This document shows, in pieces, positions 1 to 64,000 of a DNA stretch of 64,000 nt. Position 1 is the stretch's first letter. Every line of letters begins with the position of its first letter. Both the position numbers and the translations under genes were made by a program. The stretch comes from Candidatus Omnitrophica bacterium UBA6233 (GTDB lineage: Bacteria; Omnitrophota; Gorgyraeia; Gygaellales; Profunditerraquicolaceae). Below the pieces are notes generated by a model that saw nothing but the letters and a program-made list of their open reading frames with translations, was not told where the DNA came from and searched no databases. Location of the stretch: the NCBI GenBank assembly GCA_002440965.1, contig DJWJ01000016.1, positions 7,409 to 71,408 on the forward strand. The letters are read 5' to 3'.

Positions 1-485
1 GCCGTCCGGAGTGGACAGAAAATTTCTTGGTCATAACCGGGTTTCTTTTTTTAATTTTAGGCCAGCTTATCCGGGTTTGCGCCCGTGGCTACAAAGCGGA
101 GCGTTCCCAAAACAGCCGCGCCCTGATTGAAGGAGGGCCGTATCGGATAGTGCGTAATCCTATGTACTTGGGAATTCTTTTTATCGGCCTGGGAGTTACG
201 TTTATAGTTTTCAATTGGTGGGCAACTTTTATTTTCCTTTTGGTTTTCGCTTTACGTTATTTTCCGTTAACGCTTAGCGAAGAGAAAAAATTGCGAGGAA
301 TGTTTCCGGGGACTTATGAAGCGTATTGCCTACGGGTTCCGCGCATACTTCCTCGGATATCCAGTTTAATAAAAACAAGCCCCAAAGAATATTTTCCGTT
401 AAAAGCAGTTTGGTTTAAAAAAGAATTAAATTCCATAATTCCATTGTTGATTTTGGTTATATCGGTTTTTCTCTGGAGAAGATGA
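1..485 (+). CDS. isoprenylcysteine carboxyl methyltransferase (ICMT/PEMT-like) family membrane methyltransferase, 5'-partial
   Basis: ORF is open to the window edge. Motif 'RNPMYLGILFIGLG' and the hydrophobic profile are typical of the ICMT/PEMT methyltransferase family. Confidence 0.5.
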   Translation, partial: RPEWTENFLVITGFLFLILGQLIRVCARGYKAERSQNSRALIEGGPYRIVRNPMYLGILFIGLGVTFIVFNWWATFIFLLVFALRYFPLTLSEEKKLRGMFPGTYEAYCLRVPRILPRISSLIKTSPKEYFPLKAVWFKKELNSIIPLLILVISVFLWRR

Positions 486-1282
486 AGACCTTTCAACTGA
501 AAGCGAAAATACTAGCGCAAACTAAAATAAAGGGCAATTGTTGGCATTGCGAATTAAATGCTCCGCAGGTTGCCAGAAGCTCTCTTCCCGGGCAGTTTAT
601 CAATATCCGGGTAGGCGATAATTTGGACCCGTTTTTAAGAAGACCGATTAGCATACACAGTGTGAGTGGAACGAAGGCAAGCATTCTTTATGAAGTTGTG
701 GGCAAGGCTACAGAAATCTTGACCCAAAAGAAAAAAGGCGATTTTTTAGATGTCATTGGTCCGTTGGGCAGCGGGTTTAATTACCCAAAACCCAAAACCC
801 AAAACCCAAAACCCATTTTAGTCGCAGGCGGCATGGGCGTAGCTCCGCTAATTTTTCTTGCCGGAAAATTAACGGAAGTCGAAAGCAAGAAATCGAAAGT
901 AAAAACTCTTGTGTTGATTGGAGCAAAGTCAAAAGAACATTTGCTCTGTGTTCAGGAATTTAAAAAATTGGGTTGCGCCGTAAAGATTGCTACTGACGAC
1001 GGTTCAGCCGGATTCAAGGGTAAAGTTAGTGATTTACTTAAGTATTTACTATCGACTATCGACTATCGACTATCGACTATATACGCCTGTGGGCCAAAGC
1101 CAATGCTTAAGGCGGTGGCGGATATTTCTAATGAGCGTCAAATATCAGCGCAGCTATCCCTAGAAGAACATATGAGCTGTGGAATCGGAGCATGCCTGGG
1201 TTGCGTCGTTAAAACAAAAGATGGATTAAAACGGGCTTGCAAAGAGGGTCCGGTATTTTTAGCTAAAGATTTAGTCTGGTAA
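482..1282 (+). CDS. pyrK: dihydroorotate dehydrogenase electron-transfer subunit (FAD/NAD-binding, 2Fe-2S)
   Basis: 'RRPISI', 'ILVAGGMGVAPL' and C-terminal 2Fe-2S cluster 'CGIGACLGCVVK'. Immediately upstream of pyrD with a 4-bp overlap. Confidence 0.85.
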   Translation: MKTFQLKAKILAQTKIKGNCWHCELNAPQVARSSLPGQFINIRVGDNLDPFLRRPISIHSVSGTKASILYEVVGKATEILTQKKKGDFLDVIGPLGSGFNYPKPKTQNPKPILVAGGMGVAPLIFLAGKLTEVESKKSKVKTLVLIGAKSKEHLLCVQEFKKLGCAVKIATDDGSAGFKGKVSDLLKYLLSTIDYRLSTIYACGPKPMLKAVADISNERQISAQLSLEEHMSCGIGACLGCVVKTKDGLKRACKEGPVFLAKDLVW

Positions 1283-1286
1283 AAAG

Positions 1287-2204
1287 ATGAAAACCAATCT
1301 TTCGGTAGAACTGGGAAAATTGAAATTAAATAATCCGGTGATGGTGGCCTCGGGGACTTTTGGCTATGCCGAGGAGTTTAGAGATTTTATGGATTTAAAA
1401 AAGCTCGGTGCCATTGTTACCAAGACGATAACTTTAAAACCGCGTAAGGGAAATCCCAGTCCGCGCACTTGCGAAACTACCGGTGGCATGCTTAACTCCA
1501 TTGGTTTAGAGAATCCGGGATTGGAAAATTTCATCAAAGATAAGCTCCCTTTTCTTAAAAAGCTAAGCATTCCTATAATTATAAGCGTTGCTTCAGAAGA
1601 AGAACCGGAAGAATTTCTGGAATTAGTGTCACGGTTAAACAAGATTGCAGAGGTTGCGGCTATCGAATTAAATATTTCTTGTCCTAACGTACAGGGAAAA
1701 GATGGCCTGATTGCTCAGGATCCCGAGTCTACTTATAGAATAGTTCAAGAAGTGCGCAAGATTACCGACAAAACATTGATTACCAAGCTTTCTCCTAATG
1801 TTACGTCAATTGGAAAAGTCGCTAAGTCAGCTGAAGAGGCAGGAAGTGACGCTGTTTCCTTGATCAATACTTTGAGCGGAATGAGCATAGATGTCCAGCG
1901 GAGAAAACCAAAAATTGCCTCGGGAGTTGCGGGCTTAAGCGGTCCGGCAATCCGGCCGGTGGCTGTAAGAATGGTTTGGGAGGTTTTTAAGAAGGTCAAG
2001 ATTCCGATTATCGGCATGGGCGGCATAATGGATGCGGATAGCGCCTTGGAATTTATTATTGTCGGAGCAAGCGCTGTAAGCGTCGGGACAGCTAACTTTA
2101 TCAATCCTAAAACAAGCTTGGAAATACTTTCTGGATTAAAAGAATATTTAATTCGAAACAAAATAACTGAAATCAAGGAGCTTATCGGGAGCCTAAAAGT
2201 ATGA
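1287..2204 (+). CDS. pyrD: dihydroorotate dehydrogenase catalytic subunit (class 1B)
   Basis: 'NPVMVASGTFGY', 'NTLSGM', 'SNCPN'-like motifs; 305 aa; operon with pyrK. Confidence 0.9.
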   Translation: MKTNLSVELGKLKLNNPVMVASGTFGYAEEFRDFMDLKKLGAIVTKTITLKPRKGNPSPRTCETTGGMLNSIGLENPGLENFIKDKLPFLKKLSIPIIISVASEEEPEEFLELVSRLNKIAEVAAIELNISCPNVQGKDGLIAQDPESTYRIVQEVRKITDKTLITKLSPNVTSIGKVAKSAEEAGSDAVSLINTLSGMSIDVQRRKPKIASGVAGLSGPAIRPVAVRMVWEVFKKVKIPIIGMGGIMDADSALEFIIVGASAVSVGTANFINPKTSLEILSGLKEYLIRNKITEIKELIGSLKV

Positions 2205-2866
2205 AATCCGAAATAATTTTAGCTTTAGATGTGGATAATTTTGCCTTGGTAAAATATTTTGTTCATAAACTCTATCCTCAGATAAAAACATTCAAAGTAG
2301 GTATGCAGCTTTATACTGCCATCGGACCAAGGGTAATCAAAATGATTCATCAAAAGGGCGGCGAGGTCTTTCTGGACTTAAAATTCCTCGATATTCCCAA
2401 TACTGTCGCTAAGGCGGTGCGTGAGGCGGTCCGTCATAATGTTAAGATGCTTACTCTGCATATATGCGGCGGCCAAGAAATGCTTAAGGCCGCGGTATCT
2501 GCTGCTAAAGATGAAGCCAAAAAATCAAAAGCCAAAAAGCCATTATTAATCGGCGTTACGGTTTTAACCAGTCAAAAAACCCTTTCCAGCCAAGTGTTCA
2601 AGCTGGCTAAAATCGGGATCGCTTCCGGATTAGACGGGGTAGTTTGCTCGGCTCAGGAAGCAAGAAGCCTAAGAAAAATAATTAAAAGAAAATTTGTGAT
2701 AGTTACCCCCGGGATAAGGCCGGAGGGGATAGACAGAAACGATCAAAAACGTATTGCTACTGTGTCCGAAGCGATTAAAGCCGGAAGCAATTTCTTGGTT
2801 ATTGGCCGGCCGATATTAGAATCCGATAATCCGCTTCAGACGGTAAAATCTTTAAAGGTAAGGTAA
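2201..2866 (+). CDS. pyrF: orotidine-5'-phosphate decarboxylase
   Basis: 'ILALDVD' and 'DLKFLDIPNTV' motifs; 221 aa; 4-bp overlap with pyrD. Confidence 0.85.
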   Translation: MKSEIILALDVDNFALVKYFVHKLYPQIKTFKVGMQLYTAIGPRVIKMIHQKGGEVFLDLKFLDIPNTVAKAVREAVRHNVKMLTLHICGGQEMLKAAVSAAKDEAKKSKAKKPLLIGVTVLTSQKTLSSQVFKLAKIGIASGLDGVVCSAQEARSLRKIIKRKFVIVTPGIRPEGIDRNDQKRIATVSEAIKAGSNFLVIGRPILESDNPLQTVKSLKVR

Positions 2867-2881
2867 AAGGGGAGATAATAT

Positions 2882-3283
2882 ATGCAAAAAAAATTGGCAG
2901 TTTTTATTTCTTCATTAATCTTATTGACGAATATTTGCGGTTGTGTTGCTTTAATAGCGGGAAGCGTTGCCGGCGGAGCAGGGACGGCAGTTTGGCTTTC
3001 GGGAAAATTAGTTCAGTCTGTAGATTTTCCGCTTGATCAGGTAGCCAAGGCTGCCAAAGAATATTTAGAATCGGGTAAATTTGCTTTAACAAGTAAGGAA
3101 ACTATTTCCTCCGGACATGCAGTGGTTCAGATCAGAAGCAGGTATATTAGCGGAGAAAGAGTGCGTATAGATATTCATAAAATTACCGAAACAAGATCGC
3201 GTATTGAAATACGGGTTGGCACATTGATGGGAAATAGAGAAGCCGCGGATAAAGTCTTAAAAGGAATTACCGAACGATTGTAA
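2882..3283 (+). CDS. hypothetical lipoprotein
   Basis: Signal peptide with lipobox 'LTNICGC'; RBS 'AAGGGGAG' upstream. Confidence 0.5.
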   Translation: MQKKLAVFISSLILLTNICGCVALIAGSVAGGAGTAVWLSGKLVQSVDFPLDQVAKAAKEYLESGKFALTSKETISSGHAVVQIRSRYISGERVRIDIHKITETRSRIEIRVGTLMGNREAADKVLKGITERL

Positions 3284-3316
3284 TTTGAAGCAGTTAACTT
3301 TTTGATATAAAATGAA

Positions 3317-4009
3317 TTGAGAACAGAGGAAAGAATAAGGGCAAGGAAGTTTCGGACGCAAGGTTTATCTCTTAGGGAGATTTGTGGGAGAATTAAGTGT
3401 TCTAAAAGTTCAGTAAGTGGATGGGTGCGCGATATCCCCTTAACTACCGAGCAAATTGCAAGGCTTAAGTTAAAGCAGGATAAGGGCCGCGCCAATGCTG
3501 CTAATCATCCTAATAGCCCTAAGCAGGTTTGGGTGAGAATACGTAGTGATATCATAACTTCTGCTGTCAAAGAAATTCCTGCTATCCCCTCAGGTTTGGC
3601 GTTAAAAATAGTTGGAACAGCATTATATTGGGGTGAAGGATATAAAGCGGTAGATAATATGGTTAGCTTTAGCAATTCTGATCCTCAAATGATTGCCTTG
3701 ATGATGAAATTTTTTAAAGAAATATGCAAAGTGCCAAAAGTAAAATTTCGTGGAGCAACACATATCCACCCGCACTTAGATAAAATAAAATCCGAAAAAT
3801 TTTGGGTAAAGGTTAGCGGAATACCGCTAACACAATTTCATAAGACTCAATTCGGGGTTAGTAGAGTCAGTAAACAAAAAAGAGATTCATTGCCTTTAGG
3901 CACTTTTAGTATAATAATATGTGATGCTCGCCTTCAGTCAAAGATTAAAGGTTGGATTAAAGGACTGGAGGCCTGGATTAATATTCGGGCGGTTAGTTCA
4001 GTTGGTTAG
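3317..4009 (+). CDS. hypothetical protein with N-terminal HTH-like region (TTG start); 3' end overlaps tRNA-Val
   Basis: 230-aa ORF with N-terminal 'GLSLREICGRIKCSKSSVSGWVRD' HTH-like stretch. No recognisable family. Last 23 nt overlap the tRNA. Confidence 0.3.
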   Translation: MRTEERIRARKFRTQGLSLREICGRIKCSKSSVSGWVRDIPLTTEQIARLKLKQDKGRANAANHPNSPKQVWVRIRSDIITSAVKEIPAIPSGLALKIVGTALYWGEGYKAVDNMVSFSNSDPQMIALMMKFFKEICKVPKVKFRGATHIHPHLDKIKSEKFWVKVSGIPLTQFHKTQFGVSRVSKQKRDSLPLGTFSIIICDARLQSKIKGWIKGLEAWINIRAVSSVG

Positions 4010-4063
4010 AACGCGTGATTTACATTCACGAAGTCAGGGGTTCAAGTCCTCTACCGCCCACCA
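3987..4063 (+). tRNA. tRNA-Val (anticodon TAC)
   Basis: Acceptor stem GGGCGGT/ACCGCCC, D-arm 'TAGTTCAGTTGGTTAGAAC', anticodon stem CGTGA/TCACG with loop 'TTTACAT', T-arm 'GGGGTTCAAGTCCTC', encoded CCA. Confidence 0.85.
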
Positions 4064-4131
4064 TTAATTTAACCGAAAAACCTGTTGCAAGGAAACTGTT
4101 TTTAAGCTACAATTTACATCCTTATACTCTT

Positions 4132-4207
4132 GGGGTCGTAGCTTAGCCTGGCTTAAAGCGCCTCCCTGTCACGGAGGAGATCGCGAGTCCGAATCTCGTC
4201 GGCCCCG
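4132..4207 (+). tRNA. tRNA-Asp (anticodon GTC)
   Basis: Acceptor GGGGTCG/CGGCCCC, anticodon stem CCTCC/GGAGG with loop 'CTGTCAC', T-arm 'CGAGTCCGAATCTCG'. No encoded CCA. Confidence 0.85.
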
Positions 4208-4220
4208 TTAATTCCCGCAA

Positions 4221-4248
4221 TCCCTATAAGCAGCTATAGGGATTTTTT
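4221..4248 (+). terminator. rho-independent terminator after the tRNA pair
   Basis: Hairpin TCCCTATA-agcagc-TATAGGGA followed by TTTTTTGG. Confidence 0.6.
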
Positions 4249-4279
4249 GGAAAAACTAGTTATAAAAAAGGAGGAATTG

Positions 4280-4684
4280 ATGCGGAAAATTTATTCCCTG
4301 TTTTTGTGCTTTTTGTTTTTATCGGGATGCTCGACCGCCGGTTCTCATTTGAAATCAGTGCAATCCGACGCAGGGGACAAGGTAACCGTGGGCAAGGTTC
4401 AGCGCGAGATACGCGTAGGCATGTCTTCGGCAAAAGTTATCGAGGTCTTGGGTTCTCCCAATGTTGTTTCTACCGACGAAAATAGGCTGGAAGTCTGGGT
4501 TTATGATAAAATCGCTACCGATGTAGCTTATTCCAGCAATGAGGGCGGTGTTTGGTTGATAATCGCGGGTATCGGAGGAAATTCCGGGGCGGCCTCAACT
4601 TCTCAGAGGACATTGACCATTGTAATTAAATTTGATGCCGATAAAAAGGTTCGCGACTTCGCGTATCATTCTTCCAGCTTCTAA
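4280..4684 (+). CDS. hypothetical lipoprotein
   Basis: Start chosen at the ATG after RBS 'AAGGAGG'. Signal peptide with lipobox 'LFLSGCST'. Confidence 0.5.
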   Translation: MRKIYSLFLCFLFLSGCSTAGSHLKSVQSDAGDKVTVGKVQREIRVGMSSAKVIEVLGSPNVVSTDENRLEVWVYDKIATDVAYSSNEGGVWLIIAGIGGNSGAASTSQRTLTIVIKFDADKKVRDFAYHSSSF

Positions 4685-4696
4685 AGGAGCAAAATC

Positions 4697-5257
4697 GTGA
4701 AGTTAGCTTTTAGGTTTTTGCGCCCGTTTTTTGTTATATTTTTTTGTTTTAACCTGGTTGGCTGTGTAAGCGTTCCCAGCGGATTCCTGAAACCGCCGGA
4801 AGGGTATCTGGAGAAAAGGCAGCTGCAAACGCGCCAGTATGAGACGGCTAACGAAGAGCAAATTGTGATGGCTGTAGCTGGAGTCCTGCAAGATCTAGGT
4901 TTTAATCTGGATAACAGCGAAACCCGGTTGGGTTTGGTTTCCGCTTCCAAGAAAGCCGATGCCAAAAGTAAGGGGCAGATTACCGGGGCGGTTATTCTGG
5001 ATGTGTTGGCTGCTTTTGGCGGGAGTTATTCAAACAGCACGGCACAGTGCGATAAGTCGCAGGTGGTAAGAGCTTCAGTTATTGTTAAGCCTGCTCTTGA
5101 AGGGCGCAAAATGGTCGTGCGGGTTACCTTTCAACGGATTGTCTGGAATATGAGTAATCAGATTAGCAGGGTAGAAACCATTAACGAGCCGTTAATGTAC
5201 CAGAAATTTTTTGATAGTTTATCCAAGGCAATATTTTTAGAGGCTCAGCAAGTATGA
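4697..5257 (+). CDS. lipoprotein, paralog 1 of a tandem pair
   Basis: Lipobox 'NLVGCVS'. The C-terminal half aligns with the next ORF ('YQKFFDSLSKAIFLEAQQV' vs 'YQDFFVALEKAIFLTAQQV'). Confidence 0.55.
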   Translation: MKLAFRFLRPFFVIFFCFNLVGCVSVPSGFLKPPEGYLEKRQLQTRQYETANEEQIVMAVAGVLQDLGFNLDNSETRLGLVSASKKADAKSKGQITGAVILDVLAAFGGSYSNSTAQCDKSQVVRASVIVKPALEGRKMVVRVTFQRIVWNMSNQISRVETINEPLMYQKFFDSLSKAIFLEAQQV

Positions 5258-5679
5258 GAAATTGTAGCTTTTTAGTTTTTCTTTTGTTCATAAGTATCGT
5301 TTTATCCGGTTGTGCTACTCCCGCCTCCAGCGTCCTTACCGCTGAATCCAGTCAGGTAAGATTAAGAAGTATCCAGACCAGGGCATTTGATACGGCGGAC
5401 AAAAAGAAGATGCTGCAAAACGTAATCAGCACTATGCAGGACCTGGATTTTGTCATTGATAAGGCTGATTTTACGCTTGGTTCGGTTACCGGGTCTAAAT
5501 TTTTGGGTTACGAAGTAGTTACAATGAGCGTAACTGTGCGGCCCAGAGGCGAAAAACAGCTGTTGGTTAGAGCCAACGCTCAGTACGGTATTAAGTCTGT
5601 AGAAGACCCCGCAACCTATCAGGATTTTTTTGTTGCTCTGGAAAAAGCTATATTTTTGACCGCGCAGCAGGTTGATTAA
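5254..5679 (+). CDS. lipoprotein, paralog 2 of a tandem pair
   Basis: Lipobox 'VLSGCAT'. Paralogous to 4697-5257; 4-bp overlap. Confidence 0.55.
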   Translation: MRNCSFLVFLLFISIVLSGCATPASSVLTAESSQVRLRSIQTRAFDTADKKKMLQNVISTMQDLDFVIDKADFTLGSVTGSKFLGYEVVTMSVTVRPRGEKQLLVRANAQYGIKSVEDPATYQDFFVALEKAIFLTAQQVD

Positions 5680-5703
5680 AGATTAAAGCAGGTATTTGAT
5701 TAC

Positions 5704-5735
5704 GGGCTGGATTTGACCATCCAGCCTTTTTATTT
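5704..5735 (+). terminator. rho-independent terminator
   Basis: GGGCTGGAT-ttgacc-ATCCAGCC hairpin followed by TTTTTATTT. Confidence 0.55.
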
Positions 5736-5742
5736 AACTTAC

Positions 5743-5773
5743 TTGGTTCGATTTATGGTATACTTATTATAAT
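5743..5773 (+). promoter_or_regulatory. candidate sigma70-type promoter (-35 TTGGTT, -10 TATAAT) upstream of the csaA-like gene
   Basis: TTGGTT at 5743-5748 and TATAAT at 5768-5773 (19-nt spacer). RBS TAGGAGG precedes the ATG at 5795. Confidence 0.35.
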
Positions 5774-5794
5774 TGTTAAACCTTAGGAGGCTAG

Positions 5795-6115
5795 ATGGCC
5801 ACGATTGATGATTTCAGAAAAATAGAACTAAAAGTCGCTCAAATTAAAGAGGTTAGCGAACATCCTAACGCGGATAAACTTTTGATTTTGACCTTGGATT
5901 TAGGAGATAAAACAAAACAGGTAGTCGCCGGGATAAGAAGCGCCTACACCAGGGAAACGCTCTTGGGCAAATATGTGGTAGTAGTGGATAACCTGGATCC
6001 GGCTGTTTTAAGGGGCGTGGAGAGCCAGGGAATGGTTTTGGCCGGCTCAGATGAATCAGGAGTAGTAATTATTAGTCCGGAAAGGCCGTTGAAGCTAGGG
6101 AGCATAGTTAAATGA
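5795..6115 (+). CDS. tRNA-binding domain protein (CsaA/YgjH/EMAP-like)
   Basis: 'KIELKVAQIKEVSEHPNADKLLILTLDLGD...VVAGI' is typical of the tRNA-binding OB-fold found in MetRS C-termini and CsaA. Confidence 0.7.
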   Translation: MATIDDFRKIELKVAQIKEVSEHPNADKLLILTLDLGDKTKQVVAGIRSAYTRETLLGKYVVVVDNLDPAVLRGVESQGMVLAGSDESGVVIISPERPLKLGSIVK

Positions 6116-6618
6116 TTAGGCAATTGGTCCCGGAAAGCGTCTGCCTTAAATGCCAGGGTTGCTGTCGTTTTAAAGAAATTGATTCGGTTTGGACTCCATG
6201 CTTATTGGAGGAAGAGGTTCAGGATTTAATCGATCAAGACATCCCTCCTGCGTATATTAATATGCAGAAGAAGATTAGCCCTGTTCCTAATCCTAAGGGC
6301 GAGGGGTTTGTCTGCGCTTTTTTTGCAAGCGAAAGCAACAAGTGTAAGATTTACACTATCCGGCCTTTTGAGTGCCAGCTTTATCCGTTTCTGATCAATT
6401 TGAGGGATAAAAAAGTGGTCCTGACAGTGGATTTGAATTGTCCATATATAAAAGAGAATATAAGTAAAAAAGAGTTTAAAGAACACGTTAGTTATCTATC
6501 GTCCTATCTGAATTCTCCGGAACAGTTAGAGATGTTAAAAGATAACCCCCAAATCATTCAAGCTTACGAAGATGTTTTGGATGTGATTGAGCTCAAGCTT
6601 CTTGATGGCGATAAATAA
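6112..6618 (+). CDS. YkgJ-family (UPF0153) CxxCxxCC zinc/iron-chelating domain protein
   Basis: 'CLKCQGCCRF' N-terminal motif plus downstream 'C...CKIY...PFECQLYPF'. Confidence 0.55.
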   Translation: MIRQLVPESVCLKCQGCCRFKEIDSVWTPCLLEEEVQDLIDQDIPPAYINMQKKISPVPNPKGEGFVCAFFASESNKCKIYTIRPFECQLYPFLINLRDKKVVLTVDLNCPYIKENISKKEFKEHVSYLSSYLNSPEQLEMLKDNPQIIQAYEDVLDVIELKLLDGDK

Positions 6619-7495
6619 ACTAAGGCTTGGCGACAAGAAAATATTCGATAAATATCTGGCTTTCGAAAAGCACGAATTATCCGTTTATTCCTTCGCGAAT
6701 ATTTACATCTGGAGAAAGTTTTTTGATATACGTTGGGCCTTGATCAATAATAGCCTGTGTGTTTTTTTTCAGGATAAAATCGGCACGTTTTTATATCTTT
6801 CTCCGTTAGGTAAAAATAGAAATCCGCAAACTACAAAAGAAGTTTTCACGATTCTGGAAGAATTGAATAAAAATCCGGAGTTCGCTCATATTGAAAACGT
6901 CGAAGAAAAGGATTTGGATTTTTACAGGGAATTAGGCTTTAGATGCGAATTAAAAGCCTATGATTATCTTTGTAAACGCGTTGATTTAGCCGGATTAAAA
7001 GGGAATAAATTTAAATCCAAGCGTTCAAGTTGCAATTATTTTATCAAACACAATGATTTTACTTGGGAGAGGCTTTTGCTAAAAGATAGAAGTGCCTGCG
7101 TCAAGCTATATAATCTTTGGCAAAAACAAAGACAGGCGGATAACCCCGATCGTATCTATCAGGGATTATTAAATGATGGTTCAGTTGCCTTAAAAGAAGC
7201 GCTGGACAATTATAAGGCATTAGGTTTACAAGGTGTCGTGGTTAAGCTAAGTAAAGAAGTAAAAGGTTTTACTTTTGGGTTTGAACTGAATCCGGATACG
7301 TTTTGCATATTATACGAAATAACAGATCTTTCGGTTAAGGGTTTGGCGCAATTTATTTTCCGTTCCTTTAGTCAAGAACTAAAAGATTACAAATTTATCA
7401 ATGTTATGGATGACTCCGGTCTAGAAAACCTTAAAAAAGTAAAATTGTCGTATCATCCGCAGGAATTAGTCCCGGCGTATATCGTGAGAAATTAA
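6587..7495 (+). CDS. hypothetical protein (possibly DUF2156/aminoacyl-lipid-synthase-C-like fold)
   Basis: 302-aa ORF with no strong motif. Weak resemblance of the N-terminal region to DUF2156. Confidence 0.3.
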   Translation: MSSSFLMAINKLRLGDKKIFDKYLAFEKHELSVYSFANIYIWRKFFDIRWALINNSLCVFFQDKIGTFLYLSPLGKNRNPQTTKEVFTILEELNKNPEFAHIENVEEKDLDFYRELGFRCELKAYDYLCKRVDLAGLKGNKFKSKRSSCNYFIKHNDFTWERLLLKDRSACVKLYNLWQKQRQADNPDRIYQGLLNDGSVALKEALDNYKALGLQGVVVKLSKEVKGFTFGFELNPDTFCILYEITDLSVKGLAQFIFRSFSQELKDYKFINVMDDSGLENLKKVKLSYHPQELVPAYIVRN

Positions 7496-7496
7496 T

Positions 7497-8348
7497 ATGG
7501 GTAAAAACATAGACGACATAGAATTCGTAATTTTTGATACTGAGACTACCGGATTGGATCCTTCTTTGGGAGACCGGATAGTCGAGATTGCCGCGCTAAG
7601 GTTTAAAGGCAGGGAAAGGCTAGCGGAGTTTCAGACGTTAGTGAATCCGGATAGGCCTGTATCTAGTGCAGCCTTCGCGGTCAATAAAATCAGCGCGGAT
7701 ATGCTTAAAGACGCTCCCAACCCAACTGAAGTAATCCCGAAGTTTCTGGATTTTATTCAAGGCAGCTGCCTTTGTTCCTATAACGCGGGATTTGACCTGG
7801 AATTCCTGAATAATGAGTTTAAAATATTAGGCATTCCCGCATTAAAAGATATTGTGGTAGTGGATGCGCTTAAGATGGCCAAGCGTCTTATGCCGGGGTT
7901 AGAGCGTTACGCGCTTTGGTTTGTGGCGGATGCCTTAGGAATAAAAATTCAGCAAAAACACCGCGCATTTTCCGATGTTGAACTTACCTTAGGTGCTTTC
8001 TATAAATTAAAAGATATGCTTGCGGCTAAAAGCATAATTGATTTTAATAAATTTGTCGGTTTATTTAGCATTGATCCGGTTCTGCTAGAGACTATCAATA
8101 ACCAAAAGATTGCTCAGATCCAGGAGGCGTTGAATTTAAAGGTCCAAGTAAAAATCGAATATATTTCTGCTTCCAGCGCTCAGGTTACTGAGCGCGAGGT
8201 TGTGCCGAAAGAAATTAAGCAGGAGAATGGCCGTAATTATCTGGTTGGATATTGTTGTTTAAAACGGCAAGAGCGGTCATTTCGGGTTGATAATATACTG
8301 CATATTGAGCTGGTGTATGAAAACAGTAAAGATCAAATTACCCGTTAA
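7497..8348 (+). CDS. DnaQ-like 3'-5' exonuclease (DEDDh) fused to a C-terminal WYL domain
   Basis: Exo I 'FVIFDTETTGLD', Exo III 'HRAFSDV'. The C-terminus 'REVVPKEIKQENGRNYLVGYCCLKRQERSFRVDNI' matches the WYL-domain pattern. Confidence 0.6.
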   Translation: MGKNIDDIEFVIFDTETTGLDPSLGDRIVEIAALRFKGRERLAEFQTLVNPDRPVSSAAFAVNKISADMLKDAPNPTEVIPKFLDFIQGSCLCSYNAGFDLEFLNNEFKILGIPALKDIVVVDALKMAKRLMPGLERYALWFVADALGIKIQQKHRAFSDVELTLGAFYKLKDMLAAKSIIDFNKFVGLFSIDPVLLETINNQKIAQIQEALNLKVQVKIEYISASSAQVTEREVVPKEIKQENGRNYLVGYCCLKRQERSFRVDNILHIELVYENSKDQITR

Positions 8349-9378
8349 ATTAAAAAAAACAGTTTTGGCCTTGGGCCCGCAAACCAAAAATACAATTTGT
8401 TTTGCCAAAGGCAGCAATGCGTATGTCAGCCCAGTGCATGCGGAGCTAAGTTCTCCTAAAGATTTGTTAGCTTTTGAAAAAGACGCAAAATGCTTTCTTA
8501 AGAAGCATCCTAAGATTATAACCTGTGATTTACATCCTGAATATCAGTCAACCAAATTTGCTCTTTCTCTCTACGGTAGCTACAAGCCTGTATTAATTCA
8601 GCATCACCATGCGCATATTGCCGCTTGCATGGCAGAGAATGGGTTGAAAGATCAAAAAGTAATCGGCGTTGCTTTTGACGGCACAGGCTTAGGATCTGAC
8701 AATAACATTTGGGGCGCAGAATTTTTAGTCTGTAACTATAAAACATTTGTTAGGCAGGCGCACTTAAAAGAGATCCCGCTTGTTGGCGGAGAGAGAGCGG
8801 TTTTAGAACCCTGGAGAGTATTAGCTGCCTGGTTTGATTTTAATAAGAGTCAGGCCTTAAGAAAAATATATCAAGCCGGAATCAATTCCCCCCTAGCTAG
8901 TAGTATGGGCAGGTTATTCGACGCAGTTGCCAGCCTTATTTTAAATAAGAAAAAGGCGAGTTTCGAGGCAGAGTTGCCAATTGCCTTAGAAAAGCTCGCT
9001 GAAAAAGGCAAACTTCTAAGCTCAGGTTATAGATTTAACCTGAAAAAATACAAAGATAACTATATTATTGATCCGTCCGGAATATTTAAGCAGATCCCTA
9101 AGGATTTAAAATCAGGAATCTTGCGTAAAGATGTTGCCCTGAATTTCCATCGTAGTGTAGCCAGCATGATCGCGCAAACCTGTTTAGTTCTAAGAAGAAG
9201 AAATAAAACCAAGAAAGTAGTTTTATCCGGAGGAGTTTTTCAAAACAGGCTTTTACTGAATTTTAGTTCGGATTTATTAAATGAAGAAGGTTTTGAAGTT
9301 TTTACGCATCAAAAATTATCCTGCAATGATTCGTGTGTTTCTTTGGGGGAGGCAATTATAGCAGGTTTAAGGAGTTAA
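8317..9378 (+). CDS. hypF: HypF-like carbamoyltransferase, C-terminal Kae1/YgjD-like domain only (truncated HypF)
   Basis: 'LIQHHHAHIAACMAENG' and 'GVAFDGTGLGSD' match the HypF C-terminal domain. No acylphosphatase, Zn-finger or YrdC domains are encoded upstream. Start placed at the Met after the previous stop. Confidence 0.55.
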   Translation: MKTVKIKLPVKLKKTVLALGPQTKNTICFAKGSNAYVSPVHAELSSPKDLLAFEKDAKCFLKKHPKIITCDLHPEYQSTKFALSLYGSYKPVLIQHHHAHIAACMAENGLKDQKVIGVAFDGTGLGSDNNIWGAEFLVCNYKTFVRQAHLKEIPLVGGERAVLEPWRVLAAWFDFNKSQALRKIYQAGINSPLASSMGRLFDAVASLILNKKKASFEAELPIALEKLAEKGKLLSSGYRFNLKKYKDNYIIDPSGIFKQIPKDLKSGILRKDVALNFHRSVASMIAQTCLVLRRRNKTKKVVLSGGVFQNRLLLNFSSDLLNEEGFEVFTHQKLSCNDSCVSLGEAIIAGLRS

Positions 9379-9381
9379 GCC

Positions 9382-9591
9382 ATGTGCTTGGGTATACCTA
9401 TGAAGATCAGGAAGATTAACGGAGATTTTGCCGAGGTGGAATCCGGAAGGCTTTTACGCAATGCCAGCATTCAGATGTTACCCGGTTTAAAAGTGGGTGA
9501 TTATGTGCTGGTGCACGCCGGTTTTGCTATCCAAAAGGTTAATCCGGAAAGGGCTAGGGAAACTTTAAAGATTGCCAATGAGATACGTTGA
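9382..9591 (+). CDS. hypC: hydrogenase maturation factor HypC
   Basis: N-terminal 'MCLGIP' with essential Cys2, and 'VGDYVLVHAGFAI'. Confidence 0.8.
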   Translation: MCLGIPMKIRKINGDFAEVESGRLLRNASIQMLPGLKVGDYVLVHAGFAIQKVNPERARETLKIANEIR

Positions 9592-10666
9592 TGAATTCCG
9601 AAATCCTAAGTTAGTCGAAAAAATCGCCGCAAGAATATCCAGCATCAACCCCGGGGATAAAATTGATATTATGGAGGTTTGCGGAACCCATACACAGAAT
9701 TTTTACCGTTTTGGGTTAAGAGAGCTTTTGCCTAAAAATGTCAGGTTAATTTCCGGACCCGGTTGTCCGGTGTGTGTAAGCCCGCAAAAGTATATTGATT
9801 CCGCTATTGAATTGGCCAAAGATAAGGATGTAATTATCGCTACCTTTGGCGATATGTTGCGCATGCCCGGAACCAATTCTTCGCTGGAAGAAGAAAAAAC
9901 CGAGTTTGGAAATGTCCGTATAGTCTATTCTCCTTTGGACACATTGTTTATAGCCAAAAAGAATCCCCACAAGAAAATAGTGTTTTTGGCGGTTGGTTTC
10001 GAGACCACCGCACCCACCATCGCCCTAACAATTTTATCCGCAAAAAAAGAGAAACTAAAGAATATTTTCTTTCTCTCGTCGCTTAGACTAATCCCGCCGG
10101 CTATGCGGTATTTGTTATCCGATAAGAGGCTCAAAATCGACGCATTTTTATGCCCGGGTCATGTTTCGGCAGTTATCGGAACGCAAGATTATGAATTTAT
10201 CCCGAAGAAATATGGAAAAGCCTGTTGTATCGCTGGTTTTGAGCCAGTGGATATTTTGGAAGGAATATGTAGAATTCTAGAGCAAATTATCCTAAATAAG
10301 CCATATGTGGCTAATCAATATACGCGCATAGTTACTAAAACCGGGAATACCCGGGCAAAAAGAGTCACTAACCGTGTGTTTGGAATAAGAGATTCTGAAT
10401 GGCGCGGCCTTGGTTTTATACCGGATAGCGGTCTAGAATTAAAAAGAGAATTTTCTGTTTTTGACGCAAAACGCGTTTTTTCTATTAGCGACAAGAAAAT
10501 CAAGGAAAAAATAACAAGTAGCTGCAGATGCGCTGATATTCTAAAAGGTGTTATTTCTCCGGAAGATTGTCCTTTATTTGTAAGAGCGTGCAATCCGGAT
10601 AATCCTATTGGCCCATGTATGGTTTCCAGCGAAGGAACGTGTAATGCATATTATAGGTATCGTTAG
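9572..10666 (+). CDS. hypD: hydrogenase maturation factor HypD
   Basis: 'CGTHTQNF', 'GPGCPVCV', 'FETTAP' and a C-terminal Cys-rich region; 364 aa. Confidence 0.85.
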   Translation: MPMRYVDEFRNPKLVEKIAARISSINPGDKIDIMEVCGTHTQNFYRFGLRELLPKNVRLISGPGCPVCVSPQKYIDSAIELAKDKDVIIATFGDMLRMPGTNSSLEEEKTEFGNVRIVYSPLDTLFIAKKNPHKKIVFLAVGFETTAPTIALTILSAKKEKLKNIFFLSSLRLIPPAMRYLLSDKRLKIDAFLCPGHVSAVIGTQDYEFIPKKYGKACCIAGFEPVDILEGICRILEQIILNKPYVANQYTRIVTKTGNTRAKRVTNRVFGIRDSEWRGLGFIPDSGLELKREFSVFDAKRVFSISDKKIKEKITSSCRCADILKGVISPEDCPLFVRACNPDNPIGPCMVSSEGTCNAYYRYR

Positions 10667-13124
10667 AAAGTTAAAAGTCAAAAGTCCCTGCCTGCCCGGC
10701 AGGCAGGAAAAGTCAAGACTACAGAGGAAAAATGAAAAATTCAAGTTTTGGGCTGTAGCTTTAGGTTTTTCTCTCTTGTTTTTGCCTTTGCTGATTGGCT
10801 GTGCGCAAAAGATTGAATCGAAGCCGCAAGACTATGCCAAGTTATCCGAGGATTACTACAGTAAGGCCATTAAAGAGTATGAAAGGTCAATCTTCGCCGA
10901 TAAGAATACGGATAAGCCGTATTTTGAATTGGGCAAACTCTACTACGGGCACGGAGATTTTGAGAATGCCGTGAGGGCGTTTCAAAAATCAGCCCTTCCC
11001 GCAGCCGGAAAATTTATTGGTATAGCATATTACCGCCTAGGAGATTACACAAGCGCTCTGGAGATGTTTAACCGCGGGAAATCAACCGATGGGGAGTACG
11101 GATATTATTACGGGTTGACTTGCGAAAAGCTGAATTTATTTGATCAGGCCTTAAATATTTATAAAGGAATTAATGACGGAGAATTCCAGGCTAAAGCAAA
11201 GGCCCGGATTGAGGCAATCGAAAGAAATATTAGTTCAGCGCATATTCGGGACCTAGACCCGGAAATAAGCAGGATTATAGTTTGTTCTCCACAGCAAAAT
11301 AGCTATCCTCAGGCAGCCGCGCTTATTCTCTGGGCCGACGAAGAAATAGAGGTGACCAAAGATAACACCGGGGTATCGCGCCTTCATTATTTGATTAAGA
11401 TTCTTAATGAACGAGGAAAGGAAAATCTTGCGGAAGCCCAAATAGAGTATGATTCCACATTTGAAAAAGTGGAGTTGGAGTACGCGCGCACCATTAAACC
11501 TGACGGCAAGCTGGTTAATGTGGGATCTCGCCACATCCGCGACGTATCGAAATATCTGAACTTCCCGCTTTATAGCAACAATCGGGTCTTTATAATTTCA
11601 TTTCCCGAAGTAGCTATAGGTTCTTGTCTAGAGTATAAACTTAAAATAAAGCGCAGCGAGCTTATCAACAAGAAAGACTTTGTTTTAAATTATCCCCTGC
11701 AGTCTGAAGAGCCGATTATTTCGGCGGATTTTTCGTTTATTCTACCAAAAGAGAAAAAACTTAAAATTAAGGTCATCAACGAGGAGTATAATGATTTCAA
11801 AGCGGTTCTTATTCCTTTTGTTGAAGAACGGGGGGATAGCCTGATTTATCGCTGGAAATTCAAAGATATCCCGCAGATAATCCCGGAGCCCAATATGCCG
11901 CCCGATGTCGAAATCAATCCCATGATTTTATTATCTACTTTCCAGAGTTGGGATGAGGTCTACGATTGGTGGTGGAATTTAGCTAAAAACAAAATCCAGG
12001 CAGATCCAGCCATTAAGCAAAAGGTGAAGGCGTTAATCAGAAAAAAGCATTCTGACGGAGAAAAGGCGCGTTCAATTTATAATTTTTGCGCTCAAAACAT
12101 TCGTTATGTCGCGGTAGAATACGGGCAGGCCGGTTATGAGCCGCATTCGGCAAGCGAAATATTTAAGAATAAATACGGCGATTGCAAGGATCAGGCAATA
12201 CTTTTAGTTACCATGTTTAAAGAAGCTGGCCTTGACGCTTATCCGGTGCTTATCAGCACTGATAAGTCCATTGATCTTAATCCCGACCTGCCGGCAACAT
12301 TGTTTAATCATTGTATAGTGGCTTTGGAAATAAATGGGAAGACTATATTTCTTGATCCTACCGCTCAAACCTGTTCCTTCGCAGACCTGCCTCAGCAAGA
12401 TCAGTTACGCAAGGTTTTGGTATTTAGCCCGGACGGATACAAAATATTGGATACACCGTTATTCCCTCCGGAGCATAACTTAGCCCGTCAGGATCTAAGC
12501 ATAACAGTGAACGAAAACGAAGGGGTAACCGCCGATAAAAAGAATCTTACCCGCGGTTTGTATGATCAAATTCAGCGTTACTGGCTCCTCTATACTCAGC
12601 CTGAGCTCATCCAGGATGTTTTAAATAATGCGGCACAGGAAGTTTCAATCGGGGCTAAAGTGGATAAATATAAAATTGATAATTTAAGCGATTTAAATAA
12701 GCCGGTTGTGTTGTCGTACAGTTTTTCCGGGAATGAGTTTTTCATTGTTTCGGGAGCCTTGAGGATTTTGCCGCAATTGGCCTCGGTTAACACATCTTTA
12801 GTTTCCAAGCTTAAGCGGAAATATCCGATTGACCTTGCCCTCTTGGATACTAAGGAAGAATTCTTCGAGATAAATCTTCCCGGCGGTTTTATCATTAAGA
12901 ATATGCCGGAGAATCTAAACGAGGATAGTCCATGGTTAAGGGTTGAAGTAGAATATGGCTATAAAGATAACAAGGTTTTCTCCCGGCAGCAAACCGAAAC
13001 CAAGAAAAGGATAATTTCACAGAACGAATATCCATCTTTCAAAGTTTTTTTAGAGAAAATAGCGAGAGAACTCAAGCAAAGGATAATTTTAGAAAAGGTA
13101 GATGGCGAATATGAGAAAAAATGA
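10644..13124 (+). CDS. TPR-repeat / DUF3857 / transglutaminase-like lipoprotein
   Basis: Lipobox 'LLIGCAQK'; TPR-like 'YFELGKLYYGHGDFENAVRAFQKS'; transglutaminase core 'KYGDCKDQAILLVTMFKEAGLDAYPVL'. Start assigned to the ATG at 10644. The N-terminal basic region is encoded by the repeat element. Confidence 0.55.
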   Translation: MHIIGIVRKLKVKSPCLPGRQEKSRLQRKNEKFKFWAVALGFSLLFLPLLIGCAQKIESKPQDYAKLSEDYYSKAIKEYERSIFADKNTDKPYFELGKLYYGHGDFENAVRAFQKSALPAAGKFIGIAYYRLGDYTSALEMFNRGKSTDGEYGYYYGLTCEKLNLFDQALNIYKGINDGEFQAKAKARIEAIERNISSAHIRDLDPEISRIIVCSPQQNSYPQAAALILWADEEIEVTKDNTGVSRLHYLIKILNERGKENLAEAQIEYDSTFEKVELEYARTIKPDGKLVNVGSRHIRDVSKYLNFPLYSNNRVFIISFPEVAIGSCLEYKLKIKRSELINKKDFVLNYPLQSEEPIISADFSFILPKEKKLKIKVINEEYNDFKAVLIPFVEERGDSLIYRWKFKDIPQIIPEPNMPPDVEINPMILLSTFQSWDEVYDWWWNLAKNKIQADPAIKQKVKALIRKKHSDGEKARSIYNFCAQNIRYVAVEYGQAGYEPHSASEIFKNKYGDCKDQAILLVTMFKEAGLDAYPVLISTDKSIDLNPDLPATLFNHCIVALEINGKTIFLDPTAQTCSFADLPQQDQLRKVLVFSPDGYKILDTPLFPPEHNLARQDLSITVNENEGVTADKKNLTRGLYDQIQRYWLLYTQPELIQDVLNNAAQEVSIGAKVDKYKIDNLSDLNKPVVLSYSFSGNEFFIVSGALRILPQLASVNTSLVSKLKRKYPIDLALLDTKEEFFEINLPGGFIIKNMPENLNEDSPWLRVEVEYGYKDNKVFSRQQTETKKRIISQNEYPSFKVFLEKIARELKQRIILEKVDGEYEKK
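10667..10719. repeat. short palindromic repeat element, copy 1: AAAAGTCAAAAGTC flanks around CCTGCCTGCC-CGGCAGGCAGG
   Basis: A near-identical element occurs at 28079-28138. Both copies lie in-frame inside ORFs. Confidence 0.7.
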
Positions 13125-15075
13125 GTATTTAGGAAAAGAGAAACGGCAATACGTGCGTTTAGACACGGTTTTTCCCGTGCAATTCCGCCTTGTAAGCGTC
13201 GACGGCAAAATTAACTTATCCGACTGGTTACAGGGGTTTACCAGCGATTTAAGCAAAGGCGGGATATGTTTATGCGTAAACAACTTCGAACCGGGCCTTC
13301 TGCAATTAATCAAAGAGCATAAGGTAAAACTCTCCTTGGCCATAGATATACCATTCTTAAGAAAGCCGGTAGATGTTTTAGCTGTTCCGGTTTGGACGAG
13401 AGAGAAGGCAGGTGCCGTCAACAAATGTTACATCGGGCTTTCTTATGAAAAAATAAATTCTGCCGCCAATAGTAGGTTAATGATTTATGCTCGGGGGAAG
13501 AAGTTATTCGTTCCGGCGGTTTTAGGGGCCATCATTCTTTTGGGGGCGCTTTTAGCATTAAACGGCCTTATAAACATGGAGCTTAAAAAGAATAACAGGG
13601 CCTTAGTTAAGGCTTTGACCGCGGTAATTCAGGAATCCCAAGCCGTCCGGCAGAAAATAAGCGATGTAAACAAGGAAAAAGCGCTTTTGGAATCAAATAT
13701 CCAGGCGCTAGAATCGCGTATAAAAGCAGCAGATTACGAAAGGCTAAAGCTGAAAAGTAAGACGCAAACCGAATTGTCCGAGCTCACGGAGCAGTCCGGG
13801 AGAAAAATAGATGACCTAAGCAATCTTATTAAACAGTTAACAATGGAAAAAGAGGAGCTTAGGGGTAAGTTGGCTGCTACTCGAATCAAAGAGAGCGTTA
13901 TCGTTAAGGAGGCGGCCCGAATAGAAGAGAAGAAGGCGGTTATAGAGAAGGCAAATTTTGATGCGATGTATCAATGGATTAAGGTGCATCAAAATCCCCG
14001 CACCGGCCTGGTGGTGAGCTTCGAGGGGGACAACGATATAAGCGGATGGGCTTTTACTTATGACCAGTCCTTGGTTATACAAGCTTTTACTAATTTTAAA
14101 GATTTTGAACGCGCAAGAAAAATGCTGGATTTTTTCAATAACCGGGCTGAAAAGAAGGACGGCTTATTCTTAAACGCCTATTATGCTAACGACGGTTTGC
14201 CCTCCGAAGTTATAGTCCATTGCGGGCCGAATATTTGGCTGGGGATTGCGGCAGTTCAATATACTTATAAGACCAATGATAAAAAATATCTTAGTATGGC
14301 CGAGAGTATTGCCGATGGTATAATTGATTTACAAAAACAAGATGCCGAAGGAGGATTGCGCGGAGGGCCCAGCGTGACGTGGTATGCCACAGAGCATAAT
14401 CTTGACGCATACGCATTCTTCAATATGTTATACGTACTTACGAGTAAACAGAAATATTTGGAGGCCAGAGATAAGGTATTGGATTGGCTGGTTAAGAATA
14501 CCTATAATAAGACAGATATTCCTATTAAGCGCGGCAAAGGAGATTCTACTATTGCCACCGATACTTACGCTTGGTCAATTGCCGCCATCGGCCCGGATAA
14601 ATTGGAAAGTTTAGGGATGGATCCAGATAGAATTATGGATTTCGCGGAGAAGACCTGCAGCGTAAACGTTTTTTATACAAAACCGGAAGGAGATAAGGTT
14701 AAAATCAAAGGTTTTGATTTTGCTCCCGAAAGACATGTTTCCCGCGGAGGAGTAGTTTCTTCGGAGTGGACTGCCCAGATGGTCATTTCTTTTAAGATTA
14801 TGGCGGATTATTATCTTAAGAAAAATATTCCCGGCAAGGAAAACAGTTATCGGTTGAAAGCGGATGAATATCTTCTTTCTTTAAGCAATATGATTATTTC
14901 CAGTCCATCTGCTTCGGGCCAGGGGGCAAACTGTCTGCCTTACGCCAGCCAAGATTTTGTAGATACGGGGCATGGTTGGTTTACGCCAAAAGGCAAAGAT
15001 ACCGGGTCAGTATCCGGGACTACCTATACAATCTTTGCTTATTATAATTACAATCCCTTGGAATTCAAAGATTAA
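13102..15075 (+). CDS. PilZ-domain protein with TM segment, coiled coil and a C-terminal (alpha/alpha)6-barrel-like domain
   Basis: N-terminal PilZ motifs 'RQYVRLDTVFPVQF' and 'DLSKGGICL'; hydrophobic segment 'VPAVLGAIILLGALLAL'; long heptad-like region; C-terminal glycosidase-like fold is inferred only. Confidence 0.5.
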   Translation: MANMRKNEYLGKEKRQYVRLDTVFPVQFRLVSVDGKINLSDWLQGFTSDLSKGGICLCVNNFEPGLLQLIKEHKVKLSLAIDIPFLRKPVDVLAVPVWTREKAGAVNKCYIGLSYEKINSAANSRLMIYARGKKLFVPAVLGAIILLGALLALNGLINMELKKNNRALVKALTAVIQESQAVRQKISDVNKEKALLESNIQALESRIKAADYERLKLKSKTQTELSELTEQSGRKIDDLSNLIKQLTMEKEELRGKLAATRIKESVIVKEAARIEEKKAVIEKANFDAMYQWIKVHQNPRTGLVVSFEGDNDISGWAFTYDQSLVIQAFTNFKDFERARKMLDFFNNRAEKKDGLFLNAYYANDGLPSEVIVHCGPNIWLGIAAVQYTYKTNDKKYLSMAESIADGIIDLQKQDAEGGLRGGPSVTWYATEHNLDAYAFFNMLYVLTSKQKYLEARDKVLDWLVKNTYNKTDIPIKRGKGDSTIATDTYAWSIAAIGPDKLESLGMDPDRIMDFAEKTCSVNVFYTKPEGDKVKIKGFDFAPERHVSRGGVVSSEWTAQMVISFKIMADYYLKKNIPGKENSYRLKADEYLLSLSNMIISSPSASGQGANCLPYASQDFVDTGHGWFTPKGKDTGSVSGTTYTIFAYYNYNPLEFKD

Positions 15076-15102
15076 AAGCCGGGTTTTGTCCGTAGAGCTT
15101 GA

Positions 15103-15762
15103 GTGGACGAATCTATCCAGAAGATGAAAAGGAAGCTAAATTCGATTTACCATAAGCTTTATTCTTGTTTCGGAGCGCAACATTGGTGGCCGGCTGATTC
15201 TATTTTTGAAATAATGGTGGGAGCGGTTCTTACTCAGAATACCAATTGGTCTAATGTAGAGAAAGCCATAGAGAATTTAAAAAAATATAAATTGCTAGAT
15301 CCGCAGAGGCTTTATAACGCGGCGAATAGCAAAATCGCCCGGCTTATCCGCCCGGCAGGTTACTATAATATAAAAACCCAGCGTCTCAAGGAGTTGCTCA
15401 GGTTTTATATAAATAATTACGGGGCAAATGCGAGAAAAATATCCGCAAGAGGCTTGACCGATTTACGCAGGGAGCTGCTTTCAGTAAAAGGCGTAGGCCC
15501 CGAGACAGCGGATTCGATTTTGCTCTATGCGTTCAACAAGCCAATTTTTGTTATCGACAGCTATACCAAAAGGGTGTTCTCGAGGCATAAGTTGTTAAAA
15601 GAAGATGCGGAGTATGATGAGGCGCAGAGGTTATTTATGGACAATTTGACTGTAGACGTCAAATTATTCAACGAATATCATGCGCTTATAGTGGCGGTGG
15701 CAAAAACTTATTGCAGTAAGTCGCATCCTAAATGTGCTGTTTGCCCCCTAGATTTTTGCTGA
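15103..15762 (+). CDS. endonuclease III-related HhH-GPD protein with 4Fe-4S loop (COG2231-like)
   Basis: 'HWWPADSIFEIMVGAVLTQNTNW' and a C-terminal 'C...HPKCAVCPL' cluster loop. Confidence 0.6.
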   Translation: MDESIQKMKRKLNSIYHKLYSCFGAQHWWPADSIFEIMVGAVLTQNTNWSNVEKAIENLKKYKLLDPQRLYNAANSKIARLIRPAGYYNIKTQRLKELLRFYINNYGANARKISARGLTDLRRELLSVKGVGPETADSILLYAFNKPIFVIDSYTKRVFSRHKLLKEDAEYDEAQRLFMDNLTVDVKLFNEYHALIVAVAKTYCSKSHPKCAVCPLDFC

Positions 15763-15792
15763 AATCTTGCTATAATATTCGGTATAATTAAA

Positions 15793-16917
15793 ATGGTTAA
15801 TAAAGTTCGTCTTATCAAGCTTACCCGTAAGCTTATCCAGATAAATTCCGAAAATCCTCCCGGTGATGAATCGGTCTTGGCTAATTTCGTGCAGGGGTAT
15901 CTTAAGGGATTAGGCTTAAGAGCAAAGATTTATGAATTTAAAAGAAATCGCTCAAATGTGCTGGCGTATTTGGAGAGGCCGGGAAACAGGCGTCAGTTGC
16001 TTATAACTCCGCATCTGGATACAGTTTGCGCCGGGGAAAATTGGCGGTTTAACCCTTTTGCGGCAAAAATAGCCGGAAACAGGATTTATGGTTTAGGCGC
16101 AACCGATTGCAAAGCGAATTTGGCAGTTGCCCTGGAAGCGATCAACAGCCTGGTGGAAGATAAGAAATGTTTAGATTATAATTTGGTCCTGGCGGCTACT
16201 GCGGATGAAGAATGCGGTTCAGGCCTAGGTTTGATTCCCCTTCTGGATAAAAAGATATTAAAACCGGATGCAGCCCTGGTTTTAGATGCGGATGACTTTG
16301 AGATTATTGTGGCGCAAAAAGGTTTGATGCATCTTAAGATAAGGATAGAAGGCAAGCGCGCGCACGGGGCTTATCCTTATCTGGGGGTCAATGCAATTGA
16401 TATAGCCCTGGATGTAATCAAGGATATAAAGAACCATAAATTTCATTATTCTAAGAATAAATACCTTAAGGCTCCTACCCTTAACGTGGGCACGATCCAC
16501 GGCGGAGATAAGGTTAATATTGTTGCGGATAGGTGTGAGTTTGAGTTAGATTTTAGATTTTTGCCCGGGACTAAGCCAGAAGAGATATTGGACGTACTTA
16601 AAAAGATTCTCCATAAGCGCGCCAAGAAATATAAAATAGAAGAGTCCAGCATTCAGCAGACTTATTCGATTTCGGAAAGACATCCTTTGGTTAGTGTTCT
16701 TAAAGAAGCGATGCGCGACTTCGGAGTTAGGCCGCATCTTACAGGCTCAGAGGGCGCAACAGTAATTACTTTTTTTCAGCATAAGAATATTCCGGCTATT
16801 GCCTCGGGATTTGGCTGCTTCGGATGCGCACATATTTCGGATGAATACGTAAAAATCGATAATCTTTATAAAGGAGCCAAAGTGTTGGATAGGTTTTTAG
16901 CAAATTATAAATTCTAA
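15793..16917 (+). CDS. M20-family metallopeptidase (ArgE/DapE-like deacylase)
   Basis: 'ITPHLDTV', 'GATDCKANLA', 'ADEECGS', 'HGAYPYLGVNAI'. Confidence 0.7.
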   Translation: MVNKVRLIKLTRKLIQINSENPPGDESVLANFVQGYLKGLGLRAKIYEFKRNRSNVLAYLERPGNRRQLLITPHLDTVCAGENWRFNPFAAKIAGNRIYGLGATDCKANLAVALEAINSLVEDKKCLDYNLVLAATADEECGSGLGLIPLLDKKILKPDAALVLDADDFEIIVAQKGLMHLKIRIEGKRAHGAYPYLGVNAIDIALDVIKDIKNHKFHYSKNKYLKAPTLNVGTIHGGDKVNIVADRCEFELDFRFLPGTKPEEILDVLKKILHKRAKKYKIEESSIQQTYSISERHPLVSVLKEAMRDFGVRPHLTGSEGATVITFFQHKNIPAIASGFGCFGCAHISDEYVKIDNLYKGAKVLDRFLANYKF

Positions 16918-16921
16918 TTTA

Positions 16922-17017
16922 AAAATGACCAATAACCAAACCCCAAATCCGAATAAAATCTCAATTATTCAATTTCCAAAATTGGAATTTGAGATTTGGA
17001 GCTTCATTTGTCATTGT
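16922..17017. repeat. intergenic long imperfect palindrome (AAATGACMA...TTTGTCATT), related to the 47369/49226/52549 family
   Basis: The two arms 'AAATGACCAATAACCAAACCCCAAATCC' and 'GGAGCTTCATTTGTCATTG' are inverted relative to each other. Starts right after a stop codon. Confidence 0.5.
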
Positions 17018-17067
17018 AACTTGGGATTTAATCCAAAAGGGAATGTTTAACAAGGAGAGTAAAACTT

Positions 17068-18036
17068 ATGGAAGGAATTAAAATTATAAAACGGCCTCGC
17101 CTAAAGAAGCCCTATTTGATCGTTGCTTGGCCGGGAATGGGGGAAGTTGCTTTTAGGGCCGCCACCTATCTGGTTGAAAAGTTGAATGCCGAAGAATTTG
17201 CTTCGTTGAATGCGGAAGACTTCTTTTATCTGGCCGGAAGCATGGTTAAGGATGGCTTGTTAAGTGCATCAGATTTACCAGAGAGTAAATTTTACTTCTG
17301 GAAGAATAGAAAAGGGAAAAACGATCTTATAATATTTTTGAGTAATGCCCAGCCGGATTTAGCCAGGGCCGAAGGATACTCCAAGATTATTATTCAGGTA
17401 GCTAAGAGTTTTAAGGTTGATAAGGTAGTTAGCTTTGCCTCTATGCCGCAGGGAATCGATCATACCCAAGATCCCAGGTTGTGGTTTGCCGCTACCTCGC
17501 AAGATTTAAGCAATACCCTAAAGAAATTCAACTTTAAAAGCTTGAGAGAAGGTTTGATTAGCGGAATGAACGGACTTTTTCTGGGTATAGCTAAAAGAGA
17601 AGGTATCGATGGGTTCTGTCTTTTGGGAGAAATCCCGCTTTATACCATTCAGATCGAAAACCCAAAAGCCTCCAGAGCTGTTTTAGAGGCTTTGTTTGCG
17701 ATTACCGGAATTCAGGTTGATTTATCCGGTTTATTTATACAGGCACAGGCCATGGAAGACGAAATCAATAAACTTTTGGATTACTTGAAGCTTGGGTCGG
17801 CAGCTAACGGGCCAATCGGAGAGGAAGATATAGAAAAAATAAAAAAGACTCTGAACCAGCTTACCAAGCTTCCCGTTTCAGTCAAAGAAAGGATTGAGCA
17901 GTTTTTTTCCCAGGCTAAAACCGATGTATCAAAGGCCCGTGAACTTAAAGTCGAACTCGATAAGTGGAATGTTTATAAAGAATACGAAGACAGATTTTTG
18001 GATCTATTCAAGAAGACCGGTGAAAAAAACAACTAG
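17068..18036 (+). CDS. PAC2-family (proteasome-assembly-chaperone-like) protein
   Basis: 'PYLIVAWPGMGEVAFRAATYLV' is characteristic of bacterial/archaeal PAC2-family proteins. Confidence 0.5.
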   Translation: MEGIKIIKRPRLKKPYLIVAWPGMGEVAFRAATYLVEKLNAEEFASLNAEDFFYLAGSMVKDGLLSASDLPESKFYFWKNRKGKNDLIIFLSNAQPDLARAEGYSKIIIQVAKSFKVDKVVSFASMPQGIDHTQDPRLWFAATSQDLSNTLKKFNFKSLREGLISGMNGLFLGIAKREGIDGFCLLGEIPLYTIQIENPKASRAVLEALFAITGIQVDLSGLFIQAQAMEDEINKLLDYLKLGSAANGPIGEEDIEKIKKTLNQLTKLPVSVKERIEQFFSQAKTDVSKARELKVELDKWNVYKEYEDRFLDLFKKTGEKNN

Positions 18037-19030
18037 AATATTATTGGGGCATGGCAGCGGCGGAAGGCTCACCCATAATTTCATTAAGCAAGTGCTGCTT
18101 GAAAAATTAAAGAATCCAATTCTAGGGGAATTGGCTGATAGCGCGGTCATAAATTACAAAGAACAAGTCGCTTTTACTACGGATTCTTTTGTGGTGAGCC
18201 CCTTATTTTTCCCCGGAGGAGACATTGGCAAGCTTTCGGTATCCGGCACAGTTAATGATCTGGTCATGCTAGGAGCTGTTCCGGAGTATCTTTCTTTGGC
18301 CTTGATTGTAGAGGAGGGGTTAGAGCAGAAAATTCTTGAGAGGATAATTTGTTCGGTAGCCATTCAGGCTAAAAACTCAAGGGTGCAGATTGTTACCGGA
18401 GATACAAAAGTCGTAGAAAGACTGGCCGCCGATAAATTATTTATTAACACTTCAGGCCTAGGTAGGTTAATTTCTTCGAGAAGGTTGTCCTTGAAGGGTA
18501 TCTCGCCCGGCGATAAAATTATCATTACCGGAAATATCGCCGAACACGGTTTGAGTATTCTTGCTAAAAGAAAAGAATTGGGCTTAAACTTTAATATTAA
18601 AAGCGATTGCGCAAGCCTCAACGGATTGATTATCCCGCTCTTAAGGATCACCAAGGCAATAAAATTTATGCGCGACCCGACGCGAGGAGGGATAGCGACA
18701 ACTTTAAATGAAATCTCCGAAGGCTCCGGGTTAGGAATTATTCTCGAGGAGAAAGACATTCCGATATCTCCGAAGGTAAGGGCGGCTTCGGAATTATTGG
18801 GCATAGATCCTCTTTATGTCGCTAATGAAGGAAAGGCTTTGTTGGTCGTAGAACCTAAAGAAGCGCAAAGAATCGTGGCTGTTCTTAGAAAAAATCCCTT
18901 AGGTCGTAACGCTAAAATTATCGGGACAGTTAAAAAGACGCCGCGAGGCAGGGTTGTGTTGCGCACCGCTTTTAATACCGAGCGTATTTTGGATATGTTA
19001 ACTTCTGATCCATTACCGAGGATATGTTAA
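18020..19030 (+). CDS. hypE: hydrogenase maturation factor HypE (PurM-like), GTG start
   Basis: 'ILLGHGSGG', PurM-like fold motifs and the invariant C-terminal 'PRIC'. GTG at 18020 chosen; 17-nt overlap with the upstream gene. Confidence 0.85.
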   Translation: MKKTTRILLGHGSGGRLTHNFIKQVLLEKLKNPILGELADSAVINYKEQVAFTTDSFVVSPLFFPGGDIGKLSVSGTVNDLVMLGAVPEYLSLALIVEEGLEQKILERIICSVAIQAKNSRVQIVTGDTKVVERLAADKLFINTSGLGRLISSRRLSLKGISPGDKIIITGNIAEHGLSILAKRKELGLNFNIKSDCASLNGLIIPLLRITKAIKFMRDPTRGGIATTLNEISEGSGLGIILEEKDIPISPKVRAASELLGIDPLYVANEGKALLVVEPKEAQRIVAVLRKNPLGRNAKIIGTVKKTPRGRVVLRTAFNTERILDMLTSDPLPRIC

Positions 19031-19768
19031 ATGAAATCATCAAGATATATGAAGCGTTTTTACCGTGATTGGGCTAGGGCTAAAGACCTTTATCCCTTGC
19101 GCATAGTCGCAAAAGAAACCGATCTGCAGATTTTTACCAATAAACCAGTAGACCCGAGATTCGTTGAAGAAAAGATCCGCAATTATCGTTGGGAAATAGA
19201 GAACTATATAAATAAGGATCATCGTTTCCTCACTGCTTTAAAACCGATTCCAGTTGAACTTGGCGCCGCTCTTATTGTAAAGGATATGGCAGAGCAATCC
19301 AAGAGGGCGAATACCGGACCGATGAGTACAGTTGCCGGAGCAATAGCCGGAGTTTTAGGTAAGGATTTGCTCAAGGCCGGTTACAAGGAAGTGATTGTTG
19401 AAAATGGCGGAGACATTTTTTTAAAATCCCGTAAAGTGCGTAAAGTCGGGGTATATGTGGGCCGCTCGAAAATGTGGAATAAATTGCAGTTGGAGATAAA
19501 ACCCAAAGATACGCCGTTAGGAATTTGCACTTCTTCAGGGACGCTGGGGCATTCTTTAAGTTTTGGCTGCGCGGATAGCGTAGTGATTATTTCAAAGAGC
19601 GTTAGTCTCGCGGACAGTGTAGCTACAGCTACAGCCAATCGTATTAATTCCAAAGAAGACTTGCAGCGGGCGCTTAATTTTGCCCGTTCCATCAAAGGTG
19701 TCCTAGGAGTAGTTATTATTTTAAAAAATAATTTAATTACTTGGGGTAAGGTAGAATTTGTTCGTTGA
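19031..19768 (+). CDS. UPF0280 / ApbE-superfamily-like protein
   Basis: 245-aa ORF with 'GICTSSGTLGHSLSFGCADSVVIISKS' resembling UPF0280. Low certainty. Confidence 0.35.
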   Translation: MKSSRYMKRFYRDWARAKDLYPLRIVAKETDLQIFTNKPVDPRFVEEKIRNYRWEIENYINKDHRFLTALKPIPVELGAALIVKDMAEQSKRANTGPMSTVAGAIAGVLGKDLLKAGYKEVIVENGGDIFLKSRKVRKVGVYVGRSKMWNKLQLEIKPKDTPLGICTSSGTLGHSLSFGCADSVVIISKSVSLADSVATATANRINSKEDLQRALNFARSIKGVLGVVIILKNNLITWGKVEFVR

Positions 19769-19774
19769 ATTTTC

Positions 19775-19803
19775 TTGACAATCACAGCGGATTGTGATAA
19801 AAA
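19775..19803 (+). promoter_or_regulatory. candidate promoter (-35 TTGACA, extended -10 TGaTAAAAA) with an embedded palindromic operator ATCACAGCGGATTGTGAT
   Basis: TTGACA at 19775-19780; the 17-nt spacer is itself an inverted repeat TCACA-N6-TGTGA; -10-like ATAAAA. Confidence 0.4.
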
Positions 19804-19880
19804 ATCACTATAGACACAATACTTAGCGTAATTTTTCAGGAGGCATTAAACTTAAATTGAAAAAATAGGCGTAACGAAAA

Positions 19881-19914
19881 GGGCTCTTTTGGCAGGATGA
19901 AGAGCCTTTTTTTG
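19881..19914 (+). terminator. rho-independent terminator / attenuator hairpin
   Basis: GGGCTCTT-ttggcaggatg-AAGAGCC followed by TTTTTTTG. Lies about 110 nt after the previous stop and about 60 nt before the next start. Confidence 0.55.
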
Positions 19915-19976
19915 TAGTAAAAGAAATCTCGTCACAAAATCAAGCTGGCGGGGACTAAAAAAGGATTTCTAAAACA

Positions 19977-20966
19977 ATGAGAACGGTCGGGTTAACCTAC
20001 GATTTAAAGACAGATTATCAATTTAAAGAAGGCGATCCTCTTGATGCTAACGCTGAATTCGATCATCCATCGACTATTGATATTATTGCTTGCGCAATTG
20101 AAGCAAACGGTTTTAAAGTAGAGAGGATAGGTAACGCCGGGAATCTTCTCGAAAAATTATCTTCTTTAAGGGTGGACATTGTTTTTAATATCTCCGAAGG
20201 ATTAACCGGGAGAAACCGTGAATCCCAAGTACCCATATTACTTGAGATGGCCGGAATTCCTTTTGTTGGCTCAGACGCTCTTACTCTTGGGCTTACTTTG
20301 GATAAGGTTATGGCCAAAAAGATTTTTATCGCTGAGAAAATACCCACTCCAAAATTTATTGAAACAAGCTCAGTGGAAGAATTAGCAAATACCAATCATT
20401 ACAAGTTTCCTTTAATCGTAAAGCCGCGCTTTGAGGGTTCTTCCAAAGGTTTAAGCGAAAGTTCCCGGGTTGAAAATAGAGATGACTTGCTTAAGCAGGT
20501 TGGATATATTGTTAATGCTTATAAACAACCAGTGCTGGTTGAAGAGTTTATATCCGGTCAGGAATTTACTGTGGCTCTTGTAGGAAACGATCCTGCGGAA
20601 GTTCAGCCAATCGTTCAAATTAAAATCGACGGAAAACTAAAATTAAACGACAGGTTTTACACCTTTGCCCGTATTACTTCCGATAGATTGGAATATATTT
20701 GTCCGGCAAAAATCCCTCAAGAATTAAAGAAGAAGATCGATGATCTGGCCTTAAGGACTTATAAAGCGGTAGATTGCCGTGATTTCGGACGGGTTGATTT
20801 TCGGGTTGACAATGAAGGCAAGCCCTATGTCTTAGAGATAAACCCTTTGCCTTCCCTGTCTACCGAAGACGTATTTATGCTTTTAGCCAAAAACACAGGT
20901 ATTACTTATGAGCAGATGATTGGCAAAATCTTAAATAGCGCAATTAAAAGGCATAATCTCGACTAA
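19977..20966 (+). CDS. D-Ala-D-Ala-ligase-like ATP-grasp enzyme, paralog 1
   Basis: Ddl-family architecture: N-domain 'VDIVFNISEGLTGRNRESQVPILLEMAGIPFVGSD', central 'PLIVKPRFEGSSKG', C-terminal 'FGRVDFRVD...YVLEINPLP'. Confidence 0.65.
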   Translation: MRTVGLTYDLKTDYQFKEGDPLDANAEFDHPSTIDIIACAIEANGFKVERIGNAGNLLEKLSSLRVDIVFNISEGLTGRNRESQVPILLEMAGIPFVGSDALTLGLTLDKVMAKKIFIAEKIPTPKFIETSSVEELANTNHYKFPLIVKPRFEGSSKGLSESSRVENRDDLLKQVGYIVNAYKQPVLVEEFISGQEFTVALVGNDPAEVQPIVQIKIDGKLKLNDRFYTFARITSDRLEYICPAKIPQELKKKIDDLALRTYKAVDCRDFGRVDFRVDNEGKPYVLEINPLPSLSTEDVFMLLAKNTGITYEQMIGKILNSAIKRHNLD

Positions 20967-21968
20967 ATGAAGATTGCCCTAACGTATAATTTAAAAAAGA
21001 AGGATACGACAAAACCCGCGGATTATTTTTCGGAGTGTGACTCCGAAGAAACCATTAACGCCATCACCGGGGCTATCCGCAGAAAAGGTCATAATGTCGA
21101 GGCAATCGACGTAGAATATCCCAAGTTATTCTCTTATTTTAGGAAAAATTCGGTAGATATGGTTTTTAATATTGCCGAAGGCAAGTCAGGTAAGTTTCGC
21201 GAGTCGGAAGTTCCGGCGATATTAGATTACCTAAAAATTCCTTACACAGGTTCAGATACATTCTCCTTAGCCTTAGCTTTGAATAAGGCCCTTACCAAGA
21301 AGATTTTAAAAGCCGAAAATATCCCGACTCCGAATTTCCAGGTTTTTATTAAAGGAACGGAAGAATTGAACCCGGATTTAAGATTTCCTTTGATCGTAAA
21401 GCCAAATTGCGAAGGTTCGGCTAAAGGGATTAGCAAGCTCAATGTGGTTAATAACACGGAGGATTTATTCAAGCGGGTTAAAGATATTCTTAGCGTATAT
21501 AAACAGGAAGCCCTGGTGGAAGAATTCATCGAAGGCAAAGAGCTTACCGTAGGGATTTTGGAAAACGGCAAGACCCGCGTCCTGCCGATCTTAGAAATTG
21601 ATTTCTCCGACTGTAAGAATAGCGGAGAATATTTTTATTCCTGGAAGATGAAGGAATACCAGGGAAATAAAGAGTTGGGGTTAGTGCCGACTTTTCACTG
21701 CCCGGCGCGCCTGGATTCGGAGACTGAAAAAGCGGTTAAGGATGTCGCACTCAGGACGCATCGCGCAGTCGGCTGCCTGGATATTTCACGTACCGATATA
21801 CGTTTGGACAAATTCAATGTGCCTTATGTTCTGGAGATTAATCCTCTCCCGGGTTTAGATCCTAAGGAATCAAATTTTCCAATTATGGCGTATGCCGCGG
21901 GAATGAAATACGAAGATCTTATTGAGGCAATAATTCTAAGCGCCTCTGAAAGGAAAGGCTTAAATTGA
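20967..21968 (+). CDS. D-Ala-D-Ala-ligase-like ATP-grasp enzyme, paralog 2
   Basis: Collinear with paralog 1: 'VDMVFNIAEGKSGKFRESEVPAILDYLKIPYTGSD', 'PLIVKPNCEGSAKG', 'YVLEINPLPG'. Its start codon directly abuts the previous stop. Confidence 0.65.
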   Translation: MKIALTYNLKKKDTTKPADYFSECDSEETINAITGAIRRKGHNVEAIDVEYPKLFSYFRKNSVDMVFNIAEGKSGKFRESEVPAILDYLKIPYTGSDTFSLALALNKALTKKILKAENIPTPNFQVFIKGTEELNPDLRFPLIVKPNCEGSAKGISKLNVVNNTEDLFKRVKDILSVYKQEALVEEFIEGKELTVGILENGKTRVLPILEIDFSDCKNSGEYFYSWKMKEYQGNKELGLVPTFHCPARLDSETEKAVKDVALRTHRAVGCLDISRTDIRLDKFNVPYVLEINPLPGLDPKESNFPIMAYAAGMKYEDLIEAIILSASERKGLN

Positions 21969-23152
21969 GCAGCGTTCAGGCAATTGAAAATCAAAAATTG
22001 CAGCAGGAAAACGCTAATGTTGTACGCACAAGCAGAAAGCCCCGGGACTACCAGCAGATAGGTATTTATAAGGACATTAACCCTTTGGACTGGGAAGATT
22101 GGCATTGGCAGATAAAGAACAGGATTTGCACCAAAGATGTTCTGGCGCAGATAATCAGTTTGACTCCCGACGAGGAAAAGGGGATTGATAAGGCTAGGGG
22201 CCGTTTATCCATGGCTATAACTCCTTATTGGGGTTCTCTTCTTGATCAGGAAGACGCCAATTGTCCGATCAGGCGTCAATCTGTTCCGGTAATCCAGGAA
22301 TCCATGGTTACTCCGCATGAAATGACTGATCCTTGCGCCGAAGACAGAGATTCTCCGGCTCCGCATTTGGTGCACCGCTATCCAGATAGGGTTCTACTAT
22401 TGGCGACTGACCATTGCGCTATGTATTGCCGGCATTGCACGCGCCGGCGTCTGGTTGGCGATCATGAGGTCAAAGATGCAAATTCTGCGGATAGGTTTGA
22501 TGCAGCTATCGAATACATAAAAGCCAACCGTAAAATAAGGGATGTGCTGATATCCGGAGGCGACCCGTTAATTCTGGAAGACGAAGAATTGGAAAAGCTG
22601 CTGCAAAAGATTCGTTCTATATCGCACGTGGAATTTTTAAGGATCGGCACGCGTATCCCGGTGACTCTTCCTCAGCGCATTACGGAAAACCTGGTGAATA
22701 TGCTTAAAAAATATTCGCCGATCTGGATGAGTATACATTTTAATCACCCCAAGGAGATTACCAAACGCTGCAAGATTGCCTGCGATATGCTTTCGGAGGC
22801 AGGCGTTCCCTTAGGGAGTCAAACGGTCTTGCTTAAGGGTGTTAATGATCGGCCCTTCATAATGAAAAAGCTGGTTCATGAATTGTTGCAGATAAGGGTA
22901 AGGCCGTATTATATTTATCAGTGCGATCCGGTGCGCGGCACGCAGCATTTCCGGACTCCCGTAGCTACCGGGATAAATATCATGGAGAAGTTGCGCGGAC
23001 ATACTTCCGGATACGCTGTCCCTACCTATGTTATTGATGGTCCTGGCGGAGGCGGAAAAATTCCCGTGGGGCCGAATTATATTCTTTCACAGGCTAAAGG
23101 AAAATACGTCCTGCGTAATTATAAGGGTAAGATTTACACCTACCTAGAATAA
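21965..23152 (+). CDS. kamA: lysine 2,3-aminomutase (KamA-family radical SAM/PLP enzyme)
   Basis: 'WEDWHWQIKNRI', 'PYWGSLL', 'CPIRRQSVP', radical SAM 'CAMYCRHCTRRR', and 'YYIYQCDPVRGTQHFRTP'. Confidence 0.8.
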   Translation: MSSVQAIENQKLQQENANVVRTSRKPRDYQQIGIYKDINPLDWEDWHWQIKNRICTKDVLAQIISLTPDEEKGIDKARGRLSMAITPYWGSLLDQEDANCPIRRQSVPVIQESMVTPHEMTDPCAEDRDSPAPHLVHRYPDRVLLLATDHCAMYCRHCTRRRLVGDHEVKDANSADRFDAAIEYIKANRKIRDVLISGGDPLILEDEELEKLLQKIRSISHVEFLRIGTRIPVTLPQRITENLVNMLKKYSPIWMSIHFNHPKEITKRCKIACDMLSEAGVPLGSQTVLLKGVNDRPFIMKKLVHELLQIRVRPYYIYQCDPVRGTQHFRTPVATGINIMEKLRGHTSGYAVPTYVIDGPGGGGKIPVGPNYILSQAKGKYVLRNYKGKIYTYLE

Positions 23153-23221
23153 TTCTTCAATTAACTCATATACGCCTCGTAGGTGTACATGGGATTAGTG
23201 CAGATAGGGTAAACACGGGAA

Positions 23222-25177
23222 ATGGACGTTAAGAATAAACGCAATTTTATTCTTTTAGGTCATGCCCAATCAGGCAAAACCAGCCTCGCCGAAAGTATAC
23301 TTTATTTCTCCAAAGCTACTACCCGCAAAGGAAAAATCGAAGATGGTTCGACTACTAGCGATTATAGCTTTGATGAAATCGAGAAAAAACATTCCATAAA
23401 TTTAAGTTTGCTCTTTTGTGATTATCAGGGCGCGCGTTTGCAGATAGTGGATACCCCTGGATACGCGGATTTTTCCGGAGAGGTTATTTGTGGAATCCGG
23501 GCTGTAGATAGCGCGGTCATCGTGGTGGATAGCGCAAACGGTGTGCAGGCAGGTACGCAGCGTGGCTGGGAAATGTGCGAAGAGGCCAATATCCCTTGTA
23601 TGATTTTTATCAACAAGGTGGATAAAGAAGGGGCGGATGTTAATAAAATTTTAGCGGATTTAAAATCCAGCCTCTCCAAAAACTGCGTTATAATTCAGTC
23701 TTTGGAAGATTCTCTTTTGGTGGAAGCGATTGCCGAAAGCGATGACAGTTTGCTGGAAAAATATCTGGCGACCTTGCGTCTATCACAGGAAGAGATTAAG
23801 AATGGCTTAGCTCAGGCCGTAAATAAGCGCAAAATTTTTCCGGTCTTGGCAGGTTCAGCGCTTACTGATAAAGGAATTAAAGATTTACTGGATGATATTC
23901 TGCAGTATCTGCCTGGTCCTTTGGAGAGAAATCCGGTTAAAGCGTTTAATCCTTTAAAACCCGAAGAAGCCAAAGAGGTGGTTTTAAAAGAGGATGCTCC
24001 GTTTTCCGCGCTTGTTTTTAAAAACATCTCGGATCCTTTTGTGGGCCAGCTTACTTTGCTACGGGTTTTCTCGGGAAAGCTTTTAAGCGATACCGGGTTT
24101 TATAACGTAAGCCGGAAATCAAAGGAAAGAATCGGTCCGATTTATATTTTACAGGGCAAAGAGCAGCGTCAAATTGAAGCTGCAATCAGCGGCGATATTG
24201 TAGCTATCGCCAAATTGAAAGATACGGGTGTAGGGGATTCGCTCTCAAGAGACAAAGAGCAATTTTTATTCGAACCGCTAGTTTTTCCGGAAGCGGCAAT
24301 TTCCGCTTCGGTTAAGCCTAAGAGCCGCGAGGATGAGGAAAAAATATCCGATGCTTTGCATAAGCTGGCGGCCGAGGATCATACCTTTGGAGTAAGGCAT
24401 GATCCGCAAACCAAAGAATTGATTATTTCGGGGATGGGCGATTTGCATTTGTCAGTAATGGTTGCCCGGATGAAAAAAAGATTTAATGTCGTTGTCGATT
24501 TAGGGACCCCGAAAGTTTCCTATAAAGAAACGATTACGAAGAGTATAAAAGTTCAGGGAAAATTTAAGCGCCAGTCCGGCGGCCGCGGCCAATACGGCGA
24601 TTGTTGGATTGAGGTTGAACCCCTGGGAAGAGGAAAAGGTTTTGAGTTCGTGGATAAGATATTCGGAGGTGCAATTCCGCGTAACTTCATTCCTTCCGTC
24701 GAAAAAGGCGTACGGCAAGCAGCCTTGGAAGGAGCGGTTGCCGGACATCCGATTGAAGATATCCGGGTAACTCTGGTTGACGGCTCTTATCATGAAGTCG
24801 ACTCGTCGGATATGGCTTTTCAAATTGCTGGAGCCATGGCTTTACGTAAGGCAGTAATGGATGCCGGTCCGGTATTGTTGGAGCCGATAATGGATGTGGA
24901 GATAAATATCCCGGAAGATTGCCTGGGGATTATTTCCGGAGATATTAATTCCAGGCGCGGCAGAGTTATGGGGATGGAAATTAAAGGTAAACAGCAGATT
25001 ATTAAGGTTCAGGCGCCGCTGGCGGAGATGTTTAAATACGCCAATGACCTGCGTTCAATAACCGGAGGCCGCGGGACCTACACCATGCGATTTTCGCACT
25101 ACGAAGAAGTACCGCATAAAATCGCTGGCTCGATTATTACTCAATATCAAGCCTCAAAAAAACAGGAAGAACAGTAA
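23222..25177 (+). CDS. elongation-factor-G-like translational GTPase (EF-G paralog)
   Basis: G1 'GHAQSGKTSL', G3 'DTPGYADF', G4 'NKVDK', and EF-G domain IV/V-like C-terminus; 651 aa. Confidence 0.7.
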   Translation: MDVKNKRNFILLGHAQSGKTSLAESILYFSKATTRKGKIEDGSTTSDYSFDEIEKKHSINLSLLFCDYQGARLQIVDTPGYADFSGEVICGIRAVDSAVIVVDSANGVQAGTQRGWEMCEEANIPCMIFINKVDKEGADVNKILADLKSSLSKNCVIIQSLEDSLLVEAIAESDDSLLEKYLATLRLSQEEIKNGLAQAVNKRKIFPVLAGSALTDKGIKDLLDDILQYLPGPLERNPVKAFNPLKPEEAKEVVLKEDAPFSALVFKNISDPFVGQLTLLRVFSGKLLSDTGFYNVSRKSKERIGPIYILQGKEQRQIEAAISGDIVAIAKLKDTGVGDSLSRDKEQFLFEPLVFPEAAISASVKPKSREDEEKISDALHKLAAEDHTFGVRHDPQTKELIISGMGDLHLSVMVARMKKRFNVVVDLGTPKVSYKETITKSIKVQGKFKRQSGGRGQYGDCWIEVEPLGRGKGFEFVDKIFGGAIPRNFIPSVEKGVRQAALEGAVAGHPIEDIRVTLVDGSYHEVDSSDMAFQIAGAMALRKAVMDAGPVLLEPIMDVEINIPEDCLGIISGDINSRRGRVMGMEIKGKQQIIKVQAPLAEMFKYANDLRSITGGRGTYTMRFSHYEEVPHKIAGSIITQYQASKKQEEQ

Positions 25178-25182
25178 AATTT

Positions 25183-25884
25183 ATGAAGATAAGCGTAATC
25201 GGTTTACCGGAGTTAAATCCCGGTAAGCATAATGTTAAAGATTCTCGTTTGGACGAAGTGGATAGTATAACCAAAGCTAAAAAGAAGACCTATGTCCAGG
25301 CTGAAGTTGTGGAAGAAGCAGCGGCAATTGACGCAGATGCAATTTTAGTCGTTAAAGATTCAGCGAGCGACCTTATCCTTAAGGATCTGGAATTTGTGGA
25401 AACTCGGCTTACGCGTTCGACGGAAGAAGCGGAAAAAGCTTTATTCAATAAACTAAAAGCGGCTTTAGAAAAAGAGCAGTTTATATTTAACGCGGGGCTT
25501 GCGGAAACTGAAAAAAAAGAATTGATCAAATACGGTTTGCTTACCGCGAAACCGGTGATTGTTGCCGAGGCCAAAGACCTGGAAGATAAAAATGCCCTTT
25601 TGCTTAGAGTATTAAAGGAAGGCGGATATATCAGTTTTTTTACTACCGGTGAAAAAGATACCCGGGCCTGGCTCATTCGAAACGGCGCAAACGCCTGGGA
25701 GGCCTCGGGGGCTATACACTCGGATATACAACAGGGGTTTATTCGGGCTGAAATCATTGCTTTTAAGGATTTTATGGAGTGCGGCGGAGAAAATAGAGCC
25801 AAACAAGCCGGCAAAATGCGTCTGGAGTCAAAAGAATATATAATGCAGGATTGTGATTTAGCCAATTTTAGGTTTAATAAATAG
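25183..25884 (+). CDS. YchF-like protein retaining the helical and TGS/C-terminal domains but lacking a functional P-loop G domain
   Basis: The C-terminus 'RAWLIRNGANAWEASGAIHSDIQQGFIRAEII...AGKMRLESKEYIMQDCDLANFRFNK' matches the YchF C-terminal domain. The N-terminus 'KISVIGLPELNPGKHN' is a degenerate Walker A; 233 aa versus about 360 aa for YchF. Confidence 0.5.
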   Translation: MKISVIGLPELNPGKHNVKDSRLDEVDSITKAKKKTYVQAEVVEEAAAIDADAILVVKDSASDLILKDLEFVETRLTRSTEEAEKALFNKLKAALEKEQFIFNAGLAETEKKELIKYGLLTAKPVIVAEAKDLEDKNALLLRVLKEGGYISFFTTGEKDTRAWLIRNGANAWEASGAIHSDIQQGFIRAEIIAFKDFMECGGENRAKQAGKMRLESKEYIMQDCDLANFRFNK

Positions 25885-25896
25885 AAAGAGGTTGTT

Positions 25897-27456
25897 ATGG
25901 TTAAGATTAGGCGGGCGTTAATCAGCGTATCGGATAAGACAGGGATACTGGATTTGGCTCGCGAACTGAATAAATTCGGAGTGGAAATTGTTTCTACCGG
26001 GGGCACGGCAAAACTCTTGCGTGAAAATAATATTCCGGCGGTGGAAGTTTCGGAATACACCGGTTTTCCGGAAATGCTCGACGGCCGCGTCAAGACCTTG
26101 CATCCTAAGATTCACGCCGGGCTCCTTGCTTTAAGAAACAACCAAGAGCATATGAAAACGCTGGAAAATCACGGCATTGGCTTAATAGATATGGTAGTGG
26201 TAAATCTTTATCCTTTCGAAAAGACAATACTTTCACCCGAGGTTTCCATTGAAGAGGTTATTGAAAATATCGATATCGGCGGGCCGTCGATGTTACGCTC
26301 TGCCGCTAAAAATCACCGCTCAGTCGCGGTTATCTGTAATCCTGAGCGTTATCCGCAAGTCGTTGAAGAATTAAAGAAGAATAAAGGCGCTTTGTCGGAG
26401 AGTTTGATGCGGGATTTAGGTATTGAGGTGTTTAACCGGACCTCTAAATACGACGCAGCGATATTTGAATACTTGAACAAATGGAATAATGGAGTTCATC
26501 AGGCGGTTACGGGGTTTCCCGATACGCTTAATTTATCTTTTGAGAAAATCCAGGAATTGCGTTATGGGGAGAACCCGCATCAAAAAGCAGCCTTTTATAG
26601 AGAAAAGGGGAAGACCAGCGGAATTATTAATCTTAAGCAATTGCAAGGAAAAGAACTTTCATTTAACAATATTCTGGATTTAAATTCTGCTTTTGAATTA
26701 GTCCGGGAATTTCTCGGGGCGGCAGCGGTAATTGTTAAACATAACAATCCTTGCGGTGTGGCTGAGGACAGGATTCTGGAAAAAGCTTTTTTATCCGCCT
26801 GGAAATGCGATAAGCTTTCAGCCTTTGGCGGAATAGTCGCCTTAAACCGGAAAATGGATTTAAAGACCGCGCTAGCTGTCGCCAAGAGCGGATTCCTGGA
26901 ATGCATTATTGCTCCGGGTTTTGAAGAAAAGGCTTTAGCCTTATTCAAAGAGAAAAAGAATTTGCGTATTTTGGAATTTTGCGGGCTGGAACCGATAAAT
27001 GAACCGGATTTTAAGCGGGTTAGCGGCGGATTATTGCTGCAGGATAAGAATTTAGCCACGTTGGATTTGAATAATCTTAAAGTGGTTACTAAAAGAAAGC
27101 CGACTAAACAGGAGATGGAAAGCCTGATTTTTGGCTGGAAAGTAGCTAAACATGTAAAGTCGAATGCCATTGTTTTGGTTAAAGGAACCCGGACAGTTGG
27201 TATTGGCGCAGGCCAAATGTCGCGGGTAGATTCTGTAATGATTGCTCAGAAAAAAAGTAATAAATTAAGTGTAAATTCTTGCTTGGCTTCGGATGCCTTC
27301 TTCCCTAAGCCCGATGCCATCCTCTGGGCGCATAAGGCAGGGGCCCGGGCGATAATCCAACCCGGAGGTTCGATTGCCGACGGAGAAATTATCCAGGCTT
27401 GCAATAAATATAAGATTGCCATGGTTACTACGGGCATCCGCCACTTTAGGCACTGA
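25897..27456 (+). CDS. purH: bifunctional AICAR transformylase / IMP cyclohydrolase
   Basis: 'RRALISVSDKTGI...STGGTAKLL' MGS-like domain and AICARFT domain; 519 aa. Confidence 0.9.
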   Translation: MVKIRRALISVSDKTGILDLARELNKFGVEIVSTGGTAKLLRENNIPAVEVSEYTGFPEMLDGRVKTLHPKIHAGLLALRNNQEHMKTLENHGIGLIDMVVVNLYPFEKTILSPEVSIEEVIENIDIGGPSMLRSAAKNHRSVAVICNPERYPQVVEELKKNKGALSESLMRDLGIEVFNRTSKYDAAIFEYLNKWNNGVHQAVTGFPDTLNLSFEKIQELRYGENPHQKAAFYREKGKTSGIINLKQLQGKELSFNNILDLNSAFELVREFLGAAAVIVKHNNPCGVAEDRILEKAFLSAWKCDKLSAFGGIVALNRKMDLKTALAVAKSGFLECIIAPGFEEKALALFKEKKNLRILEFCGLEPINEPDFKRVSGGLLLQDKNLATLDLNNLKVVTKRKPTKQEMESLIFGWKVAKHVKSNAIVLVKGTRTVGIGAGQMSRVDSVMIAQKKSNKLSVNSCLASDAFFPKPDAILWAHKAGARAIIQPGGSIADGEIIQACNKYKIAMVTTGIRHFRH

Positions 27457-27460
27457 TGAA

Positions 27461-28828
27461 ATGTCTTACCTTAAAGCACTTCAGTATCTGGAATCCCGCA
27501 TTAATTATGAAAAGCTTTCCAAATATCCCTATAAAAAAGCGCTGAGTTTAAAACGCGTCCAGTTTTTTCTGGATACAATCCATAATCCGGAAAGCTTCTT
27601 AAAATCCATCCATATAGCCGGAACCAAGGGTAAGGGTTCAACCTCAGCGTTTATTGCCTATATATTAAGAGAAGCGGGTTACCGGGTAGGGCTTTATACT
27701 TCTCCGCACTTAGTAGATTTTAGAGAGCGGATTAGAATTCTTGCGCCTGGTTCCGCAGAAAAAGAAGATTTTTCCGGGATGATCCCTAGGCGTAAATTCG
27801 CGGAATTAGTTTTCAGGTTAAGGCCTACAATCGAAAAGTATAATCGGGTTTCAAAATACGGTCCGCTTACATATTTCGAAATCTGCACCATAATCGCCCT
27901 GGTTTATTTTAAAGAAGAACACGTTGATTTTGCTGTTCTGGAAACCGGATTAGGGGGAAGGCTGGATGCTACGAATGCAGTTAATCCGTTGGCCAGCATA
28001 ATAACCCCCATAAGTTATGAACATATGGATAAGCTGGGGTATACTTTAACTAAAATAGCGTCGGAAAAAGCCGGAATTATAAAAAGTCAAAAATCCCCGC
28101 CTGTCCGGCAGACAGGAAAAGTCAAAAGTCAAAAATCAACGGTAATCAGTGCCCCACAAACGCAAGAAGCACTGACTGTTATTAGAAGTAAGTGTAAAAA
28201 AGAAAAAGCGAAATTACTGGTCGTGGGAAGAAATATAAAATATGCTGGCACTGAAAATAATTTTAAAGTTATTACTCCCTGCAGGGAATATAAGAATCTG
28301 AAAATAAAGTTAATTGGCGCGCATCAAATAATGAATGCCGCTGTGTCTTTGGGGGCAATTGAATCCTTGCGTTCATCCGGAGTTAAGGTCAGTATTGATT
28401 CTATAAGGGGCGGGCTTTATAATACTCTTTGGCCTGGCAGATGTGAGATTGCGGGCAAAAGGCCGTTTATTATCCTCGATGGCGCGCAAAATTCCGCCTC
28501 TGCCGGAGTTTTAAGCCAGGCAGTCAGGAATAGATTCCGTTATCAGCGCCTTATTCTTGTGCTAGGTATATCCAGTGATAAGGATATGCAAGGCATAGCC
28601 AAGCAACTTTATGCTTTGGCAGATGCGGTTATCTTGACTCAAGCCCGTACTCCGCGCGCAGCTGATGCGCCTGTTCTTAAAAATTATTTTAAGGGTAAAG
28701 AAACTTATGTTACCGAAAGCGTAAGAGAAGCTAAAAAATTGGCTTTAAAGATTTCCCGGAAAGAAGATTTAATTTTGATCACCGGTTCATTATTCGTAGT
28801 GGGCGAGTTTAGAAATGATAAATCATAA
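27461..28828 (+). CDS. folC: folylpolyglutamate synthase / dihydrofolate synthase
   Basis: 'IHIAGTKGKGSTSAF' P-loop, Mur-ligase middle and C-domains. Start at the ATG just after the purH stop. Carries an in-frame copy of the palindromic repeat element. Confidence 0.8.
   Translation: MSYLKALQYLESRINYEKLSKYPYKKALSLKRVQFFLDTIHNPESFLKSIHIAGTKGKGSTSAFIAYILREAGYRVGLYTSPHLVDFRERIRILAPGSAEKEDFSGMIPRRKFAELVFRLRPTIEKYNRVSKYGPLTYFEICTIIALVYFKEEHVDFAVLETGLGGRLDATNAVNPLASIITPISYEHMDKLGYTLTKIASEKAGIIKSQKSPPVRQTGKVKSQKSTVISAPQTQEALTVIRSKCKKEKAKLLVVGRNIKYAGTENNFKVITPCREYKNLKIKLIGAHQIMNAAVSLGAIESLRSSGVKVSIDSIRGGLYNTLWPGRCEIAGKRPFIILDGAQNSASAGVLSQAVRNRFRYQRLILVLGISSDKDMQGIAKQLYALADAVILTQARTPRAADAPVLKNYFKGKETYVTESVREAKKLALKISRKEDLILITGSLFVVGEFRNDKS
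28079..28138. repeat. short palindromic repeat element, copy 2: AAAAGTCAAAAATC..CCGCCTGTCCGGCAGACAGG..AAAAGTCAAAAGTCAAAAATC
   Basis: Related to 10667-10719. In-frame inside folC, encoding 'KSQKSPPVRQTGKVKSQKS'. Confidence 0.7.
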
Positions 28829-30197
28829 TCTTAGCGATACAATCGCGGCTATTTCAACTCCTATAGGCGAAGGCGGGATAGGAATAGTGCGTTTAAGCGG
28901 GGAAAAAGCGTTAAACATCTGCGATAAGATATTTGTTTCCGCGGCAGGGAGAAAACCCTCGGATTTTAAAACCTACACTATGCATTACGGAACTATTGTT
29001 AAAGATGGTAAAGTTATTGATGAGGTTATTCTGACTGTTATGCGCGCTCCGAAATCTTACACCAGAGAGGATGTCGTTGAGATCAACTGTCATGGCGGGA
29101 TCGTCGCTTTACGGGATACGCTTAATCTGGTTTTAGATCAGGGCGCTCGCCCGGCTGAGCCGGGAGAATTTACCAAACGCGCCTTTTTAAACGGCAGGAT
29201 TGATTTGACCCAGGCTGAAGCAGTTTTGGATATAATTCGCGCCAAAACAGATTCAGCTCTAAAAATGGGGATCGAACAGTTAAAAGGCGGATTATCCAGT
29301 CAAATAAATAAACACCGGCAGTCTTTGCTGAGTGTTCTTGCGGAACTGGAAGCTAGTATCGATTTTCCGGAAGAAGAAATTTCTATTTCTGGCCTAAAAT
29401 CGATTTCTAAGAAGATAGAAGAAATAGACAAAGGCTTGGCTAAGTTGATCGAAGGTTCAAAATTAGCCAGGATATTGCGTGAAGGAATTCATGTAGTGAT
29501 TTGTGGTAAACCTAATGTTGGCAAATCATCGCTTTTAAACGCTTTGCTCCAGGAAGAGCGTTCCATCGTAACTCCTATTGCCGGAACCACCCGTGATGCG
29601 ATAGAAGAGATAATTGATATTAAGGGTATTCCCGTCAGGATCGTCGATACAGCCGGCATTTTGGAACCGCGGGATTTGGTGGAGAAGGAAGCGGTAAAAC
29701 GTTCTCAGGAACATATTGCTGCGGCGGATTTAGTTTTGATCATATTTGACGGGAACAAGCGGTTAGCCAAGGAAGATTTGTTTTTAATCTCCAAGTTGAA
29801 GAAAAAGAAGGCGATTGTTTTGGTCAACAAAATCGATCTTAAACAAAAAATCGAGCGGGATAAATTGGCGAAGCTTTTCAAAAATATAATCGGCATATCG
29901 GCGAAAAAAATAAAGAATATAGACCTATTGGAGAATGTAATCGCAGATTTGATATACGGTGGCAATATCGCTACTCCAGAATCGTTGCTGGTGGCAAATT
30001 TAAGATATATCCGGGAGCTGCAAAAAGCAAAGATTGCTATTGCACAGGCGCAAAGTTCGTTAGATAATAACTTATCTGCCGAATTCATCGCTCAGGGGCT
30101 TAAGGAAGGGGTAGAGGTTTTAGATGAAATATTGGGCAAGAGATTTTCTGAAGATCTGTTGGATAAAATATTTTCAGAGTTTTGCATAGGCAAATAA
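28815..30197 (+). CDS. mnmE: tRNA uridine-5-carboxymethylaminomethyl modification GTPase
   Basis: '[14 protein letters not shown]' and 'DTAG', plus the C-terminal 'CIGK' motif. Confidence 0.9.
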
Positions 30198-30205
30198 GGA
30201 GAACT

Positions 30206-30763
30206 ATGGATAAGAAAAAGATTGAAAAGGCAATACGCGACATATTGGAAGCAATTGGGGAAGACCCGAAGAAGAAGGATCTTTTAGAAACTCCTAAACG
30301 TGTGGCCGAGATGTATGAAGAAATCTTTGCCGGAATCAAGCTTGATCCCGAAGAAGAACTGGAAGTTATTCTCGATCAGAAACATCATGAAATTATTTTG
30401 CTCAAGGGGATTCCCTTGTATTCGGTATGCGAACACCATCTTTTGCCTTTTATCGGCAAGGCCAGTATAGCATATATACCCAGAAACGGAAGAGTTACGG
30501 GATTAAGCAAGCTCGCCCGGGTGGTTGATATCTTAGCGCGTCGGCCGCAGGTGCAGGAACGCTTGACTACGCAGATTGCCGATATTATCATGTCTAAATT
30601 GAAACCTTTGGGGGTAATGGTGGTTCTTGAAGCAGAGCATCTTTGTATGTCCATGCGGGGGGTGAAAAAACCCGGGACATTAACAGTCACTTCGGCCGTG
30701 CGCGGGATATTCAAAGAAAGCGAGAAAACCCGCTCAGAAGCGTTGGCGTTGATTAAATCTTAA
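30206..30763 (+). CDS. folE: GTP cyclohydrolase I
   Basis: 'CEHHLLPF' active-site motif. RBS AAGGAGAA upstream of the ATG at 30206. Confidence 0.85.
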
Positions 30764-30780
30764 TAAGTAAGGGAGGGGGT

Positions 30781-31119
30781 ATGAGACATATAAGCCAGGG
30801 AAAATCCAGCCTCGGGATGGAAGCGAACATAGCCGCTGTCTTAAGCTACCTTTTCGGTTTTATTACCGGCCTTATTTTCTATGCTTTGGAAAAAGAAAAT
30901 AAATTCGTGCGGTTTCATGCCGCGCAGTCGACCATAGCCTTCGGGTTTTTGTTTATGGTAGGCGTTGTGGCAAGATTCCTGCCGTTAGTAGGATTTATAA
31001 TCATGACATTGGTGGGTATAATAGAAATAGTTCTTTGGATTATCCTCATGATTAAAGCCTATCGAGGGGAATATTTTGAACTGCCGATAATCGGCGAATT
31101 TGCCCGAAGAAAATCCTGA
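30781..31119 (+). CDS. DUF4870-family small membrane protein
   Basis: 'AAVLSYLFGFITGLIFY...FVRFHAAQS' and two TM segments. Confidence 0.5.
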   Translation: MRHISQGKSSLGMEANIAAVLSYLFGFITGLIFYALEKENKFVRFHAAQSTIAFGFLFMVGVVARFLPLVGFIIMTLVGIIEIVLWIILMIKAYRGEYFELPIIGEFARRKS

Positions 31120-31240
31120 AGAAAGCGCTTTCTAAAAAATCAAATATAGTCTTGAAACCGGTTCTAAACCTAGGCATACTAGTTATGCGTATTAGAAAGA
31201 TGATTATGTTTGGGGTGGCTGGGGAGGAGGGGGCGATTCG

Positions 31241-31582
31241 ATGTCGGAAAACTATCTTCAAGACAAACGAAAGTCAGTCCGTTTTCTTATTACCATCCCA
31301 ATAAAATATACCAAATTAGACGTAGAATGTTTTGACTCAAAGTATACCCACGATATAAGTTCTCAGGGGCTTGGTGTAATCAGCTCCGAGAAATTACCTT
31401 TGAATACGCCTATAATTCTATGCCTCAAGATTCCCGATAATGGCGAAGAAATAGTGCTTGAAGCCGAGGCCCTCTGGTCAAGACAAATGGCTGATTTGAC
31501 CTATAGGTCGGGCCTGAGAATTAAGAATCCTCCAATTAAACCAATACCTTTGGTGCTGAGGACGATTTATTCCCGATTATAA
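31241..31582 (+). CDS. stand-alone PilZ-domain protein
   Basis: 'RKSVRF' (RxxxR) and 'DISSQGLGV' (DxSxxG) motifs. Confidence 0.55.
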   Translation: MSENYLQDKRKSVRFLITIPIKYTKLDVECFDSKYTHDISSQGLGVISSEKLPLNTPIILCLKIPDNGEEIVLEAEALWSRQMADLTYRSGLRIKNPPIKPIPLVLRTIYSRL

Positions 31583-31588
31583 TGTTAA

Positions 31589-31617
31589 TTGACATGCTTT
31601 CTCCAAAGTAGTATCAT
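31589..31617 (+). promoter_or_regulatory. sigma70-type promoter (-35 TTGACA, 17-nt spacer, -10 TATCAT)
   Basis: TTGACA at 31589-31594 and TATCAT at 31612-31617, with an exact 17-nt spacer. Followed by an A-rich leader to the gene at 31750. Confidence 0.55.
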
Positions 31618-31749
31618 ATCTTAAATCAATTAAACAAATAATGTAAAGCAAGAAAACAAAAGTAAAAAAAGCAAAAACACAAGTTAGAAGTAGAAAATTT
31701 GACTTTTAATTGTGATTTTAAGTTTTGCGCCCCCTACTTCCTAATTAAA

Positions 31750-32763
31750 ATGAAGAAAACCTTATTTTTCATACCTTTAGCCATTCTATTTCTTTCCGGT
31801 TGTTCCACTTATAGCATAAAAAAAGGCGAAACACCCTATAGCAATGGTTTTGTAGTTACCAGATATGACAGGGTAATTCCGGAGTATACCATTGGAAAGA
31901 ATAATTCTGTGCCTGATGAGAAACTTGCCTGGGAGCGCTTTAAAAGACGGAGAGTGGAAGTCGAAAAATACTATAAGAAAATGGGCTATATCGAAAACCG
32001 GTTTAAACAAAATTTTGTTGATCCACCGGTTTTTATCGCTAGAGCTGTCCTCGGCATATTTTGGCTGCCTTCCATCGCGATAAATGACTATAAGTATAAT
32101 CATGATCCGAAATACAAGGACTATGTAGATAAAAAAGAAGATGTTGAATATAAGATTGAAAAGGCACGCACAAAGGCTTTAAAAGAACAGTTAAGTGGTT
32201 ATATCCAGGAAGATTTAGGAAAAGAACAGCCTGCTGTTTCAACAGGGCAGAAACTCGAGCCAGCCCCCGAAGTAAAGAAAAAAGTCGAGCCACCTCCTGA
32301 GGTTAAAGAACCGGTTAAGGAAGAGGTTTCGGTTGAGAAACCAAAACTGGAAAGTCAGGAAGTAGCAGATCCTGAAAAAGTTACCGCTGTTCCTGCGCCA
32401 CAAGCGGTTCCTGAAGCCAGTGTGCAAAAGCCTATAGAGAGAATATCCAAACCGGAACAGGCAATTGAAAAAGAGAGGCCGTCTAAGTCTCCCGTAGCGG
32501 TAATTATTGCCAAGCCGTCTAAGGGGTATTCTCCTTTATTTGTTCAATTCAATGGTTCAAAATCCCATTCTCCCAACGGCAGGATAGTTTCTTATATTTG
32601 GGATTTTGGCGACGGAGATACCTCTACTAAGAAGACTCCCGCCAATAGCTATTGGAGCACGACTTACGGAAAGCCCCGCCAATATACCGCAAAACTTACG
32701 GTAAAAGATGAAAAAGGCCTAACCGGCGAAAGCAGTGTTATCATTGAAGTTCTTACTCCATAG
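31750..32763 (+). CDS. lipoprotein with Pro/Glu/Lys-rich linker and C-terminal PKD domain
   Basis: Lipobox 'LFLSGCST'; low-complexity 'EPAPEVKKKVEPPPEVKEPVKEE'; PKD-like 'FVQFNGSKSHSPNGRIVSYIWDFGDGDTS...YTAKLTVKDEKG'. Confidence 0.6.
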   Translation: MKKTLFFIPLAILFLSGCSTYSIKKGETPYSNGFVVTRYDRVIPEYTIGKNNSVPDEKLAWERFKRRRVEVEKYYKKMGYIENRFKQNFVDPPVFIARAVLGIFWLPSIAINDYKYNHDPKYKDYVDKKEDVEYKIEKARTKALKEQLSGYIQEDLGKEQPAVSTGQKLEPAPEVKKKVEPPPEVKEPVKEEVSVEKPKLESQEVADPEKVTAVPAPQAVPEASVQKPIERISKPEQAIEKERPSKSPVAVIIAKPSKGYSPLFVQFNGSKSHSPNGRIVSYIWDFGDGDTSTKKTPANSYWSTTYGKPRQYTAKLTVKDEKGLTGESSVIIEVLTP

Positions 32764-32778
32764 GATTATTCCATAAGG

Positions 32779-33615
32779 ATGGCTATATCGGGAGAACCCC
32801 AGACAGAAAATCAGAGAAAGCCCGTTACTTTTATAAACAGCATTTTTCCACTTGTTATTTTCATTTTTGGTTTTTTCCCTGTCATCTCCCAGGCTGACAT
32901 AACAAAGTCTTCCTGGCAGACCAATAAATCCCAACATTTCATTATTTATCATCAGGGCGTTCAGCCGGCGCTAGTCGATGACTTGATTAGCAAGGCCGAA
33001 TTTTATTATAACAGTATAGTTGATGATCTTGGTTACCGCAGATTTGATTTCTGGAGTTGGGATAATCGCGCCAAGATTTATCTTTACAGGGATGCTGGTG
33101 AGTTCCAGAGAGAGACCCAGAATTCTTCTTGGGCAGGAGCGGTGGTTTCCGTAAACAGCCGGGTAATTAAAACATATGTGGGGCAAAGCGGATTTTTTGA
33201 TTCCATACTTCCTCATGAAATGACGCACATAATCTTTCGTGAATTCATAGGTAAGAATATTCAACTCCCTCTTTGGATCGATGAAGGGGTCGCCAGCTCT
33301 CAGGAACAAAGCAATCTTAATTTACGTTTACAAAAAGCCAAGGAGCTAATCAAACAAAACAAATATGTTGAGCTTAATGCGCTCTCCGGAGTTGTTAAAC
33401 CGGATGACAACATGGAGCCCGGAGTTTTTTATTCAGAAGCCGCGTCGGTGATTGTTTTTCTTCTTCGCGAGAAAGGAAAGGAAGATTTTCTTCGTTTTAG
33501 CCGGATGCTTCGCGATGGAACAGATTGGAAAAAAGCCCTGTTAAAGTCATTCAATTTTATTAACTTCCAGGATTTTGAAGCCGAATGGAAGAATTTTGTC
33601 CTGCAGCAGTATTAA
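32779..33615 (+). CDS. putative HExxH zinc metallopeptidase (Peptidase_MA-like), N-terminal signal/TM
   Basis: 'ILPHEMTHIIF' HExxH motif with a downstream 'IDEG'; N-terminal hydrophobic segment. Confidence 0.4.
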   Translation: MAISGEPQTENQRKPVTFINSIFPLVIFIFGFFPVISQADITKSSWQTNKSQHFIIYHQGVQPALVDDLISKAEFYYNSIVDDLGYRRFDFWSWDNRAKIYLYRDAGEFQRETQNSSWAGAVVSVNSRVIKTYVGQSGFFDSILPHEMTHIIFREFIGKNIQLPLWIDEGVASSQEQSNLNLRLQKAKELIKQNKYVELNALSGVVKPDDNMEPGVFYSEAASVIVFLLREKGKEDFLRFSRMLRDGTDWKKALLKSFNFINFQDFEAEWKNFVLQQY

Positions 33616-33872
33616 AAGTAAGTTATTTTCATCGTCCGCAAGCAGTTCATTTGCTTACGACCCCCAGCAAAATCTCCTTAGTTAGTTTATAAGTTTTTAA
33701 ACGCCTAGAATTTCTCTTGAGTGATAATCGCGAGGTTCGGGCAATAGTTATAATGAGCAAAGTCTATGCTTGGAACTATCTGAAAATAAGATAGTTGTAA
33801 CTATTCTCTTGTGTTATATTATATATGCATAAAGTGATAAAGCAGATTGAAATGTATTCTAAGGGAATATAA

Positions 33873-35534
33873 ATGCGGAAAATCTTGATTATTAGTAAAA
33901 GCGCTTTGCTGTTTAGTTTTATTTTATCAGCATCTTTTTTGTTAAGGATGACACCTTCTAAAGGGTGCGTTCTTGAGTTTGTTTCTGACAGCGCCTTCAA
34001 TTATCGCATGACCGCATCGGTTATTCAAAAGGGGTCCGTACCTATAATTGATCGCTTGAGTATTTATCCTGAAGGCAAAAACATAAGAAATTTTCTTCCC
34101 ATCGGGCTTTACCATGCAGGAGCAGTTTTTCACAGGTTTTTAAATATCTTTAGGCAAATCCCGCTTAATGAATCTTTGCTGATTTTTGCCGCTTTTTTTA
34201 GTTCCTTGATTTGCGTCCCTGTTTATTTCTTATCGTTAGAGATCTATAGAAATGAAAAAATAATAGCCTTCCTTTGTGCGTTTTTATCCGCGATTATCCC
34301 CGCTTATCTGCATAGGACGTTCTGTTATATGTATAGATATGAAGTGCTGGCTGCGCCGTTACTTTTTATGAGTTTGCTATTTTTTATCATGGCCTTTAGA
34401 GAGAATAACGGTAAGCTGCGGTTTACTTGTTATTTTGGGACGTCCCTTTTTTGGCTGATGTTAGCTTCTTGGGTTTGGAGGCTGTATGTTTTATTCTTAA
34501 TTGCCTATCTTATCAGTATCGCTTATCTTTGTCTGAAACGCCGAAATTTGCTCGGAAATGAATGGATAAAAATTATTATTTCCGGGGTATGCGTTCTGCT
34601 GTTATTTTTCGCATTGGGCTTGGCTCAAATCCCGAGATATTCCGGATTGCCGTATCTCCGGACTTTTTTTGAGGTTTTCATACAACGCCTGTATCCTCCG
34701 TATAATTTTAGTCAATTCTCCAAAGTTATTTATTACGTAAACGAATTGTCAGGAGTTAGTATCTTAGGACTATTGGGGACTAAGTTTCTGTCTTTTTCAG
34801 GAGTATTCGCTATTTTTTACTTATACGCCTGCTTTAGAAAACAGAAGTTTAATCCGCAAAAATTTATTTTGCAGTTTTTCATAATCCTTTTCCTCGTGCT
34901 CACCCTGCTTTTTTCGAGATTCAAGATAATCTTGGGGCCCTTGATCGCTTTGTCTTTGGGAGAAAGTCTGTTTTTTGTTTTTCATAATTACAGGGGAATA
35001 ATGAAGAAGATTTTATTGGGTCTTTTGGTCATAATTTTTGTTAAAACAGGGTGTGATGCCTGGAGATTGGCCAGTACGAGATTTAAATATGCCGGTATGG
35101 ATGCCGAATTAAAGCAAGTTATCTCGGCGGTGAATAGGTTGACCTCGAAAAACGCCGTGATACTTTGCGATTGGGGGCAGGGTTATTCCATTCAGACGTA
35201 TTGTAATCGTCCGACAATAACCGACGGCCTCTTGGAGAGCCCGGAGATAATCAAAAGAATTATAAGGGTGGCCAAGGTTTTCAACTCTTATGATGAACAG
35301 GCGCTACGGTTGTTTTGTAAGGAGTATGGTGTAACTCATATCTTGGTTGCCAAAAGGTTGGATTACGCATTTGCATATTCACAATATTCAGGCCGCGGTT
35401 TTACCATGGGCAAGGGCGCTAACGATAAGGACGTGCCCTTAATATATAAATTATTTTATCGTTCGCCCGATTTAAAAAGAATCGATTTCTTGTATGAAAA
35501 TAAAGGATTTATTTTATTCGCGCTGAAAGATTGA
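33873..35534 (+). CDS. polytopic membrane glycosyltransferase with STT3/PglB/AglB-like 'WWDYG' region (putative oligosaccharyltransferase)
   Basis: About 11 predicted TM helices. 'CDWGQGYSIQTYCNRPTITDG' aligns to PglB '[21 protein letters not shown]' (G-Y-x3-x-Y-x4-T-x2-DG pattern). Confidence 0.4.
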   Translation: MRKILIISKSALLFSFILSASFLLRMTPSKGCVLEFVSDSAFNYRMTASVIQKGSVPIIDRLSIYPEGKNIRNFLPIGLYHAGAVFHRFLNIFRQIPLNESLLIFAAFFSSLICVPVYFLSLEIYRNEKIIAFLCAFLSAIIPAYLHRTFCYMYRYEVLAAPLLFMSLLFFIMAFRENNGKLRFTCYFGTSLFWLMLASWVWRLYVLFLIAYLISIAYLCLKRRNLLGNEWIKIIISGVCVLLLFFALGLAQIPRYSGLPYLRTFFEVFIQRLYPPYNFSQFSKVIYYVNELSGVSILGLLGTKFLSFSGVFAIFYLYACFRKQKFNPQKFILQFFIILFLVLTLLFSRFKIILGPLIALSLGESLFFVFHNYRGIMKKILLGLLVIIFVKTGCDAWRLASTRFKYAGMDAELKQVISAVNRLTSKNAVILCDWGQGYSIQTYCNRPTITDGLLESPEIIKRIIRVAKVFNSYDEQALRLFCKEYGVTHILVAKRLDYAFAYSQYSGRGFTMGKGANDKDVPLIYKLFYRSPDLKRIDFLYENKGFILFALKD

Positions 35535-35974
35535 TTTTGTTGGGTCAGTTTGTGATATAACTTTTCCTGCCGCCAAAATACTTGATTTTCCCGCGGATTT
35601 GGTGTATAAACACAAGCGTATTGTTTGAATAAGCGCATATTTGAAAAATACAGAGTTTAATAAAGATTAATTCTGGCATATCCACTAAAAAATATTTATA
35701 TGCGCTTTTGAAGTTTTGTATTAAAGGAATAGAGATTATGCCGATAGCGATACCTGAGCCTAAAATATCCGGAACCTCTCTGTATAACTGTAATTTCAAT
35801 TTTCTTATCAGCCGAGAATTTTTTACCATCCTTCCATTGCAACTAAAAGTTCCTTCAAAGTTTTGCCTGGCCCTCGTGGATTTAAACTTTGGTTTCGTCG
35901 TCTAGTTTTCGCCGAATATGAGGTAGGCATATATTAGTGAAACAGCCGCCTCGGGATTTTCCAAGAGATAAAAA

Positions 35975-37648
35975 ATGGCAGAAAAAGCTAAAATACTCAT
36001 AATTGGGGCGGGAAAATGCGGAAGAGCGCTTGTAGAGTTATTTTCCAAAATCGAAAAAATAACTATTATAGGCGTGGTTGATTTCAATCAAGATGCCCCC
36101 GGAATTAAACTAGCCAAAGCCTTAAATATCCCGACAGCGGTTGATTATAGGGAGTTTATGAATAGGGCGGGGCTTAGTTGTATATTCAATTCTACGGGAA
36201 AAGCTCAGATTGAGGAAGAGCTTATGCTGAGCAAGCCCGCGGGTGTTGAGGTGTTAGGCGGCTGTAGCGTAAATCTAATACAGGAACTTATCGAAGAGCG
36301 CGAAAAAGTAGAGCAACAATTAAAGGGATTAGCCGAAAGGCGCGATAATGTTGTAGATAATATTGGTGTTGGCGCAATTCCTATAAACCCGAAGATGGAA
36401 ACCCCGGATTTTAACAAACAAATTAAGAAAGATGAAGATTTAGGGAAAAAGGATAAGATTATAGAGTCTATAATTCAGAATTCCGCGGTTGCCACCTTTG
36501 TCATTAATTCTCAACACAAAGTTCTTTATTGGAATGTGGCCTGTGAAGAGCTTACCGGCACGAAAGCGAAAGATTTGCTGGGCACCAGCGATCACTGGAA
36601 AGCTTTTTATAGCTACCAGCGTCCTTGCGTTGCCGATATAGTTATTGATAATAGCTTTGTTGATTTGGATAAGTTTTATAAAGTCTATCAGGGTTCTACG
36701 CTTATACCCAACGGTTTGCACGCAGAAGACTGGTATCCTAAATTAGGTGGTAGAGACAGGTATATAGTATTTGATGCTGCACCTATATATGACACCGAAG
36801 GAAAGTTAATAGCTGCTATCGAGACATTACAAGATATTACCGAGCGCAAAAAGGCGGAAGATGAGCTTAAAAAGGCGTATACCAGGTTAAAAGAGATGCA
36901 GAATCAGGTCATCCAAGCGGAAAAATTGAATACAATAGGCCAACTGGCTAGCGGGGTAGCGCATGAAGTAAGAAACCCTCTGGGAATAATATTGCAAGGA
37001 GTTAACTACCTGGAAAACAAAATACCGGTTAAAGAAGGAGATATTTCTGAAACCTTAACCATGCTTAAAGACAGTGTAAAAAGGGCAGATAAGATTATAA
37101 ATACCCTTTTAGATTTCTCCAGATTTACGAATCTGGATCTGAGGCCGGAAGATATAAATTCTATTCTAGAAAGTTCTTTAAGTTTGGTAAAAATCAAGTT
37201 TGAATCAAAGAATATTGATATCATACCGGAAATCAAAAAAGACGTGCCCAAGGTGCTGGCCGATAGAAACAAATTAGAACAAGTGTTCGTTAATATATTT
37301 TTGAATGCGATTCAAGCCATGCCTGAAGGCGGCAATATTACGATCCGTAGTTATGGTAAAAAGTTAGAGGGGATAGAAAACGGGACAAGCAGAAGAGAAG
37401 AAGGTTATTTTATGATTGGAGAGAAGGTTGTAGTAGTTGAAATCGAAGATACTGGCGTTGGCATTCCTGAAGAAAATCTGAAAAAAGTATTCGAACCATT
37501 TTTTACCACAAAAGGTTCAACCGGTGGCGTAGGTTTAGGACTGTCCGTAACCAAGAACATAATCCATATGCACAGAGGGATTATATATGCAGAAAGCAGA
37601 TTCGGCCAGGGGGCTAAAGTGACAGTTATCTTAAAAATAGCCGAGTGA
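35975..37648 (+). CDS. cytoplasmic sensor histidine kinase with N-terminal Rossmann-like (GAGKCG) domain, PAS domain, HisKA and HATPase_c
   Basis: 'ILIIGAGKCGRAL' dinucleotide-binding-like N-terminus; PAS region; H-box 'ASGVAHEVRNPLGII'; N/G boxes 'NIFLNAIQAM' and 'GLGLSV'. Confidence 0.75.
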   Translation: MAEKAKILIIGAGKCGRALVELFSKIEKITIIGVVDFNQDAPGIKLAKALNIPTAVDYREFMNRAGLSCIFNSTGKAQIEEELMLSKPAGVEVLGGCSVNLIQELIEEREKVEQQLKGLAERRDNVVDNIGVGAIPINPKMETPDFNKQIKKDEDLGKKDKIIESIIQNSAVATFVINSQHKVLYWNVACEELTGTKAKDLLGTSDHWKAFYSYQRPCVADIVIDNSFVDLDKFYKVYQGSTLIPNGLHAEDWYPKLGGRDRYIVFDAAPIYDTEGKLIAAIETLQDITERKKAEDELKKAYTRLKEMQNQVIQAEKLNTIGQLASGVAHEVRNPLGIILQGVNYLENKIPVKEGDISETLTMLKDSVKRADKIINTLLDFSRFTNLDLRPEDINSILESSLSLVKIKFESKNIDIIPEIKKDVPKVLADRNKLEQVFVNIFLNAIQAMPEGGNITIRSYGKKLEGIENGTSRREEGYFMIGEKVVVVEIEDTGVGIPEENLKKVFEPFFTTKGSTGGVGLGLSVTKNIIHMHRGIIYAESRFGQGAKVTVILKIAE

Positions 37649-37742
37649 TGCAGCGGATAGGCAAGATTATCGCTAGCAAAAATGGTTCTTATAAAATATA
37701 TTAATTTTTTCCTTAAGGATTATAGAAGGAGATAAACCAAAA

Positions 37743-38117
37743 ATGGACAGGAAAAGAATATTGGTTATTGATGACGAAGAAAATTTTACAAAATTGATAA
37801 AATGGAATCTCGAGAAAACCGGAAAATATGAAATTAGGGTGGAGAATAGCGGATTGCTCGGTTTTTCTGCCACAAAAGAATTCAAGCCGCATTTAATCTT
37901 GTTAGATATCTCAATGCCGGATATGGACGGTAGCGAGGTAGCGTTTCAGTTGAAGTGTGATGAAGATACCAAAGATATACCCATAGTGTTTTTAACTGCG
38001 GTGGCTAAGAAGGAGGAGGTAGAAGCAAACAGCGGCATTATTGGCGGGCATCCCTTTATAGCCAAGCCGGTGGAATTAGAGCAGCTTATTGATGTTATTG
38101 AGAGAAATGTTTATTGA
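37743..38117 (+). CDS. single-domain response regulator (CheY-like receiver)
   Basis: 'ILVIDDEE' and 'ILLDISMPDMDG', with a conserved Lys region; 124 aa. Confidence 0.8.
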   Translation: MDRKRILVIDDEENFTKLIKWNLEKTGKYEIRVENSGLLGFSATKEFKPHLILLDISMPDMDGSEVAFQLKCDEDTKDIPIVFLTAVAKKEEVEANSGIIGGHPFIAKPVELEQLIDVIERNVY

Positions 38118-38156
38118 GACCGGAGCAATCCCCCTTGGATTAAATAAACGTTTGTT

Positions 38157-39686
38157 CTAAGCGAAAAAATCTCTATCTAAAGATCGATATTGGATTGTTT
38201 CTGCAAGATGGTCTGTTTTTATCTGTTCTGATCCGGCGAGATCGCTAATGGTTCTTGATATTTTCAATATTTTATCATAGGCCCGGGCACTAAAGTTTAG
38301 TTCAGACATCGCCATTTTTAACAATTCGTTTTCCTCCTTGCCTAATATACAAAATTTTCTTACCTGTTTGCAACTCATTTGAGCATTGCATAGGATGCCC
38401 TCATTTCTAAATCTTTCAATTTGGATTGCGCGGGTTTTATTTACCCTCTCCTTGATTTGCGCGGAACTTTCCGCAGGCAGATTTCCGCTTAACTCCTGAT
38501 ATTTTGTCGCCGGAATTTCTATATGAATATCTATCCTATCCAATAATGGGCCGGATATTTTAGAGCGATAGGCATGGATCTGTGCTGTTGAACAGCGGCA
38601 GGAAGTTTTATTGTTGTGATAATTGCCGCATTTACAGGGGTTCATCGCGGCGACCAAAACAAAAGAGGCAGGAAATACCAAAGATTTGAATACCCGCGAT
38701 ATGCGAATTGAACGATCTTCTAGCGGTTGCCGCAAGGCTTCGAGGCAATCGCGTCTAAATTCCGGAAGTTCATCCAGAAAAAGCACGCCTTCATGCGCCA
38801 GGCTTATTTCTCCCGGTATGGGTATGGAGCCGCCGCCTACAAGAGCTGCGTTGGAGATGGTATGGTGAAGGGAGCGAAATGGGCGGGTAGTTATGACCCC
38901 GTCTTTATTCACCAGATAACCGGCAACCGAATGAATTTTACTTACTTCTAGCGCTTCTTCGGGAGTCATGTCCGGCATAATTGTGGGAATTCTTTTTGCG
39001 AGCATGGTTTTACCGCTTCCGGGTGGACCAATCATCAGAATGTTGTGGCCTCCGGCTATGGCTATTTCTATGGCTCTCTTTGCCATAAATTGGCCTTTAA
39101 CATCCGAGAAGTCTACGCTATAAAAGCCTTTTTGAGATAAATTCAACAATTCAGGTTCCAAAGGCCTAAAGCCGTCTGGATTATTTAAAAATTCTACACT
39201 TTCCCGTAAGGTTTTAAGCGCGAATGTGGATGCTCCAGATACAATCGCGGCTTCTTTGGCATTTTGGGCCGGGATAATTAGCTTATTGCAGGGAGATTTT
39301 GCTGCCGCTATAGCTATTGGAAGTATTCCTCGCAGCGGCCGAAGCGATCCGTCCAAGGATAGTTCTCCTAAAACAAAATAATTAGATAGTCTTGAGCTGT
39401 TTATCTGTTGTGTTGCCGCCAGTATGCTTAAAGCAATCCCCAGATCAAAATAAGCTCCTTCTTTTCTGATCCCGGATGGCCCCAGGCTTATGGTAATCCT
39501 TTCAGATGGCCAGCTAAAGCCGGAATTTTTAATCGCGCTTTTTACCCTTTCCCTGCTTTCTTTAACCGCGGAATCCGGTAATCCTACTACGTTTATTGCA
39601 GGTAGACCCCGGCAAATATCTACCTCAATTTCTACGGGGTAGGCTTCTATACCGTGTATCCCGAAACTTAATGCCCTGGCTAACAT
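38157..39686 (-). CDS. YifB/ComM-family Mg-chelatase-like AAA+ ATPase
   Basis: N-terminal Lon-protease-like domain 'HGIEAYPVEIEVD'; Walker A 'GPPGSGKTMLA'; C-terminal ChlI region. The only - strand gene in the window. Confidence 0.85.
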   Translation of the reverse strand: MLARALSFGIHGIEAYPVEIEVDICRGLPAINVVGLPDSAVKESRERVKSAIKNSGFSWPSERITISLGPSGIRKEGAYFDLGIALSILAATQQINSSRLSNYFVLGELSLDGSLRPLRGILPIAIAAAKSPCNKLIIPAQNAKEAAIVSGASTFALKTLRESVEFLNNPDGFRPLEPELLNLSQKGFYSVDFSDVKGQFMAKRAIEIAIAGGHNILMIGPPGSGKTMLAKRIPTIMPDMTPEEALEVSKIHSVAGYLVNKDGVITTRPFRSLHHTISNAALVGGGSIPIPGEISLAHEGVLFLDELPEFRRDCLEALRQPLEDRSIRISRVFKSLVFPASFVLVAAMNPCKCGNYHNNKTSCRCSTAQIHAYRSKISGPLLDRIDIHIEIPATKYQELSGNLPAESSAQIKERVNKTRAIQIERFRNEGILCNAQMSCKQVRKFCILGKEENELLKMAMSELNFSARAYDKILKISRTISDLAGSEQIKTDHLAETIQYRSLDRDFFA

Positions 39687-39796
39687 GTTTTTCCTCCTTC
39701 TAATATAATAGACGTGATGATAGCTGAAATCTAACTAAAAAACACCTATTTTTAACTTCATTTTTCACCCGAAATCGGGAGAAGTCGAGAAAAGGC

Positions 39797-39824
39797 TTGC
39801 AATTTGAGGTGCTGATTATATAAT
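39797..39824 (+). promoter_or_regulatory. candidate promoter (-35 TTGCAA, 16-nt spacer, -10 TATAAT)
   Basis: TTGCAA at 39797-39802 and TATAAT at 39819-39824. About 165 nt upstream of the 39989 gene. Confidence 0.4.
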
Positions 39825-39988
39825 ATTGCGATATAACCAGGCGGGAATGTTACCATCCTTGTTTTCTCCGCACAAGCGCCTGATTCAGGATATTTTTCCT
39901 TTCTTTCGCAGTTTTAAGCAAGCCAGAAAAGGCAGAAGGAGAGGCGGGTAAGTTTAATGCACGACATTTCATATTTAAACCGAAAATA

Positions 39989-40435
39989 ATGATAGAGATT
40001 CTAGCTCAATTATCCCGGAATAAGATTTTTCTTACTACTCTCTCGGCATGGTTAATTGCCCAGACTTTAAAAGTTTTTATCGGCGTTGTGCAGAAGAGGA
40101 AGTTTGACTTCCGCCTATTTGTTGGCACCGGAGGTATGCCTTCGAGCCACGTAGCCGGCGCAGCATGCTTAGCTACCGCGTTAGGTTTAGATTATGGTTT
40201 TGACAGCGCTTATTTTGCTTTAGCTGCGTCATTTGCGATTGTAGTTATGTTCGATGCCCAAGGCGTGCGCCGGGCAACCGGAAGACAGGCGCGCATTTTA
40301 AATAAAATAACCGACGATATTTACTGGAAGGGTAAGATCCACGACGGACGTTTACGCGAACTCATCGGCCATACGCCGCTGGAGGTAATCGGCGGGTTTC
40401 TGGTTGGTGTTCTCATAGCGGTACTGGCGCATTAG
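39989..40435 (+). CDS. DUF212 / divergent PAP2-family membrane protein
   Basis: 'GGMPSSHVAGAACLATALGL' PAP2-like motif; 148 aa. Confidence 0.6.
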   Translation: MIEILAQLSRNKIFLTTLSAWLIAQTLKVFIGVVQKRKFDFRLFVGTGGMPSSHVAGAACLATALGLDYGFDSAYFALAASFAIVVMFDAQGVRRATGRQARILNKITDDIYWKGKIHDGRLRELIGHTPLEVIGGFLVGVLIAVLAH

Positions 40436-40520
40436 AATATTTAATTTAATATCACTATCCGTTAGAAAATGAGCAATGCTGAAGTAAGGCATAATTAATT
40501 TATAGGAAAGGAAGTGCGCA

Positions 40521-41333
40521 GTGAATAAGAAGATTTTTATACTATCTGGCGTAATATTGTTACTTTTGATTTTAACCGCTTCCCTTATTTTTAGAAGCGG
40601 CAAGAACTTTCTTGCCGGACAAAAGGATTCATCGAAAGCGCAATCTTTGTTAAATGAAGCAAAAAGTCTGCAGGCAAAAGGGGATTTGCTGGGGGCTAGA
40701 TCCGTTTATCAGAAGCTCGTCAATGATTTCTCTAATTCAAATGATGTCATGAGCTGGCAGAGAACGATTGATGATGTTAACATAAAACTTTTATTTTCCC
40801 CCGTCATGACTCCCAAAAGCGTGCTTTATGAAATAAAATCCGGGGATACTTTGAATAAAATTGCCCGGGAATTTAAGACCACGACGGATCTGATCAAGAA
40901 GAGTAATAACCTGAGCAGCGATATAATTAATCCGGGGAAAAAGATTAAAATTTGGAATGCGCCTTTTAGTATTCTGGTGGATAAGTCGCAGAATATCCTG
41001 ATTTTAAAAAGCGATGAAGAAATAATCAAGACTTATATAGTATCGACGGGAAAGAATAATTCCACCCCTGTTGGAACTTTCAAAATTACTTCTAAACTGA
41101 TGAATCCTACTTGGTTTAAAACCGGAGCAGTCATTCCGGCAGGCAGCCCCGAAAATGTTTTGGGCACGCGCTGGTTGGGTTTGGATAAACCTTCTTACGG
41201 GATACATGGCACGATTGAACCCCAGGATTTAGGAAAACAAGTTACCCAGGGTTGCGTGCGTATGGCTAATCCCGAAGTAGAGGAACTTTATACAATTGTT
41301 CCCGTTGGAACAGAAGTAGTTATAGTTGATTAA
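40521..41333 (+). CDS. L,D-transpeptidase (YkuD) with LysM domain
   Basis: LysM 'YEIKSGDTLNKIAREF'; catalytic 'YGIHGT' and 'GCVRMAN'. Confidence 0.75.
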   Translation: MNKKIFILSGVILLLLILTASLIFRSGKNFLAGQKDSSKAQSLLNEAKSLQAKGDLLGARSVYQKLVNDFSNSNDVMSWQRTIDDVNIKLLFSPVMTPKSVLYEIKSGDTLNKIAREFKTTTDLIKKSNNLSSDIINPGKKIKIWNAPFSILVDKSQNILILKSDEEIIKTYIVSTGKNNSTPVGTFKITSKLMNPTWFKTGAVIPAGSPENVLGTRWLGLDKPSYGIHGTIEPQDLGKQVTQGCVRMANPEVEELYTIVPVGTEVVIVD

Positions 41334-41345
41334 CCGCTCATTAAT

Positions 41346-42293
41346 ATGGCCGGATTAGATTTCGAAAAACCAATCGCTGAATTAGAGAAAAAGATACAGG
41401 ATCTAAGGCATTTTATCTCGGATAAGAAGATAGACCTTTCTTCCGAGGTTAAACGTCTCGAGGATAAACTCGAACATCTTAAAAAAGATACCTACACTAA
41501 TCTTTCCGCTTGGCAAAGAGTGCAGCTGGCCCGCCATCCCCAAAGACCATATACCCTTGATTATATAAACCTAATTATGTCGGATTTTATCGAGTTGCAC
41601 GGAGACAGGCTTTTTAGCGACGACAAAGCTATGGTTTGCGGGTTGGCTAAATTGGATAAACAGAAAATAGCGATTATCGGCCATCAAAAAGGCCGGGATA
41701 CCAAGGAAAACCTTAAGCGTAATTTTGGCTGCGCCCATCCAGAGGGCTATCGCAAGGCGCTTAGGGTTATGCAATTAGCCGAAGAATTTGGTTTGCCGGT
41801 AATAGTTTTTATTGATACGCCCGGAGCATATCCGGGAATAGGAGCGGAAGAACGCGGACAATCTCAAGCTATCGCGCTTAATTTAAGAGAAATGATTTCT
41901 ATTGCTACGCCAATAATTTCAGTTGTTATAGGGGAGGGCGGGTCAGGAGGAGCTTTAGGCGTGGGAGTGACTGATCGCATTTTTGTATTAGAAAATTCCT
42001 ATTATTCCGTTATTTCCCCCGAAGGTTGCGCTGCCATTTTGTGGAAAGACGGTTCAAAGGCGCCTCAGGCAGCTGAGGTTCTTAAACTGACAGGAGATGA
42101 TTTGACCGAACTTAAGATTATTGACGAAGTTATCCCTGAACCTTTAGGGGGAGCTCACCGGGATCCGCAAAAGACAGCCCAAAAATTAAAGGAAGCCCTT
42201 ATTAAGACTCTTAACGAATTAAAAGCTTACAATAAGGATGAGCTTTTGAAATTAAGGTACAAAAAGTTCCGCGACATAGGCATTGTGGCATGA
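41346..42293 (+). CDS. accA: acetyl-CoA carboxylase carboxyltransferase alpha subunit
   Basis: '[18 protein letters not shown]', '[13 protein letters not shown]' and 'GEGGSGGAL'. Confidence 0.85.
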
Positions 42294-42808
42294 TCGAGCA
42301 GGAATTATTATTATTGGGCTTACTTAAAGAAGGCCCCAAGCACGGCTACGATATTAAAACCAAGATAAAACAAATCCTTTCTTTATTCGCCGGAGTAGAA
42401 TTAAAATCCATATATTATCCTTTACGCATACTTGAAAAAAGAGGGTTGGTTGCTAAACGGACACTTAAACCCGGGAAAAGGCCTGAGCGGATGGTTTATG
42501 CTTTAACTTCCAAGGGAGAGGCTCGTTTTAATGAGCTTTTGAATAAAAGTCTGCTTAGTCTCAAGAGGCCTCAATTTAGCCTGGATTTGAGTCTGTATTT
42601 TCTGCACTATATGAATCCCGGAGTGGCAATCCGTCGCTTGCGCGCCAGATTACATATGTTGAATAAGATATCCCACGGCTTGGAACATATGGTTAAAACT
42701 TCATCTAAAGGTAAAACCGTTCCATTAAACCGTATTTTGGAACACAACTTTAGGCTCCTTAAAGCAGAATCCCAGTTTATCTCGCAATTAATTAATACAG
42801 TACAGTAA
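42290..42808 (+). CDS. PadR-family transcriptional regulator
   Basis: '[12 protein letters not shown]...[13 protein letters not shown]' winged-helix motif. Confidence 0.7.
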
Positions 42809-42884
42809 TTTTACTTGACACCATAGCGGCAATTTTATAAAATATAGGTGAGTTTAAATAGTAAAATTTTACTATATAAGAAGG

Positions 42885-43166
42885 GTGTTTCTTATGGATT
42901 GGGATAAGGCTACGCAGGAAAAGTTCAAGGTTATGGTTGCTAAAATACCTGTTTTCCATCGGCATATTACCGAGGGGGTAGTAACTAAGGGAGCACAGGG
43001 GTATGCTCAGGCAAGAGGCGCTGTAAAGATTGAAGAAGTGGATGTGATAAATGCATTTTTCTCGGATGTCCCTGCCGCCTTTTATAGTATGATGGTTAGG
43101 CTGCTGGAGCAGAACGGTTTTGATTATAAGAAATACGGTTTCCCCAAAAATAGACCCCTTATATGA
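42885..43166 (+). CDS. small protein with PCP_red-like (protochlorophyllide reductase 57-kDa subunit C-terminal-like) domain
   Basis: 'WDKATQEKFKVMVAKIPVFHRHITEGVVTKGAQGYAQARG' resembles the stand-alone PCP_red domain. Low certainty. Confidence 0.3.
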   Translation: MFLMDWDKATQEKFKVMVAKIPVFHRHITEGVVTKGAQGYAQARGAVKIEEVDVINAFFSDVPAAFYSMMVRLLEQNGFDYKKYGFPKNRPLI

Positions 43167-44170
43167 GAATCGCGGTTATTGGCGCAGGAGCCATAGGAAA
43201 TCTAGTCGCCGGTTATCTGAAATTGCAGGGCGAAGATGTTTATTTGGTCGGGCGGCAAGAGGCGGTTAGGGCTATCTCAGGGAGCGGGCTCAAGATCAGC
43301 GGTGTGCGGGGAGATTTTCAGGTTAATATCAGTATATACGATATGCTGGTTTCCAAACCCGAGCTCTTAATCTTAACTACAAAAACGCAAGATATAGAGC
43401 CGGCGCTAAAAGATAATTTCAGTTTGATCAAAGATACTATTATTCTGACGACGCAAAACGGTCTTGCTGCCGAAAGAATAGTAGCCAAGTTTGTCCCGGA
43501 AAATAATATTCTTTCGAGCATTGTTATGTTCGGCGCTACTTACCTGGAACCAGGCAAGGTTGTTCATAATTTTGAAGGAAGTTGGGTGTTGGGAAATTTA
43601 TTCTCTGAGTCTATGGATGGGCGCCTGCTTTCTTTAAGCTTGATTTTGGATAAAGCATTTCCGGCGGTAGTTAGCGAAGACATTTTGGGGATGAAATATC
43701 TCAAGGTGTTTGTCAATGCCAATAACTGTATAGCGGCAATATTAGGCGTAAGTATGCAGGAAGCTTTCTTAGACCCCCAGGTGAGCAGAGTAAGCGTTGC
43801 GATTTGGAGGGAAGGTTTTAAGGTAATTTCAAAGTCCGGGCTCAAGCTTGTTTCTTTGCCGGGATTCCCGATTGAAAATGTGACTCGGCTTATTTCTCTT
43901 CCTCCGGAAGAAGCAGCTAAAATTTTCTCGGCAACCATGAGTAAGTTGAGCCGCGACCCGCTCTACGGTTCAATATTACAGAGTATTAAAAGGGGAAGGC
44001 TTTCGGAGGTCGATTATATTAACGGAGAATTTGTAACTTTAGCCGGGAAGTGTAATTTAAAGGCAAGTTTAAATAAAAAATTGGTTGAAATGGTGCATGA
44101 AGTAGAAAAGAATAAACGGTTTTTTAGTAAATCCGAATTTTTAACCGCTACAGAAAGATTATTAAATTAA
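43163..44170 (+). CDS. 2-dehydropantoate 2-reductase family (PanE/ApbA-like) oxidoreductase
   Basis: N-terminal 'MRIAVIGAGAIGNLVAGYL' Rossmann fold; ApbA_C-like C-terminus. Confidence 0.7.
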   Translation: MRIAVIGAGAIGNLVAGYLKLQGEDVYLVGRQEAVRAISGSGLKISGVRGDFQVNISIYDMLVSKPELLILTTKTQDIEPALKDNFSLIKDTIILTTQNGLAAERIVAKFVPENNILSSIVMFGATYLEPGKVVHNFEGSWVLGNLFSESMDGRLLSLSLILDKAFPAVVSEDILGMKYLKVFVNANNCIAAILGVSMQEAFLDPQVSRVSVAIWREGFKVISKSGLKLVSLPGFPIENVTRLISLPPEEAAKIFSATMSKLSRDPLYGSILQSIKRGRLSEVDYINGEFVTLAGKCNLKASLNKKLVEMVHEVEKNKRFFSKSEFLTATERLLN

Positions 44171-44171
44171 A

Positions 44172-44768
44172 ATGCCCGAAGTCAATTCGCCTTTCCCAAA
44201 ATTAAAGCTTACAGTTACAGGAGTTTTTGGAAACTGTTACCATGGGTATGAAGCTGGAGATGAAATCATTCTGGAAGATTTTACCCATCCTCCTAAGCAT
44301 TTTTGTTTAGGGTTGGCGCATGCGCTCTTTCCGGTAATTTATGCTTTGAGTTTCGGCGCAAGGTTCGGCTTTCGCGATAATCAGCGGTCACTTTTGGTAA
44401 CTTGTCCTGACGGCGGCAAATTGGAATTTAAAGCCGAGATTCTGGATAAGGAAGGCAAAGTGGAAGTTTTCCCTAAAGACCCCAATCATAAATTTAGTCC
44501 TAAGAAAATGGTTATTGAAGTAGCCAAAACCAAAGGGAAATGCACTTTTGGTTATAAAGTGGGAGATAAATGGGAGACTCAAGGATTGAAATGTATTCCG
44601 GGTTTTTGCGGAGCAGCGTTTCATACAGCGTTTCCGGCGCTCTTCGCTTTAAATTTCGGGGCAAAGTTTTTCTTTATGCAGGATCCGGATTCGATCGATA
44701 CCGTAACCTGCCCTGACGGCGGAAATATTGTGTTTAAGGTTACCAGAGTAGAAGAAAATAAGAAGTAA
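44172..44768 (+). CDS. duplicated Cys-rich domain protein (TIGR04076-like), two tandem ~95-aa modules
   Basis: Internal repeat: 'GNCYHGYEAGDEI...CLGLAHALFPVIYALSFGARFGF...VTCPDGGKLEFKAEI' vs 'GKCTFGYKVGDKW...CGAAFHTAFPALFALNFGAKFFF...VTCPDGGNIVFKVTRV'. Confidence 0.4.
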   Translation: MPEVNSPFPKLKLTVTGVFGNCYHGYEAGDEIILEDFTHPPKHFCLGLAHALFPVIYALSFGARFGFRDNQRSLLVTCPDGGKLEFKAEILDKEGKVEVFPKDPNHKFSPKKMVIEVAKTKGKCTFGYKVGDKWETQGLKCIPGFCGAAFHTAFPALFALNFGAKFFFMQDPDSIDTVTCPDGGNIVFKVTRVEENKK

Positions 44769-44879
44769 GAAATCAATGGCCGATTACCAATATCACAATG
44801 TCGAACGAAATCCCAATGATCCAATGTTTCAATTGTGAATTGGGATTTGTAAATTGGATATTTAGCTTAGGGATTAAAT

Positions 44880-46142
44880 ATGAAAAAAAGAAGAGTAGTG
44901 ATTACGGGGATTGGCGTAATTTCGCCTAATGGCATAGGTAAAGATAAAGTTTATCAGGCGATGACCAACGGCGTTTCCGGAATAAAACGGGTAGATGGTT
45001 TTGATGTTTCGGTATTTAATACCAAGATCGCCGCGGAAGTCCGTGACTTTGATCCGTTTAAGCTCGGGCTTACTCATGACGAAGCTGTACGTATGGATAG
45101 ATACGTACAATTTGGAGTGGTTGCCGGAAATATGGCGATTAAGGATAGCACCCTGGATCTTTCGAAAGTTAATCCTGAGAGGATCGGAGTTTGTCTTGCC
45201 AATGCCATTTGCGGGACAAAATATATGGAAGAAGAATTCGCTCTTGTAACTGACGATGGCAAGAAAGCAATTGATCCGTCAAAGGTCCGTCCTGACCTTT
45301 ATGATGCCGCGATGTTTAATACACCTTCCATTGAATTATCTTCGAAATATCATTTAAAAGGAATATGCAATACGCTCTCAACCGGCTGCACAGCCGGGAC
45401 TGATTCTTTAGGGTTTGGTTTAGAGACGATCCAGGATGGAGAGCAGGATATTATGATTTGCGGAGCGGCAGAGGCTCCGATCACGCCGATTACTTTTGGC
45501 GCTTTTGATGTGGTAAATGTTTTATCAGCCCGTAATGATGATCCTGAAGCTTCGTCACGGCCGTTTGATAACAAACGCGATGGATTTGTCTTAAGTGAAG
45601 GCGCCGGGATTTTAATTTTAGAAGAATTGAATCACGCTTTAAAACGTAACGCCCATATTTATTGCGAGGTTTTGGGTTTTGGCACCAGCTGTAACGCTTT
45701 TCATATGACTGACCTTCCGGGAGACGGAGGAGCAATGACTAATTGTATAACCCTGGCGTTAAAAGATGCCGGGATCAAACCGCAAGAGATAGATTATATC
45801 AGCGCCCACGGATCAAGCACGAAAATGAATGATATCTTCGAAACCAATGCTTACAAAACGGTTTTCGGAGATTACGCGTATAAACTTCCCATAAGTTCGC
45901 TTAAGTCAATGATCGGCCATCCCCTGGCTGCTTCTAACGCCGTGGAGATGACTGTTTGTTCGATGATTTTTGAAAAAAATATCCTTCCTCCGACTATCAA
46001 TCAGGAAGAGAAGGATCCCTTGTGCGACTTGAATTATATTCCCAATAAAGCAATCACCAAAAAAGTAAATACTATTATTAAGACTAGCTCTGGATTTTCC
46101 GGAATTCATTCTTCGTTGGTTGTGAGGAGATATAATGGATAA
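44880..46142 (+). CDS. beta-ketoacyl-ACP synthase (KAS I/II-like; KS-alpha)
   Basis: Active-site Cys 'LSTGCTAGTDSLG'; His 'SAHGSSTKMND'; His 'IGHPLAASNA'; 420 aa. Confidence 0.85.
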   Translation: MKKRRVVITGIGVISPNGIGKDKVYQAMTNGVSGIKRVDGFDVSVFNTKIAAEVRDFDPFKLGLTHDEAVRMDRYVQFGVVAGNMAIKDSTLDLSKVNPERIGVCLANAICGTKYMEEEFALVTDDGKKAIDPSKVRPDLYDAAMFNTPSIELSSKYHLKGICNTLSTGCTAGTDSLGFGLETIQDGEQDIMICGAAEAPITPITFGAFDVVNVLSARNDDPEASSRPFDNKRDGFVLSEGAGILILEELNHALKRNAHIYCEVLGFGTSCNAFHMTDLPGDGGAMTNCITLALKDAGIKPQEIDYISAHGSSTKMNDIFETNAYKTVFGDYAYKLPISSLKSMIGHPLAASNAVEMTVCSMIFEKNILPPTINQEEKDPLCDLNYIPNKAITKKVNTIIKTSSGFSGIHSSLVVRRYNG

Positions 46143-47361
46143 GATAGCGATTACTGGCATAGGTATTGTCAGTCCTTCAGGAATAAATAAACGCCAGTTT
46201 TGGGCGAATATAAAATCCGGCAGGTCTTTTGTAAAAGAAATTACTCGTTTTGATGCTTCTAAATATCCGTCGCATATAGCCGGGCAAATCGATGAGCTGA
46301 ACAAGTATAGCAATATCTCCGAGCGCCTGCTGAAAAAGATCGATGCGTTCTCGCATATGGCTTTAATTGCTTCTGAGCTTGCTTTGCAGGATGCCGGGAT
46401 AGATATAAAGAATGAAGACCCGAATTTAGTCGGCATATTTTTAGGTAACGCTATCGGCGGATGGCTTTACGCTGAAACAGAATTGCGTGATTTATATATC
46501 GAAGGCCGGGAAGGTGTTTCTCCTTACATGGCTTCAGCGTGGTTTCCGGCTGCCCCGCAAGGACAAGTTTCTATTTATTATGGTATTAAAGGATTTTCCA
46601 AAACAGTTGTCGCCGATAGAGCCGGTTCCTTGATGGCCTTAGGTTACGGAGCCAAGGTTTTAAATAAGAATAAATTAAATATGATTTTAGCCGGAGGCAT
46701 GGAAGCGCCGGTGTCGCCTTACGCGCTTTTATGCTGCAATACTTACGGAGCTTTATCCAAAAATAATTCCCAGCCTCAAGAAGCTTACAAGCCATTTGAT
46801 AAAAAGCGCGATGGCTTTGTAATCGGTGAAGGCGCGGGGATTGTGGTTATGGAGAGTGTGCAGAGGGCAAGTAAAAGAGGAGTTAAACCTTTGGCTTATA
46901 TTTCCGGATACTCGACCAGCTGCGACGGAATTGACCGGATCAATTGCGCAAGCGACGGGGTAGAATTAGCCAGAGCAATAAAACTAGCGCTTGCCGATGC
47001 TAAAACCAATATTGATGAAATTGATTATATAAGTCTAGATGGCGCGGCTATAAATTTGTGGGATGATTCTGAACTGCAGGCGATTAAAAGCATTTTTGGC
47101 GCCAGGACCAAAGATATTCCAATGAGTTGCCCTAAATCTATGTTCGGAAATTTACTGGGGGCAAGTGGAGCGGTGGATATGATTACTACTATCTTAGCGA
47201 TGGAACATAGTTTGGTTCCGGTTACTTTAAATTTAGACGAACCAAGTATGAAAGGTTTTAATTATATTACAAAAGAAGCCAAGGAATACAAAATCGATAA
47301 AGCCCTGGTGATTTCGCGCGGCAGGGGCGGAATCAATTCAGTTCTGGTGGTTGAAAAGTAA
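46135..47361 (+). CDS. ketosynthase-like partner lacking the catalytic triad (chain-length-factor / KS-beta-like)
   Basis: KS fold, but the active-site Cys is replaced ('VVADRAGSLMAL') and both His positions are altered ('LDGAAINL', 'GNLLGASGA'). 8-bp overlap with the KS-alpha gene. Confidence 0.7.
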   Translation: MDKIAITGIGIVSPSGINKRQFWANIKSGRSFVKEITRFDASKYPSHIAGQIDELNKYSNISERLLKKIDAFSHMALIASELALQDAGIDIKNEDPNLVGIFLGNAIGGWLYAETELRDLYIEGREGVSPYMASAWFPAAPQGQVSIYYGIKGFSKTVVADRAGSLMALGYGAKVLNKNKLNMILAGGMEAPVSPYALLCCNTYGALSKNNSQPQEAYKPFDKKRDGFVIGEGAGIVVMESVQRASKRGVKPLAYISGYSTSCDGIDRINCASDGVELARAIKLALADAKTNIDEIDYISLDGAAINLWDDSELQAIKSIFGARTKDIPMSCPKSMFGNLLGASGAVDMITTILAMEHSLVPVTLNLDEPSMKGFNYITKEAKEYKIDKALVISRGRGGINSVLVVEK

Positions 47362-47368
47362 ATAGTTT

Positions 47369-47500
47369 AATGACAAATGACAAAATCCAAAGCACAAAAT
47401 AAATCTAAAGTTCAAATGTCAAATACTAAAACTAATGTTTTGTTATTTAATTTTTGGAATTTGAATTTATTTTGGATCTTGTGCTTTGTCATTTGACATT
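47369..47500. repeat. intergenic long palindromic repeat, family 'AATGACAAATGACAAAATYCAAAGCACAAAATAAAT', copy A
   Basis: The 5' arm 'AATGACAAATGACAAAATCCAAAGCACAA' is mirrored by 'TTGTGCTTTGTCATTTGACATT'. Lies between the KS-beta stop and the rSAM RBS. Confidence 0.7.
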
Positions 47501-47515
47501 AAAAGAGGAGGAGTT

Positions 47516-48976
47516 ATGAAGATATTATTTGTAATGCCTAAAGTCGGTGCCTGGGCAACCCATGGGATTCACCGTTCGCCGAATCAGTTATACGCGCATT
47601 GGGCTGCTTATGTGCGTGAAAAAGGATATAAGGATGTGGCGGTTATTGACGGTAAAGCTGAGCAGATTCCGATGGATCAGCTTATCGAACAGGTAAAACT
47701 TAAGAACCCCGATGTGGTGGTAATGGGTGAGCAGCTGCATGGTTATGGCGGATACGGAGTTTTACGCCATTTTAAAGACGCGGCCATTGGAATTAAAAAA
47801 GCCCTGCCTAAAACCAAGATAATTCTCGGCGGATTATGGTATTCGGCAATGCCTGTTCCGACTTTAGAAGAAATTCCGGAAGTTGATTTCGTGGTTATGG
47901 GAGAAGAGGAGTCATTTGGAGATTTAATCGAGGCAATTGATAAGAATAAGCCGCTTAAGGATGTTGGCGGAGTAACTTCGCGCATCGATGGTAAGATAGT
48001 CATGGGCCCGCATAAACCATTGATGACGGATTTGGATAAATTACCTTTACCGGCTTATGATTTGTTTCCGATGGATAAGTACTCGGGCCACACTTATTGG
48101 AAACCGTTTGTGGATATGGTTACTTCCCGCGGCTGCCCTTCAGCCTGCACATTTTGTTATGAGTGGGATCAGTTTGATCCGCGCTCGCCTTCGGATTTCT
48201 TAAAATGGCGCGCCAAGAGCCCAGAAAGAGTAATTGAAGAATTGAAACTCCTGCGCGATAAATACGGAGTCAAAGTAGTAGTAATTCAGGATGATAATTT
48301 TATCGTGGATCCTGCGCGCGTCAAGAAATTCTGCGAGTTAAAAAAGAAAGCTAACATTGATACCAAATGGGTTGCTTTGGGCAGGGCTACTGATTGGATC
48401 AATTGCGAATCGATCTTACCTCTGATGAAAGAAACAGGTCTATTCATGGGAGTCTTTGGAATTGAAGTAACTACCCAGTCGGAACTTAAGAAGATCGCTA
48501 AAGGTATAACCATTGACCAGATCCAAAAGACAATCGATATCCTGCGCAAACAGAATATCGCGATTGTCGCTGACATTATGATGGGTTTTGATTATGATAC
48601 CGAAGAAATAATTAAGCAGCGTTTTGAGTTTACCGACGCGGTGGATCCGGATATTTTATGGGTTGGTTACGTGACTCCTGCGCCGAATTCGCCGATGTGG
48701 AAGGTTGCCTTAAAGAAAAACTGGATCGATCCCAAGAAAGTGGATTTCTCGACCTGGGATTTTCTGCACCCGGTAATTCCTACGGATCACTTAACTACTG
48801 AAGACTTAGGCAGGCTTGGTTCATGGTGTATGCGCGAATTTTTCTCCAAACCCGGACGGGTCAACCGGATCATGGAGAGCGATTTTGATCCGCTGGCCAA
48901 GCTTTGTTTCCAGGATGTTATGAATGGCATCAACAAGTGGGAAGCAGCCGCGACCAAGGGCGAAGTTCAGATATAA
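47516..48976 (+). CDS. B12-binding-domain radical SAM enzyme (class B rSAM)
   Basis: N-terminal cobalamin-binding-like domain; 'SRGCPSACTFC' CxxxCxxC motif. RBS AGAGGAGG before the ATG at 47516. Confidence 0.8.
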   Translation: MKILFVMPKVGAWATHGIHRSPNQLYAHWAAYVREKGYKDVAVIDGKAEQIPMDQLIEQVKLKNPDVVVMGEQLHGYGGYGVLRHFKDAAIGIKKALPKTKIILGGLWYSAMPVPTLEEIPEVDFVVMGEEESFGDLIEAIDKNKPLKDVGGVTSRIDGKIVMGPHKPLMTDLDKLPLPAYDLFPMDKYSGHTYWKPFVDMVTSRGCPSACTFCYEWDQFDPRSPSDFLKWRAKSPERVIEELKLLRDKYGVKVVVIQDDNFIVDPARVKKFCELKKKANIDTKWVALGRATDWINCESILPLMKETGLFMGVFGIEVTTQSELKKIAKGITIDQIQKTIDILRKQNIAIVADIMMGFDYDTEEIIKQRFEFTDAVDPDILWVGYVTPAPNSPMWKVALKKNWIDPKKVDFSTWDFLHPVIPTDHLTTEDLGRLGSWCMREFFSKPGRVNRIMESDFDPLAKLCFQDVMNGINKWEAAATKGEVQI

Positions 48977-48990
48977 GCTAAAGGAAGGAT

Positions 48991-49227
48991 ATGGAGATGA
49001 AAGCGAAAGTTAAAGAAGTTTTGGTTAATTTGCTCAAAGTCAAACCTGAAGAATTAAAGGATGGTGTTTCTTTGGAAGAGAGTATAGGCGTGGATTCAAC
49101 TGAAATGGTTGAGTCAGTCATTGCTCTGGAAAAGGCTTTTGGAGTGAAGTTAAGCCCTAAAGAAATTAGCAAGTCTTCCAGCATTGACGATATCGCGAAA
49201 ATTATAAGTAGCAAGATAAGCGTTTAA
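48991..49227 (+). CDS. acyl carrier protein
   Basis: 78 aa; phosphopantetheine-attachment context 'GVDSTEMVESVIALEKAFGV'. Confidence 0.7.
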   Translation: MEMKAKVKEVLVNLLKVKPEELKDGVSLEESIGVDSTEMVESVIALEKAFGVKLSPKEISKSSSIDDIAKIISSKISV

Positions 49228-49328
49228 TGACAAATGTCAAAATTCAAATGTCAAAATTCAAATGTAAAAACCAAGGTATTTAGTTTTGTAATTTGCGCTT
49301 TGACATTTGAATTTTGACATTTGACATT
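49226..49328. repeat. intergenic long palindromic repeat, same family, copy B
   Basis: 'AATGACAAATGTCAAAATTCAAATGTCAAAATTCAAATG' is mirrored by 'CTTTGACATTTGAATTTTGACATTTGACATT'. Lies between ACP and the cyclase gene. Confidence 0.7.
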
Positions 49329-49340
49329 AGCTATTTATTC

Positions 49341-50138
49341 ATGAAGATTATTGATTTAAGTCTTCCAATAGATGACAAGGCGTTTGAGGTGCACAAGGTA
49401 GCCATTGAGCGGGTAACTCATAAGGCGGGGATTAAGAAGTTTAACCGCGTGATTATGGGTAAGACGCTGGCGGGAAGAGTTAAATACCTTTTGGGAAAAC
49501 GCATCCTCAAGAAAGAAGATTTACCTGACGAAGAATTTTTATCACTGGAAGTCGTGCATTCTCCGGTTCACGTCGGCACCCACCTGGATTATTCATTCCA
49601 TTACGGATCAAAATCCGAAAACCGCACCTCTAAAACAGCCGAAGAGATCCCGCTGGAATATTGTTATCAAGACGGAGTAAGGCTCAATCTTACCCATAAA
49701 AAACCCAATGAAAAAATTCTTTCCGCGGATATCGAAGCAGCGCTTAAAAAAATAAATTATAAATTAAAACCTCTGGATATTGTTTTTTTGCATACCGGAG
49801 CGGATAAGTTTTTTGGTTCGCCAAAATATTTCTCGGATTATCCGGGAGTGGATACTTCGGCGATAGATTATCTTTTGGACCAGGGAGTCAAGATTTTTGG
49901 GGTGGATACAATGGGTATTGACCGTCCATACAGGTTTATGCTTAAAGAATTCCTGGAGAGTAAAAATCTTAAGGCTTTATACCCGGCGCATTTTTATGGA
50001 AGAAAAAGAGAATTCATCCATATCGAGAGGCTGGCTAATTTAGAGAAGCTTCCGGCAACTGGGTTTAAGGTTATTTGTTTTCCGGTGAAGATTAAAAATA
50101 CAGGCGCGGCTTGGTCGCGAGTAGTTGCAATATTATGA
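49341..50138 (+). CDS. cyclase-family protein (PF04199-like; kynurenine-formamidase/putative-cyclase fold)
   Basis: 'MKIIDLSLPI' start and 'HSPVHVGTHLDYSFHY' (HxGTHxD) metal-binding motif. Start moved to 49341 because the tabulated ORF start runs into the repeat. Confidence 0.65.
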   Translation: MKIIDLSLPIDDKAFEVHKVAIERVTHKAGIKKFNRVIMGKTLAGRVKYLLGKRILKKEDLPDEEFLSLEVVHSPVHVGTHLDYSFHYGSKSENRTSKTAEEIPLEYCYQDGVRLNLTHKKPNEKILSADIEAALKKINYKLKPLDIVFLHTGADKFFGSPKYFSDYPGVDTSAIDYLLDQGVKIFGVDTMGIDRPYRFMLKEFLESKNLKALYPAHFYGRKREFIHIERLANLEKLPATGFKVICFPVKIKNTGAAWSRVVAIL

Positions 50139-50191
50139 CACCCGGCCTTAAAGGGTAGGCCGGTGTGCGCTTTCTGCGCAAGGAGGATTAA

Positions 50192-50629
50192 ATGGGACAC
50201 ACTTGTAATTCGATAATAATCAAGGCGCCATATGATTTAGTATTTGATATTTCCAATGATATCCCGCGCTGGACCGAATTATTTGGCAGCGAATACAAAA
50301 AAGCTGAGATTACAAAAAAAGAAGAGAACAAGATTACTTTTTGCCTGACTGATGATGAAGATAAGTCTTGGATTTCTTGGAGACTGCTTTATAAAGACAA
50401 ATTCTTTACTTATTCTGAAAGGCAGGAGCCGAAATTTCCGTTTAAATATATGAAAATCGTCTGGCTCTATACCCAAAAGCCGGAAGGAGTGGAATTAACC
50501 TGGATTCAACATTTTGAAATGGATGATAAAGCCAAGTTCAATGATGAGCAGGTCGAGGGCTTCATTAATAAGCATTCCAAAGACAATCTGTTAATTTTTA
50601 AGAATGTAATTGAAAAAGCAGCAGCTTAA
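50192..50629 (+). CDS. SRPBCC (Bet v1/START-like) polyketide cyclase/dehydrase-like protein
   Basis: 'SIIIKAPYDLVFDISNDIPRWTELF' is typical of the Polyketide_cyc2/SRPBCC N-terminus; 145 aa. Confidence 0.55.
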   Translation: MGHTCNSIIIKAPYDLVFDISNDIPRWTELFGSEYKKAEITKKEENKITFCLTDDEDKSWISWRLLYKDKFFTYSERQEPKFPFKYMKIVWLYTQKPEGVELTWIQHFEMDDKAKFNDEQVEGFINKHSKDNLLIFKNVIEKAAA

Positions 50630-50657
50630 AACAATGCTCCGCGCATAGCGCGGAGTT

Positions 50658-50692
50658 AAATAAGCGCCAAGCGCCAGTGGCGGCGCTTATTT
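50658..50692 (+). terminator. stem-loop (AATAAGCGCC...GGCGCTTATTT), preceded by a second hairpin CTCCGCGC-atag-GCGCGGAG
   Basis: 10-bp perfect stem with a T-rich tail. Immediately upstream of RBS AAGGAGG of the SDR gene. May act as an intra-operon attenuator or RNA-stability element. Confidence 0.45.
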
Positions 50693-50705
50693 AAGGAGGT
50701 AGAAA

Positions 50706-51482
50706 ATGAATCAGGACTTAAAAGGTAAGGTAGCGATTGTAACCGGAGCAAGCCGAGGGATTGGCAAGGCTCTTGCCTGCACTGCGGCAAGCTTAGGAGT
50801 AAATTTAACTATTGCTGCCCGCGGAGAAGGCCAATTAAAAGAAGCAGCTGAAGAAATCGCCAAAAAATATAAGGTAGATGTTTTAGCTGTTCCTTGCGAT
50901 GTCACTAAATTAGAGGACCTCGAGAATTTGGTGAATAAAACCAAGGAGAAATTCGGTAAGATCGATATTTTGATCAATAACGCCGGAGTTTCTTCGCAGT
51001 ATCCATTTCAAGATCAGCCGATTGAGGATTTTGAGCGCCTGGCCCATACAAATTATTTGGGTTATGTGCGCCTGATCCGTTTGGTTATCAACGATATGAT
51101 CAAAAATAAAAGCGGCGCGATCATCAATATGGTTTCCGGCTCTACTCTTTGCGATCCGCTACCCAGGAATTTTATCGTTTATAGCTCATTAAAAGTCGGT
51201 TTGCGCGCGTTCTCTAAAGGGTTATTTTGGGAATTGCGCGACCACGGTATCAAAGTTACTTCGATATTGCCCGGGGTTACGGACACGGATCTGACCGGAA
51301 AATTAAGCGAGATTACCGCTGATACTAAAAGATTGATGAGCACTGAGGCAATCGAAGACGCGGTCAGGTTTGCTTTGACTGTGCCGCAGAATGTTTGTCC
51401 CCTAGAGATCGCGGTAATCAATCAGCAAACCCCGTGGACAGCTCCGGTAATACCATTTGCACAGAAGCATCCGGGAAAATAG
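50706..51482 (+). CDS. short-chain dehydrogenase/reductase (FabG/ketoreductase-like)
   Basis: 'GKVAIVTGASRGIGKALA', 'NNAG' and 'YSSLKVGLRAF' (YxxxK). Confidence 0.8.
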   Translation: MNQDLKGKVAIVTGASRGIGKALACTAASLGVNLTIAARGEGQLKEAAEEIAKKYKVDVLAVPCDVTKLEDLENLVNKTKEKFGKIDILINNAGVSSQYPFQDQPIEDFERLAHTNYLGYVRLIRLVINDMIKNKSGAIINMVSGSTLCDPLPRNFIVYSSLKVGLRAFSKGLFWELRDHGIKVTSILPGVTDTDLTGKLSEITADTKRLMSTEAIEDAVRFALTVPQNVCPLEIAVINQQTPWTAPVIPFAQKHPGK

Positions 51483-51546
51483 CTTAACGGCACCCGACGC
51501 TGATCGGAATTGCGTCGGTGTTGTCATGGTAGGCAAGGAGGATTAA

Positions 51547-52155
51547 GTGAAAAAAATATTTTTAGCGGCGGCATTGTTATTAGGGATAACAGGAATTAGT
51601 TTTACGGCAGATGGAAATTTGCTGGTTGATGATTTTGAGATCGCGGTTTCAGCTGGGCCAGACGGCACAGTTGATTTTGGCGCGGGAAACGGCTCAATTA
51701 TAAAAGTTACCGCGGCCGCGGATGTTAAAAATACCGGAAAACAAGGTCTAAAGGTTGATTTTGACGCGGTTACCGGCGGGTATATGTATGTTGCCCGCGG
51801 CGAAGGGCTTGACGCGCATAATACCGGCTGGCTCGTAAATCCGGATAGCATCAAATGGCAGGATTATAAGGCATTTTCTTTTTATATGTATGGCTCAGAT
51901 TCCAAAGGTAAAATAGCTTTTGATCTTAAAGACAGTGGAAATGAAATCTGGCGTTTTATAGTTGAAGATAATTTCAAGGGGTGGAAGCAGATCATCTGTA
52001 ATTTTGATCAATTTACCGTAAGGGGCGATTGGCAGCCGCAAACAGCTGATAATAACGCGGCGCTTAATTTTCCGATCCGTTCATTTCAATTTGAGCCGCT
52101 TCCTCCATTAAAGGGCACGATTTATTTTGATACAATGGAGTTGATCAAGAAATAA
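51547..52155 (+). CDS. secreted hypothetical protein (beta-sandwich / carbohydrate-binding-module-like)
   Basis: Signal peptide 'MKKIFLAAALLLGITGISFTA'. No catalytic motif recognised. Confidence 0.4.
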   Translation: MKKIFLAAALLLGITGISFTADGNLLVDDFEIAVSAGPDGTVDFGAGNGSIIKVTAAADVKNTGKQGLKVDFDAVTGGYMYVARGEGLDAHNTGWLVNPDSIKWQDYKAFSFYMYGSDSKGKIAFDLKDSGNEIWRFIVEDNFKGWKQIICNFDQFTVRGDWQPQTADNNAALNFPIRSFQFEPLPPLKGTIYFDTMELIKK

Positions 52156-52547
52156 TGAATAAGCGGGATTTAAAGAACTTAAAAAAGCGTTACCTCATCT
52201 GGTTTTATAAGACTTCCAAAGAGGCGCTTGATAAAGTCGAGCGGAAATTCAGCCAGGTTGATATCGACCGTTTTATTCTTAAGGAATTGCAAGCTTCGGA
52301 TAAGGATAAAGCGGTTGAACTTTTGATCGCTCAGTTTGAAGCGTATATTCAAAAGAAGGAAGCAGATGGCCTTGACTTAAAGTTCGAGAATAAGAAGTTA
52401 AAGCCGGATTATTTATTCCTTTCCTGGAAATTAGAAGCAATTGAAAAAGCGATTGTCAAAGAGCTGGGTAAAAAGGGGCTCGAAGAGATAAAGCTTCTCT
52501 ATGAAGTTGAGATGATTGAGCGAATATTGAGAAGTACAGAACATTAA
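52155..52547 (+). CDS. hypothetical protein
   Basis: 130-aa charged, helical ORF; no recognisable motif. Confidence 0.3.
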   Translation: MNKRDLKNLKKRYLIWFYKTSKEALDKVERKFSQVDIDRFILKELQASDKDKAVELLIAQFEAYIQKKEADGLDLKFENKKLKPDYLFLSWKLEAIEKAIVKELGKKGLEEIKLLYEVEMIERILRSTEH

Positions 52548-52548
52548 G

Positions 52549-52690
52549 TAATGACAAATGACAAAATTCAAAGCACAAAATAAATTCAAAATCAAAATTA
52601 CCAATGACAAAACCTTGGTTTTGACATTGGGTATTTGTCATTTAAATTTATTTTGAATTTTGAGCTTTGGTATTTGTCATTTTGAATAAT
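52549..52690. repeat. intergenic long palindromic repeat, same family, copy C
   Basis: 'AATGACAAATGACAAAATTCAAAGCACAAAATAAATTC' is mirrored by 'GAGCTTTGGTATTTGTCATTTTGAAT'. Shares its first ~36 nt with copy A at 47369. Confidence 0.7.
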
Positions 52691-52760
52691 CGTTCAGCAA
52701 CCCCCGGGCTTTAGCCTGAGGAGTATTCATTTTTTTGGCTTTGGGATTTGACATTAAATT

Positions 52761-53669
52761 ATGATTATAGACAGTCATAGTCACTGGTTACCTGAAGGAA
52801 TAATCAATAGCGCCCATTTCTATCATAAAGGTTGGGGAGATATTGAGGCTCAGCTTAAGATGATGGATGCGGCGGGGATTGCTAAGGCGGTTTTAACATA
52901 CCCAACTTCTGACGCGCATTTAAAAATGGGGAGTATCTCTGAAGTCGTGCGTATATTTAATGACCACGTCGCTAAAATCATCAAAAAATATCCGGATAGA
53001 TTTATCGGAGCGGCAATTCTTCCCATAGACCACCAGCCGGATATGCTTAAAGAAATAAAGCGGACTACAGAAGAATTGGGATTTAAAGCTATTTCTTTAG
53101 CAACTAGTTATGGCGGAGTTTATTTGGATGATGCTAGATTTATGGATGTATATAAGTTAGCCCAAAGCAAAAATTTACCGATCTTTGTGCATTCGCAGAT
53201 TGTTAAGCCGATAGGAACTGAGCGCGTAGAGGATCCGCTACTTACTCCGGTAATTGAGTATGTGTTTGATACGACGATGTGTATTGGCAAGCTTTTGATG
53301 TCGGATATTCTGCGCGATTACCAGACTAAATTTATTTTTGGTTATTTTGGCGGAGTTACGCCGTTTTTGGCAAATAGATTTGACGCGACTTATCAAATGC
53401 TGCGAGGGATGAACTTTGTTAAGGATTTGCAAGCTAAGCCTACAGAATTATTAAAGAATATTTATGTGGATACTAGCGGAGATACGACTAAAGCTAATTT
53501 TCAGGCAGCCTTAGAGTTGTTCGGGCCGCAGCATATTTTATGGGGGAGCGACTGGCCAGCCAAGCGCGACATCGCTCCAGGCATCAATGCAATCAAAGAA
53601 TTGAATATATCCGACGCGGATAAGAATAGTATATTAGGCGGTAATTTAGCTCAGCTTTTTGCTCTTTAG
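52761..53669 (+). CDS. amidohydrolase-2 family (PF04909, TIM-barrel metal-dependent hydrolase/decarboxylase)
   Basis: 'MIIDSHSHW' and 'ILWGSDWP' are hallmarks of the ACMSD/amidohydrolase_2 family. Confidence 0.7.
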   Translation: MIIDSHSHWLPEGIINSAHFYHKGWGDIEAQLKMMDAAGIAKAVLTYPTSDAHLKMGSISEVVRIFNDHVAKIIKKYPDRFIGAAILPIDHQPDMLKEIKRTTEELGFKAISLATSYGGVYLDDARFMDVYKLAQSKNLPIFVHSQIVKPIGTERVEDPLLTPVIEYVFDTTMCIGKLLMSDILRDYQTKFIFGYFGGVTPFLANRFDATYQMLRGMNFVKDLQAKPTELLKNIYVDTSGDTTKANFQAALELFGPQHILWGSDWPAKRDIAPGINAIKELNISDADKNSILGGNLAQLFAL

Positions 53670-53679
53670 CAATTTGTGT

Positions 53680-53825
53680 CTGGCTTGTCTTGTTTAGCCT
53701 CGGGGTCCTGCCGCGGAAGTTTCCCCATTCCTGCGGTCAGGTTTGTCCTCGGAACGGGGAAGCCCCTCTTCCGCGTCACCCCTCCGGCATTACTCTAGAC
53801 ATAAGTGTAAACAAGCCAACCCAGC
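53680..53825 (+). ncRNA. candidate signal recognition particle RNA (ffs-like extended hairpin)
   Basis: GC-rich ~145-nt imperfect hairpin: 5' GGCTTGTCTTGTTTAGCC...3' GTAAACAAGCC, with CCGCGGAAG pairing CTTCCGCG. The apical region contains 'GGTCAGGT...GGAA...GGGGAAGC', resembling the SRP RNA helix-8 consensus 'GGUCAGGUCCGGAAGGAAGCAGC'. Confidence 0.35.
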
Positions 53826-53869
53826 CACAAATGTGGACTCACAGCACCTTTTGGCAAAATAGCTCTTAA

Positions 53870-54190
53870 ATGGTTTAAATGAATCTGGCAAGTTTATCCG
53901 CGAATTGAGATTTTAGCCAAAGCACGCTTGAGGATTTTCGGGAATTCCGAGGCCAAGCTGAAAGCTTGGCAATCTCGGAACGGCTGTCCGATGTTTGTAG
54001 TATAGAGACAGGCTGAGAGCGCCGAGTGAAAGCACGAGGCGCGAGTTCGGCAGCCGCCGAAAATACGAAAGACCTTTGGCGGCACGCTCCTAATTCTGTT
54101 AGCGGGCAAAATCGATTGAGCGGGAAACTTGGCAGATTCATTAAAACTTACTCGACAGGACCCGCGTAAGGTCTAGAGTTAACAAAGTGG
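53870..54190 (+). ncRNA. GC-rich structured non-coding region upstream of crcB (unassigned; possible riboswitch/leader or small RNA)
   Basis: No ORF with coding character. Several local hairpins (GGCCAAGC-tgaa-AGCTTGGC; GCCGCC...GGCGGC; CGCC-gagtgaaagcacga-GGCG). GC content is clearly above the surrounding genes. Confidence 0.25.
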
Positions 54191-54206
54191 TAGATTTATC
54201 AATATT

Positions 54207-54581
54207 ATGATAAAATTCTTAAATCTGGTTATCGGCGGGGCAGCGGGGACGATTGCCCGTTATTTGCTGGCAGGGTTTGTGTATAGGGTGGCAGGGACAA
54301 GTTTTCCTTACGGAACGCTTATCGTAAATGCCTCCGGATGTTTTATCTTAGGGATCTTGGCTTCTTTAGCGGATAAGAAATTTGTGCTTGGGCCGGATGC
54401 CAGAATATTATTGATGATCGGTTTTTGCGGCGCGTTTACTACCTTTTCAACTCTGATATTTGAATCCGATAATCTGGTTAGAAATGGGCAGGCAATAAAA
54501 GCATTCAGTAATATATTGATTAGTGTAATTTTAGGCTTTATTTTATATAGAGTCGGTTCTTTATTAGGCGAGATTATTTAA
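54207..54581 (+). CDS. crcB: fluoride ion channel CrcB/Fluc
   Basis: 124 aa, four TM helices; 'GGAAGTIARY' and 'GFCGAFTTFSTL' motifs. Confidence 0.85.
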   Translation: MIKFLNLVIGGAAGTIARYLLAGFVYRVAGTSFPYGTLIVNASGCFILGILASLADKKFVLGPDARILLMIGFCGAFTTFSTLIFESDNLVRNGQAIKAFSNILISVILGFILYRVGSLLGEII

Positions 54582-54594
54582 ACCGGGAGATAAA

Positions 54595-54927
54595 ATGAAA
54601 ATTCCTGCGGACGGTAAGCTCTTAAGAATTTTTATCGGCGAAGCGGACAAATGGAATGGCAAACCGCTTTATGAAGAGATCGTGCTTCTGGCCAAAAAAA
54701 CAGGGATGGCTGGAGCAACTGCCATAAAAGGATTTATGGGTTTTGGATGCAAGAGCCATATGCATACTGCAAATCTGCTCAGATTATCCGAAGACTTGCC
54801 GATTGTCATTGAAATCGTCGATAGCGAGGATAAGATCAACACGTTTATCCCTCAACTTGATAGTATGGTTAAGGAAGGTTTAATTACTCTGGAAAAAGCT
54901 AACGTAATCATGTACCGCGCGCAATAA
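54595..54927 (+). CDS. DUF190-family protein (PII-like; commonly paired with crcB)
   Basis: 'LLRIFIGEADKWNGKPLYEEIV...GATAIKGFMGFG'. Confidence 0.7.
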   Translation: MKIPADGKLLRIFIGEADKWNGKPLYEEIVLLAKKTGMAGATAIKGFMGFGCKSHMHTANLLRLSEDLPIVIEIVDSEDKINTFIPQLDSMVKEGLITLEKANVIMYRAQ

Positions 54928-54943
54928 AAAGGAGAAGACTAAC

Positions 54944-55693
54944 ATGCAAATGGTAAAAGATGTGCATCTGACGGGAAAAGATCTGACACAAATGGTTCAA
55001 TTACGCCAGCAGGATGTGGGCAAATACGCGATTGTTCCGGGCCCCAAGGATAGGCTGGAAGTTTTAATGAAGAAAATCGAGAATCCGGTCAAGAATTTTA
55101 CTTTTATGGAATATTCCATGTTCACCGGGACTTATCAAGGGATCAAGATTACCATGATGAACGGCGGAAGATTTTCTACGGATACCTCGATTACCTCGGA
55201 AGTAATGTGCAATGCCAGAATTGATAATATTATCCGCGCGGGCTCTGCCGGTTCTTTGGATGAAAATATAAAAGTAGGAGATTTATTCGTGGTTGATGAA
55301 GTTATCCGCGGAGACGGGGTTACGCCTTATTATGTGGATAAGGACTTTAAAACAGTTGCCGATAAAAAAATTGCCGATACGCTTTATGAGGCGGGTAAGG
55401 CTATGGGTATAAATATCCATCGTGGAAAGGCCTGGAGCACGGATGCGCTTTTACGCGAAACCAGAGAAATCGTCGAAGCTAAGCGTAAAGAGGGGGCAAG
55501 AGCCGTAGATATGGTCTCTTCAACGCTTTTGACCATTGCCCAGACTTATGGCGTTAAAGCAGGTTCGATCCTGGCCGTAAGCGATAATGTGATTACCGGC
55601 GAAATGGGTTTTATGAATCCATTGTATTATATGGCTGAGGCGAATATTTTAAAAATTGCCCTTGAGGCAGTGGTAAAATTAGAGGGAAAATGA
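54944..55693 (+). CDS. PNP/UDP-family nucleoside phosphorylase (MTA/5'-deoxyadenosine/purine nucleoside phosphorylase-like)
   Basis: 'IDNIIRAGSAGSL' and 'VDMVSSTL' are typical of the PNP_UDP_1 fold. Confidence 0.65.
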   Translation: MQMVKDVHLTGKDLTQMVQLRQQDVGKYAIVPGPKDRLEVLMKKIENPVKNFTFMEYSMFTGTYQGIKITMMNGGRFSTDTSITSEVMCNARIDNIIRAGSAGSLDENIKVGDLFVVDEVIRGDGVTPYYVDKDFKTVADKKIADTLYEAGKAMGINIHRGKAWSTDALLRETREIVEAKRKEGARAVDMVSSTLLTIAQTYGVKAGSILAVSDNVITGEMGFMNPLYYMAEANILKIALEAVVKLEGK

Positions 55694-56658
55694 AATTTTC
55701 TCCGCTTTTCTGGCCGATCCAGTTTAAAAACGGGATAATTTATATCCTTGATGAAACTCTCCTGCCGCATAAGCTTACCTATATAAAGGCAAAGAACTAC
55801 CAGGAGGCCTGTCGCGCGATAAAAGAAATGAAAACCCGGGCTGTGGGCCAGGTCATTCTGGTAATGTATATTTTTCTGCAATTACTCGAGCAAGGGAAAA
55901 AGAAAGACCTGGTTAAAGTTGCTCAAGCTATCAACTCTACCCGTCCGACTTTATCATTTAAGTTTTTAACCGATATGGTTTTGGGTTGGGCTAAATCCGG
56001 CGCTCCTTTAGATAAATGCATTACGGGATTTTTAGAAGGTTTAAAATACAGCCGGATCAAACAAGCTGAAGAAGCCAGCAAATTAATTAAAAGCGGTGAT
56101 TGCATATTAACTCATTGCAATATCAGTGGTCTCCTGCCTTTAATCGGAGAAATTTGTCAAAAGCAGGGTAAAAAGATAAGTTTTTTCGCGACTGAAACCC
56201 GTCCATATATGCAAGGCTCGCGTTTAACTGCCTGGGAGTTAAAACAAGCCGGATTTGACGTAACCATAATCACCGATAATATGGTTGCCGCGGTTATGTC
56301 TTTGGGTAAGGTAAATAAAGTTATTGTCGGCGCGGATCATTTGGCGCAAAACGGAGATATCGCCAATAAAATCGGAACTTATGGAATCGCGGTCTTAGCT
56401 AGACATTTCAATCTGCCTTTTTATGTTTTATGCCCGCCGGCTTCCGGATTAAAGAGCGGCAAAGATATCAAAATCGAGATCAGACCGGATATCGAGATGC
56501 TTGAGTATCAGGGTTTGCGCTTGGCGCCTATTGGCGCGAAAGGTTATTATCCGGCATTCGATGTTACTCCCAATAAATTAATTACCAAACACATCCATTT
56601 AAATGTAGGGACGGTTCTCAATTCAAGGCAGAAGTGTCCCCGGAGGGGACAGTTTTAG
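55690..56658 (+). CDS. eIF-2B alpha/beta/delta family isomerase (MtnA-like 5-(methylthio/deoxy)ribose-1-phosphate isomerase)
   Basis: 'GADHLAQNGDIANKIGTYGIAVLARHFNLPFYVLCP'. Confidence 0.75.
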   Translation: MKFSPLFWPIQFKNGIIYILDETLLPHKLTYIKAKNYQEACRAIKEMKTRAVGQVILVMYIFLQLLEQGKKKDLVKVAQAINSTRPTLSFKFLTDMVLGWAKSGAPLDKCITGFLEGLKYSRIKQAEEASKLIKSGDCILTHCNISGLLPLIGEICQKQGKKISFFATETRPYMQGSRLTAWELKQAGFDVTIITDNMVAAVMSLGKVNKVIVGADHLAQNGDIANKIGTYGIAVLARHFNLPFYVLCPPASGLKSGKDIKIEIRPDIEMLEYQGLRLAPIGAKGYYPAFDVTPNKLITKHIHLNVGTVLNSRQKCPRRGQF

Positions 56659-56693
56659 GTTGGTTTGAGAACCGTCCCTAATAGAGGAGAGAG

Positions 56694-57695
56694 ATGATTT
56701 TTAGCAGAGAGAGGGCGTTAAAAAAAGAAATAATTCAAGTTGGCAAACATCTTTATCGGAATAGGCTGGCTGTGGCTAAATCCGGGAATTTAAGTGCGCG
56801 CCTGGATGCTGAAAACATACTGATTACTGCAACCGGAACATCGCTAGGGGATTTAAAATATAAGGATATTGTAAAAGTAAATTTAAGCTCTGAGAAAGTT
56901 TGCGGTGAGGCCAAGCCCAGTTCAGAGTTACCTTTACACGCTCTTGTTTATAAGAATTTCGATTCTAAAGTTGTGATTCATGCCCACCCTCCTTTAATCA
57001 ACGGTTATTTTGCGGTTACCTCAGATTTAAAGGCCTTAACCTTCGAGACTAAATTTTATCTGGGGAATATTCCGGTTATTGAGCAAGATACTCCTACTGT
57101 AACTAAACCCGGAGCAGTCATAAGCGCGTTGAAATCCAATAGTTTAGTTATACTGAAGAATCACGGGATAGTGGCGATAGCTGATAAATTCGGCGACGCG
57201 CTTAATTTAACTGAAGCCCTGGAAGAGGCAGTGCGTAGCGCTGCTTTGGCCAGAATATTCCAGAAAGATATTCTTGATGATTTGGACAAGGTTTTAAAAG
57301 AAGATTTGGCCAAGGATGTCGCATATACAATGTTTTCTCCAGAGCATATCCAGGCGATTGTAGATTTAGTGAATAAAGACGAATTCATTGCTCAAAAAGG
57401 GAAAGAACAGGATTTAACGGTAAAGCTGGCTATAAAATTGGACGGAAGCGATAAAGCCTACAAATTTAATTTCGAAAAAGGAAAAATCGTAAAATTGGAT
57501 TTTGATAGCGAGGCGCCATTTGTAATTTCTGCCCCGGCCAATGTCTGGGAGCAGGTGTTTTTGGGTAAGCTCGATTCGTTTGTGGCGGTTACCCAGGGGA
57601 AAATGAAATTGCAGGGACAATTGGGCCAGCTTTCCAAGTGGTATGTGCCCTTTACTCGGCTTTTTGGGATATTTAAGGAAGTAAAGATAAAATGA
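56694..57695 (+). CDS. class II aldolase/adducin-family protein (MtnB/Ald2/FucA-like) with C-terminal extension
   Basis: 'SGNLSARLD', 'VVIHAHPPLINGYFAV' and 'LKNHGIVAI' metal-binding motifs; extra ~120-aa C-terminal region. Confidence 0.7.
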   Translation: MIFSRERALKKEIIQVGKHLYRNRLAVAKSGNLSARLDAENILITATGTSLGDLKYKDIVKVNLSSEKVCGEAKPSSELPLHALVYKNFDSKVVIHAHPPLINGYFAVTSDLKALTFETKFYLGNIPVIEQDTPTVTKPGAVISALKSNSLVILKNHGIVAIADKFGDALNLTEALEEAVRSAALARIFQKDILDDLDKVLKEDLAKDVAYTMFSPEHIQAIVDLVNKDEFIAQKGKEQDLTVKLAIKLDGSDKAYKFNFEKGKIVKLDFDSEAPFVISAPANVWEQVFLGKLDSFVAVTQGKMKLQGQLGQLSKWYVPFTRLFGIFKEVKIK

Positions 57696-59179
57696 TTAAA
57701 AATTATCCGCTCTATATAGGCGGAAAATTCATCGAGACCAAAGACAGGCTGGGAGTGCTTAATCCTTCGACGGGAAAAGTAATTGCCGAGGCTTCGCTTG
57801 CTTCGTTAAAAGAAGTGGAATTGGCTTTAGTAAGCGCAAGAGCAAGTTTTGACCAGGGAGACTGGCCACATTTAACCCTAGCCCAGCGTAAGAATTTTAT
57901 CGTTAAAATTGCGCAAGGAATCCTAGATAATGCCGCGGAACTGGCAGAGTTAGAAAGCGCAAATACCGGGAAACCCACTAAGGAATCCACTTTTATGGAT
58001 ATTCCTTCGGCGGCAAGAACTTTTTCCTATGCCGCCAATAATTTCGAAAAATTCCTGAAAGCAGAAGATTTAAGAATCGGAGAAGAAGCGGAAGCAGTTT
58101 TAAGGCGCGAGCCAGTGGGAGTTGCGGTATTAATCGTTCCCTGGAATTATCCGCTTTTAATCGCCTGCTGGAAATTAGCCTCAGCTTTGTCTGCCGGAAA
58201 CACGCTGATATTGAAGCCATCCAGCCTTACTCCTTTAACCGCTCTAAAGCTGGCCCGGATTATACATGATGCCGGATTACCAGCAGGAGTCGTAAATGTT
58301 ATCAATGGCAGCGGCAGCAAGATTGGAGAGGCGCTTTGTTCGGATAAACGGGTGGATATGATTTCTTTTACTGGGAGCAATGAAGTGGGTAAGTCGATTT
58401 TGGAGTATTCATCTAAAAACGCAAAGAAATCGATTATGGAATTAGGTGGAAAATCCGCCAGCTTGATTTTTGGGGATGTGGATTTGGATACGGCGGTGAA
58501 TAGTTCGCTTTGCTCCATATTTTTGAATCAAGGGCAGATGTGCACAGCTATGTCGCGGATATTTGTGCAGGATAATTTATATGATAAATTCGCGGATAGT
58601 TTTGTGGAAAAGGCCAAAAGGCTTAAGCTTGGGACTCCGGACGACCCCGAAGTGCAAGTCGGGCCGTTAATCAGCGAAAACCAGCGCAAAAAAGTTATCG
58701 TCTATATTGAGAAAGCTAAAAGAGAGGGTGCTAAGGTATTATGTGGCGGGAAGATCCCGTCTAGTCCGGAATTAAAAAACGGTTTTTTCTTTGAGCCTAC
58801 GGTTTTAGCCGGGGTTAACCGAAACGCGCATATATTTAAGGAAGAAGTATTCGGCCCGGTAGTCATCATCGGAAAATTTTCCAGCGCAGAGGAAGCTTTA
58901 GATTTGGCTAATGCCAGCGATTTTGGTTTGGCAGCTTGTATTTGGACCAAGGATCTGGAGTTAGCTAAAGAATTTTCCCGGAAACTTAACGCCGGGACTG
59001 TTTGGATTAATACTTACGGCATGTTTTATAATGAACTTCCCTATGGCGGATTTAAGAGGAGCGGTTTTGGCAAGGAATTAGGCAAGGAGGGAATTCTCGA
59101 GTATACCCGGCTTAAGAATATAATCATTGATCAGTCGCCTGATTCGAAACCTTTGGTCAACTACTGGTACGGGTTCTAA
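57692..59179 (+). CDS. NAD(P)-dependent aldehyde dehydrogenase
   Basis: 'VPWNYPLL', 'ELGGKSA' and the catalytic Cys context 'NQGQMCTAMSRIFV'; 495 aa. Confidence 0.85.
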   Translation: MIKNYPLYIGGKFIETKDRLGVLNPSTGKVIAEASLASLKEVELALVSARASFDQGDWPHLTLAQRKNFIVKIAQGILDNAAELAELESANTGKPTKESTFMDIPSAARTFSYAANNFEKFLKAEDLRIGEEAEAVLRREPVGVAVLIVPWNYPLLIACWKLASALSAGNTLILKPSSLTPLTALKLARIIHDAGLPAGVVNVINGSGSKIGEALCSDKRVDMISFTGSNEVGKSILEYSSKNAKKSIMELGGKSASLIFGDVDLDTAVNSSLCSIFLNQGQMCTAMSRIFVQDNLYDKFADSFVEKAKRLKLGTPDDPEVQVGPLISENQRKKVIVYIEKAKREGAKVLCGGKIPSSPELKNGFFFEPTVLAGVNRNAHIFKEEVFGPVVIIGKFSSAEEALDLANASDFGLAACIWTKDLELAKEFSRKLNAGTVWINTYGMFYNELPYGGFKRSGFGKELGKEGILEYTRLKNIIIDQSPDSKPLVNYWYGF

Positions 59180-59182
59180 ATT

Positions 59183-59899
59183 ATGCTGAAATACATCTTA
59201 TCTATATGGTATTGGATTGCCAGCACAATTATTACAATGGTTTTATTTTTTGTAGTGCTTTTTATCGTCGTCTTTACTTTTCCTTTTGATAAGAAGAATA
59301 AACTTGCGCATGCGCAATGTTTCTGGTGGTCGGATTGGGTGATCCGAATGAATCCTTACTGGAAATTGCGGGTCGAGGGCTTGGAAAATATTGATTACTC
59401 CAAGACCTATGTAATTATCGCTAACCATCAGAGTCTGGCCGATATAGCTGTGCTTTACCAAACCCGCATGCAATTTAAATGGGTCGCCAAGCAAAGCCTT
59501 TTTAAGATTCCTTTTATCGGATGGTGTCTTTCTTTAATCAAGCATATAAAGCTGGAAAGGGGGGATTTCTCCAGCATTAAAAAACTATATCGTGAGGCAG
59601 CGGAATGGCTCAGGAAAGATATGTCGGTATTATTTTTTCCCGAAGGTACCCGCAGCGATACCGACACGATGAATGCTTTTCAAAACGGCGCCTTTAAATT
59701 AGCCCTCAAAGAAAAGAAGCCGATTCTTCCTGTTCGCATCAGAGGCACGCGTGATGCTATCCCTAAAGGGAGTTGGGTGTTTGAGGCTAAGGTTGATGCG
59801 GTAGTTACAGTGTTGCCGGTAATAGAAACAAGCGAATTAGCCCCAGGCGATTTTGCTTTACTTAGGGATGAAGTTTTTGCCAAGATTTCCGGAAATTAA
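59183..59899 (+). CDS. plsC: 1-acyl-sn-glycerol-3-phosphate acyltransferase
   Basis: 'ANHQSLADI' (HX4D-type) and 'FPEGTRS' motifs; N-terminal TM. Confidence 0.75.
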   Translation: MLKYILSIWYWIASTIITMVLFFVVLFIVVFTFPFDKKNKLAHAQCFWWSDWVIRMNPYWKLRVEGLENIDYSKTYVIIANHQSLADIAVLYQTRMQFKWVAKQSLFKIPFIGWCLSLIKHIKLERGDFSSIKKLYREAAEWLRKDMSVLFFPEGTRSDTDTMNAFQNGAFKLALKEKKPILPVRIRGTRDAIPKGSWVFEAKVDAVVTVLPVIETSELAPGDFALLRDEVFAKISGN

Positions 59900-59945
59900 A
59901 AAATCAAGTTGTGGTATAATAGCTATAGGTATGTAAAGAAAGGAG

Positions 59946-60497
59946 ATGGCTATGAAAAATAAAACCTTGCTTATTATCTTGGCTGCCTTATGCGCATTAT
60001 TGATATTTGAAACAGGATATTTGGTCGGAATCGGCGAGCAAAGAAGAATGTTCCGGAATTTAAGGAGCCGCTACATTTATCCGCCGCAACCATTTAATCC
60101 GAATTGGGACTTTCCGCGAATACAAAGAGAAAAATTTCCTGTTCAAGCGGGAAAAGAGAGTTTTTTTGTTACAACAATGACTTCAAAAGACACAGACCAA
60201 GCGAAAATAATTACGGTTAAACTGCCGGGTGTGGATAAAAAGGATATCAGCGTTGAAGTTAACGGAATATATCTGGCTGTTCAGGCAAAGCAAAAGAGAG
60301 AGGCCGGTATAAACCGAGACGACTTTTCTGCTCAAACACTAAATTCATCCGGTTTTGTCCAGGCAATCGCTCTTGGCGATAACGCGGATACGCAGCATAT
60401 CCAGGCGGAATTTAACAAGGAGACTCTTACGATTACTATTCCTAAAGATAAGCGCTCAAAGCCTTCGGGAAAAACTTTTACTGTTCCGATAAAATGA
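59946..60497 (+). CDS. Hsp20/alpha-crystallin-domain-like protein with N-terminal membrane anchor
   Basis: N-terminal TM 'LLIILAALCALLIF'. C-terminal 'VKLPGVDKKDISVEVNGIYLAV...LTITIPK' resembles the ACD fold. Confidence 0.45.
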   Translation: MAMKNKTLLIILAALCALLIFETGYLVGIGEQRRMFRNLRSRYIYPPQPFNPNWDFPRIQREKFPVQAGKESFFVTTMTSKDTDQAKIITVKLPGVDKKDISVEVNGIYLAVQAKQKREAGINRDDFSAQTLNSSGFVQAIALGDNADTQHIQAEFNKETLTITIPKDKRSKPSGKTFTVPIK

Positions 60498-61333
60498 ACA
60501 CCTATATTCTTTTATTACAATGCAAAGACCAAAAAGGTATCGTAGCCAAGCTTTCGGACTTTATTTTTAAGCGCGGAGGCAATATTATTACCGCCGATCA
60601 ATATTCCACTGATTTCAAGGCGGGGCATTTTTTTATCCGGTTGGAATTTGTCCTAGACGGTTTAGCCCAAAGGGATAAGCTGGAAGAAAGCCTGAATCTC
60701 TTTGTTTCTCCATTACGTGCCAAGTTCTCGCTTTACAATAAACATAAGGCATTGCGCATGGGAGTATTGGTTTCTAAACCCAGCCATTGCCTGGCAGAGA
60801 TACTTTATTTGTGGAAAGAACAGGAATTAGACGTTGAGATTCCTTTTGTCATCAGTAATTTTGCAGGCCACAGAGAGTTGGTAGAACAATACAGGATTCC
60901 ATTTCATTTTGTTCCTGCGGTTAAGAGTAACCGGAAGGAGAATGAGCTGTTGAAGATAATCGGCGCCAAGACCGATTTTCTGGCGCTTAGCCGTTATATG
61001 CTTCTGCTTTCCAAGAAGTTTCTTAATGCTTATGACAAGGATATCATAAATATCCACCACGGGCTTCTACCCTCATTTAAAGGAAGCAATCCTTACCGGC
61101 AGGCGCTTTCTGGCGGAGTAAAAGTGATTGGAGCAACCAGCCATTTTGTTACCGAAAAGTTGGATGAAGGGCCGATTATCGCTCAGGAAGTAGTGAGTGT
61201 TTCGCATAGGGATGGTTTGATGGATTTAATACGTAAGGGTAAGAATCTGGAAAAGAAAGCTTTAATTGACGCAATCCGCTCCTATATCGATTATCGCGTA
61301 ATTAAACATAACAATAAAACTATAGTTTTTTAG
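60494..61333 (+). CDS. purU: formyltetrahydrofolate deformylase
   Basis: N-terminal ACT 'ILLLQCKDQKGIVAKLSDFI'; formyl-transferase 'INIHHGLLPSFKG' and 'GATSHFVTEKLDEGPII'. Confidence 0.8.
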   Translation: MNTYILLLQCKDQKGIVAKLSDFIFKRGGNIITADQYSTDFKAGHFFIRLEFVLDGLAQRDKLEESLNLFVSPLRAKFSLYNKHKALRMGVLVSKPSHCLAEILYLWKEQELDVEIPFVISNFAGHRELVEQYRIPFHFVPAVKSNRKENELLKIIGAKTDFLALSRYMLLLSKKFLNAYDKDIINIHHGLLPSFKGSNPYRQALSGGVKVIGATSHFVTEKLDEGPIIAQEVVSVSHRDGLMDLIRKGKNLEKKALIDAIRSYIDYRVIKHNNKTIVF

Positions 61334-61342
61334 TTCATTGCG

Positions 61343-62425
61343 ATGAAGAGAATCTATAAGGTCTTACTATGGCTAATCGCCATCTTTTTCATAGTTTTTG
61401 TCCTTGTCAATATAGCTCTCTCCTTATTTGCCAAGCAAATAGTTGTTAAGCAAATCGAGCAAAATATAAAACTACATACTACTCTTGATAAAATAAGCGT
61501 TGATCTGCCTCTTTCAATAAAATTAACTAAGTTGAGCATAGGAGACTTGTTTAGGGCGGATGAAATTTCGGTTTCACCGAATATTTTAGGATTTTTTGCC
61601 GGCAAAATCGCGCTTAACAGAGTAATATTAGTCAATCCGGTAGTAAATCTTGAGCGCTCAGGAGACGGAAACTTAAATCTACCTAAATTAGAACAAAAAG
61701 GAACGCAGAAGGCTCCGCCGGTCTATCTTACCGGCCTAAGCATTAGAAACGGGAAAATAGTTTTTACCGATAAAAAGGTTGAAGCTTCAGGTTATAAGGT
61801 TATCTTGGACAGGTTGAGCGCGCATGTATCTAAAGTTATGCTTCCGCCAACTTCTTTAAAGGCGAATTTTAAGCTTTCAACGGATATATTGGACTCGGAT
61901 AGCCAAAAGCTGGGAAGTATCGGGTTAAGCGGCTGGGTTGACTTTGGGCCCAAGGATATGGATGCCGTCTTGAATATAAAAGATTTGGATTTGATCTATT
62001 TTTCTCCTTATTACGGAAATTTTATTTCCCAGAAAAAACTTCTTTCAGCTAAACTTAACGTAAATGCTACGTTTAAAGCCAAAGATAACAATTTAAATAT
62101 CTTAACTGATTTTAAACTTTCAAATTTAACCTATGCCCAAGAAGAGCCTGTTGAGGGAGGGCTTCCGGAATTAGATTTAACCAGAAATGCTTTGGATTTT
62201 TTTACTGATTCCAAGGGTAACTTGGGACTTGAGTTTGAGGTCAATACTCAGTTGAATCATCCCGCTCTCAGCCCCGAGCAGCTTAAGAAAATTATGTTAA
62301 AGGCAGCGGCCAAGAATCTTTCTAATCAATCGCCGGATGAATTGATTCAAAAGGTTAGCGATAATATCGAACAGTTTAAAGCGATTGGTAAAACTCTTAA
62401 AAACATATTTGGAGGGAAAGATTGA
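61343..62425 (+). CDS. hypothetical membrane-anchored protein (AsmA/DUF748-like)
   Basis: N-terminal TM 'LLWLIAIFFIVFVLVNIAL'; long beta-rich region. Weak family assignment. Confidence 0.3.
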   Translation: MKRIYKVLLWLIAIFFIVFVLVNIALSLFAKQIVVKQIEQNIKLHTTLDKISVDLPLSIKLTKLSIGDLFRADEISVSPNILGFFAGKIALNRVILVNPVVNLERSGDGNLNLPKLEQKGTQKAPPVYLTGLSIRNGKIVFTDKKVEASGYKVILDRLSAHVSKVMLPPTSLKANFKLSTDILDSDSQKLGSIGLSGWVDFGPKDMDAVLNIKDLDLIYFSPYYGNFISQKKLLSAKLNVNATFKAKDNNLNILTDFKLSNLTYAQEEPVEGGLPELDLTRNALDFFTDSKGNLGLEFEVNTQLNHPALSPEQLKKIMLKAAAKNLSNQSPDELIQKVSDNIEQFKAIGKTLKNIFGGKD

Positions 62426-63078
62426 TGATGGCGGATAAACCCAGGAGTATACAGAATATCGAGGATAAGATGGTTTCTCTGGATGTCAGTTCTTTGCGTT
62501 ATCATGTTCTCGAGAGCGCCAAGAATTTTAAGACTTCCTGGATTGAATTGGGTCGTTCGCTTTATTCGGTATGGAAAGATAAAATGTATAAAGAGTGGGG
62601 TTTTGGCACGTTTGATGCTTATACCGCCAGAGAGATAGGCATCAAGAAGCCCACCGCAATGAAATTGTTGCGTTCATACTATTTCTTGGAAAAGGAAGAG
62701 CCGGCTTATCTGAAGAGCGATTACGCTAAAGAAGCGGATACTGCCAAATTGCCCAGTTACGAAGCGGTTGATTTATTGCGCAAAGCCAAAGATAAGAAAA
62801 CTTTAAATCAGGAGGACTATTCGAAATTAAAGAAAGATATTTTTGACGGCGGTAAAGACGTTCAGGCGCTAAAGCGGGATTTGACTTCTTTAATCAGGCA
62901 GAGGCAAGAGCTTGATCCTGATGAGGCTTACCAAAACCGGCGGGTATCTACTTTAAAGAGATTTATCGGCAGCCTTAAAGCGCTAAAGCAGGAAGCTGAG
63001 ATCTCCAAGCTTCTTCCGGCCCAGCTTATTAAGGAGGTCCAGGAATTGATAAGAAAGATAGAAGGAGAGATCCAATAA
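62422..63078 (+). CDS. hypothetical protein
   Basis: 218-aa charged, helical ORF; no motif recognised. Confidence 0.3.
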   Translation: MMMADKPRSIQNIEDKMVSLDVSSLRYHVLESAKNFKTSWIELGRSLYSVWKDKMYKEWGFGTFDAYTAREIGIKKPTAMKLLRSYYFLEKEEPAYLKSDYAKEADTAKLPSYEAVDLLRKAKDKKTLNQEDYSKLKKDIFDGGKDVQALKRDLTSLIRQRQELDPDEAYQNRRVSTLKRFIGSLKALKQEAEISKLLPAQLIKEVQELIRKIEGEIQ

Positions 63079-63079
63079 A

Positions 63080-64000
63080 ATGAACATAATCCAAATACTC
63101 GACGATAGGGCAAAAAATAACCCGGATAAACCAGCGGTTATATTCAGGGAGCAAGTAATTTCATTTTCTAAATTAGCGGATTTTTCTTTGCGTTTTGCCA
63201 ACACTCTTAAAAAACTAGGTGTGAATAAGGGCGATAAGGTGGCAGTATACTTGCCGAGTTGGCCGGAATATATTTTTAGTTATTTGGCTATTTGGCGCAT
63301 AGGCGCAACAGCCGTGCCTTTGGATTTCATGCTTACTGAAGATGAGTTGGCCTCATGCATAGCGCATTCCGAGGCCAAGATTTTGATTGCTAAGCCTAAA
63401 GCCAATTTTTCTCTCGTGTCGCTTAAGAATAGATGTTCTGATTTAAAACAGATAATCACTTGTCAGGATAAAACAGAAGGGTTTTTATTCTTTAACGATT
63501 GTGTAGAGAAATCCGTTTCAACCGCGATAAAAGTGGATATACAGGATAAAGACCATGCCATTATCTTCTATACCTCCGGAACAACCGGTAAGCCCAAAGG
63601 AGTATTAATAAATTACTTGCAATTAAGCGCTCCTCCTAAGTCCATGGAGTTTTTCGTAAATTCAGACCTAGGCGATCGCGACACGACTTTATGCGCTTTG
63701 CCTTTTTCGCATTTGGGAGGCCTGATTTATATTCAAAACACTATTGTTTTTGGTTTAAAGCTGGTTCTGATGGAAAGATTTATCCCGTTAGAGTTTTTGA
63801 AGGACATTCAGAATTTTAAAGTAAATTTCTTCTGGCTGGTTCCTTCTATGTATTACGCTCTTTTACAGTTGAAAGAATTTGAAACCTTCGACTTGTCGAG
63901 TTTACGTTGGATTGTAACTTTCGGCGCTTCCAGCTCACCGGATGCTTTGCGTAGATTCCATCAGTTTTGCCCCAAGGCGCACCTATTAAATGGCTGGGGC
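63080..64000 (+). CDS. AMP-dependent synthetase/ligase (acyl-CoA synthetase family), 3'-partial
   Basis: AMP-binding motif 'IFYTSGTTGKPKGV' and 'GWG'. ORF runs to the window edge. Confidence 0.7.
   Translation, partial: MNIIQILDDRAKNNPDKPAVIFREQVISFSKLADFSLRFANTLKKLGVNKGDKVAVYLPSWPEYIFSYLAIWRIGATAVPLDFMLTEDELASCIAHSEAKILIAKPKANFSLVSLKNRCSDLKQIITCQDKTEGFLFFNDCVEKSVSTAIKVDIQDKDHAIIFYTSGTTGKPKGVLINYLQLSAPPKSMEFFVNSDLGDRDTTLCALPFSHLGGLIYIQNTIVFGLKLVLMERFIPLEFLKDIQNFKVNFFWLVPSMYYALLQLKEFETFDLSSLRWIVTFGASSSPDALRRFHQFCPKAHLLNGWG

Follow-up and report, generated by a model that had tools for sequence, protein, structure and literature searches.

The finishing steps of aromatic type II polyketide biosynthesis normally fall to oxygen-dependent enzymes. 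The described systems closest to the locus reported here include the ancestral, non-actinomycete clusters for dendrubin (den), AQ-256 (ant), clostrubin (clr), and pyxidicycline, which have the same KS-CLF-ACP-TcmN-OxyN core as this locus; the dendrubin cluster, which comes from an anaerobe, contains no methyltransferase or oxidase/oxygenase gene (PMC7693217). Relevant radical SAM enzymes are BchE, the anaerobic Mg-protoporphyrin IX monomethyl ester oxidative cyclase (TIGR02026), which replaces an oxygenase without oxygen, and AprD4, the 1,2-diol dehydratase of the apramycin pathway, which acts on an aminoglycoside sugar and is described together with the NADPH reductase AprD3. TokK, ThnK, and CysS are class-B methylases acting on pantetheinylated substrates and offer a precedent for intermediates tethered to a carrier arm.

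Two further systems concern the gene neighborhood. Anammox Cluster I joins an ACP (amxACP), a KS/CLF-like FabF pair (amxFabF2/amxFabFmut), and a B12-rSAM with amxFabZ and PDH (bioRxiv 10.64898/2026.05.19.726425; PMC13459092). By analogy with it, antiSMASH-style rules label clusters of KS, ACP, and B12-rSAM genes in Omnitrophota and Desulfobacterota as ladderane, and such clusters have been reported in MAGs of these lineages (PMC9902471). In the DHAP shunt, or 5-deoxyribose salvage, a clustered phosphorylase or kinase (MtnP or DrdK), an MtnA-type isomerase (MtnA/DrdI), and a class II aldolase (Ald2/DrdA) form an established route for 5'-deoxyadenosine salvage (PMC6079011).

KS-CLF pairs in Omnitrophica have received a generic mention only (PMC10132072), and our literature search found no description of the present cluster or of its radical SAM (rSAM) family. 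Here we analyzed a 64,000-nt stretch of DNA from Candidatus Omnitrophica bacterium UBA6233 (GCA_002440965.1 DJWJ01000016.1:7409-71408), referred to below as the window, with emphasis on one rSAM gene, a constant member of an aromatic type II polyketide cluster and the one with the strongest conservation. The gene is a promising entry point to the oxygen-independent modification of such compounds by anaerobes.

The radical SAM enzyme and its relatives

The rSAM gene (47516-48976, plus strand) encodes a class-B-type protein of 486 aa; its start codon is the ATG at 47516, with AGAGGAGGAG as the ribosome-binding site ahead of it, and its stop codon is the TAA at 48974-48976. The TTG at 47486, given as the start by an ORF lister, was rejected because nearly all listed homologs are 486 aa long. 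Pfam places a B12-binding domain (PF02310) on residues 30-133 (nt 47603-47914; 38.2 bits, cutoff 32.1) and a Radical_SAM domain (PF04055) on residues 201-371 (nt 48116-48628; 72.5 bits, cutoff 29.5). The CX3CX2C motif reads CPSACTFC (C207, C211, and C214; nt 48134-48157), and its three cysteines are invariant in an alignment of 60 sequences, which also shows that the hallmarks of the clade's B12-binding domain (GG106, D124, and G129-E130-E131) are kept. A search for a second conserved cysteine cluster motif found none, and an auxiliary Fe-S cluster was rejected on that ground. Homologs number 924 at E<=1e-10.

The AlphaFold2 model (mean pLDDT 92.6) gave AprD4, MgmA, TsrM, OxsB, TokK, and CysS as its best Foldseek matches, and its fold agrees over the whole length with TsrM, OxsB, TokK, CysS, and MgmA. 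The gene encodes a real radical SAM enzyme with class-B architecture: it combines the CX3CX2C motif and partial TIM barrel of the superfamily with the N-terminal Rossmann-type B12-binding domain that, placed before a radical SAM core, defines class B. The first-pass annotation had read the gene as a B12-binding-like N-domain joined to a CPSACTFC radical SAM core, and both Pfam scores, the invariant cysteines, and the fold bear this out.

A B12-binding domain alone is insufficient to infer cobalamin dependence, and cobalamin use by the enzyme is putative. The best solved match, AprD4 (E 1.7e-14 by sequence and 3e-25 by fold), binds no cobalamin according to a 2026 review, which places both AprD4 and ArsL, likewise without cobalamin, inside the class-B similarity networks (PMC12931638). 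An AprD4-type, cobalamin-independent enzyme, whose N-terminal Rossmann domain would be a mere structural remnant, would also agree with the Trp that follows the GG motif at a position where His is common in neighbors, and with the lack of a cobalamin riboswitch in the window, where two tRNAs are the sole Rfam hits. We nevertheless consider it unlikely: the AprD4 sequence alignment is restricted to residues 164-436 and leaves out the N-domain, which passes the PF02310 cutoff and aligns with the BchE, HpnR, and BzaD models, and the AprD4 family model (NF033070) reaches 71.2 bits against a cutoff of 500. This alternative concerns the cofactor rather than the role and overlaps with the reaction favored below.

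The rSAM reached none of the curated NCBIfam cutoffs. The highest-scoring curated family was BchE (TIGR02026; 203.1 bits, cutoff 481), and the HpnJ model (TIGR03471) gave 153.8 bits (cutoff 577.6). The enzyme is like BchE in its two-domain class-B architecture and similar length, and the model alignment spans residues 3-431; it differs in that no bacteriochlorophyll genes lie nearby, the cluster instead consisting of PKS, cyclase, and salvage genes. The likeness is unspecific, because unrelated neighbors of ~30% identity score 154-279 bits with the BchE model, several of them above the window rSAM. Identity with BchE or HpnJ was rejected on account of scores far under the cutoffs and the same ranking in unrelated neighbors. 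No hopanoid synthesis genes were found among the scanned cluster genes, and the only Mg-chelatase-family match is a ChlI-like ATPase (38157-39686, minus strand) outside the cluster. AprD4 shares only ~19-20% identity with the rSAM. TokK, ThnK, and CysS share its class-B fold but differ in being ~620-680 aa long with larger C-terminal domains, and their sequence similarity to it is weak (E 7e-5 and 5.5e-4).

The polyketide gene cluster and its distribution

Conservation was assessed in 80 kept loci, corresponding to 80 different Omnitrophota MAG records; fractions given below refer to eligible loci, i.e., those on a contig long enough to show the gene. All cluster genes described here lie on the plus strand. 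The upstream edge is formed by a PadR-family regulator gene (42290-42808; PF03551), after which a promoter-like TTGACA-17-TAAAAT element (42815-42843) matches 11 of 12 positions, in a scan that overall was not above chance. The gene for a small helical protein, here called s93 (42885-43166), probably has its true start at ATG 42894. The protein weakly resembles DUF2621 and PCP_red, with sub-threshold hits to both, and one relative scores above the DUF2621 cutoff; the most probable Foldseek match of its AlphaFold2 model (pLDDT 87.7) is the PCP_red-domain structure 2kru, with a probability of 0.85 at a weak E of 0.5. It has 917 stand-alone homologs of about 86-99 aa, and no Rosetta-stone fusion to an rSAM or a reductase was found among the best 120.

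Sharing 4 nt with s93, the next gene encodes an ApbA/PanE-family NAD(P)H-dependent oxidoreductase (43163-44170; PF02558 and PF08546; 57/57 loci) that exceeds the cutoff of the TIGR00745 subfamily (166.7 vs. 141 bits). It is followed by a gene for a Cys-rich, tandem TIGR04076-family protein (44172-44768; 98.4 bits, two stretches), present in 58 of 58 loci with a median identity of 85%. A PDB sequence search with this protein gave no match. It is possibly a redox or Fe-S partner; the redox role is no more than a suggestion taken from an annotation (PMC8667426).

The KS alpha gene (44880-46142; 63/63 loci) carries both the N- and C-terminal ketoacyl-synt domains of Pfam and an intact Cys/His/His triad, and its best PDB matches are AntD (6smo_B, 370 bits) and the actinorhodin KS (1tqy_A, 364 bits), with all FabFs lower. 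Overlapping it by 8 nt is the gene for a CLF-like, catalytically dead KS partner (46135-47361; 67/67 loci), identified by alignment: its cysteine site reads ADRAG, the first His is replaced by Asp and the second by Asn, and it scores 239 bits against the act CLF (1tqy_B). The motif ADRA[GS]S is kept in 4/4 aligned CLFs, which have Arg/Asp at the active-site position instead of the Gln that canonical CLFs carry in place of the cysteine. Starting 14 nt 3' of the rSAM gene is that for an ACP (48991-49227; PF00550, 39 bits; 72/72 loci) with the phosphopantetheine site GVDSTE.

Downstream lie genes for a metal-dependent 'Cyclase' with the motif HxGTHxDxxxH (49344-50138; PF04199, 95.9 bits; 68/68 loci), assigned to the OxyN/DpsY type because of the KS-CLF-ACP-TcmN-OxyN architecture (PMC7693217), and for an SRPBCC aromatase/cyclase of the WhiE-ORFVI/TcmN type (50192-50629; Pfam Polyketide_cyc2), with PDB matches to 3tl1 (E 1.9e-23) and the TcmN structure 2rez (E 4.4e-21). 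Further on are a ketoreductase-like SDR (50706-51482; adh_short 174.6 bits, KR domain; 63/63 loci), a conserved 130-aa protein (52155-52547; 51/53 loci and also locus L001) for which the family scan gave no match, and an Amidohydro_2, LigW-like enzyme (52761-53669; 49/49 loci). The last, by its best PDB matches (5-carboxyvanillate decarboxylase 4icm at E 1.6e-21, ACMSD, and gamma-resorcylate decarboxylase), resembles non-oxidative aromatic-acid decarboxylases.

Judged by these matches, the context is an aromatic type II PKS cluster, not a lipid/FAS-like or ladderane system, because the KS is nearest to AntD/Act, the SRPBCC protein matches WhiE/TcmN, and the decarboxylase is LigW-like. A KS alpha with its triad, an adjacent CLF without the catalytic cysteine, and a dedicated ACP and aromatase/cyclase are all present. 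The cluster itself is uncharacterized. It resembles the ancestral aromatic systems in its AntD-like KS, in its anaerobic hosts, and in the terminal decarboxylation expected here, and differs from them in additional fixed genes, namely those for the rSAM, s93, the ApbA reductase, and the tandem TIGR04076 protein, and a 5'-deoxyadenosine-salvage-like module. Overall, the interpretation in the first-pass annotation received partial support.

On this evidence, a role in making ladderane-type lipids or other lipids with unusual fatty acids is highly improbable. The window does share with anammox Cluster I a heterodimer of KS and dead KS, a dedicated ACP, and a B12-type rSAM in one operon of an anaerobe, and FabF models likewise give good scores for both KS proteins. 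However, the ladderane-associated B12-rSAM model TIGR04072 gives the window enzyme 70.2 bits against a cutoff of 360, and the KS is nearer to AntD and Act than to the ishigamide KS 6kxd (243 bits), the closest structural relative of amxFabF2. The FabZ and PDH of Cluster I have no counterpart here, as no FabZ or phytoene-dehydrogenase homolog was found in the cluster, which instead encodes an aromatase, cyclases, and an aromatic-acid decarboxylase. A ladderane/FAS-type lipid cluster was rejected on these grounds, and the automatic 'ladderane' and 'BchE' labels carried by such genes are corrected accordingly.

The salvage-like module begins with a gene for a PNP_UDP_1 nucleoside phosphorylase of DeoD/uridine-phosphorylase-like type (54944-55693; PF01048; 44/45 loci), whose NCBIfam hits are all under cutoff and which shows weak HpnG similarity. 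It continues with genes for an MtnA-like (IF-2B family) 5-substituted ribose-1-phosphate isomerase (55690-56658; PF01008, 180 bits; TIGR00524, 194.9 bits, cutoff 185.9), a class II aldolase with a C-terminal SCP2 lipid-binding domain (56694-57695; Aldolase_II 121.7 bits, SCP2 25.9 bits, cutoff 21.3), and, overlapping the latter, an NAD(P)-dependent aldehyde dehydrogenase (ALDH; 57692-59179; PF00171, 552.7 bits). The fused aldolase-SCP2 length of ~331-335 aa recurs in almost all of the best 120 homologs and in loci L001, L087, and L089; the ALDH gene adjoins the same module in L087 and L089 and is absent from the L001 cluster. The equivalog models for module enzymes (MtnA, MTAP, aldolases) all remained under cutoff. 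With PNP_UDP_1, IF-2B, and Aldolase_II genes in series, as in DHAP-shunt clusters, the module resembles 5'-deoxyadenosine salvage, with the phosphorylase as the putative first step. It differs from the DHAP shunt in lying inside a biosynthetic cluster and being co-inherited with one rSAM, in its phosphorylase, which is not MTAP-like, in the atypical SCP2 fusion, and in the usually attached ALDH. A 5'-deoxyadenosine removal route of its own is unusual in a biosynthetic cluster.

Relatives were encountered on at least 187 stretches of genome. The cluster is widespread in Omnitrophota and found also in Thermodesulfobacteriota, one genome of which has the same gene set, and in other metagenomic lineages. 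None of the hosts has been cultured. Among the cluster proteins, the rSAM shows the highest conservation (median identity of 89% in the 80 Omnitrophota species loci), and its co-occurrence with KS, CLF, and ACP genes was seen wherever the contig suffices, as the Omnitrophota fractions above indicate. This strong conservation of the rSAM and its cluster across many MAGs and lineages would fit a core envelope or redox metabolite better than an occasional antibiotic. Sister rSAMs of 47-53% identity also lie amid KS, CLF, and ACP genes in other gene orders, and one of 37% identity (P0123), on a contig of 3 kb, has unrelated genes as neighbors, so that the link to PKS genes may be lost at about 40% identity. 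The defined enzyme family and its gene set are now available for heterologous expression.

In the window, the rSAM gene lies between the KS pair and the ACP gene, as first annotated, but the ACP-tethered substrate deduced from that placement does not follow, since the CLF-ACP slot is not conserved across sister clusters (gene orders differ in L087, L004, L088, and L089). An ACP- or pantetheine-bound substrate is plausible. In L087, L004, and L088, the genes for the rSAM, s93, and the ApbA reductase are overlapping or directly adjacent, which indicates translational coupling. In L089, the rSAM gene is coupled in this way to the phosphorylase gene immediately 3' of it and to the isomerase, aldolase-SCP2, and ALDH genes, and the association of module and rSAM is seen in three distinct gene orders. 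One variant has a gene for a conventional UbiE-like methyltransferase adjoining the rSAM gene; another has added a second rSAM paralog and a molybdenum hydroxylase, i.e., oxygen-independent hydroxylation.

Proposed role of the radical SAM enzyme

The rSAM is very probably a radical SAM tailoring enzyme of the polyketide pathway. More tentatively, with a probability of roughly 0.4, we propose by analogy with described systems that it performs a non-methylating radical redox step in partnership with s93 and the ApbA-type reductase. As in the rest of the superfamily, the [4Fe-4S] cluster bound by the CX3CX2C motif would cleave SAM reductively, and the 5'-deoxyadenosyl radical would take a hydrogen from a polyketide intermediate, which may be carrier-tethered or already cyclized. 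The substrate radical might then become a carbonyl through oxidation or beta-elimination, as with BchE or AprD4, the B12-type domain could serve as an electron or hydroxyl relay, and the rSAM would work together with s93 and the NAD(P)H reductase, the latter taking over the carbonyl product. Stoichiometric 5'-deoxyadenosine would be cleared by the phosphorylase, MtnA-like isomerase, class II aldolase, and ALDH in a DHAP-shunt-like route. By such a step the anaerobe would gain an oxygen-independent replacement for oxygenases that tailor aromatic polyketides, a role similar to that of BchE; a related reading, possible but less likely than not, is that the enzyme is the long-sought oxygen-independent stand-in for anthrone-type oxygenases in anaerobes.

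We favor this redox step over C-methylation because BchE and HpnJ give the top family scores, because the dehydratase AprD4 outranks the methylases MgmA, TokK, and CysS by both sequence and fold, and because the rSAM, s93, and ApbA genes are coupled in three loci. AprD4 is likewise paired with a reductase, AprD3; the reductase here differs in being of the ApbA type and in coming with the extra small protein s93. Further reasons are that the co-encoded module would handle 5'-deoxyadenosine-type nucleosides, that one variant has a separate UbiE-like methyltransferase beside the rSAM, and that another adds the rSAM paralog and the molybdenum hydroxylase. Some observations weigh against the redox step. 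Enzymes of the ApbA family are known chiefly for reducing 2-oxo acids, not polyketide ketones, and the cluster offers no obvious electron acceptor unless the TIGR04076 protein is one. The BchE/HpnJ ranking is unspecific, as noted above, and the salvage module is compatible with any radical SAM reaction.

The alpha-carbons of polyketides are nucleophilic, and their methylation is normally the task of ordinary SAM methyltransferases, which speaks against the alternative of a cobalamin-dependent radical C-methyltransferase. Such an enzyme would pass a methyl group from methylcobalamin to a radical centered on a non-nucleophilic carbon in an ACP- or pantetheine-tethered polyketide or starter unit, consuming two SAM per turnover, and we regard it as possible but doubtful. 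It would be in line with the PF02310 score and the retained hallmark residues, with the clear structural relationship to TokK and CysS and their pantetheinylated substrates, with the position of the gene between CLF and ACP in this lineage, and with the usual chemistry of the class, since most class-B enzymes characterized so far are methyltransferases, a point that also counts against the redox step (PMC12931638). However, methylase families score under BchE/HpnJ and methylase structures rank under AprD4, the coupling to s93 and an NAD(P)H reductase would be left without account, an ordinary methyltransferase is found beside the rSAM in one variant, and the cluster encodes a putative 5'-deoxyadenosine disposal route but nothing for SAH.

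The module also admits a further reading, in which, as with HpnH and MqnE, a polyketide or lipid intermediate of hydrophobic character would receive the 5'-deoxyadenosyl radical on one of its sp2 carbons, and the adduct would be trimmed: the phosphorylase would remove adenine, the isomerase and SCP2-aldolase would cut the ribose, and the ALDH would yield R-CH2-COOH, which in some variants an AMP-ligase might load onto the ACP. In the fluoroacetaldehyde route, final oxidation gives fluoroacetate; this analogous route has been described up to the aldolase step (PMC6079011). Adenosylation would agree with the association of the module with the rSAM in three gene orders and its translational coupling in L089, with the SCP2 domain, which cleavage of 5-deoxyribulose-1-P should not need, with the AMP-ligase genes adjoining the module in L087 and L089, and with a resemblance to hopanoid side-chain synthesis through the weak HpnG similarity and the MMPL exporter genes, located 3' of the module in L089 and 5' of the cluster in L001. 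We nonetheless judge it quite improbable: we know of no class-B adenosylating enzyme, and HpnH and MqnE are without B12 domains; neither an AMP-ligase nor an MMPL gene was found in the window among the larger flanking ORFs scanned, which leaves adenosylation without the former in or near the cluster; L001 has no ALDH; and ordinary DHAP-shunt salvage fully explains the module (PMC6079011). If true, adenosylation would make the SAM ribose a two-carbon (carboxymethyl) building block of an exported envelope lipid and would represent new C-C bond formation in polyketide/lipid biosynthesis by the first adenosylating class-B enzyme.

Palindromic intergenic elements

Two palindromic copies, neither assigned to a strand, lie within the cluster: one between the CLF and rSAM genes (47366-47503; 67-nt arms, 75% complementary) and one between the ACP and cyclase genes (49225-49329; 50-nt arms, 84% complementary). 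Both copies described in the first-pass annotation are thus present, but they bracket the rSAM-ACP pair, not the rSAM gene alone. The motif they have in common was counted 8 times where 1.9 would be expected, the upstream copy folds as RNA at -39 kcal/mol (z = -5.0), and no Rfam family matches them. The CLF-rSAM gap is 154 nt here compared with a median of 48 nt in related loci, and the ACP-cyclase gap 116 nt compared with 2 nt. A functional tie between the palindromes and the rSAM was rejected given these tight junctions; the palindromes are lineage-specific insertions, and among related loci the gap expansions are shared only by the 98%-identical L007.

Domain architecture and family placement of the radical SAM enzyme

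The radical SAM enzyme under study (rSAM; 47516-48976, plus strand) is encoded by an ORF running from an ATG at 47516, preceded by AGAGGAGGAG, to a TAA ending at 48976, and its 486 amino acids match the size of nearly all close homologs. The first-pass annotation had proposed a B12-binding N-domain joined to a radical SAM core; Pfam confirmed both, at residues 30-133 (38.2 bits, cutoff 32.1) and 201-371 (72.5 bits, cutoff 29.5), respectively. The CPSACTFC stretch is a CX3CX2C motif whose cysteines (C207, C211, and C214) are invariant in an alignment of 60 relatives. No further conserved cysteine motif was found in that alignment, and an auxiliary cluster is therefore not indicated. The AlphaFold2 model built on the same 60 relatives is confident (pLDDT 92.6, pTM 0.92), and its top PDB matches, namely AprD4, MgmA, TsrM, OxsB, TokK, and CysS, all represent class-B-type architectures. 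We consider the architecture, Fe-S motif, and fold of rSAM demonstrated.

Within its known superfamily, rSAM is an unassigned branch. None of the curated family models reached its cutoff (given second): BchE, 203 and 481 bits; HpnJ, 154 and 578; ApyD, 115 and 750; HpnR, 98 and 650; AprD4, 71 and 500; ladderane rSAM, 70 and 360. The top rank of BchE is non-specific, the same model giving 154-279 bits for sister and unrelated neighbor proteins, and the public label "anaerobic Mg-protoporphyrin cyclase" on rSAM relatives stems from this non-specific similarity. A homolog scan of 1.8 billion cluster representatives revealed a sharply bounded family with a few full-length sister groups at 35-48% identity, beneath which lie very many B12-rSAMs approximately 30% identical. 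The N-domain of rSAM, a candidate cobalamin binder, can be aligned with B12-binding relatives and retains their hallmark residues; AprD4 falls within class-B similarity networks, yet binds no cobalamin (2026 review, PMC12931638). We found no description of this enzyme family or gene cluster in the literature.

Identity and conservation of the polyketide synthase cluster

As first annotated, a KS pair (44880-46142 and 46135-47361) lies 5' of rSAM in the window and an ACP gene (48991-49227) lies 3', starting 14 nt downstream. The best PDB scores of the KS were obtained with the anthraquinone KS AntD (6smo_B, 370 bits) and the actinorhodin KS (1tqy_A, 364 bits); every FabF scored below both, and the ishigamide KS reached only 243 bits. 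In the second KS, the catalytic Cys, His, and His are all replaced ("ADRAG", Asp, and Asn), a loss conserved in 4/4 clusters aligned, and the protein is therefore a CLF-type partner. Canonical CLFs carry Gln at the Cys position, whereas the window CLF lacks it. The SRPBCC protein (50192-50629) matches the aromatase/cyclases WhiE (E 2e-23) and TcmN (E 4e-21), the PF04199 protein (49344-50138) is a cyclase of the OxyN/DpsY kind, and the Amidohydro_2 protein (52761-53669) is closest to 5-carboxyvanillate, ACMS, and gamma-resorcylate decarboxylases. Judged by sequence similarity, the cluster is an aromatic type II PKS. Of the lipid or polyketide context originally proposed, only the polyketide part thus holds; a lipid system is ruled out by the aromatic KS ranking, aromatase, cyclase, and decarboxylase.

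The KS-CLF-ACP-TcmN-OxyN layout is shared with "ancestral" clusters known in anaerobes and other non-actinomycetes, one of which, according to its authors, encodes neither oxidase nor methyltransferase (PMC7693217). The nearest published items are a catalog noting KS-CLF pairs in Omnitrophica (PMC10132072), "ladderane" cluster calls for these phyla (PMC9902471), and anammox cluster work. We regard the window cluster as a new and highly conserved version of a type of cluster already known.

The host belongs to the Omnitrophota, and all known hosts of the cluster are uncultured; the best genome matches are MAG records named Omnitrophota/Omnitrophica, "uncultured Planctomycetales", or plain "bacterium". 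An rSAM relative is encoded in at least 187 genome stretches, of which 80 loci, from 80 different MAG records, were kept and searched with the window proteins, a locus being eligible where its contig extends far enough for the given gene. The expected co-occurrence with KS and ACP was borne out: KS was found in 63/63 eligible loci, CLF in 67/67, and ACP in 72/72. The small protein s93 and the ApbA reductase (43163-44170) were each present in 57/57, the TIGR04076 tandem protein in 58/58, cyclase in 68/68, SRPBCC in 65/66, SDR (50706-51482) in 63/63, Amidohydro_2 in 49/49, phosphorylase in 44/45, isomerase in 42/45, and aldolase in 41/45. Gene order and strand are identical for cluster genes among the kept Omnitrophota loci, and rSAM is the most conserved member (median identity 89%, minimum 84% across the 80 loci). 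A Thermodesulfobacteriota genome has the same cluster, with an rSAM 77% identical plus MMPL and MFS transporters. rSAM is an obligate member of the aromatic PKS cluster.

Some content varies. CrcB (fluoride channel) and DUF190 genes (54207-54927) are inserted between decarboxylase and phosphorylase in approximately 12/80 related loci, and a CBM11-like protein with a signal peptide (51547-52155) occurs in about half of them and is missing from the Thermodesulfobacteriota version.

Palindromic elements and gene partners of rSAM

Palindromes at 47366-47503 (as RNA, a long hairpin of -39 kcal/mol, z = -5), 49225-49329, and near 52550-52755 are real, but the first two bracket the rSAM-ACP pair and not, as had been claimed, rSAM alone. 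The elements are long, AT-rich, and intergenic, and start with TAATGACAAATG, a further copy of the motif lying at 17005-17015. Window gaps of 154 nt (CLF-rSAM), 116 nt (ACP-cyclase), and 213 nt (between the gene of a 130-aa protein, 52155-52547, and the decarboxylase) compare with medians of 48, 2, and -1 nt in related loci, where only the 98%-identical closest relative (L007) shares the expansion. Because they expand otherwise tight junctions in a single lineage, the palindromes behave like mobile REP- or MITE-like insertions; the tight junctions elsewhere rule them out as part of the rSAM system.

The position between CLF and ACP likewise holds only for the window's lineage and fails in four sister loci. 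In L087 and L004 (rSAM approximately 47% identical), the order is rSAM, s89 (the s93 counterpart), and ApbA, abutting or overlapping, then a DUF4440 protein; L087 continues with KS, CLF, ACP, cyclase, SRPBCC, SDR, and decarboxylase, and L004 stops inside KS. Upstream of rSAM, L087 carries AMP-ligase, phosphorylase, two IF-2B genes, aldolase, and ALDH. The Omnitrophota variant L088 (53% identical) has rSAM, s90 (exceeding the DUF2621 cutoff), ApbA, the TIGR04076 tandem protein, KS, CLF, and ACP onward, and then, at 10001-21446, a second B12-rSAM paralog (37% identical) with genes behind it for a xanthine-dehydrogenase-family molybdoenzyme and for the biosynthesis of molybdenum cofactor. L089 (45% identical) encodes AMP-ligase, a UbiE-like methyltransferase, rSAM, phosphorylase, two IF-2B genes, aldolase-SCP2, ALDH, MMPL, and DUF1329, with overlapping junctions. 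Given these orders, two partnerships are more constant than ACP adjacency: rSAM with s93 and an ApbA-type reductase, and rSAM with phosphorylase, MtnA-like isomerase, class II aldolase, and ALDH.

The s93 protein (42885-43166; L087 11473-11742; L088 1281-1553) is small and all-helical (approximately 88 aa). Its gene type is translationally coupled to rSAM in sister clusters, and by HMM and fold it weakly resembles DUF2621 and PCP_red (protochlorophyllide reductase BchB C-terminal domain), both below significance. The Cys-rich TIGR04076 tandem protein (44172-44768) ranks with the best-conserved proteins of the cluster (median identity 85%), and a PDB sequence search found no relative of known structure. 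In another setting, a gene of the TIGR04076 family lies two genes from that of a glycyl-radical activating enzyme. The tandem protein may be a redox partner, a suggestion that comes from an annotation (PMC8667426).

Salvage-like module and the predicted reaction

Unusually for a biosynthetic cluster, a module resembling 5'-deoxyadenosine salvage is embedded at 54944-59179, comprising a nucleoside phosphorylase (54944-55693), an MtnA-like isomerase (55690-56658), a class II aldolase (56694-57695), and an aldehyde dehydrogenase (57692-59179). Its composition is that of the DHAP shunt, a known salvage route for this nucleoside (PMC6079011). It departs from the shunt in having a DeoD/uridine-phosphorylase-like phosphorylase, an added ALDH, and an aldolase that always carries a C-terminal SCP2 lipid-binding domain. 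Almost every one of the 120 top homologs retains the length of the aldolase-SCP2 fusion. Adenosylation by rSAM followed by trimming of the adduct would account for the SCP2-fused aldolase, ALDH, and AMP-ligases, and we regard it as improbable.

As a member of its superfamily, rSAM would cleave SAM reductively and abstract hydrogen from a pathway intermediate. We tentatively favor, at a probability of about 0.4, a non-methylating redox step whose carbonyl product would then be taken on by the coupled ApbA reductase. Consistent with this, the closest characterized relatives are non-methylases (a ranking that unrelated neighbors share), the rSAM-reductase coupling is translational, the predicted disposal covers 5'-dAdo alone, and the hosts are anaerobic, with a cluster devoid of oxygenase. 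A separate conventional methyltransferase in L089 and a molybdenum hydroxylase in L088 point the same way. C-methylation, which we consider somewhat less likely than the redox step, draws mainly on the fact that most class-B enzymes methylate (PMC12931638), and class-B methylases with pantetheine-tethered substrates give precedent. Whichever reaction it catalyzes, the rSAM family is a defined starting point for learning how aromatic polyketides can be tailored without oxygen.

In other lineages, the cluster has MMPL/RND-type transporters and outer-membrane proteins of the DUF1329/DUF1302 kind at its flanks (Thermodesulfobacteriota locus L001, 3208-5574 and 19031-21461; L089, 8345-11592), which hints at a hydrophobic envelope component as the product. 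Rfam matched two tRNA genes in the window, at 3987-4060 and 4132-4207, and nothing else; a cobalamin riboswitch is absent. The region's best sigma-70-like site (42815-42843; TTGACA-17-TAAAAT, 11/12 positions, in a scan overall not above chance) falls between the PadR gene and s93, the expected place for the operon promoter. Elsewhere in this bacterial genome, 33873-35534 encodes an STT3-like oligosaccharyltransferase homolog (PF02516).

Follow-up and report, generated by a model that had tools for sequence, protein, structure and literature searches.

The four-gene block and its immediate setting

Within the window, by which we mean the whole 64,000-nt stretch of DNA analysed, four forward-strand genes form a compact block, and the ORF positions and Pfam matches bear out the families and coordinates assigned to them in an earlier note on this DNA. 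The block, with the domains of its fused third gene and an inverted repeat, is laid out as follows:

54944-55693, + strand: PNP-like phosphorylase, 249 aa (Pfam PNP_UDP_1, E 3e-32)
55690-56658, + strand: MtnA-like isomerase of the eIF-2B family, 322 aa (Pfam IF-2B, E 7e-53)
56606-56680, no strand: terminator-like inverted repeat with 36-nt arms and a 3-nt loop, 81% complementary, spanning the isomerase stop codon
56694-57695, + strand: aldolase-SCP2 fusion, 333 aa (Aldolase_II, E 4e-35; SCP2, E 1e-5, above the gathering score)
56694-57263, + strand: class II (metal-dependent) aldolase domain of the fusion (Pfam Aldolase_II, E 4e-35)
57306-57695, + strand: SCP2 (sterol-carrier-protein-2-like) lipid-binding domain of the fusion (Pfam, AlphaFold2, Foldseek)
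57692-59179, + strand: aldehyde dehydrogenase (ALDH), 495 aa (Pfam Aldedh, E 7e-166)

The description of these genes as slightly overlapping holds for the phosphorylase/isomerase and aldolase/ALDH junctions (4 nt each) but not for the isomerase and aldolase genes, which lie 35 nt apart. The inverted repeat reaches into this gap and lengthens the isomerase ORF of the window, whose orthologues stop 6 to 18 codons sooner. Across 80 species-level Omnitrophota loci, counting in each case only those with enough flank, the order of the block is kept far above chance, with the isomerase adjacent in 71 of 72 loci, the ALDH in all 68 and the phosphorylase in 53 of 62. The phosphorylase gene is missing from the cluster in the other 9 of these 62; in 7 of the 80 loci a class IV aminotransferase-like gene stands in its place, and one further locus (L053) has neither gene there.

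The phosphorylase, isomerase and aldehyde dehydrogenase

None of the four proteins reaches the NCBIfam equivalog cut-offs for MtnP, MtnA, Ald2/FucA or any aldehyde dehydrogenase, and the catalytic residues of the isomerase, aldolase and ALDH are intact and conserved across orthologues. The phosphorylase belongs to a divergent, PNP-like subfamily of the hexameric DeoD type, with the uridine phosphorylase of S. pyogenes (3qpb) and Bacillus DeoD (1xe3/2ac7) as its nearest solved relatives. Identification as MtnP was rejected (18.6 bits with the MTAP model, cut-off 275), and the HpnG model matches only weakly (49 bits, cut-off 187). The protein keeps Arg37 and Arg98 (PNP Arg24 and Arg87) and the catalytic, purine-protonating Asp214 in an SDN motif (PNP Asp204), together with a set of changes that are invariant in 63 orthologues: Met17 replaces the 5'-hydroxyl-binding His4 that DeoD and uridine phosphorylase share, Glu56 replaces the phosphate-binding Arg43, Val191 stands in place of the ribose-binding Glu181 (DMV instead of EME), and Arg76 is new relative to DeoD-type enzymes. 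Methionine at the 5' site would suit a substrate that carries no 5'-hydroxyl, and because Arg43 and Glu181 of the nearest family are missing, it is not assured that the enzyme phosphorolyses an ordinary ribosyl moiety.

The isomerase scores 236 and 224 bits against MtnA models of NCBIfam, the former with subfamily NF004326 (cut-off 271), and exceeds the cut-off of the broader TIGR00524 eIF-2B_rel model (194.9 over 185.85 bits). Its nearest solved relatives are a T. maritima protein (1t9k) and B. subtilis MtnA (2yvk), and its catalytic Cys143 (in THCN) and Asp216 (in GAD) are invariant in 63 orthologues. Assignment as a ribose-1,5-bisphosphate isomerase was rejected (111.7 bits, cut-off 314), and the window lacks genes for RuBisCO-like proteins, AMP phosphorylase and fucose metabolism; such a grouping of the isomerase and such genes are what the earlier note had singled out as speaking against its reading. 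The ALDH is of the non-acylating, NAD(P)+-dependent type, with BADH, aminobutyraldehyde dehydrogenase and ALDH1/2 as the closest named families, and its Asn152, Glu250 and Cys284 do not vary among 71 orthologues.

An aldolase fused to an SCP2 domain

The fold of the aldolase domain is nearest to FucA (4c24), YgbL (6vop) and the 5-deoxyribulose-1-phosphate aldolase DrdA (6btg/6btd), and equally close to DrdA and FucA. All 85 sequences compared share Glu78, His96, His98 and His157, whereas the place of the FucA catalytic tyrosine is taken by Phe117-Glu118. The top model matches of this protein are aldolase models; it scores 64 bits with MtnB (cut-off 137), 90 bits with the OtnC decarboxylase (cut-off 250) and 76 bits with the haloarchaeal ribulose-1-phosphate aldolase (cut-off 300).

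The extra C-terminal domain that had been noticed on the aldolase is indeed present and has an SCP2 fold. Modelled alone in AlphaFold2 it reaches a pLDDT of 93.9, and all top Foldseek matches are SCP2 folds, led by Thermus SCP2 (2cx7; TM-score 0.82, rmsd 1.9 Å), with UbiJ-SCP2 and alkylsulfatase C-terminal domains ranking next; the linker (residues 190-215 of the fusion) is modelled with low confidence. The fusion is family-wide, extending to homologues of as little as 32% identity, and Pfam SCP2 was found in 16 of 17 diverse members. One homologue (L095) overlaps an RlmN-like radical SAM gene. The SCP2 domain may hold or pass on an aldehyde, or may bind an acyl ligand.

A fixed part of a biosynthetic cluster

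In around 80 Omnitrophota species the block lies within one conserved cluster of ketosynthase/chain-length factor (KS/CLF), class-B radical SAM, ACP, cyclase, SDR and amidohydrolase genes, which in the window comprises the following:

44880-46142, + strand: FabF-like ketosynthase KS1 with a Cys-His-His triad
46135-47361, + strand: KS2, inactive chain-length-factor-like (CLF) partner with Arg, Asp and Asn at the triad positions
47486-48976, + strand: class-B (B12-binding) radical SAM enzyme (Pfam B12-binding and Radical_SAM; CxxxCxxC motif)
48991-49227, + strand: ACP, co-conserved
49314-50138, + strand: PF04199 cyclase, co-conserved
50192-50629, + strand: SRPBCC protein, co-conserved
50706-51482, + strand: SDR, co-conserved
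51547-52155, + strand: CBM11-like protein, co-conserved
52155-52547, + strand: hypothetical protein of 130 aa, co-conserved
52761-53669, + strand: Amidohydro_2 protein, co-conserved

Gene order is kept in nearly all Omnitrophota loci and the same components recur in a distant locus, L010. Co-inheritance with the block is tightest for the gene of the class-B radical SAM enzyme, whose median identity across species is 89% and whose nearest NCBIfam models, BchE (203 bits) and HpnJ (154 bits), both stay far under their cut-offs. Its linkage to the module is found in three deep lineages, Omnitrophota, L010 and L094: in the latter two it is retained, reordered, together with the phosphorylase, isomerase, aldolase-SCP2 and ALDH genes, adjoining the module at full length with 52% and 36% identity, respectively. 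The L094 locus has no KS or ACP genes nearby, and a Syntrophaceae locus (L012) carries phosphorylase, isomerase and aldolase-SCP2 genes whose surroundings, out to 10 kb, contain neither radical SAM nor KS genes. The block is a fixed sub-module of a KS/CLF-ACP-B12-radical SAM biosynthetic cluster of at least 16 kb, not a free-standing salvage operon.

These observations sustain the proposed link to radical SAM chemistry, as a class-B gene is co-conserved with the block, but not the idea of a salvage route serving several radical SAM enzymes of the window, since the module is fixed in its cluster and travels specifically with the B12-radical SAM gene in distant lineages. KamA, which had been named as one source of 5'-deoxyadenosine, is an unlikely origin of a by-product for the block: KamA-type aminomutases regenerate SAM, and the KamA-like gene lies about 32 kb away.

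Several neighbours are less constant:

54207-54927, + strand: CrcB fluoride exporter and DUF190, immediately upstream of the block
59183-59899, + strand: PlsC-type acyltransferase (Pfam Acyltransferase, TIGR00530), beginning 4 nt past the ALDH stop
63080-64000, + strand: 5' part of an acyl-AMP/CoA ligase with AMP-binding domains, running past the window end (placed by reference to the identical contig L001, 16387-17895)

Only 18 of the 80 species loci have CrcB/DUF190 at this position; its absence from the other 62 and from L010, L012 and L094 marks it as a lineage-specific insertion outside the module. The PlsC-type gene follows the ALDH in 13 of 80 loci, and in the Syntrophaceae locus an unrelated LpxL-type acyltransferase precedes the phosphorylase gene. 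The ligase scores 431 bits with a long-chain-fatty-acid-CoA ligase subfamily of NCBIfam (cut-off 476) and resembles long- and medium-chain rather than acetate ligases; in other loci it directly follows the ALDH gene (L006), directly precedes the phosphorylase gene (L010) or overlaps that of the aldolase-SCP2 fusion (L096). Eight of the 80 species also carry, within the module, a Zn-dependent dehydrogenase and an LsrF-type thiolase (362 bits, cut-off 297). LsrF converts 3-hydroxy-2,4-pentanedione-5-phosphate to DHAP and acetyl-CoA; judging from this chemistry, C4 oxidation of 5-deoxyribulose-1-phosphate would yield the LsrF substrate, so that the pair fits a 5-deoxy-pentulose-1-phosphate intermediate.

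Proposed pathway and alternatives

The block probably splits a by-product nucleoside of radical SAM chemistry, yielding adenine together with a sugar phosphate of three carbons and an acid of two. The DeoD-like phosphorylase would remove adenine to leave a 5-deoxy-pentose-1-phosphate, the MtnA-like isomerase would convert this to the ketose-1-phosphate, the metal-dependent aldolase would cleave the latter to DHAP and a C2 aldehyde, and the ALDH would oxidize the aldehyde to an acid that the nearby acyl-AMP ligase may activate. We infer which substrate is used, in which direction flux runs and what the module does for a single biosynthetic pathway of very high conservation: the substrate is most likely 5'-deoxyadenosine and possibly 5'-methylthioadenosine, and the source is most likely the co-inherited class-B radical SAM enzyme. 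That the four gene products degrade a 5'-deoxy purine nucleoside by a DHAP-shunt-type route, removing an inhibitory by-product and recovering its carbon, has in our estimate about an even chance of being right. Against it stand the scores of all four proteins under the equivalog cut-offs, the phosphate- and ribose-binding residues missing from the phosphorylase, a hydrophobic-ligand SCP2 domain that has no obvious role for acetaldehyde or methylthioacetaldehyde, the phenylalanine at the position of the FucA catalytic tyrosine, the loci lacking a phosphorylase gene, and a disposal route hard-wired to one cluster at ca. 66-87% identity phylum-wide, which is unusual for salvage genes.

Some of these features would be accommodated if the module processed a covalently adenosylated hydrophobic intermediate, by analogy with HpnH/HpnG of hopanoid or MqnE/MqnB of futalosine biosynthesis, a possibility that we consider unlikely. 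An acyl or polyketide chain would receive a 5'-deoxyadenosyl radical from a radical SAM enzyme, and the phosphorylase would strip adenine; isomerase and aldolase would free C1-C3 as DHAP, and C4-C5 would stay behind as -CH2-CHO for oxidation to -CH2-COOH, in sum a radical "carboxymethyl graft" during which SCP2 would hold the lipid tail. The family-wide SCP2 fusion, the methionine and valine in the phosphorylase active site, specific co-inheritance with one B12-radical SAM family and KS/CLF/ACP genes, operonic acyltransferases in two unrelated lineages and the adjacent long-chain-type ligase all point this way, as does HpnJ being the second-best model of the radical SAM enzyme. No class-B radical SAM enzyme is known to perform such an adenosylation, however, and the cluster contains no HpnH- or MqnE-type enzyme. 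HpnG, itself a PNP homologue, does act on an adenosylated lipid (PMC13459092), but the HpnG match of the phosphorylase falls far below its cut-off, the dehydrogenase/LsrF pair better fits a methyl-terminated C5 sugar phosphate, and the Syntrophaceae trio lacks a neighbouring radical SAM or KS gene. Identical chemistry to that of our preferred route could instead supply a building block, with a C2-X acid (acetate, methylthioacetate or another) loaded by the ligase as starter onto the KS/CLF-ACP system and detoxification being secondary. This seems rather improbable: KS/CLF and ACP require a primer, the ALDH is coupled to the aldolase in every scorable locus and a ligase sits at the module in three lineages, yet acetyl starters require no dedicated source, self-priming of KS/CLF pairs through malonyl-ACP decarboxylation is possible (10.64898/2026.05.19.726425), the ligase is unlike acetate ligases, and module and radical SAM gene persist in L094 away from KS or ACP genes.

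Other pathways explain less. Ordinary ribose catabolism, from ribose-1-phosphate via ribulose-1-phosphate to DHAP and glycolaldehyde and on to glycolate, is similar to the last steps of the haloarchaeal non-carboxylating pentose bisphosphate pathway and is suggested by the uridine and purine nucleoside phosphorylases nearest to our phosphorylase and by the match to the haloarchaeal aldolase model, but we judge it very unlikely given how far that match lies under its cut-off, the MtnA-like isomerase, the absence of ribose-1-phosphate kinase and RuBP phosphatase, the invariant methionine at the 5' site and a gene context that is biosynthetic rather than catabolic. We find it no less doubtful that the aldolase is an MtnB-type dehydratase, a decarboxylase or an epimerase in a variant of anaerobic methionine salvage or another sugar-phosphate pathway. 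Its metal ligands are common to class II aldolase-fold enzymes, MtnB and OtnC models match, and the FucA tyrosine is lost; however, both matches miss their cut-offs while aldolase models score best, MtnC, MtnD, MtnW and MtnX genes are absent from the cluster, and the overlap of the ALDH gene with that of the aldolase favors an aldehyde product. An organofluorine pathway, in which fluoroacetate is made or degraded by way of 5'-fluoro-5'-deoxyadenosine, would use the same four enzyme types, a series that matches the fluoroacetate route of S. cattleya (mentioned in PMC6079011), and the crcB-DUF190 pair lies immediately upstream on the same strand. This reading is extremely improbable and largely refuted by the distribution of that pair; moreover, a search for a fluoride riboswitch found none, and no SAM_HAT/fluorinase domain occurs among the scanned ORFs of the window.

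Relation to known DHAP shunts

The earlier note had read the block as an established DHAP shunt, and its outline stands insofar as the families and their order fit phosphorolysis, aldose-ketose isomerization, retro-aldol cleavage and aldehyde oxidation. The block is neither the canonical nor an established shunt, with a DeoD/uridine-phosphorylase-like first enzyme of altered active site and scores below the equivalog cut-offs of MtnA, MtnB, FucA and other aldolases. DHAP-shunt-type chemistry, though non-canonical, is the best reading of the four genes, to be set beside the trio of kinase or phosphorylase, isomerase and class II aldolase described for 5'-deoxyadenosine and 5'-methylthioadenosine (PMC6079011, PMC10986504).

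Gene content of the module

The module comprises four open reading frames on the plus strand, found at exactly the coordinates claimed in an earlier note that had been made from the sequence alone:

Open reading frames of the module (window positions)
54944-55693, plus strand: PNP-like phosphorylase, 249 aa (Pfam PNP_UDP_1, E 3e-32)
55690-56658, plus strand: MtnA-like isomerase, 322 aa (Pfam IF-2B, E 7e-53)
56694-57695, plus strand: aldolase-SCP2 fusion, 333 aa (Pfam Aldolase_II, E 4e-35, and SCP2, E 1e-5, above the gathering score)
57692-59179, plus strand: aldehyde dehydrogenase (ALDH), 495 aa (Pfam Aldedh, E 7e-166)

The slight overlaps described in the same note are seen at two junctions (4 nt each), whereas the isomerase and aldolase genes are separated by a 35-nt gap that falls within a hairpin with 36-bp arms (56606-56680). 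This near-perfect hairpin spans the isomerase stop codon, gives the isomerase a C-terminal tail (…NVGTVLNSRQKCPRRGQF) that is missing from its orthologues, and may function between the two genes as an internal attenuator or a site of RNA processing. The non-Omnitrophota relatives carry an extra small ORF of 141-172 aa between isomerase and aldolase-SCP2 genes that the window lacks (locus L010, 9583-10008; L012, 9361-9879; L094, 9568-10008); this ORF matches IF-2B in L010, but only weakly in L012 and not at all in L094.

Conservation of the cluster across Omnitrophota

The main new result of our analysis is the genomic context of the module. In a search for related loci built on an 8-sequence alignment of the fused aldolase, this protein was found to be encoded in 328 species-level genomes, and the best 80 of these 328 loci all belong to Omnitrophota (66-87% identity), as do the best 120 protein matches listed by a word-index search (at least 73% identity). 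Mapping the window genes onto the 80 loci by tblastn revealed a conserved array of KS, inactive KS partner, B12-rSAM (class-B radical SAM), ACP, PF04199 cyclase, SRPBCC, SDR, (CBM11-like), a 130-aa protein, Amidohydro_2, PNP, isomerase, aldolase-SCP2 and ALDH. Among loci with sufficient flanking sequence, the isomerase is present in 71 of 72, ALDH in 68 of 68, PNP in 53 of 62, Amidohydro_2 in 48 of 50, SDR in 45 of 45 and B12-rSAM in 34 of 38. Compared with the window, B12-rSAM has a median identity of 89% and PNP of 83%, with core enzymes of the cluster reaching up to ca. 89% median protein identity among the best 80 of the 328 loci. The cluster spans at least 16 kb with its KS/CLF, ACP and B12-rSAM genes, and its product probably has a central role in the life of this uncultured phylum. 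KS1 has Cys-His-His, and KS2 resembles a chain-length factor in that Arg, Asp and Asn replace these residues. A PDB sequence search with the B12-rSAM returned distant matches only (AprD4, TokK and CysS), which gave no hint of its function.

Region 42290-53669 and its related loci keep, across Omnitrophota, genes for PadR, an ApbA-like reductase, a TIGR04076-domain protein, a FabF-like KS, its inactive CLF-like partner, a BchE/HpnJ-like B12-rSAM, ACP, PF04199 cyclase, SRPBCC, SDR and Amidohydro_2. In 7 of the 80 species loci, all from one Omnitrophota subclade, a class IV aminotransferase/aminodeoxychorismate-lyase-like gene takes the position of PNP (e.g., L083, 8043-8894, and L086, 8245-9051), and L083 also has a second B12-rSAM paralogue. 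Three intergenic sites of the cluster share an AT-rich repeat of up to 133 nt with 'AATGACAAATGACAAAAT' motifs (47368-47500, 49213-49336 and 52549-52681) that is similar to REP-type intergenic hairpins. Full 133-nt copies, which match each other both directly and inverted, lie at KS2/B12-rSAM and hyp130/Amidohydro_2, and the copy at ACP/cyclase is shorter with internal 50-nt inverted arms. Elsewhere in the window, two copies of a 44-nt element that are 91% identical lie near gene boundaries (10673-10716 and 28082-28125); the element has a palindromic, GC-rich core with 'AAAAGTCAA' repeats on either side.

More distant SCP2-fused aldolases (32-42% identity), obtained by searching representative proteins, form ca. 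25 clusters at 50% identity. Locus L010, on a 3.4-Mb contig, has the parts of the Omnitrophota array in changed order (AMP-ligase, PNP, isomerase, aldolase-SCP2, ALDH, B12-rSAM, ApbA, KS, KS, ACP, cyclase and SRPBCC), while L094 combines B12-rSAM (36% identical along its entire length) with PNP, isomerase, aldolase-SCP2 and ALDH but no KS genes. L012, from a Syntrophaceae MAG, is reduced to LpxL-type acyltransferase, PNP, isomerase and aldolase-SCP2; in L095, an RlmN-like radical SAM gene overlaps the fusion gene, and L096 reads PNP remnants, aldolase-SCP2 fusion and AMP-ligase. Taken together, these arrangements indicate that the unit that withstands rearrangement is B12-rSAM, PNP, isomerase, aldolase-SCP2 and ALDH, often accompanied by an acyl-AMP ligase.

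Proposed nucleoside cleavage and isomerization

The phosphorylase is not MtnP, given its score of 18.6 bits on the MTAP model TIGR01694 (cut-off 274.85), and it also stays at or below 54 bits on MtnN models, under their cut-offs (169 bits for the best match; 44.3 bits on TIGR01704 with a cut-off of 73.8). Its best model matches are uridine phosphorylase (112 bits) and DeoD (97 bits), both under their cut-offs (DeoD models: 97 and 90 bits, cut-offs 230 and 232), and it belongs to the hexameric DeoD/uridine-phosphorylase branch. The cluster offers neither MtnP nor the combination of MtnN with MtnK or DrdK for the cleavage step, and no kinase gene was found in it; functional equivalence of the phosphorylase to MtnP-type nucleoside cleavage is possible.

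In E. coli PNP, His4 contacts the 5'-OH, Glu181 binds ribose and Asp204 protonates the purine. Read from alignments to 3qpb, 1xe3 and 2ac7, the active site of the module phosphorylase keeps equivalents of Arg24, Arg87 and the purine-protonating catalytic Asp204 ('SDN'), and His4 is replaced by Met17, Arg43 by Glu56 and Glu181 by Val191 ('DMV' for 'EME'). These substitutions are invariant in 63 orthologues, as is a new Arg76, and the hexameric DeoD set (Arg24/Arg87/Arg43 for phosphate, His4/Glu181 for ribose, catalytic Asp204) is therefore incomplete. Judged from the alignments, the changes would signal a substrate without a 5'-hydroxyl, and ordinary ribose catabolism, which the PNP-family membership might bring to mind, is unlikely.

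The isomerase scores slightly under the cut-offs of the MtnA equivalog models (236 and 224 bits) and passes TIGR00524 for the eIF-2B_rel subfamily (194.9 bits, cut-off 185.85). Its closest solved structures are MtnA proteins, and all 63 orthologues keep its catalytic residues Cys143 and Asp216, as befits an MtnA/DrdI-type pentose-1-phosphate isomerase. A ribose-1,5-bisphosphate isomerase, which the earlier note had named as a finding that would speak against its proposal, is not what we observe (TIGR00511: 111.7 bits vs. a cut-off of 314.1). Neither the window nor related loci contain genes for AMP phosphorylase, RuBisCO or ribose-1-P kinase, and we reject a pentose bisphosphate reading with RuBisCO on these model scores and the gene context.

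The aldolase-SCP2 fusion and the aldehyde dehydrogenase

In the aldolase domain, Glu and three His residues with metal-binding and catalytic roles are present in all 85 sequences examined, and Phe117-Glu118 occupy the position of the catalytic Tyr of FucA. The domain reaches no aldolase equivalog cut-off, and its AlphaFold2 model (pLDDT 91.8) is matched about equally well by FucA, YgbL and DrdA, with the DrdA structures 6btg/6btd (5-deoxyribulose-1-P aldolase) among the top structural matches; a non-aldolase activity of this domain is unlikely. The fucose-operon aldolase that had been raised as a counter-finding is likewise not borne out, and we reject a fuculose-phosphate aldolase alongside FucI, FucK and FucP because FucA models give 35-89 bits (cut-offs 250-400) and no fucose genes lie nearby. 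The MtnB dehydratase model is not matched either (TIGR03328: 63.6 bits vs. a cut-off of 137.05), and the downstream methionine-salvage genes MtnC/MtnD and MtnW/MtnX are absent from the cluster.

The last 130 residues of the protein, the extra C-terminal domain, adopt an SCP2 fold that is recognized in both structure and sequence profile. Its AlphaFold2 model (pLDDT 93.9) aligns in Foldseek with Thermus SCP2 (2cx7; TM-score 0.82, rmsd 1.9 Å) and then with UbiJ-SCP2 and alkylsulfatase C-terminal domains, and Pfam SCP2 (PF02036) matches 16 of 17 diverse members of the fused-aldolase family. The ALDH carries Asn152, Glu250 and Cys284 and finds only generic BADH and ALDH1/2 relatives in a sequence search of the PDB; it is a non-acylating enzyme of generic type that matches no substrate-specific family.

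A possible LsrF-type branch in some species

In 8 of the 80 species loci, the module carries an insertion of two genes, for a Zn-dependent dehydrogenase and an LsrF-type thiolase, either between aldolase and ALDH or directly after ALDH (L083, 11010-12953, and L093, 2527-4355, as well as L088, L072, L068, L087, L069 and L062). On NF006081, the thiolase reaches 362 bits and so passes the equivalog cut-off of 297. LsrF converts 3-hydroxy-2,4-pentanedione-5-phosphate and CoA to DHAP and acetyl-CoA, and oxidation of 5-deoxyribulose-1-phosphate at C4 would yield exactly this substrate. The pair would thus be a parallel outlet from the pentulose-phosphate intermediate of the module, suggesting a putative route in the eight species from 5-deoxyribulose-1-P via the diketone phosphate to DHAP and acetyl-CoA. 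We regard it as the best indirect evidence that the module intermediate is a methyl-ended (5-deoxy) pentulose-1-phosphate. A search of the available literature found no paper connecting LsrF and 5-deoxyribose.

Fluoride-related genes and the junction upstream of the module

Directly upstream of the module and inside the operon lie crcB and DUF190 genes (54207-54927). The fluoroacetate pathway of S. cattleya (FlA, FlB, isomerase, aldolase and fluoroacetaldehyde dehydrogenase) resembles the module in its four enzyme types, their order and the terminal ALDH, but the module has no fluorinase and its neighbouring fluoride exporter is a lineage-specific insertion. The crcB/DUF190 pair is found at the Amidohydro_2-PNP junction, an insertion hot-spot, in only 18 of the 80 Omnitrophota species, and all of the distant loci lack it there. 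Rfam at gathering thresholds detected only two tRNAs and no fluoride riboswitch in the whole window, a permissive scan of 53600-55000 gave noise only, and no SAM_HAT/fluorinase domain was found among the window ORFs scanned. Organofluorine metabolism is therefore unlikely, and we reject it as a reading of the module given this subclade insertion and the lack of riboswitch and fluorinase domain.

Between the Amidohydro_2 stop (53669) and the crcB start (54207) lies a GC-rich non-coding element of ca. 270 nt (53878-54150) that is conserved in other Omnitrophota (L017, L057, L025 and L080; 68-73% identity), at the same junction but reversed with respect to the operon. The structure predicted by RNAalifold has 81 pairs, of which 20 show compensatory double changes, and includes a terminal stem; Rfam 15 gave no match up to E 10. 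The element is a candidate structured RNA or small mobile element, and the 88-aa ORF that covers it on the minus strand is probably spurious.

Interpretation of the module

The earlier note had proposed a DHAP-shunt-like salvage of 5'-deoxyadenosine or MTA, a chemistry that is described in previous work (PMC6079011; PMC10986504). This interpretation holds in part, in that the module would work like a DHAP shunt and has the expected isomerase, whereas the nucleoside-cleaving enzyme falls outside the expected family, and domain architecture and genomic organization differ as well. The note had also counted KamA among the radical SAM enzymes to be served. A KamA-like gene is indeed present (21965-23152), but it lies ca. 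32 kb away and KamA-type enzymes regenerate SAM, for which reasons we dismiss it as a source of the by-product. It follows two tandem D-Ala-D-Ala-ligase-like ATP-grasp genes and precedes an EF-G-like GTPase gene, and this set (19977-23152) may serve beta-amino-acid ligation unrelated to the module.

We give an even chance to the simplest model consistent with the results, a DHAP-shunt-type chemistry of phosphorylase, isomerase and aldolase that would act on 5'-deoxyadenosine and/or MTA and specifically serve the class-B radical SAM enzyme co-inherited with the module; the resulting aldehyde would be oxidized and possibly re-activated by the neighbouring ligase. The replacement of His by Met at the 5'-site and the LsrF-type accessory genes are indirect hints that bear on this putative activity. 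The model leaves the SCP2 domain and the loss of two canonical PNP residues unexplained and gives no reason for the tight coupling of a disposal route to a single cluster. These features are in part accounted for by the main rival, in which the substrate would be an adenosylated hydrophobic intermediate by analogy to HpnH/HpnG (PMC13459092): it would explain the SCP2 domain, the hydrophobic substitutions in the phosphorylase, and the acyltransferase and ligase neighbours. However, the cluster lacks an adenosylating enzyme for it (no HpnH-like gene was found, and nearby radical SAM genes are only B12-type and RlmN-like), the phosphorylase reaches 49 bits on the HpnG model TIGR03468 (cut-off 187.1), and the LsrF-type variant fits poorly, leaving this rival rather unlikely in our view.

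It is unlikely that the module is the back end of an 'adenosyl-graft' chemistry instead of a salvage route. A radical SAM enzyme of the cluster would then put 5'-deoxyadenosyl on a hydrophobic acyl or polyketide intermediate, from which PNP-like enzyme, isomerase and SCP2-tethered aldolase would remove adenine and DHAP, and the ALDH would turn the two-carbon aldehyde extension left behind into a carboxymethyl group. If true, this would be a previously undescribed radical route to lipid C2 elongation or branching that is conserved across Omnitrophota. A 'starter-unit supply' reading, whose chemistry is common to the preferred DHAP-shunt-type model, seems quite improbable to us.

If that preferred model is correct, a DHAP-shunt-type route has been permanently built into one B12-rSAM-dependent biosynthetic pathway, with a new enzyme make-up of DeoD-derived phosphorylase, SCP2-fused aldolase and coupled ALDH, joined in part of the species by an LsrF-type thiolase branch, which extends the range of known answers of anaerobes to the 5'-deoxyadenosine problem. 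Should the SCP2 domain mark a lipid-bearing substrate instead, the chemistry would be new. A literature search found no paper joining MtnA-like isomerase, class II aldolase and ketosynthase.

Comparison with known systems

The module resembles the DHAP shunt or Drd pathway in its logic (5'-deoxy-nucleoside to pentose-1-P, pentulose-1-P and then DHAP plus aldehyde), its MtnA-like isomerase, its class II aldolase with intact metal ligands and a fold equally near DrdA and FucA, and its tie to radical SAM by-products. In place of MtnP, it has a DeoD-like phosphorylase whose active site is altered, and its aldolase carries SCP2 whereas DrdA and FucA are proteins of ca. 210-220 aa without this domain. 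It further differs in a dedicated and always present ALDH whose gene overlaps that of the aldolase, in the LsrF-type thiolase and dehydrogenase added in some species, and in belonging to a B12-rSAM and KS/CLF-ACP cluster that is inherited together with it, rather than forming a stand-alone trio. Compared to LsrF/LsrG processing of AI-2, the thiolase of the eight species would similarly turn a C5 phosphate into DHAP and a C2 unit, but the module lacks a context of LsrK, LsrG and LuxS, and the substrate of the thiolase would need a putative oxidation of 5-deoxyribulose-1-P.

With HpnH/HpnG (adenosylhopane) and MqnE/MqnB (futalosine), the cluster shares a PNP-superfamily enzyme in a biosynthetic cluster with radical SAM enzymes, including an HpnJ/BchE-like B12-rSAM, but it has no adenosylating enzyme of the HpnH or MqnE type. 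In those systems, the ribose carbons stay part of the product, and there is no isomerase, aldolase or ALDH, all of which the module has. KS1 and KS2 recall the FabF2/FabFmut pair of anammox bacteria (10.64898/2026.05.19.726425). Their 'Cluster I' (putative ladderane) likewise combines a FabF-like KS and its triad-less CLF-like partner with an ACP of their own and with radical SAM or B12 enzymes; both clusters are found in PVC-group bacteria. No PNP, isomerase, aldolase or ALDH genes are mentioned for 'Cluster I' (PMC2649909; 10.64898/2026.05.19.726425), and, unlike it, the Omnitrophota cluster contains genes for SRPBCC and a PF04199 cyclase but lacks FabZ; in its part at 42290-53669, the Omnitrophota cluster resembles type II PKS systems.
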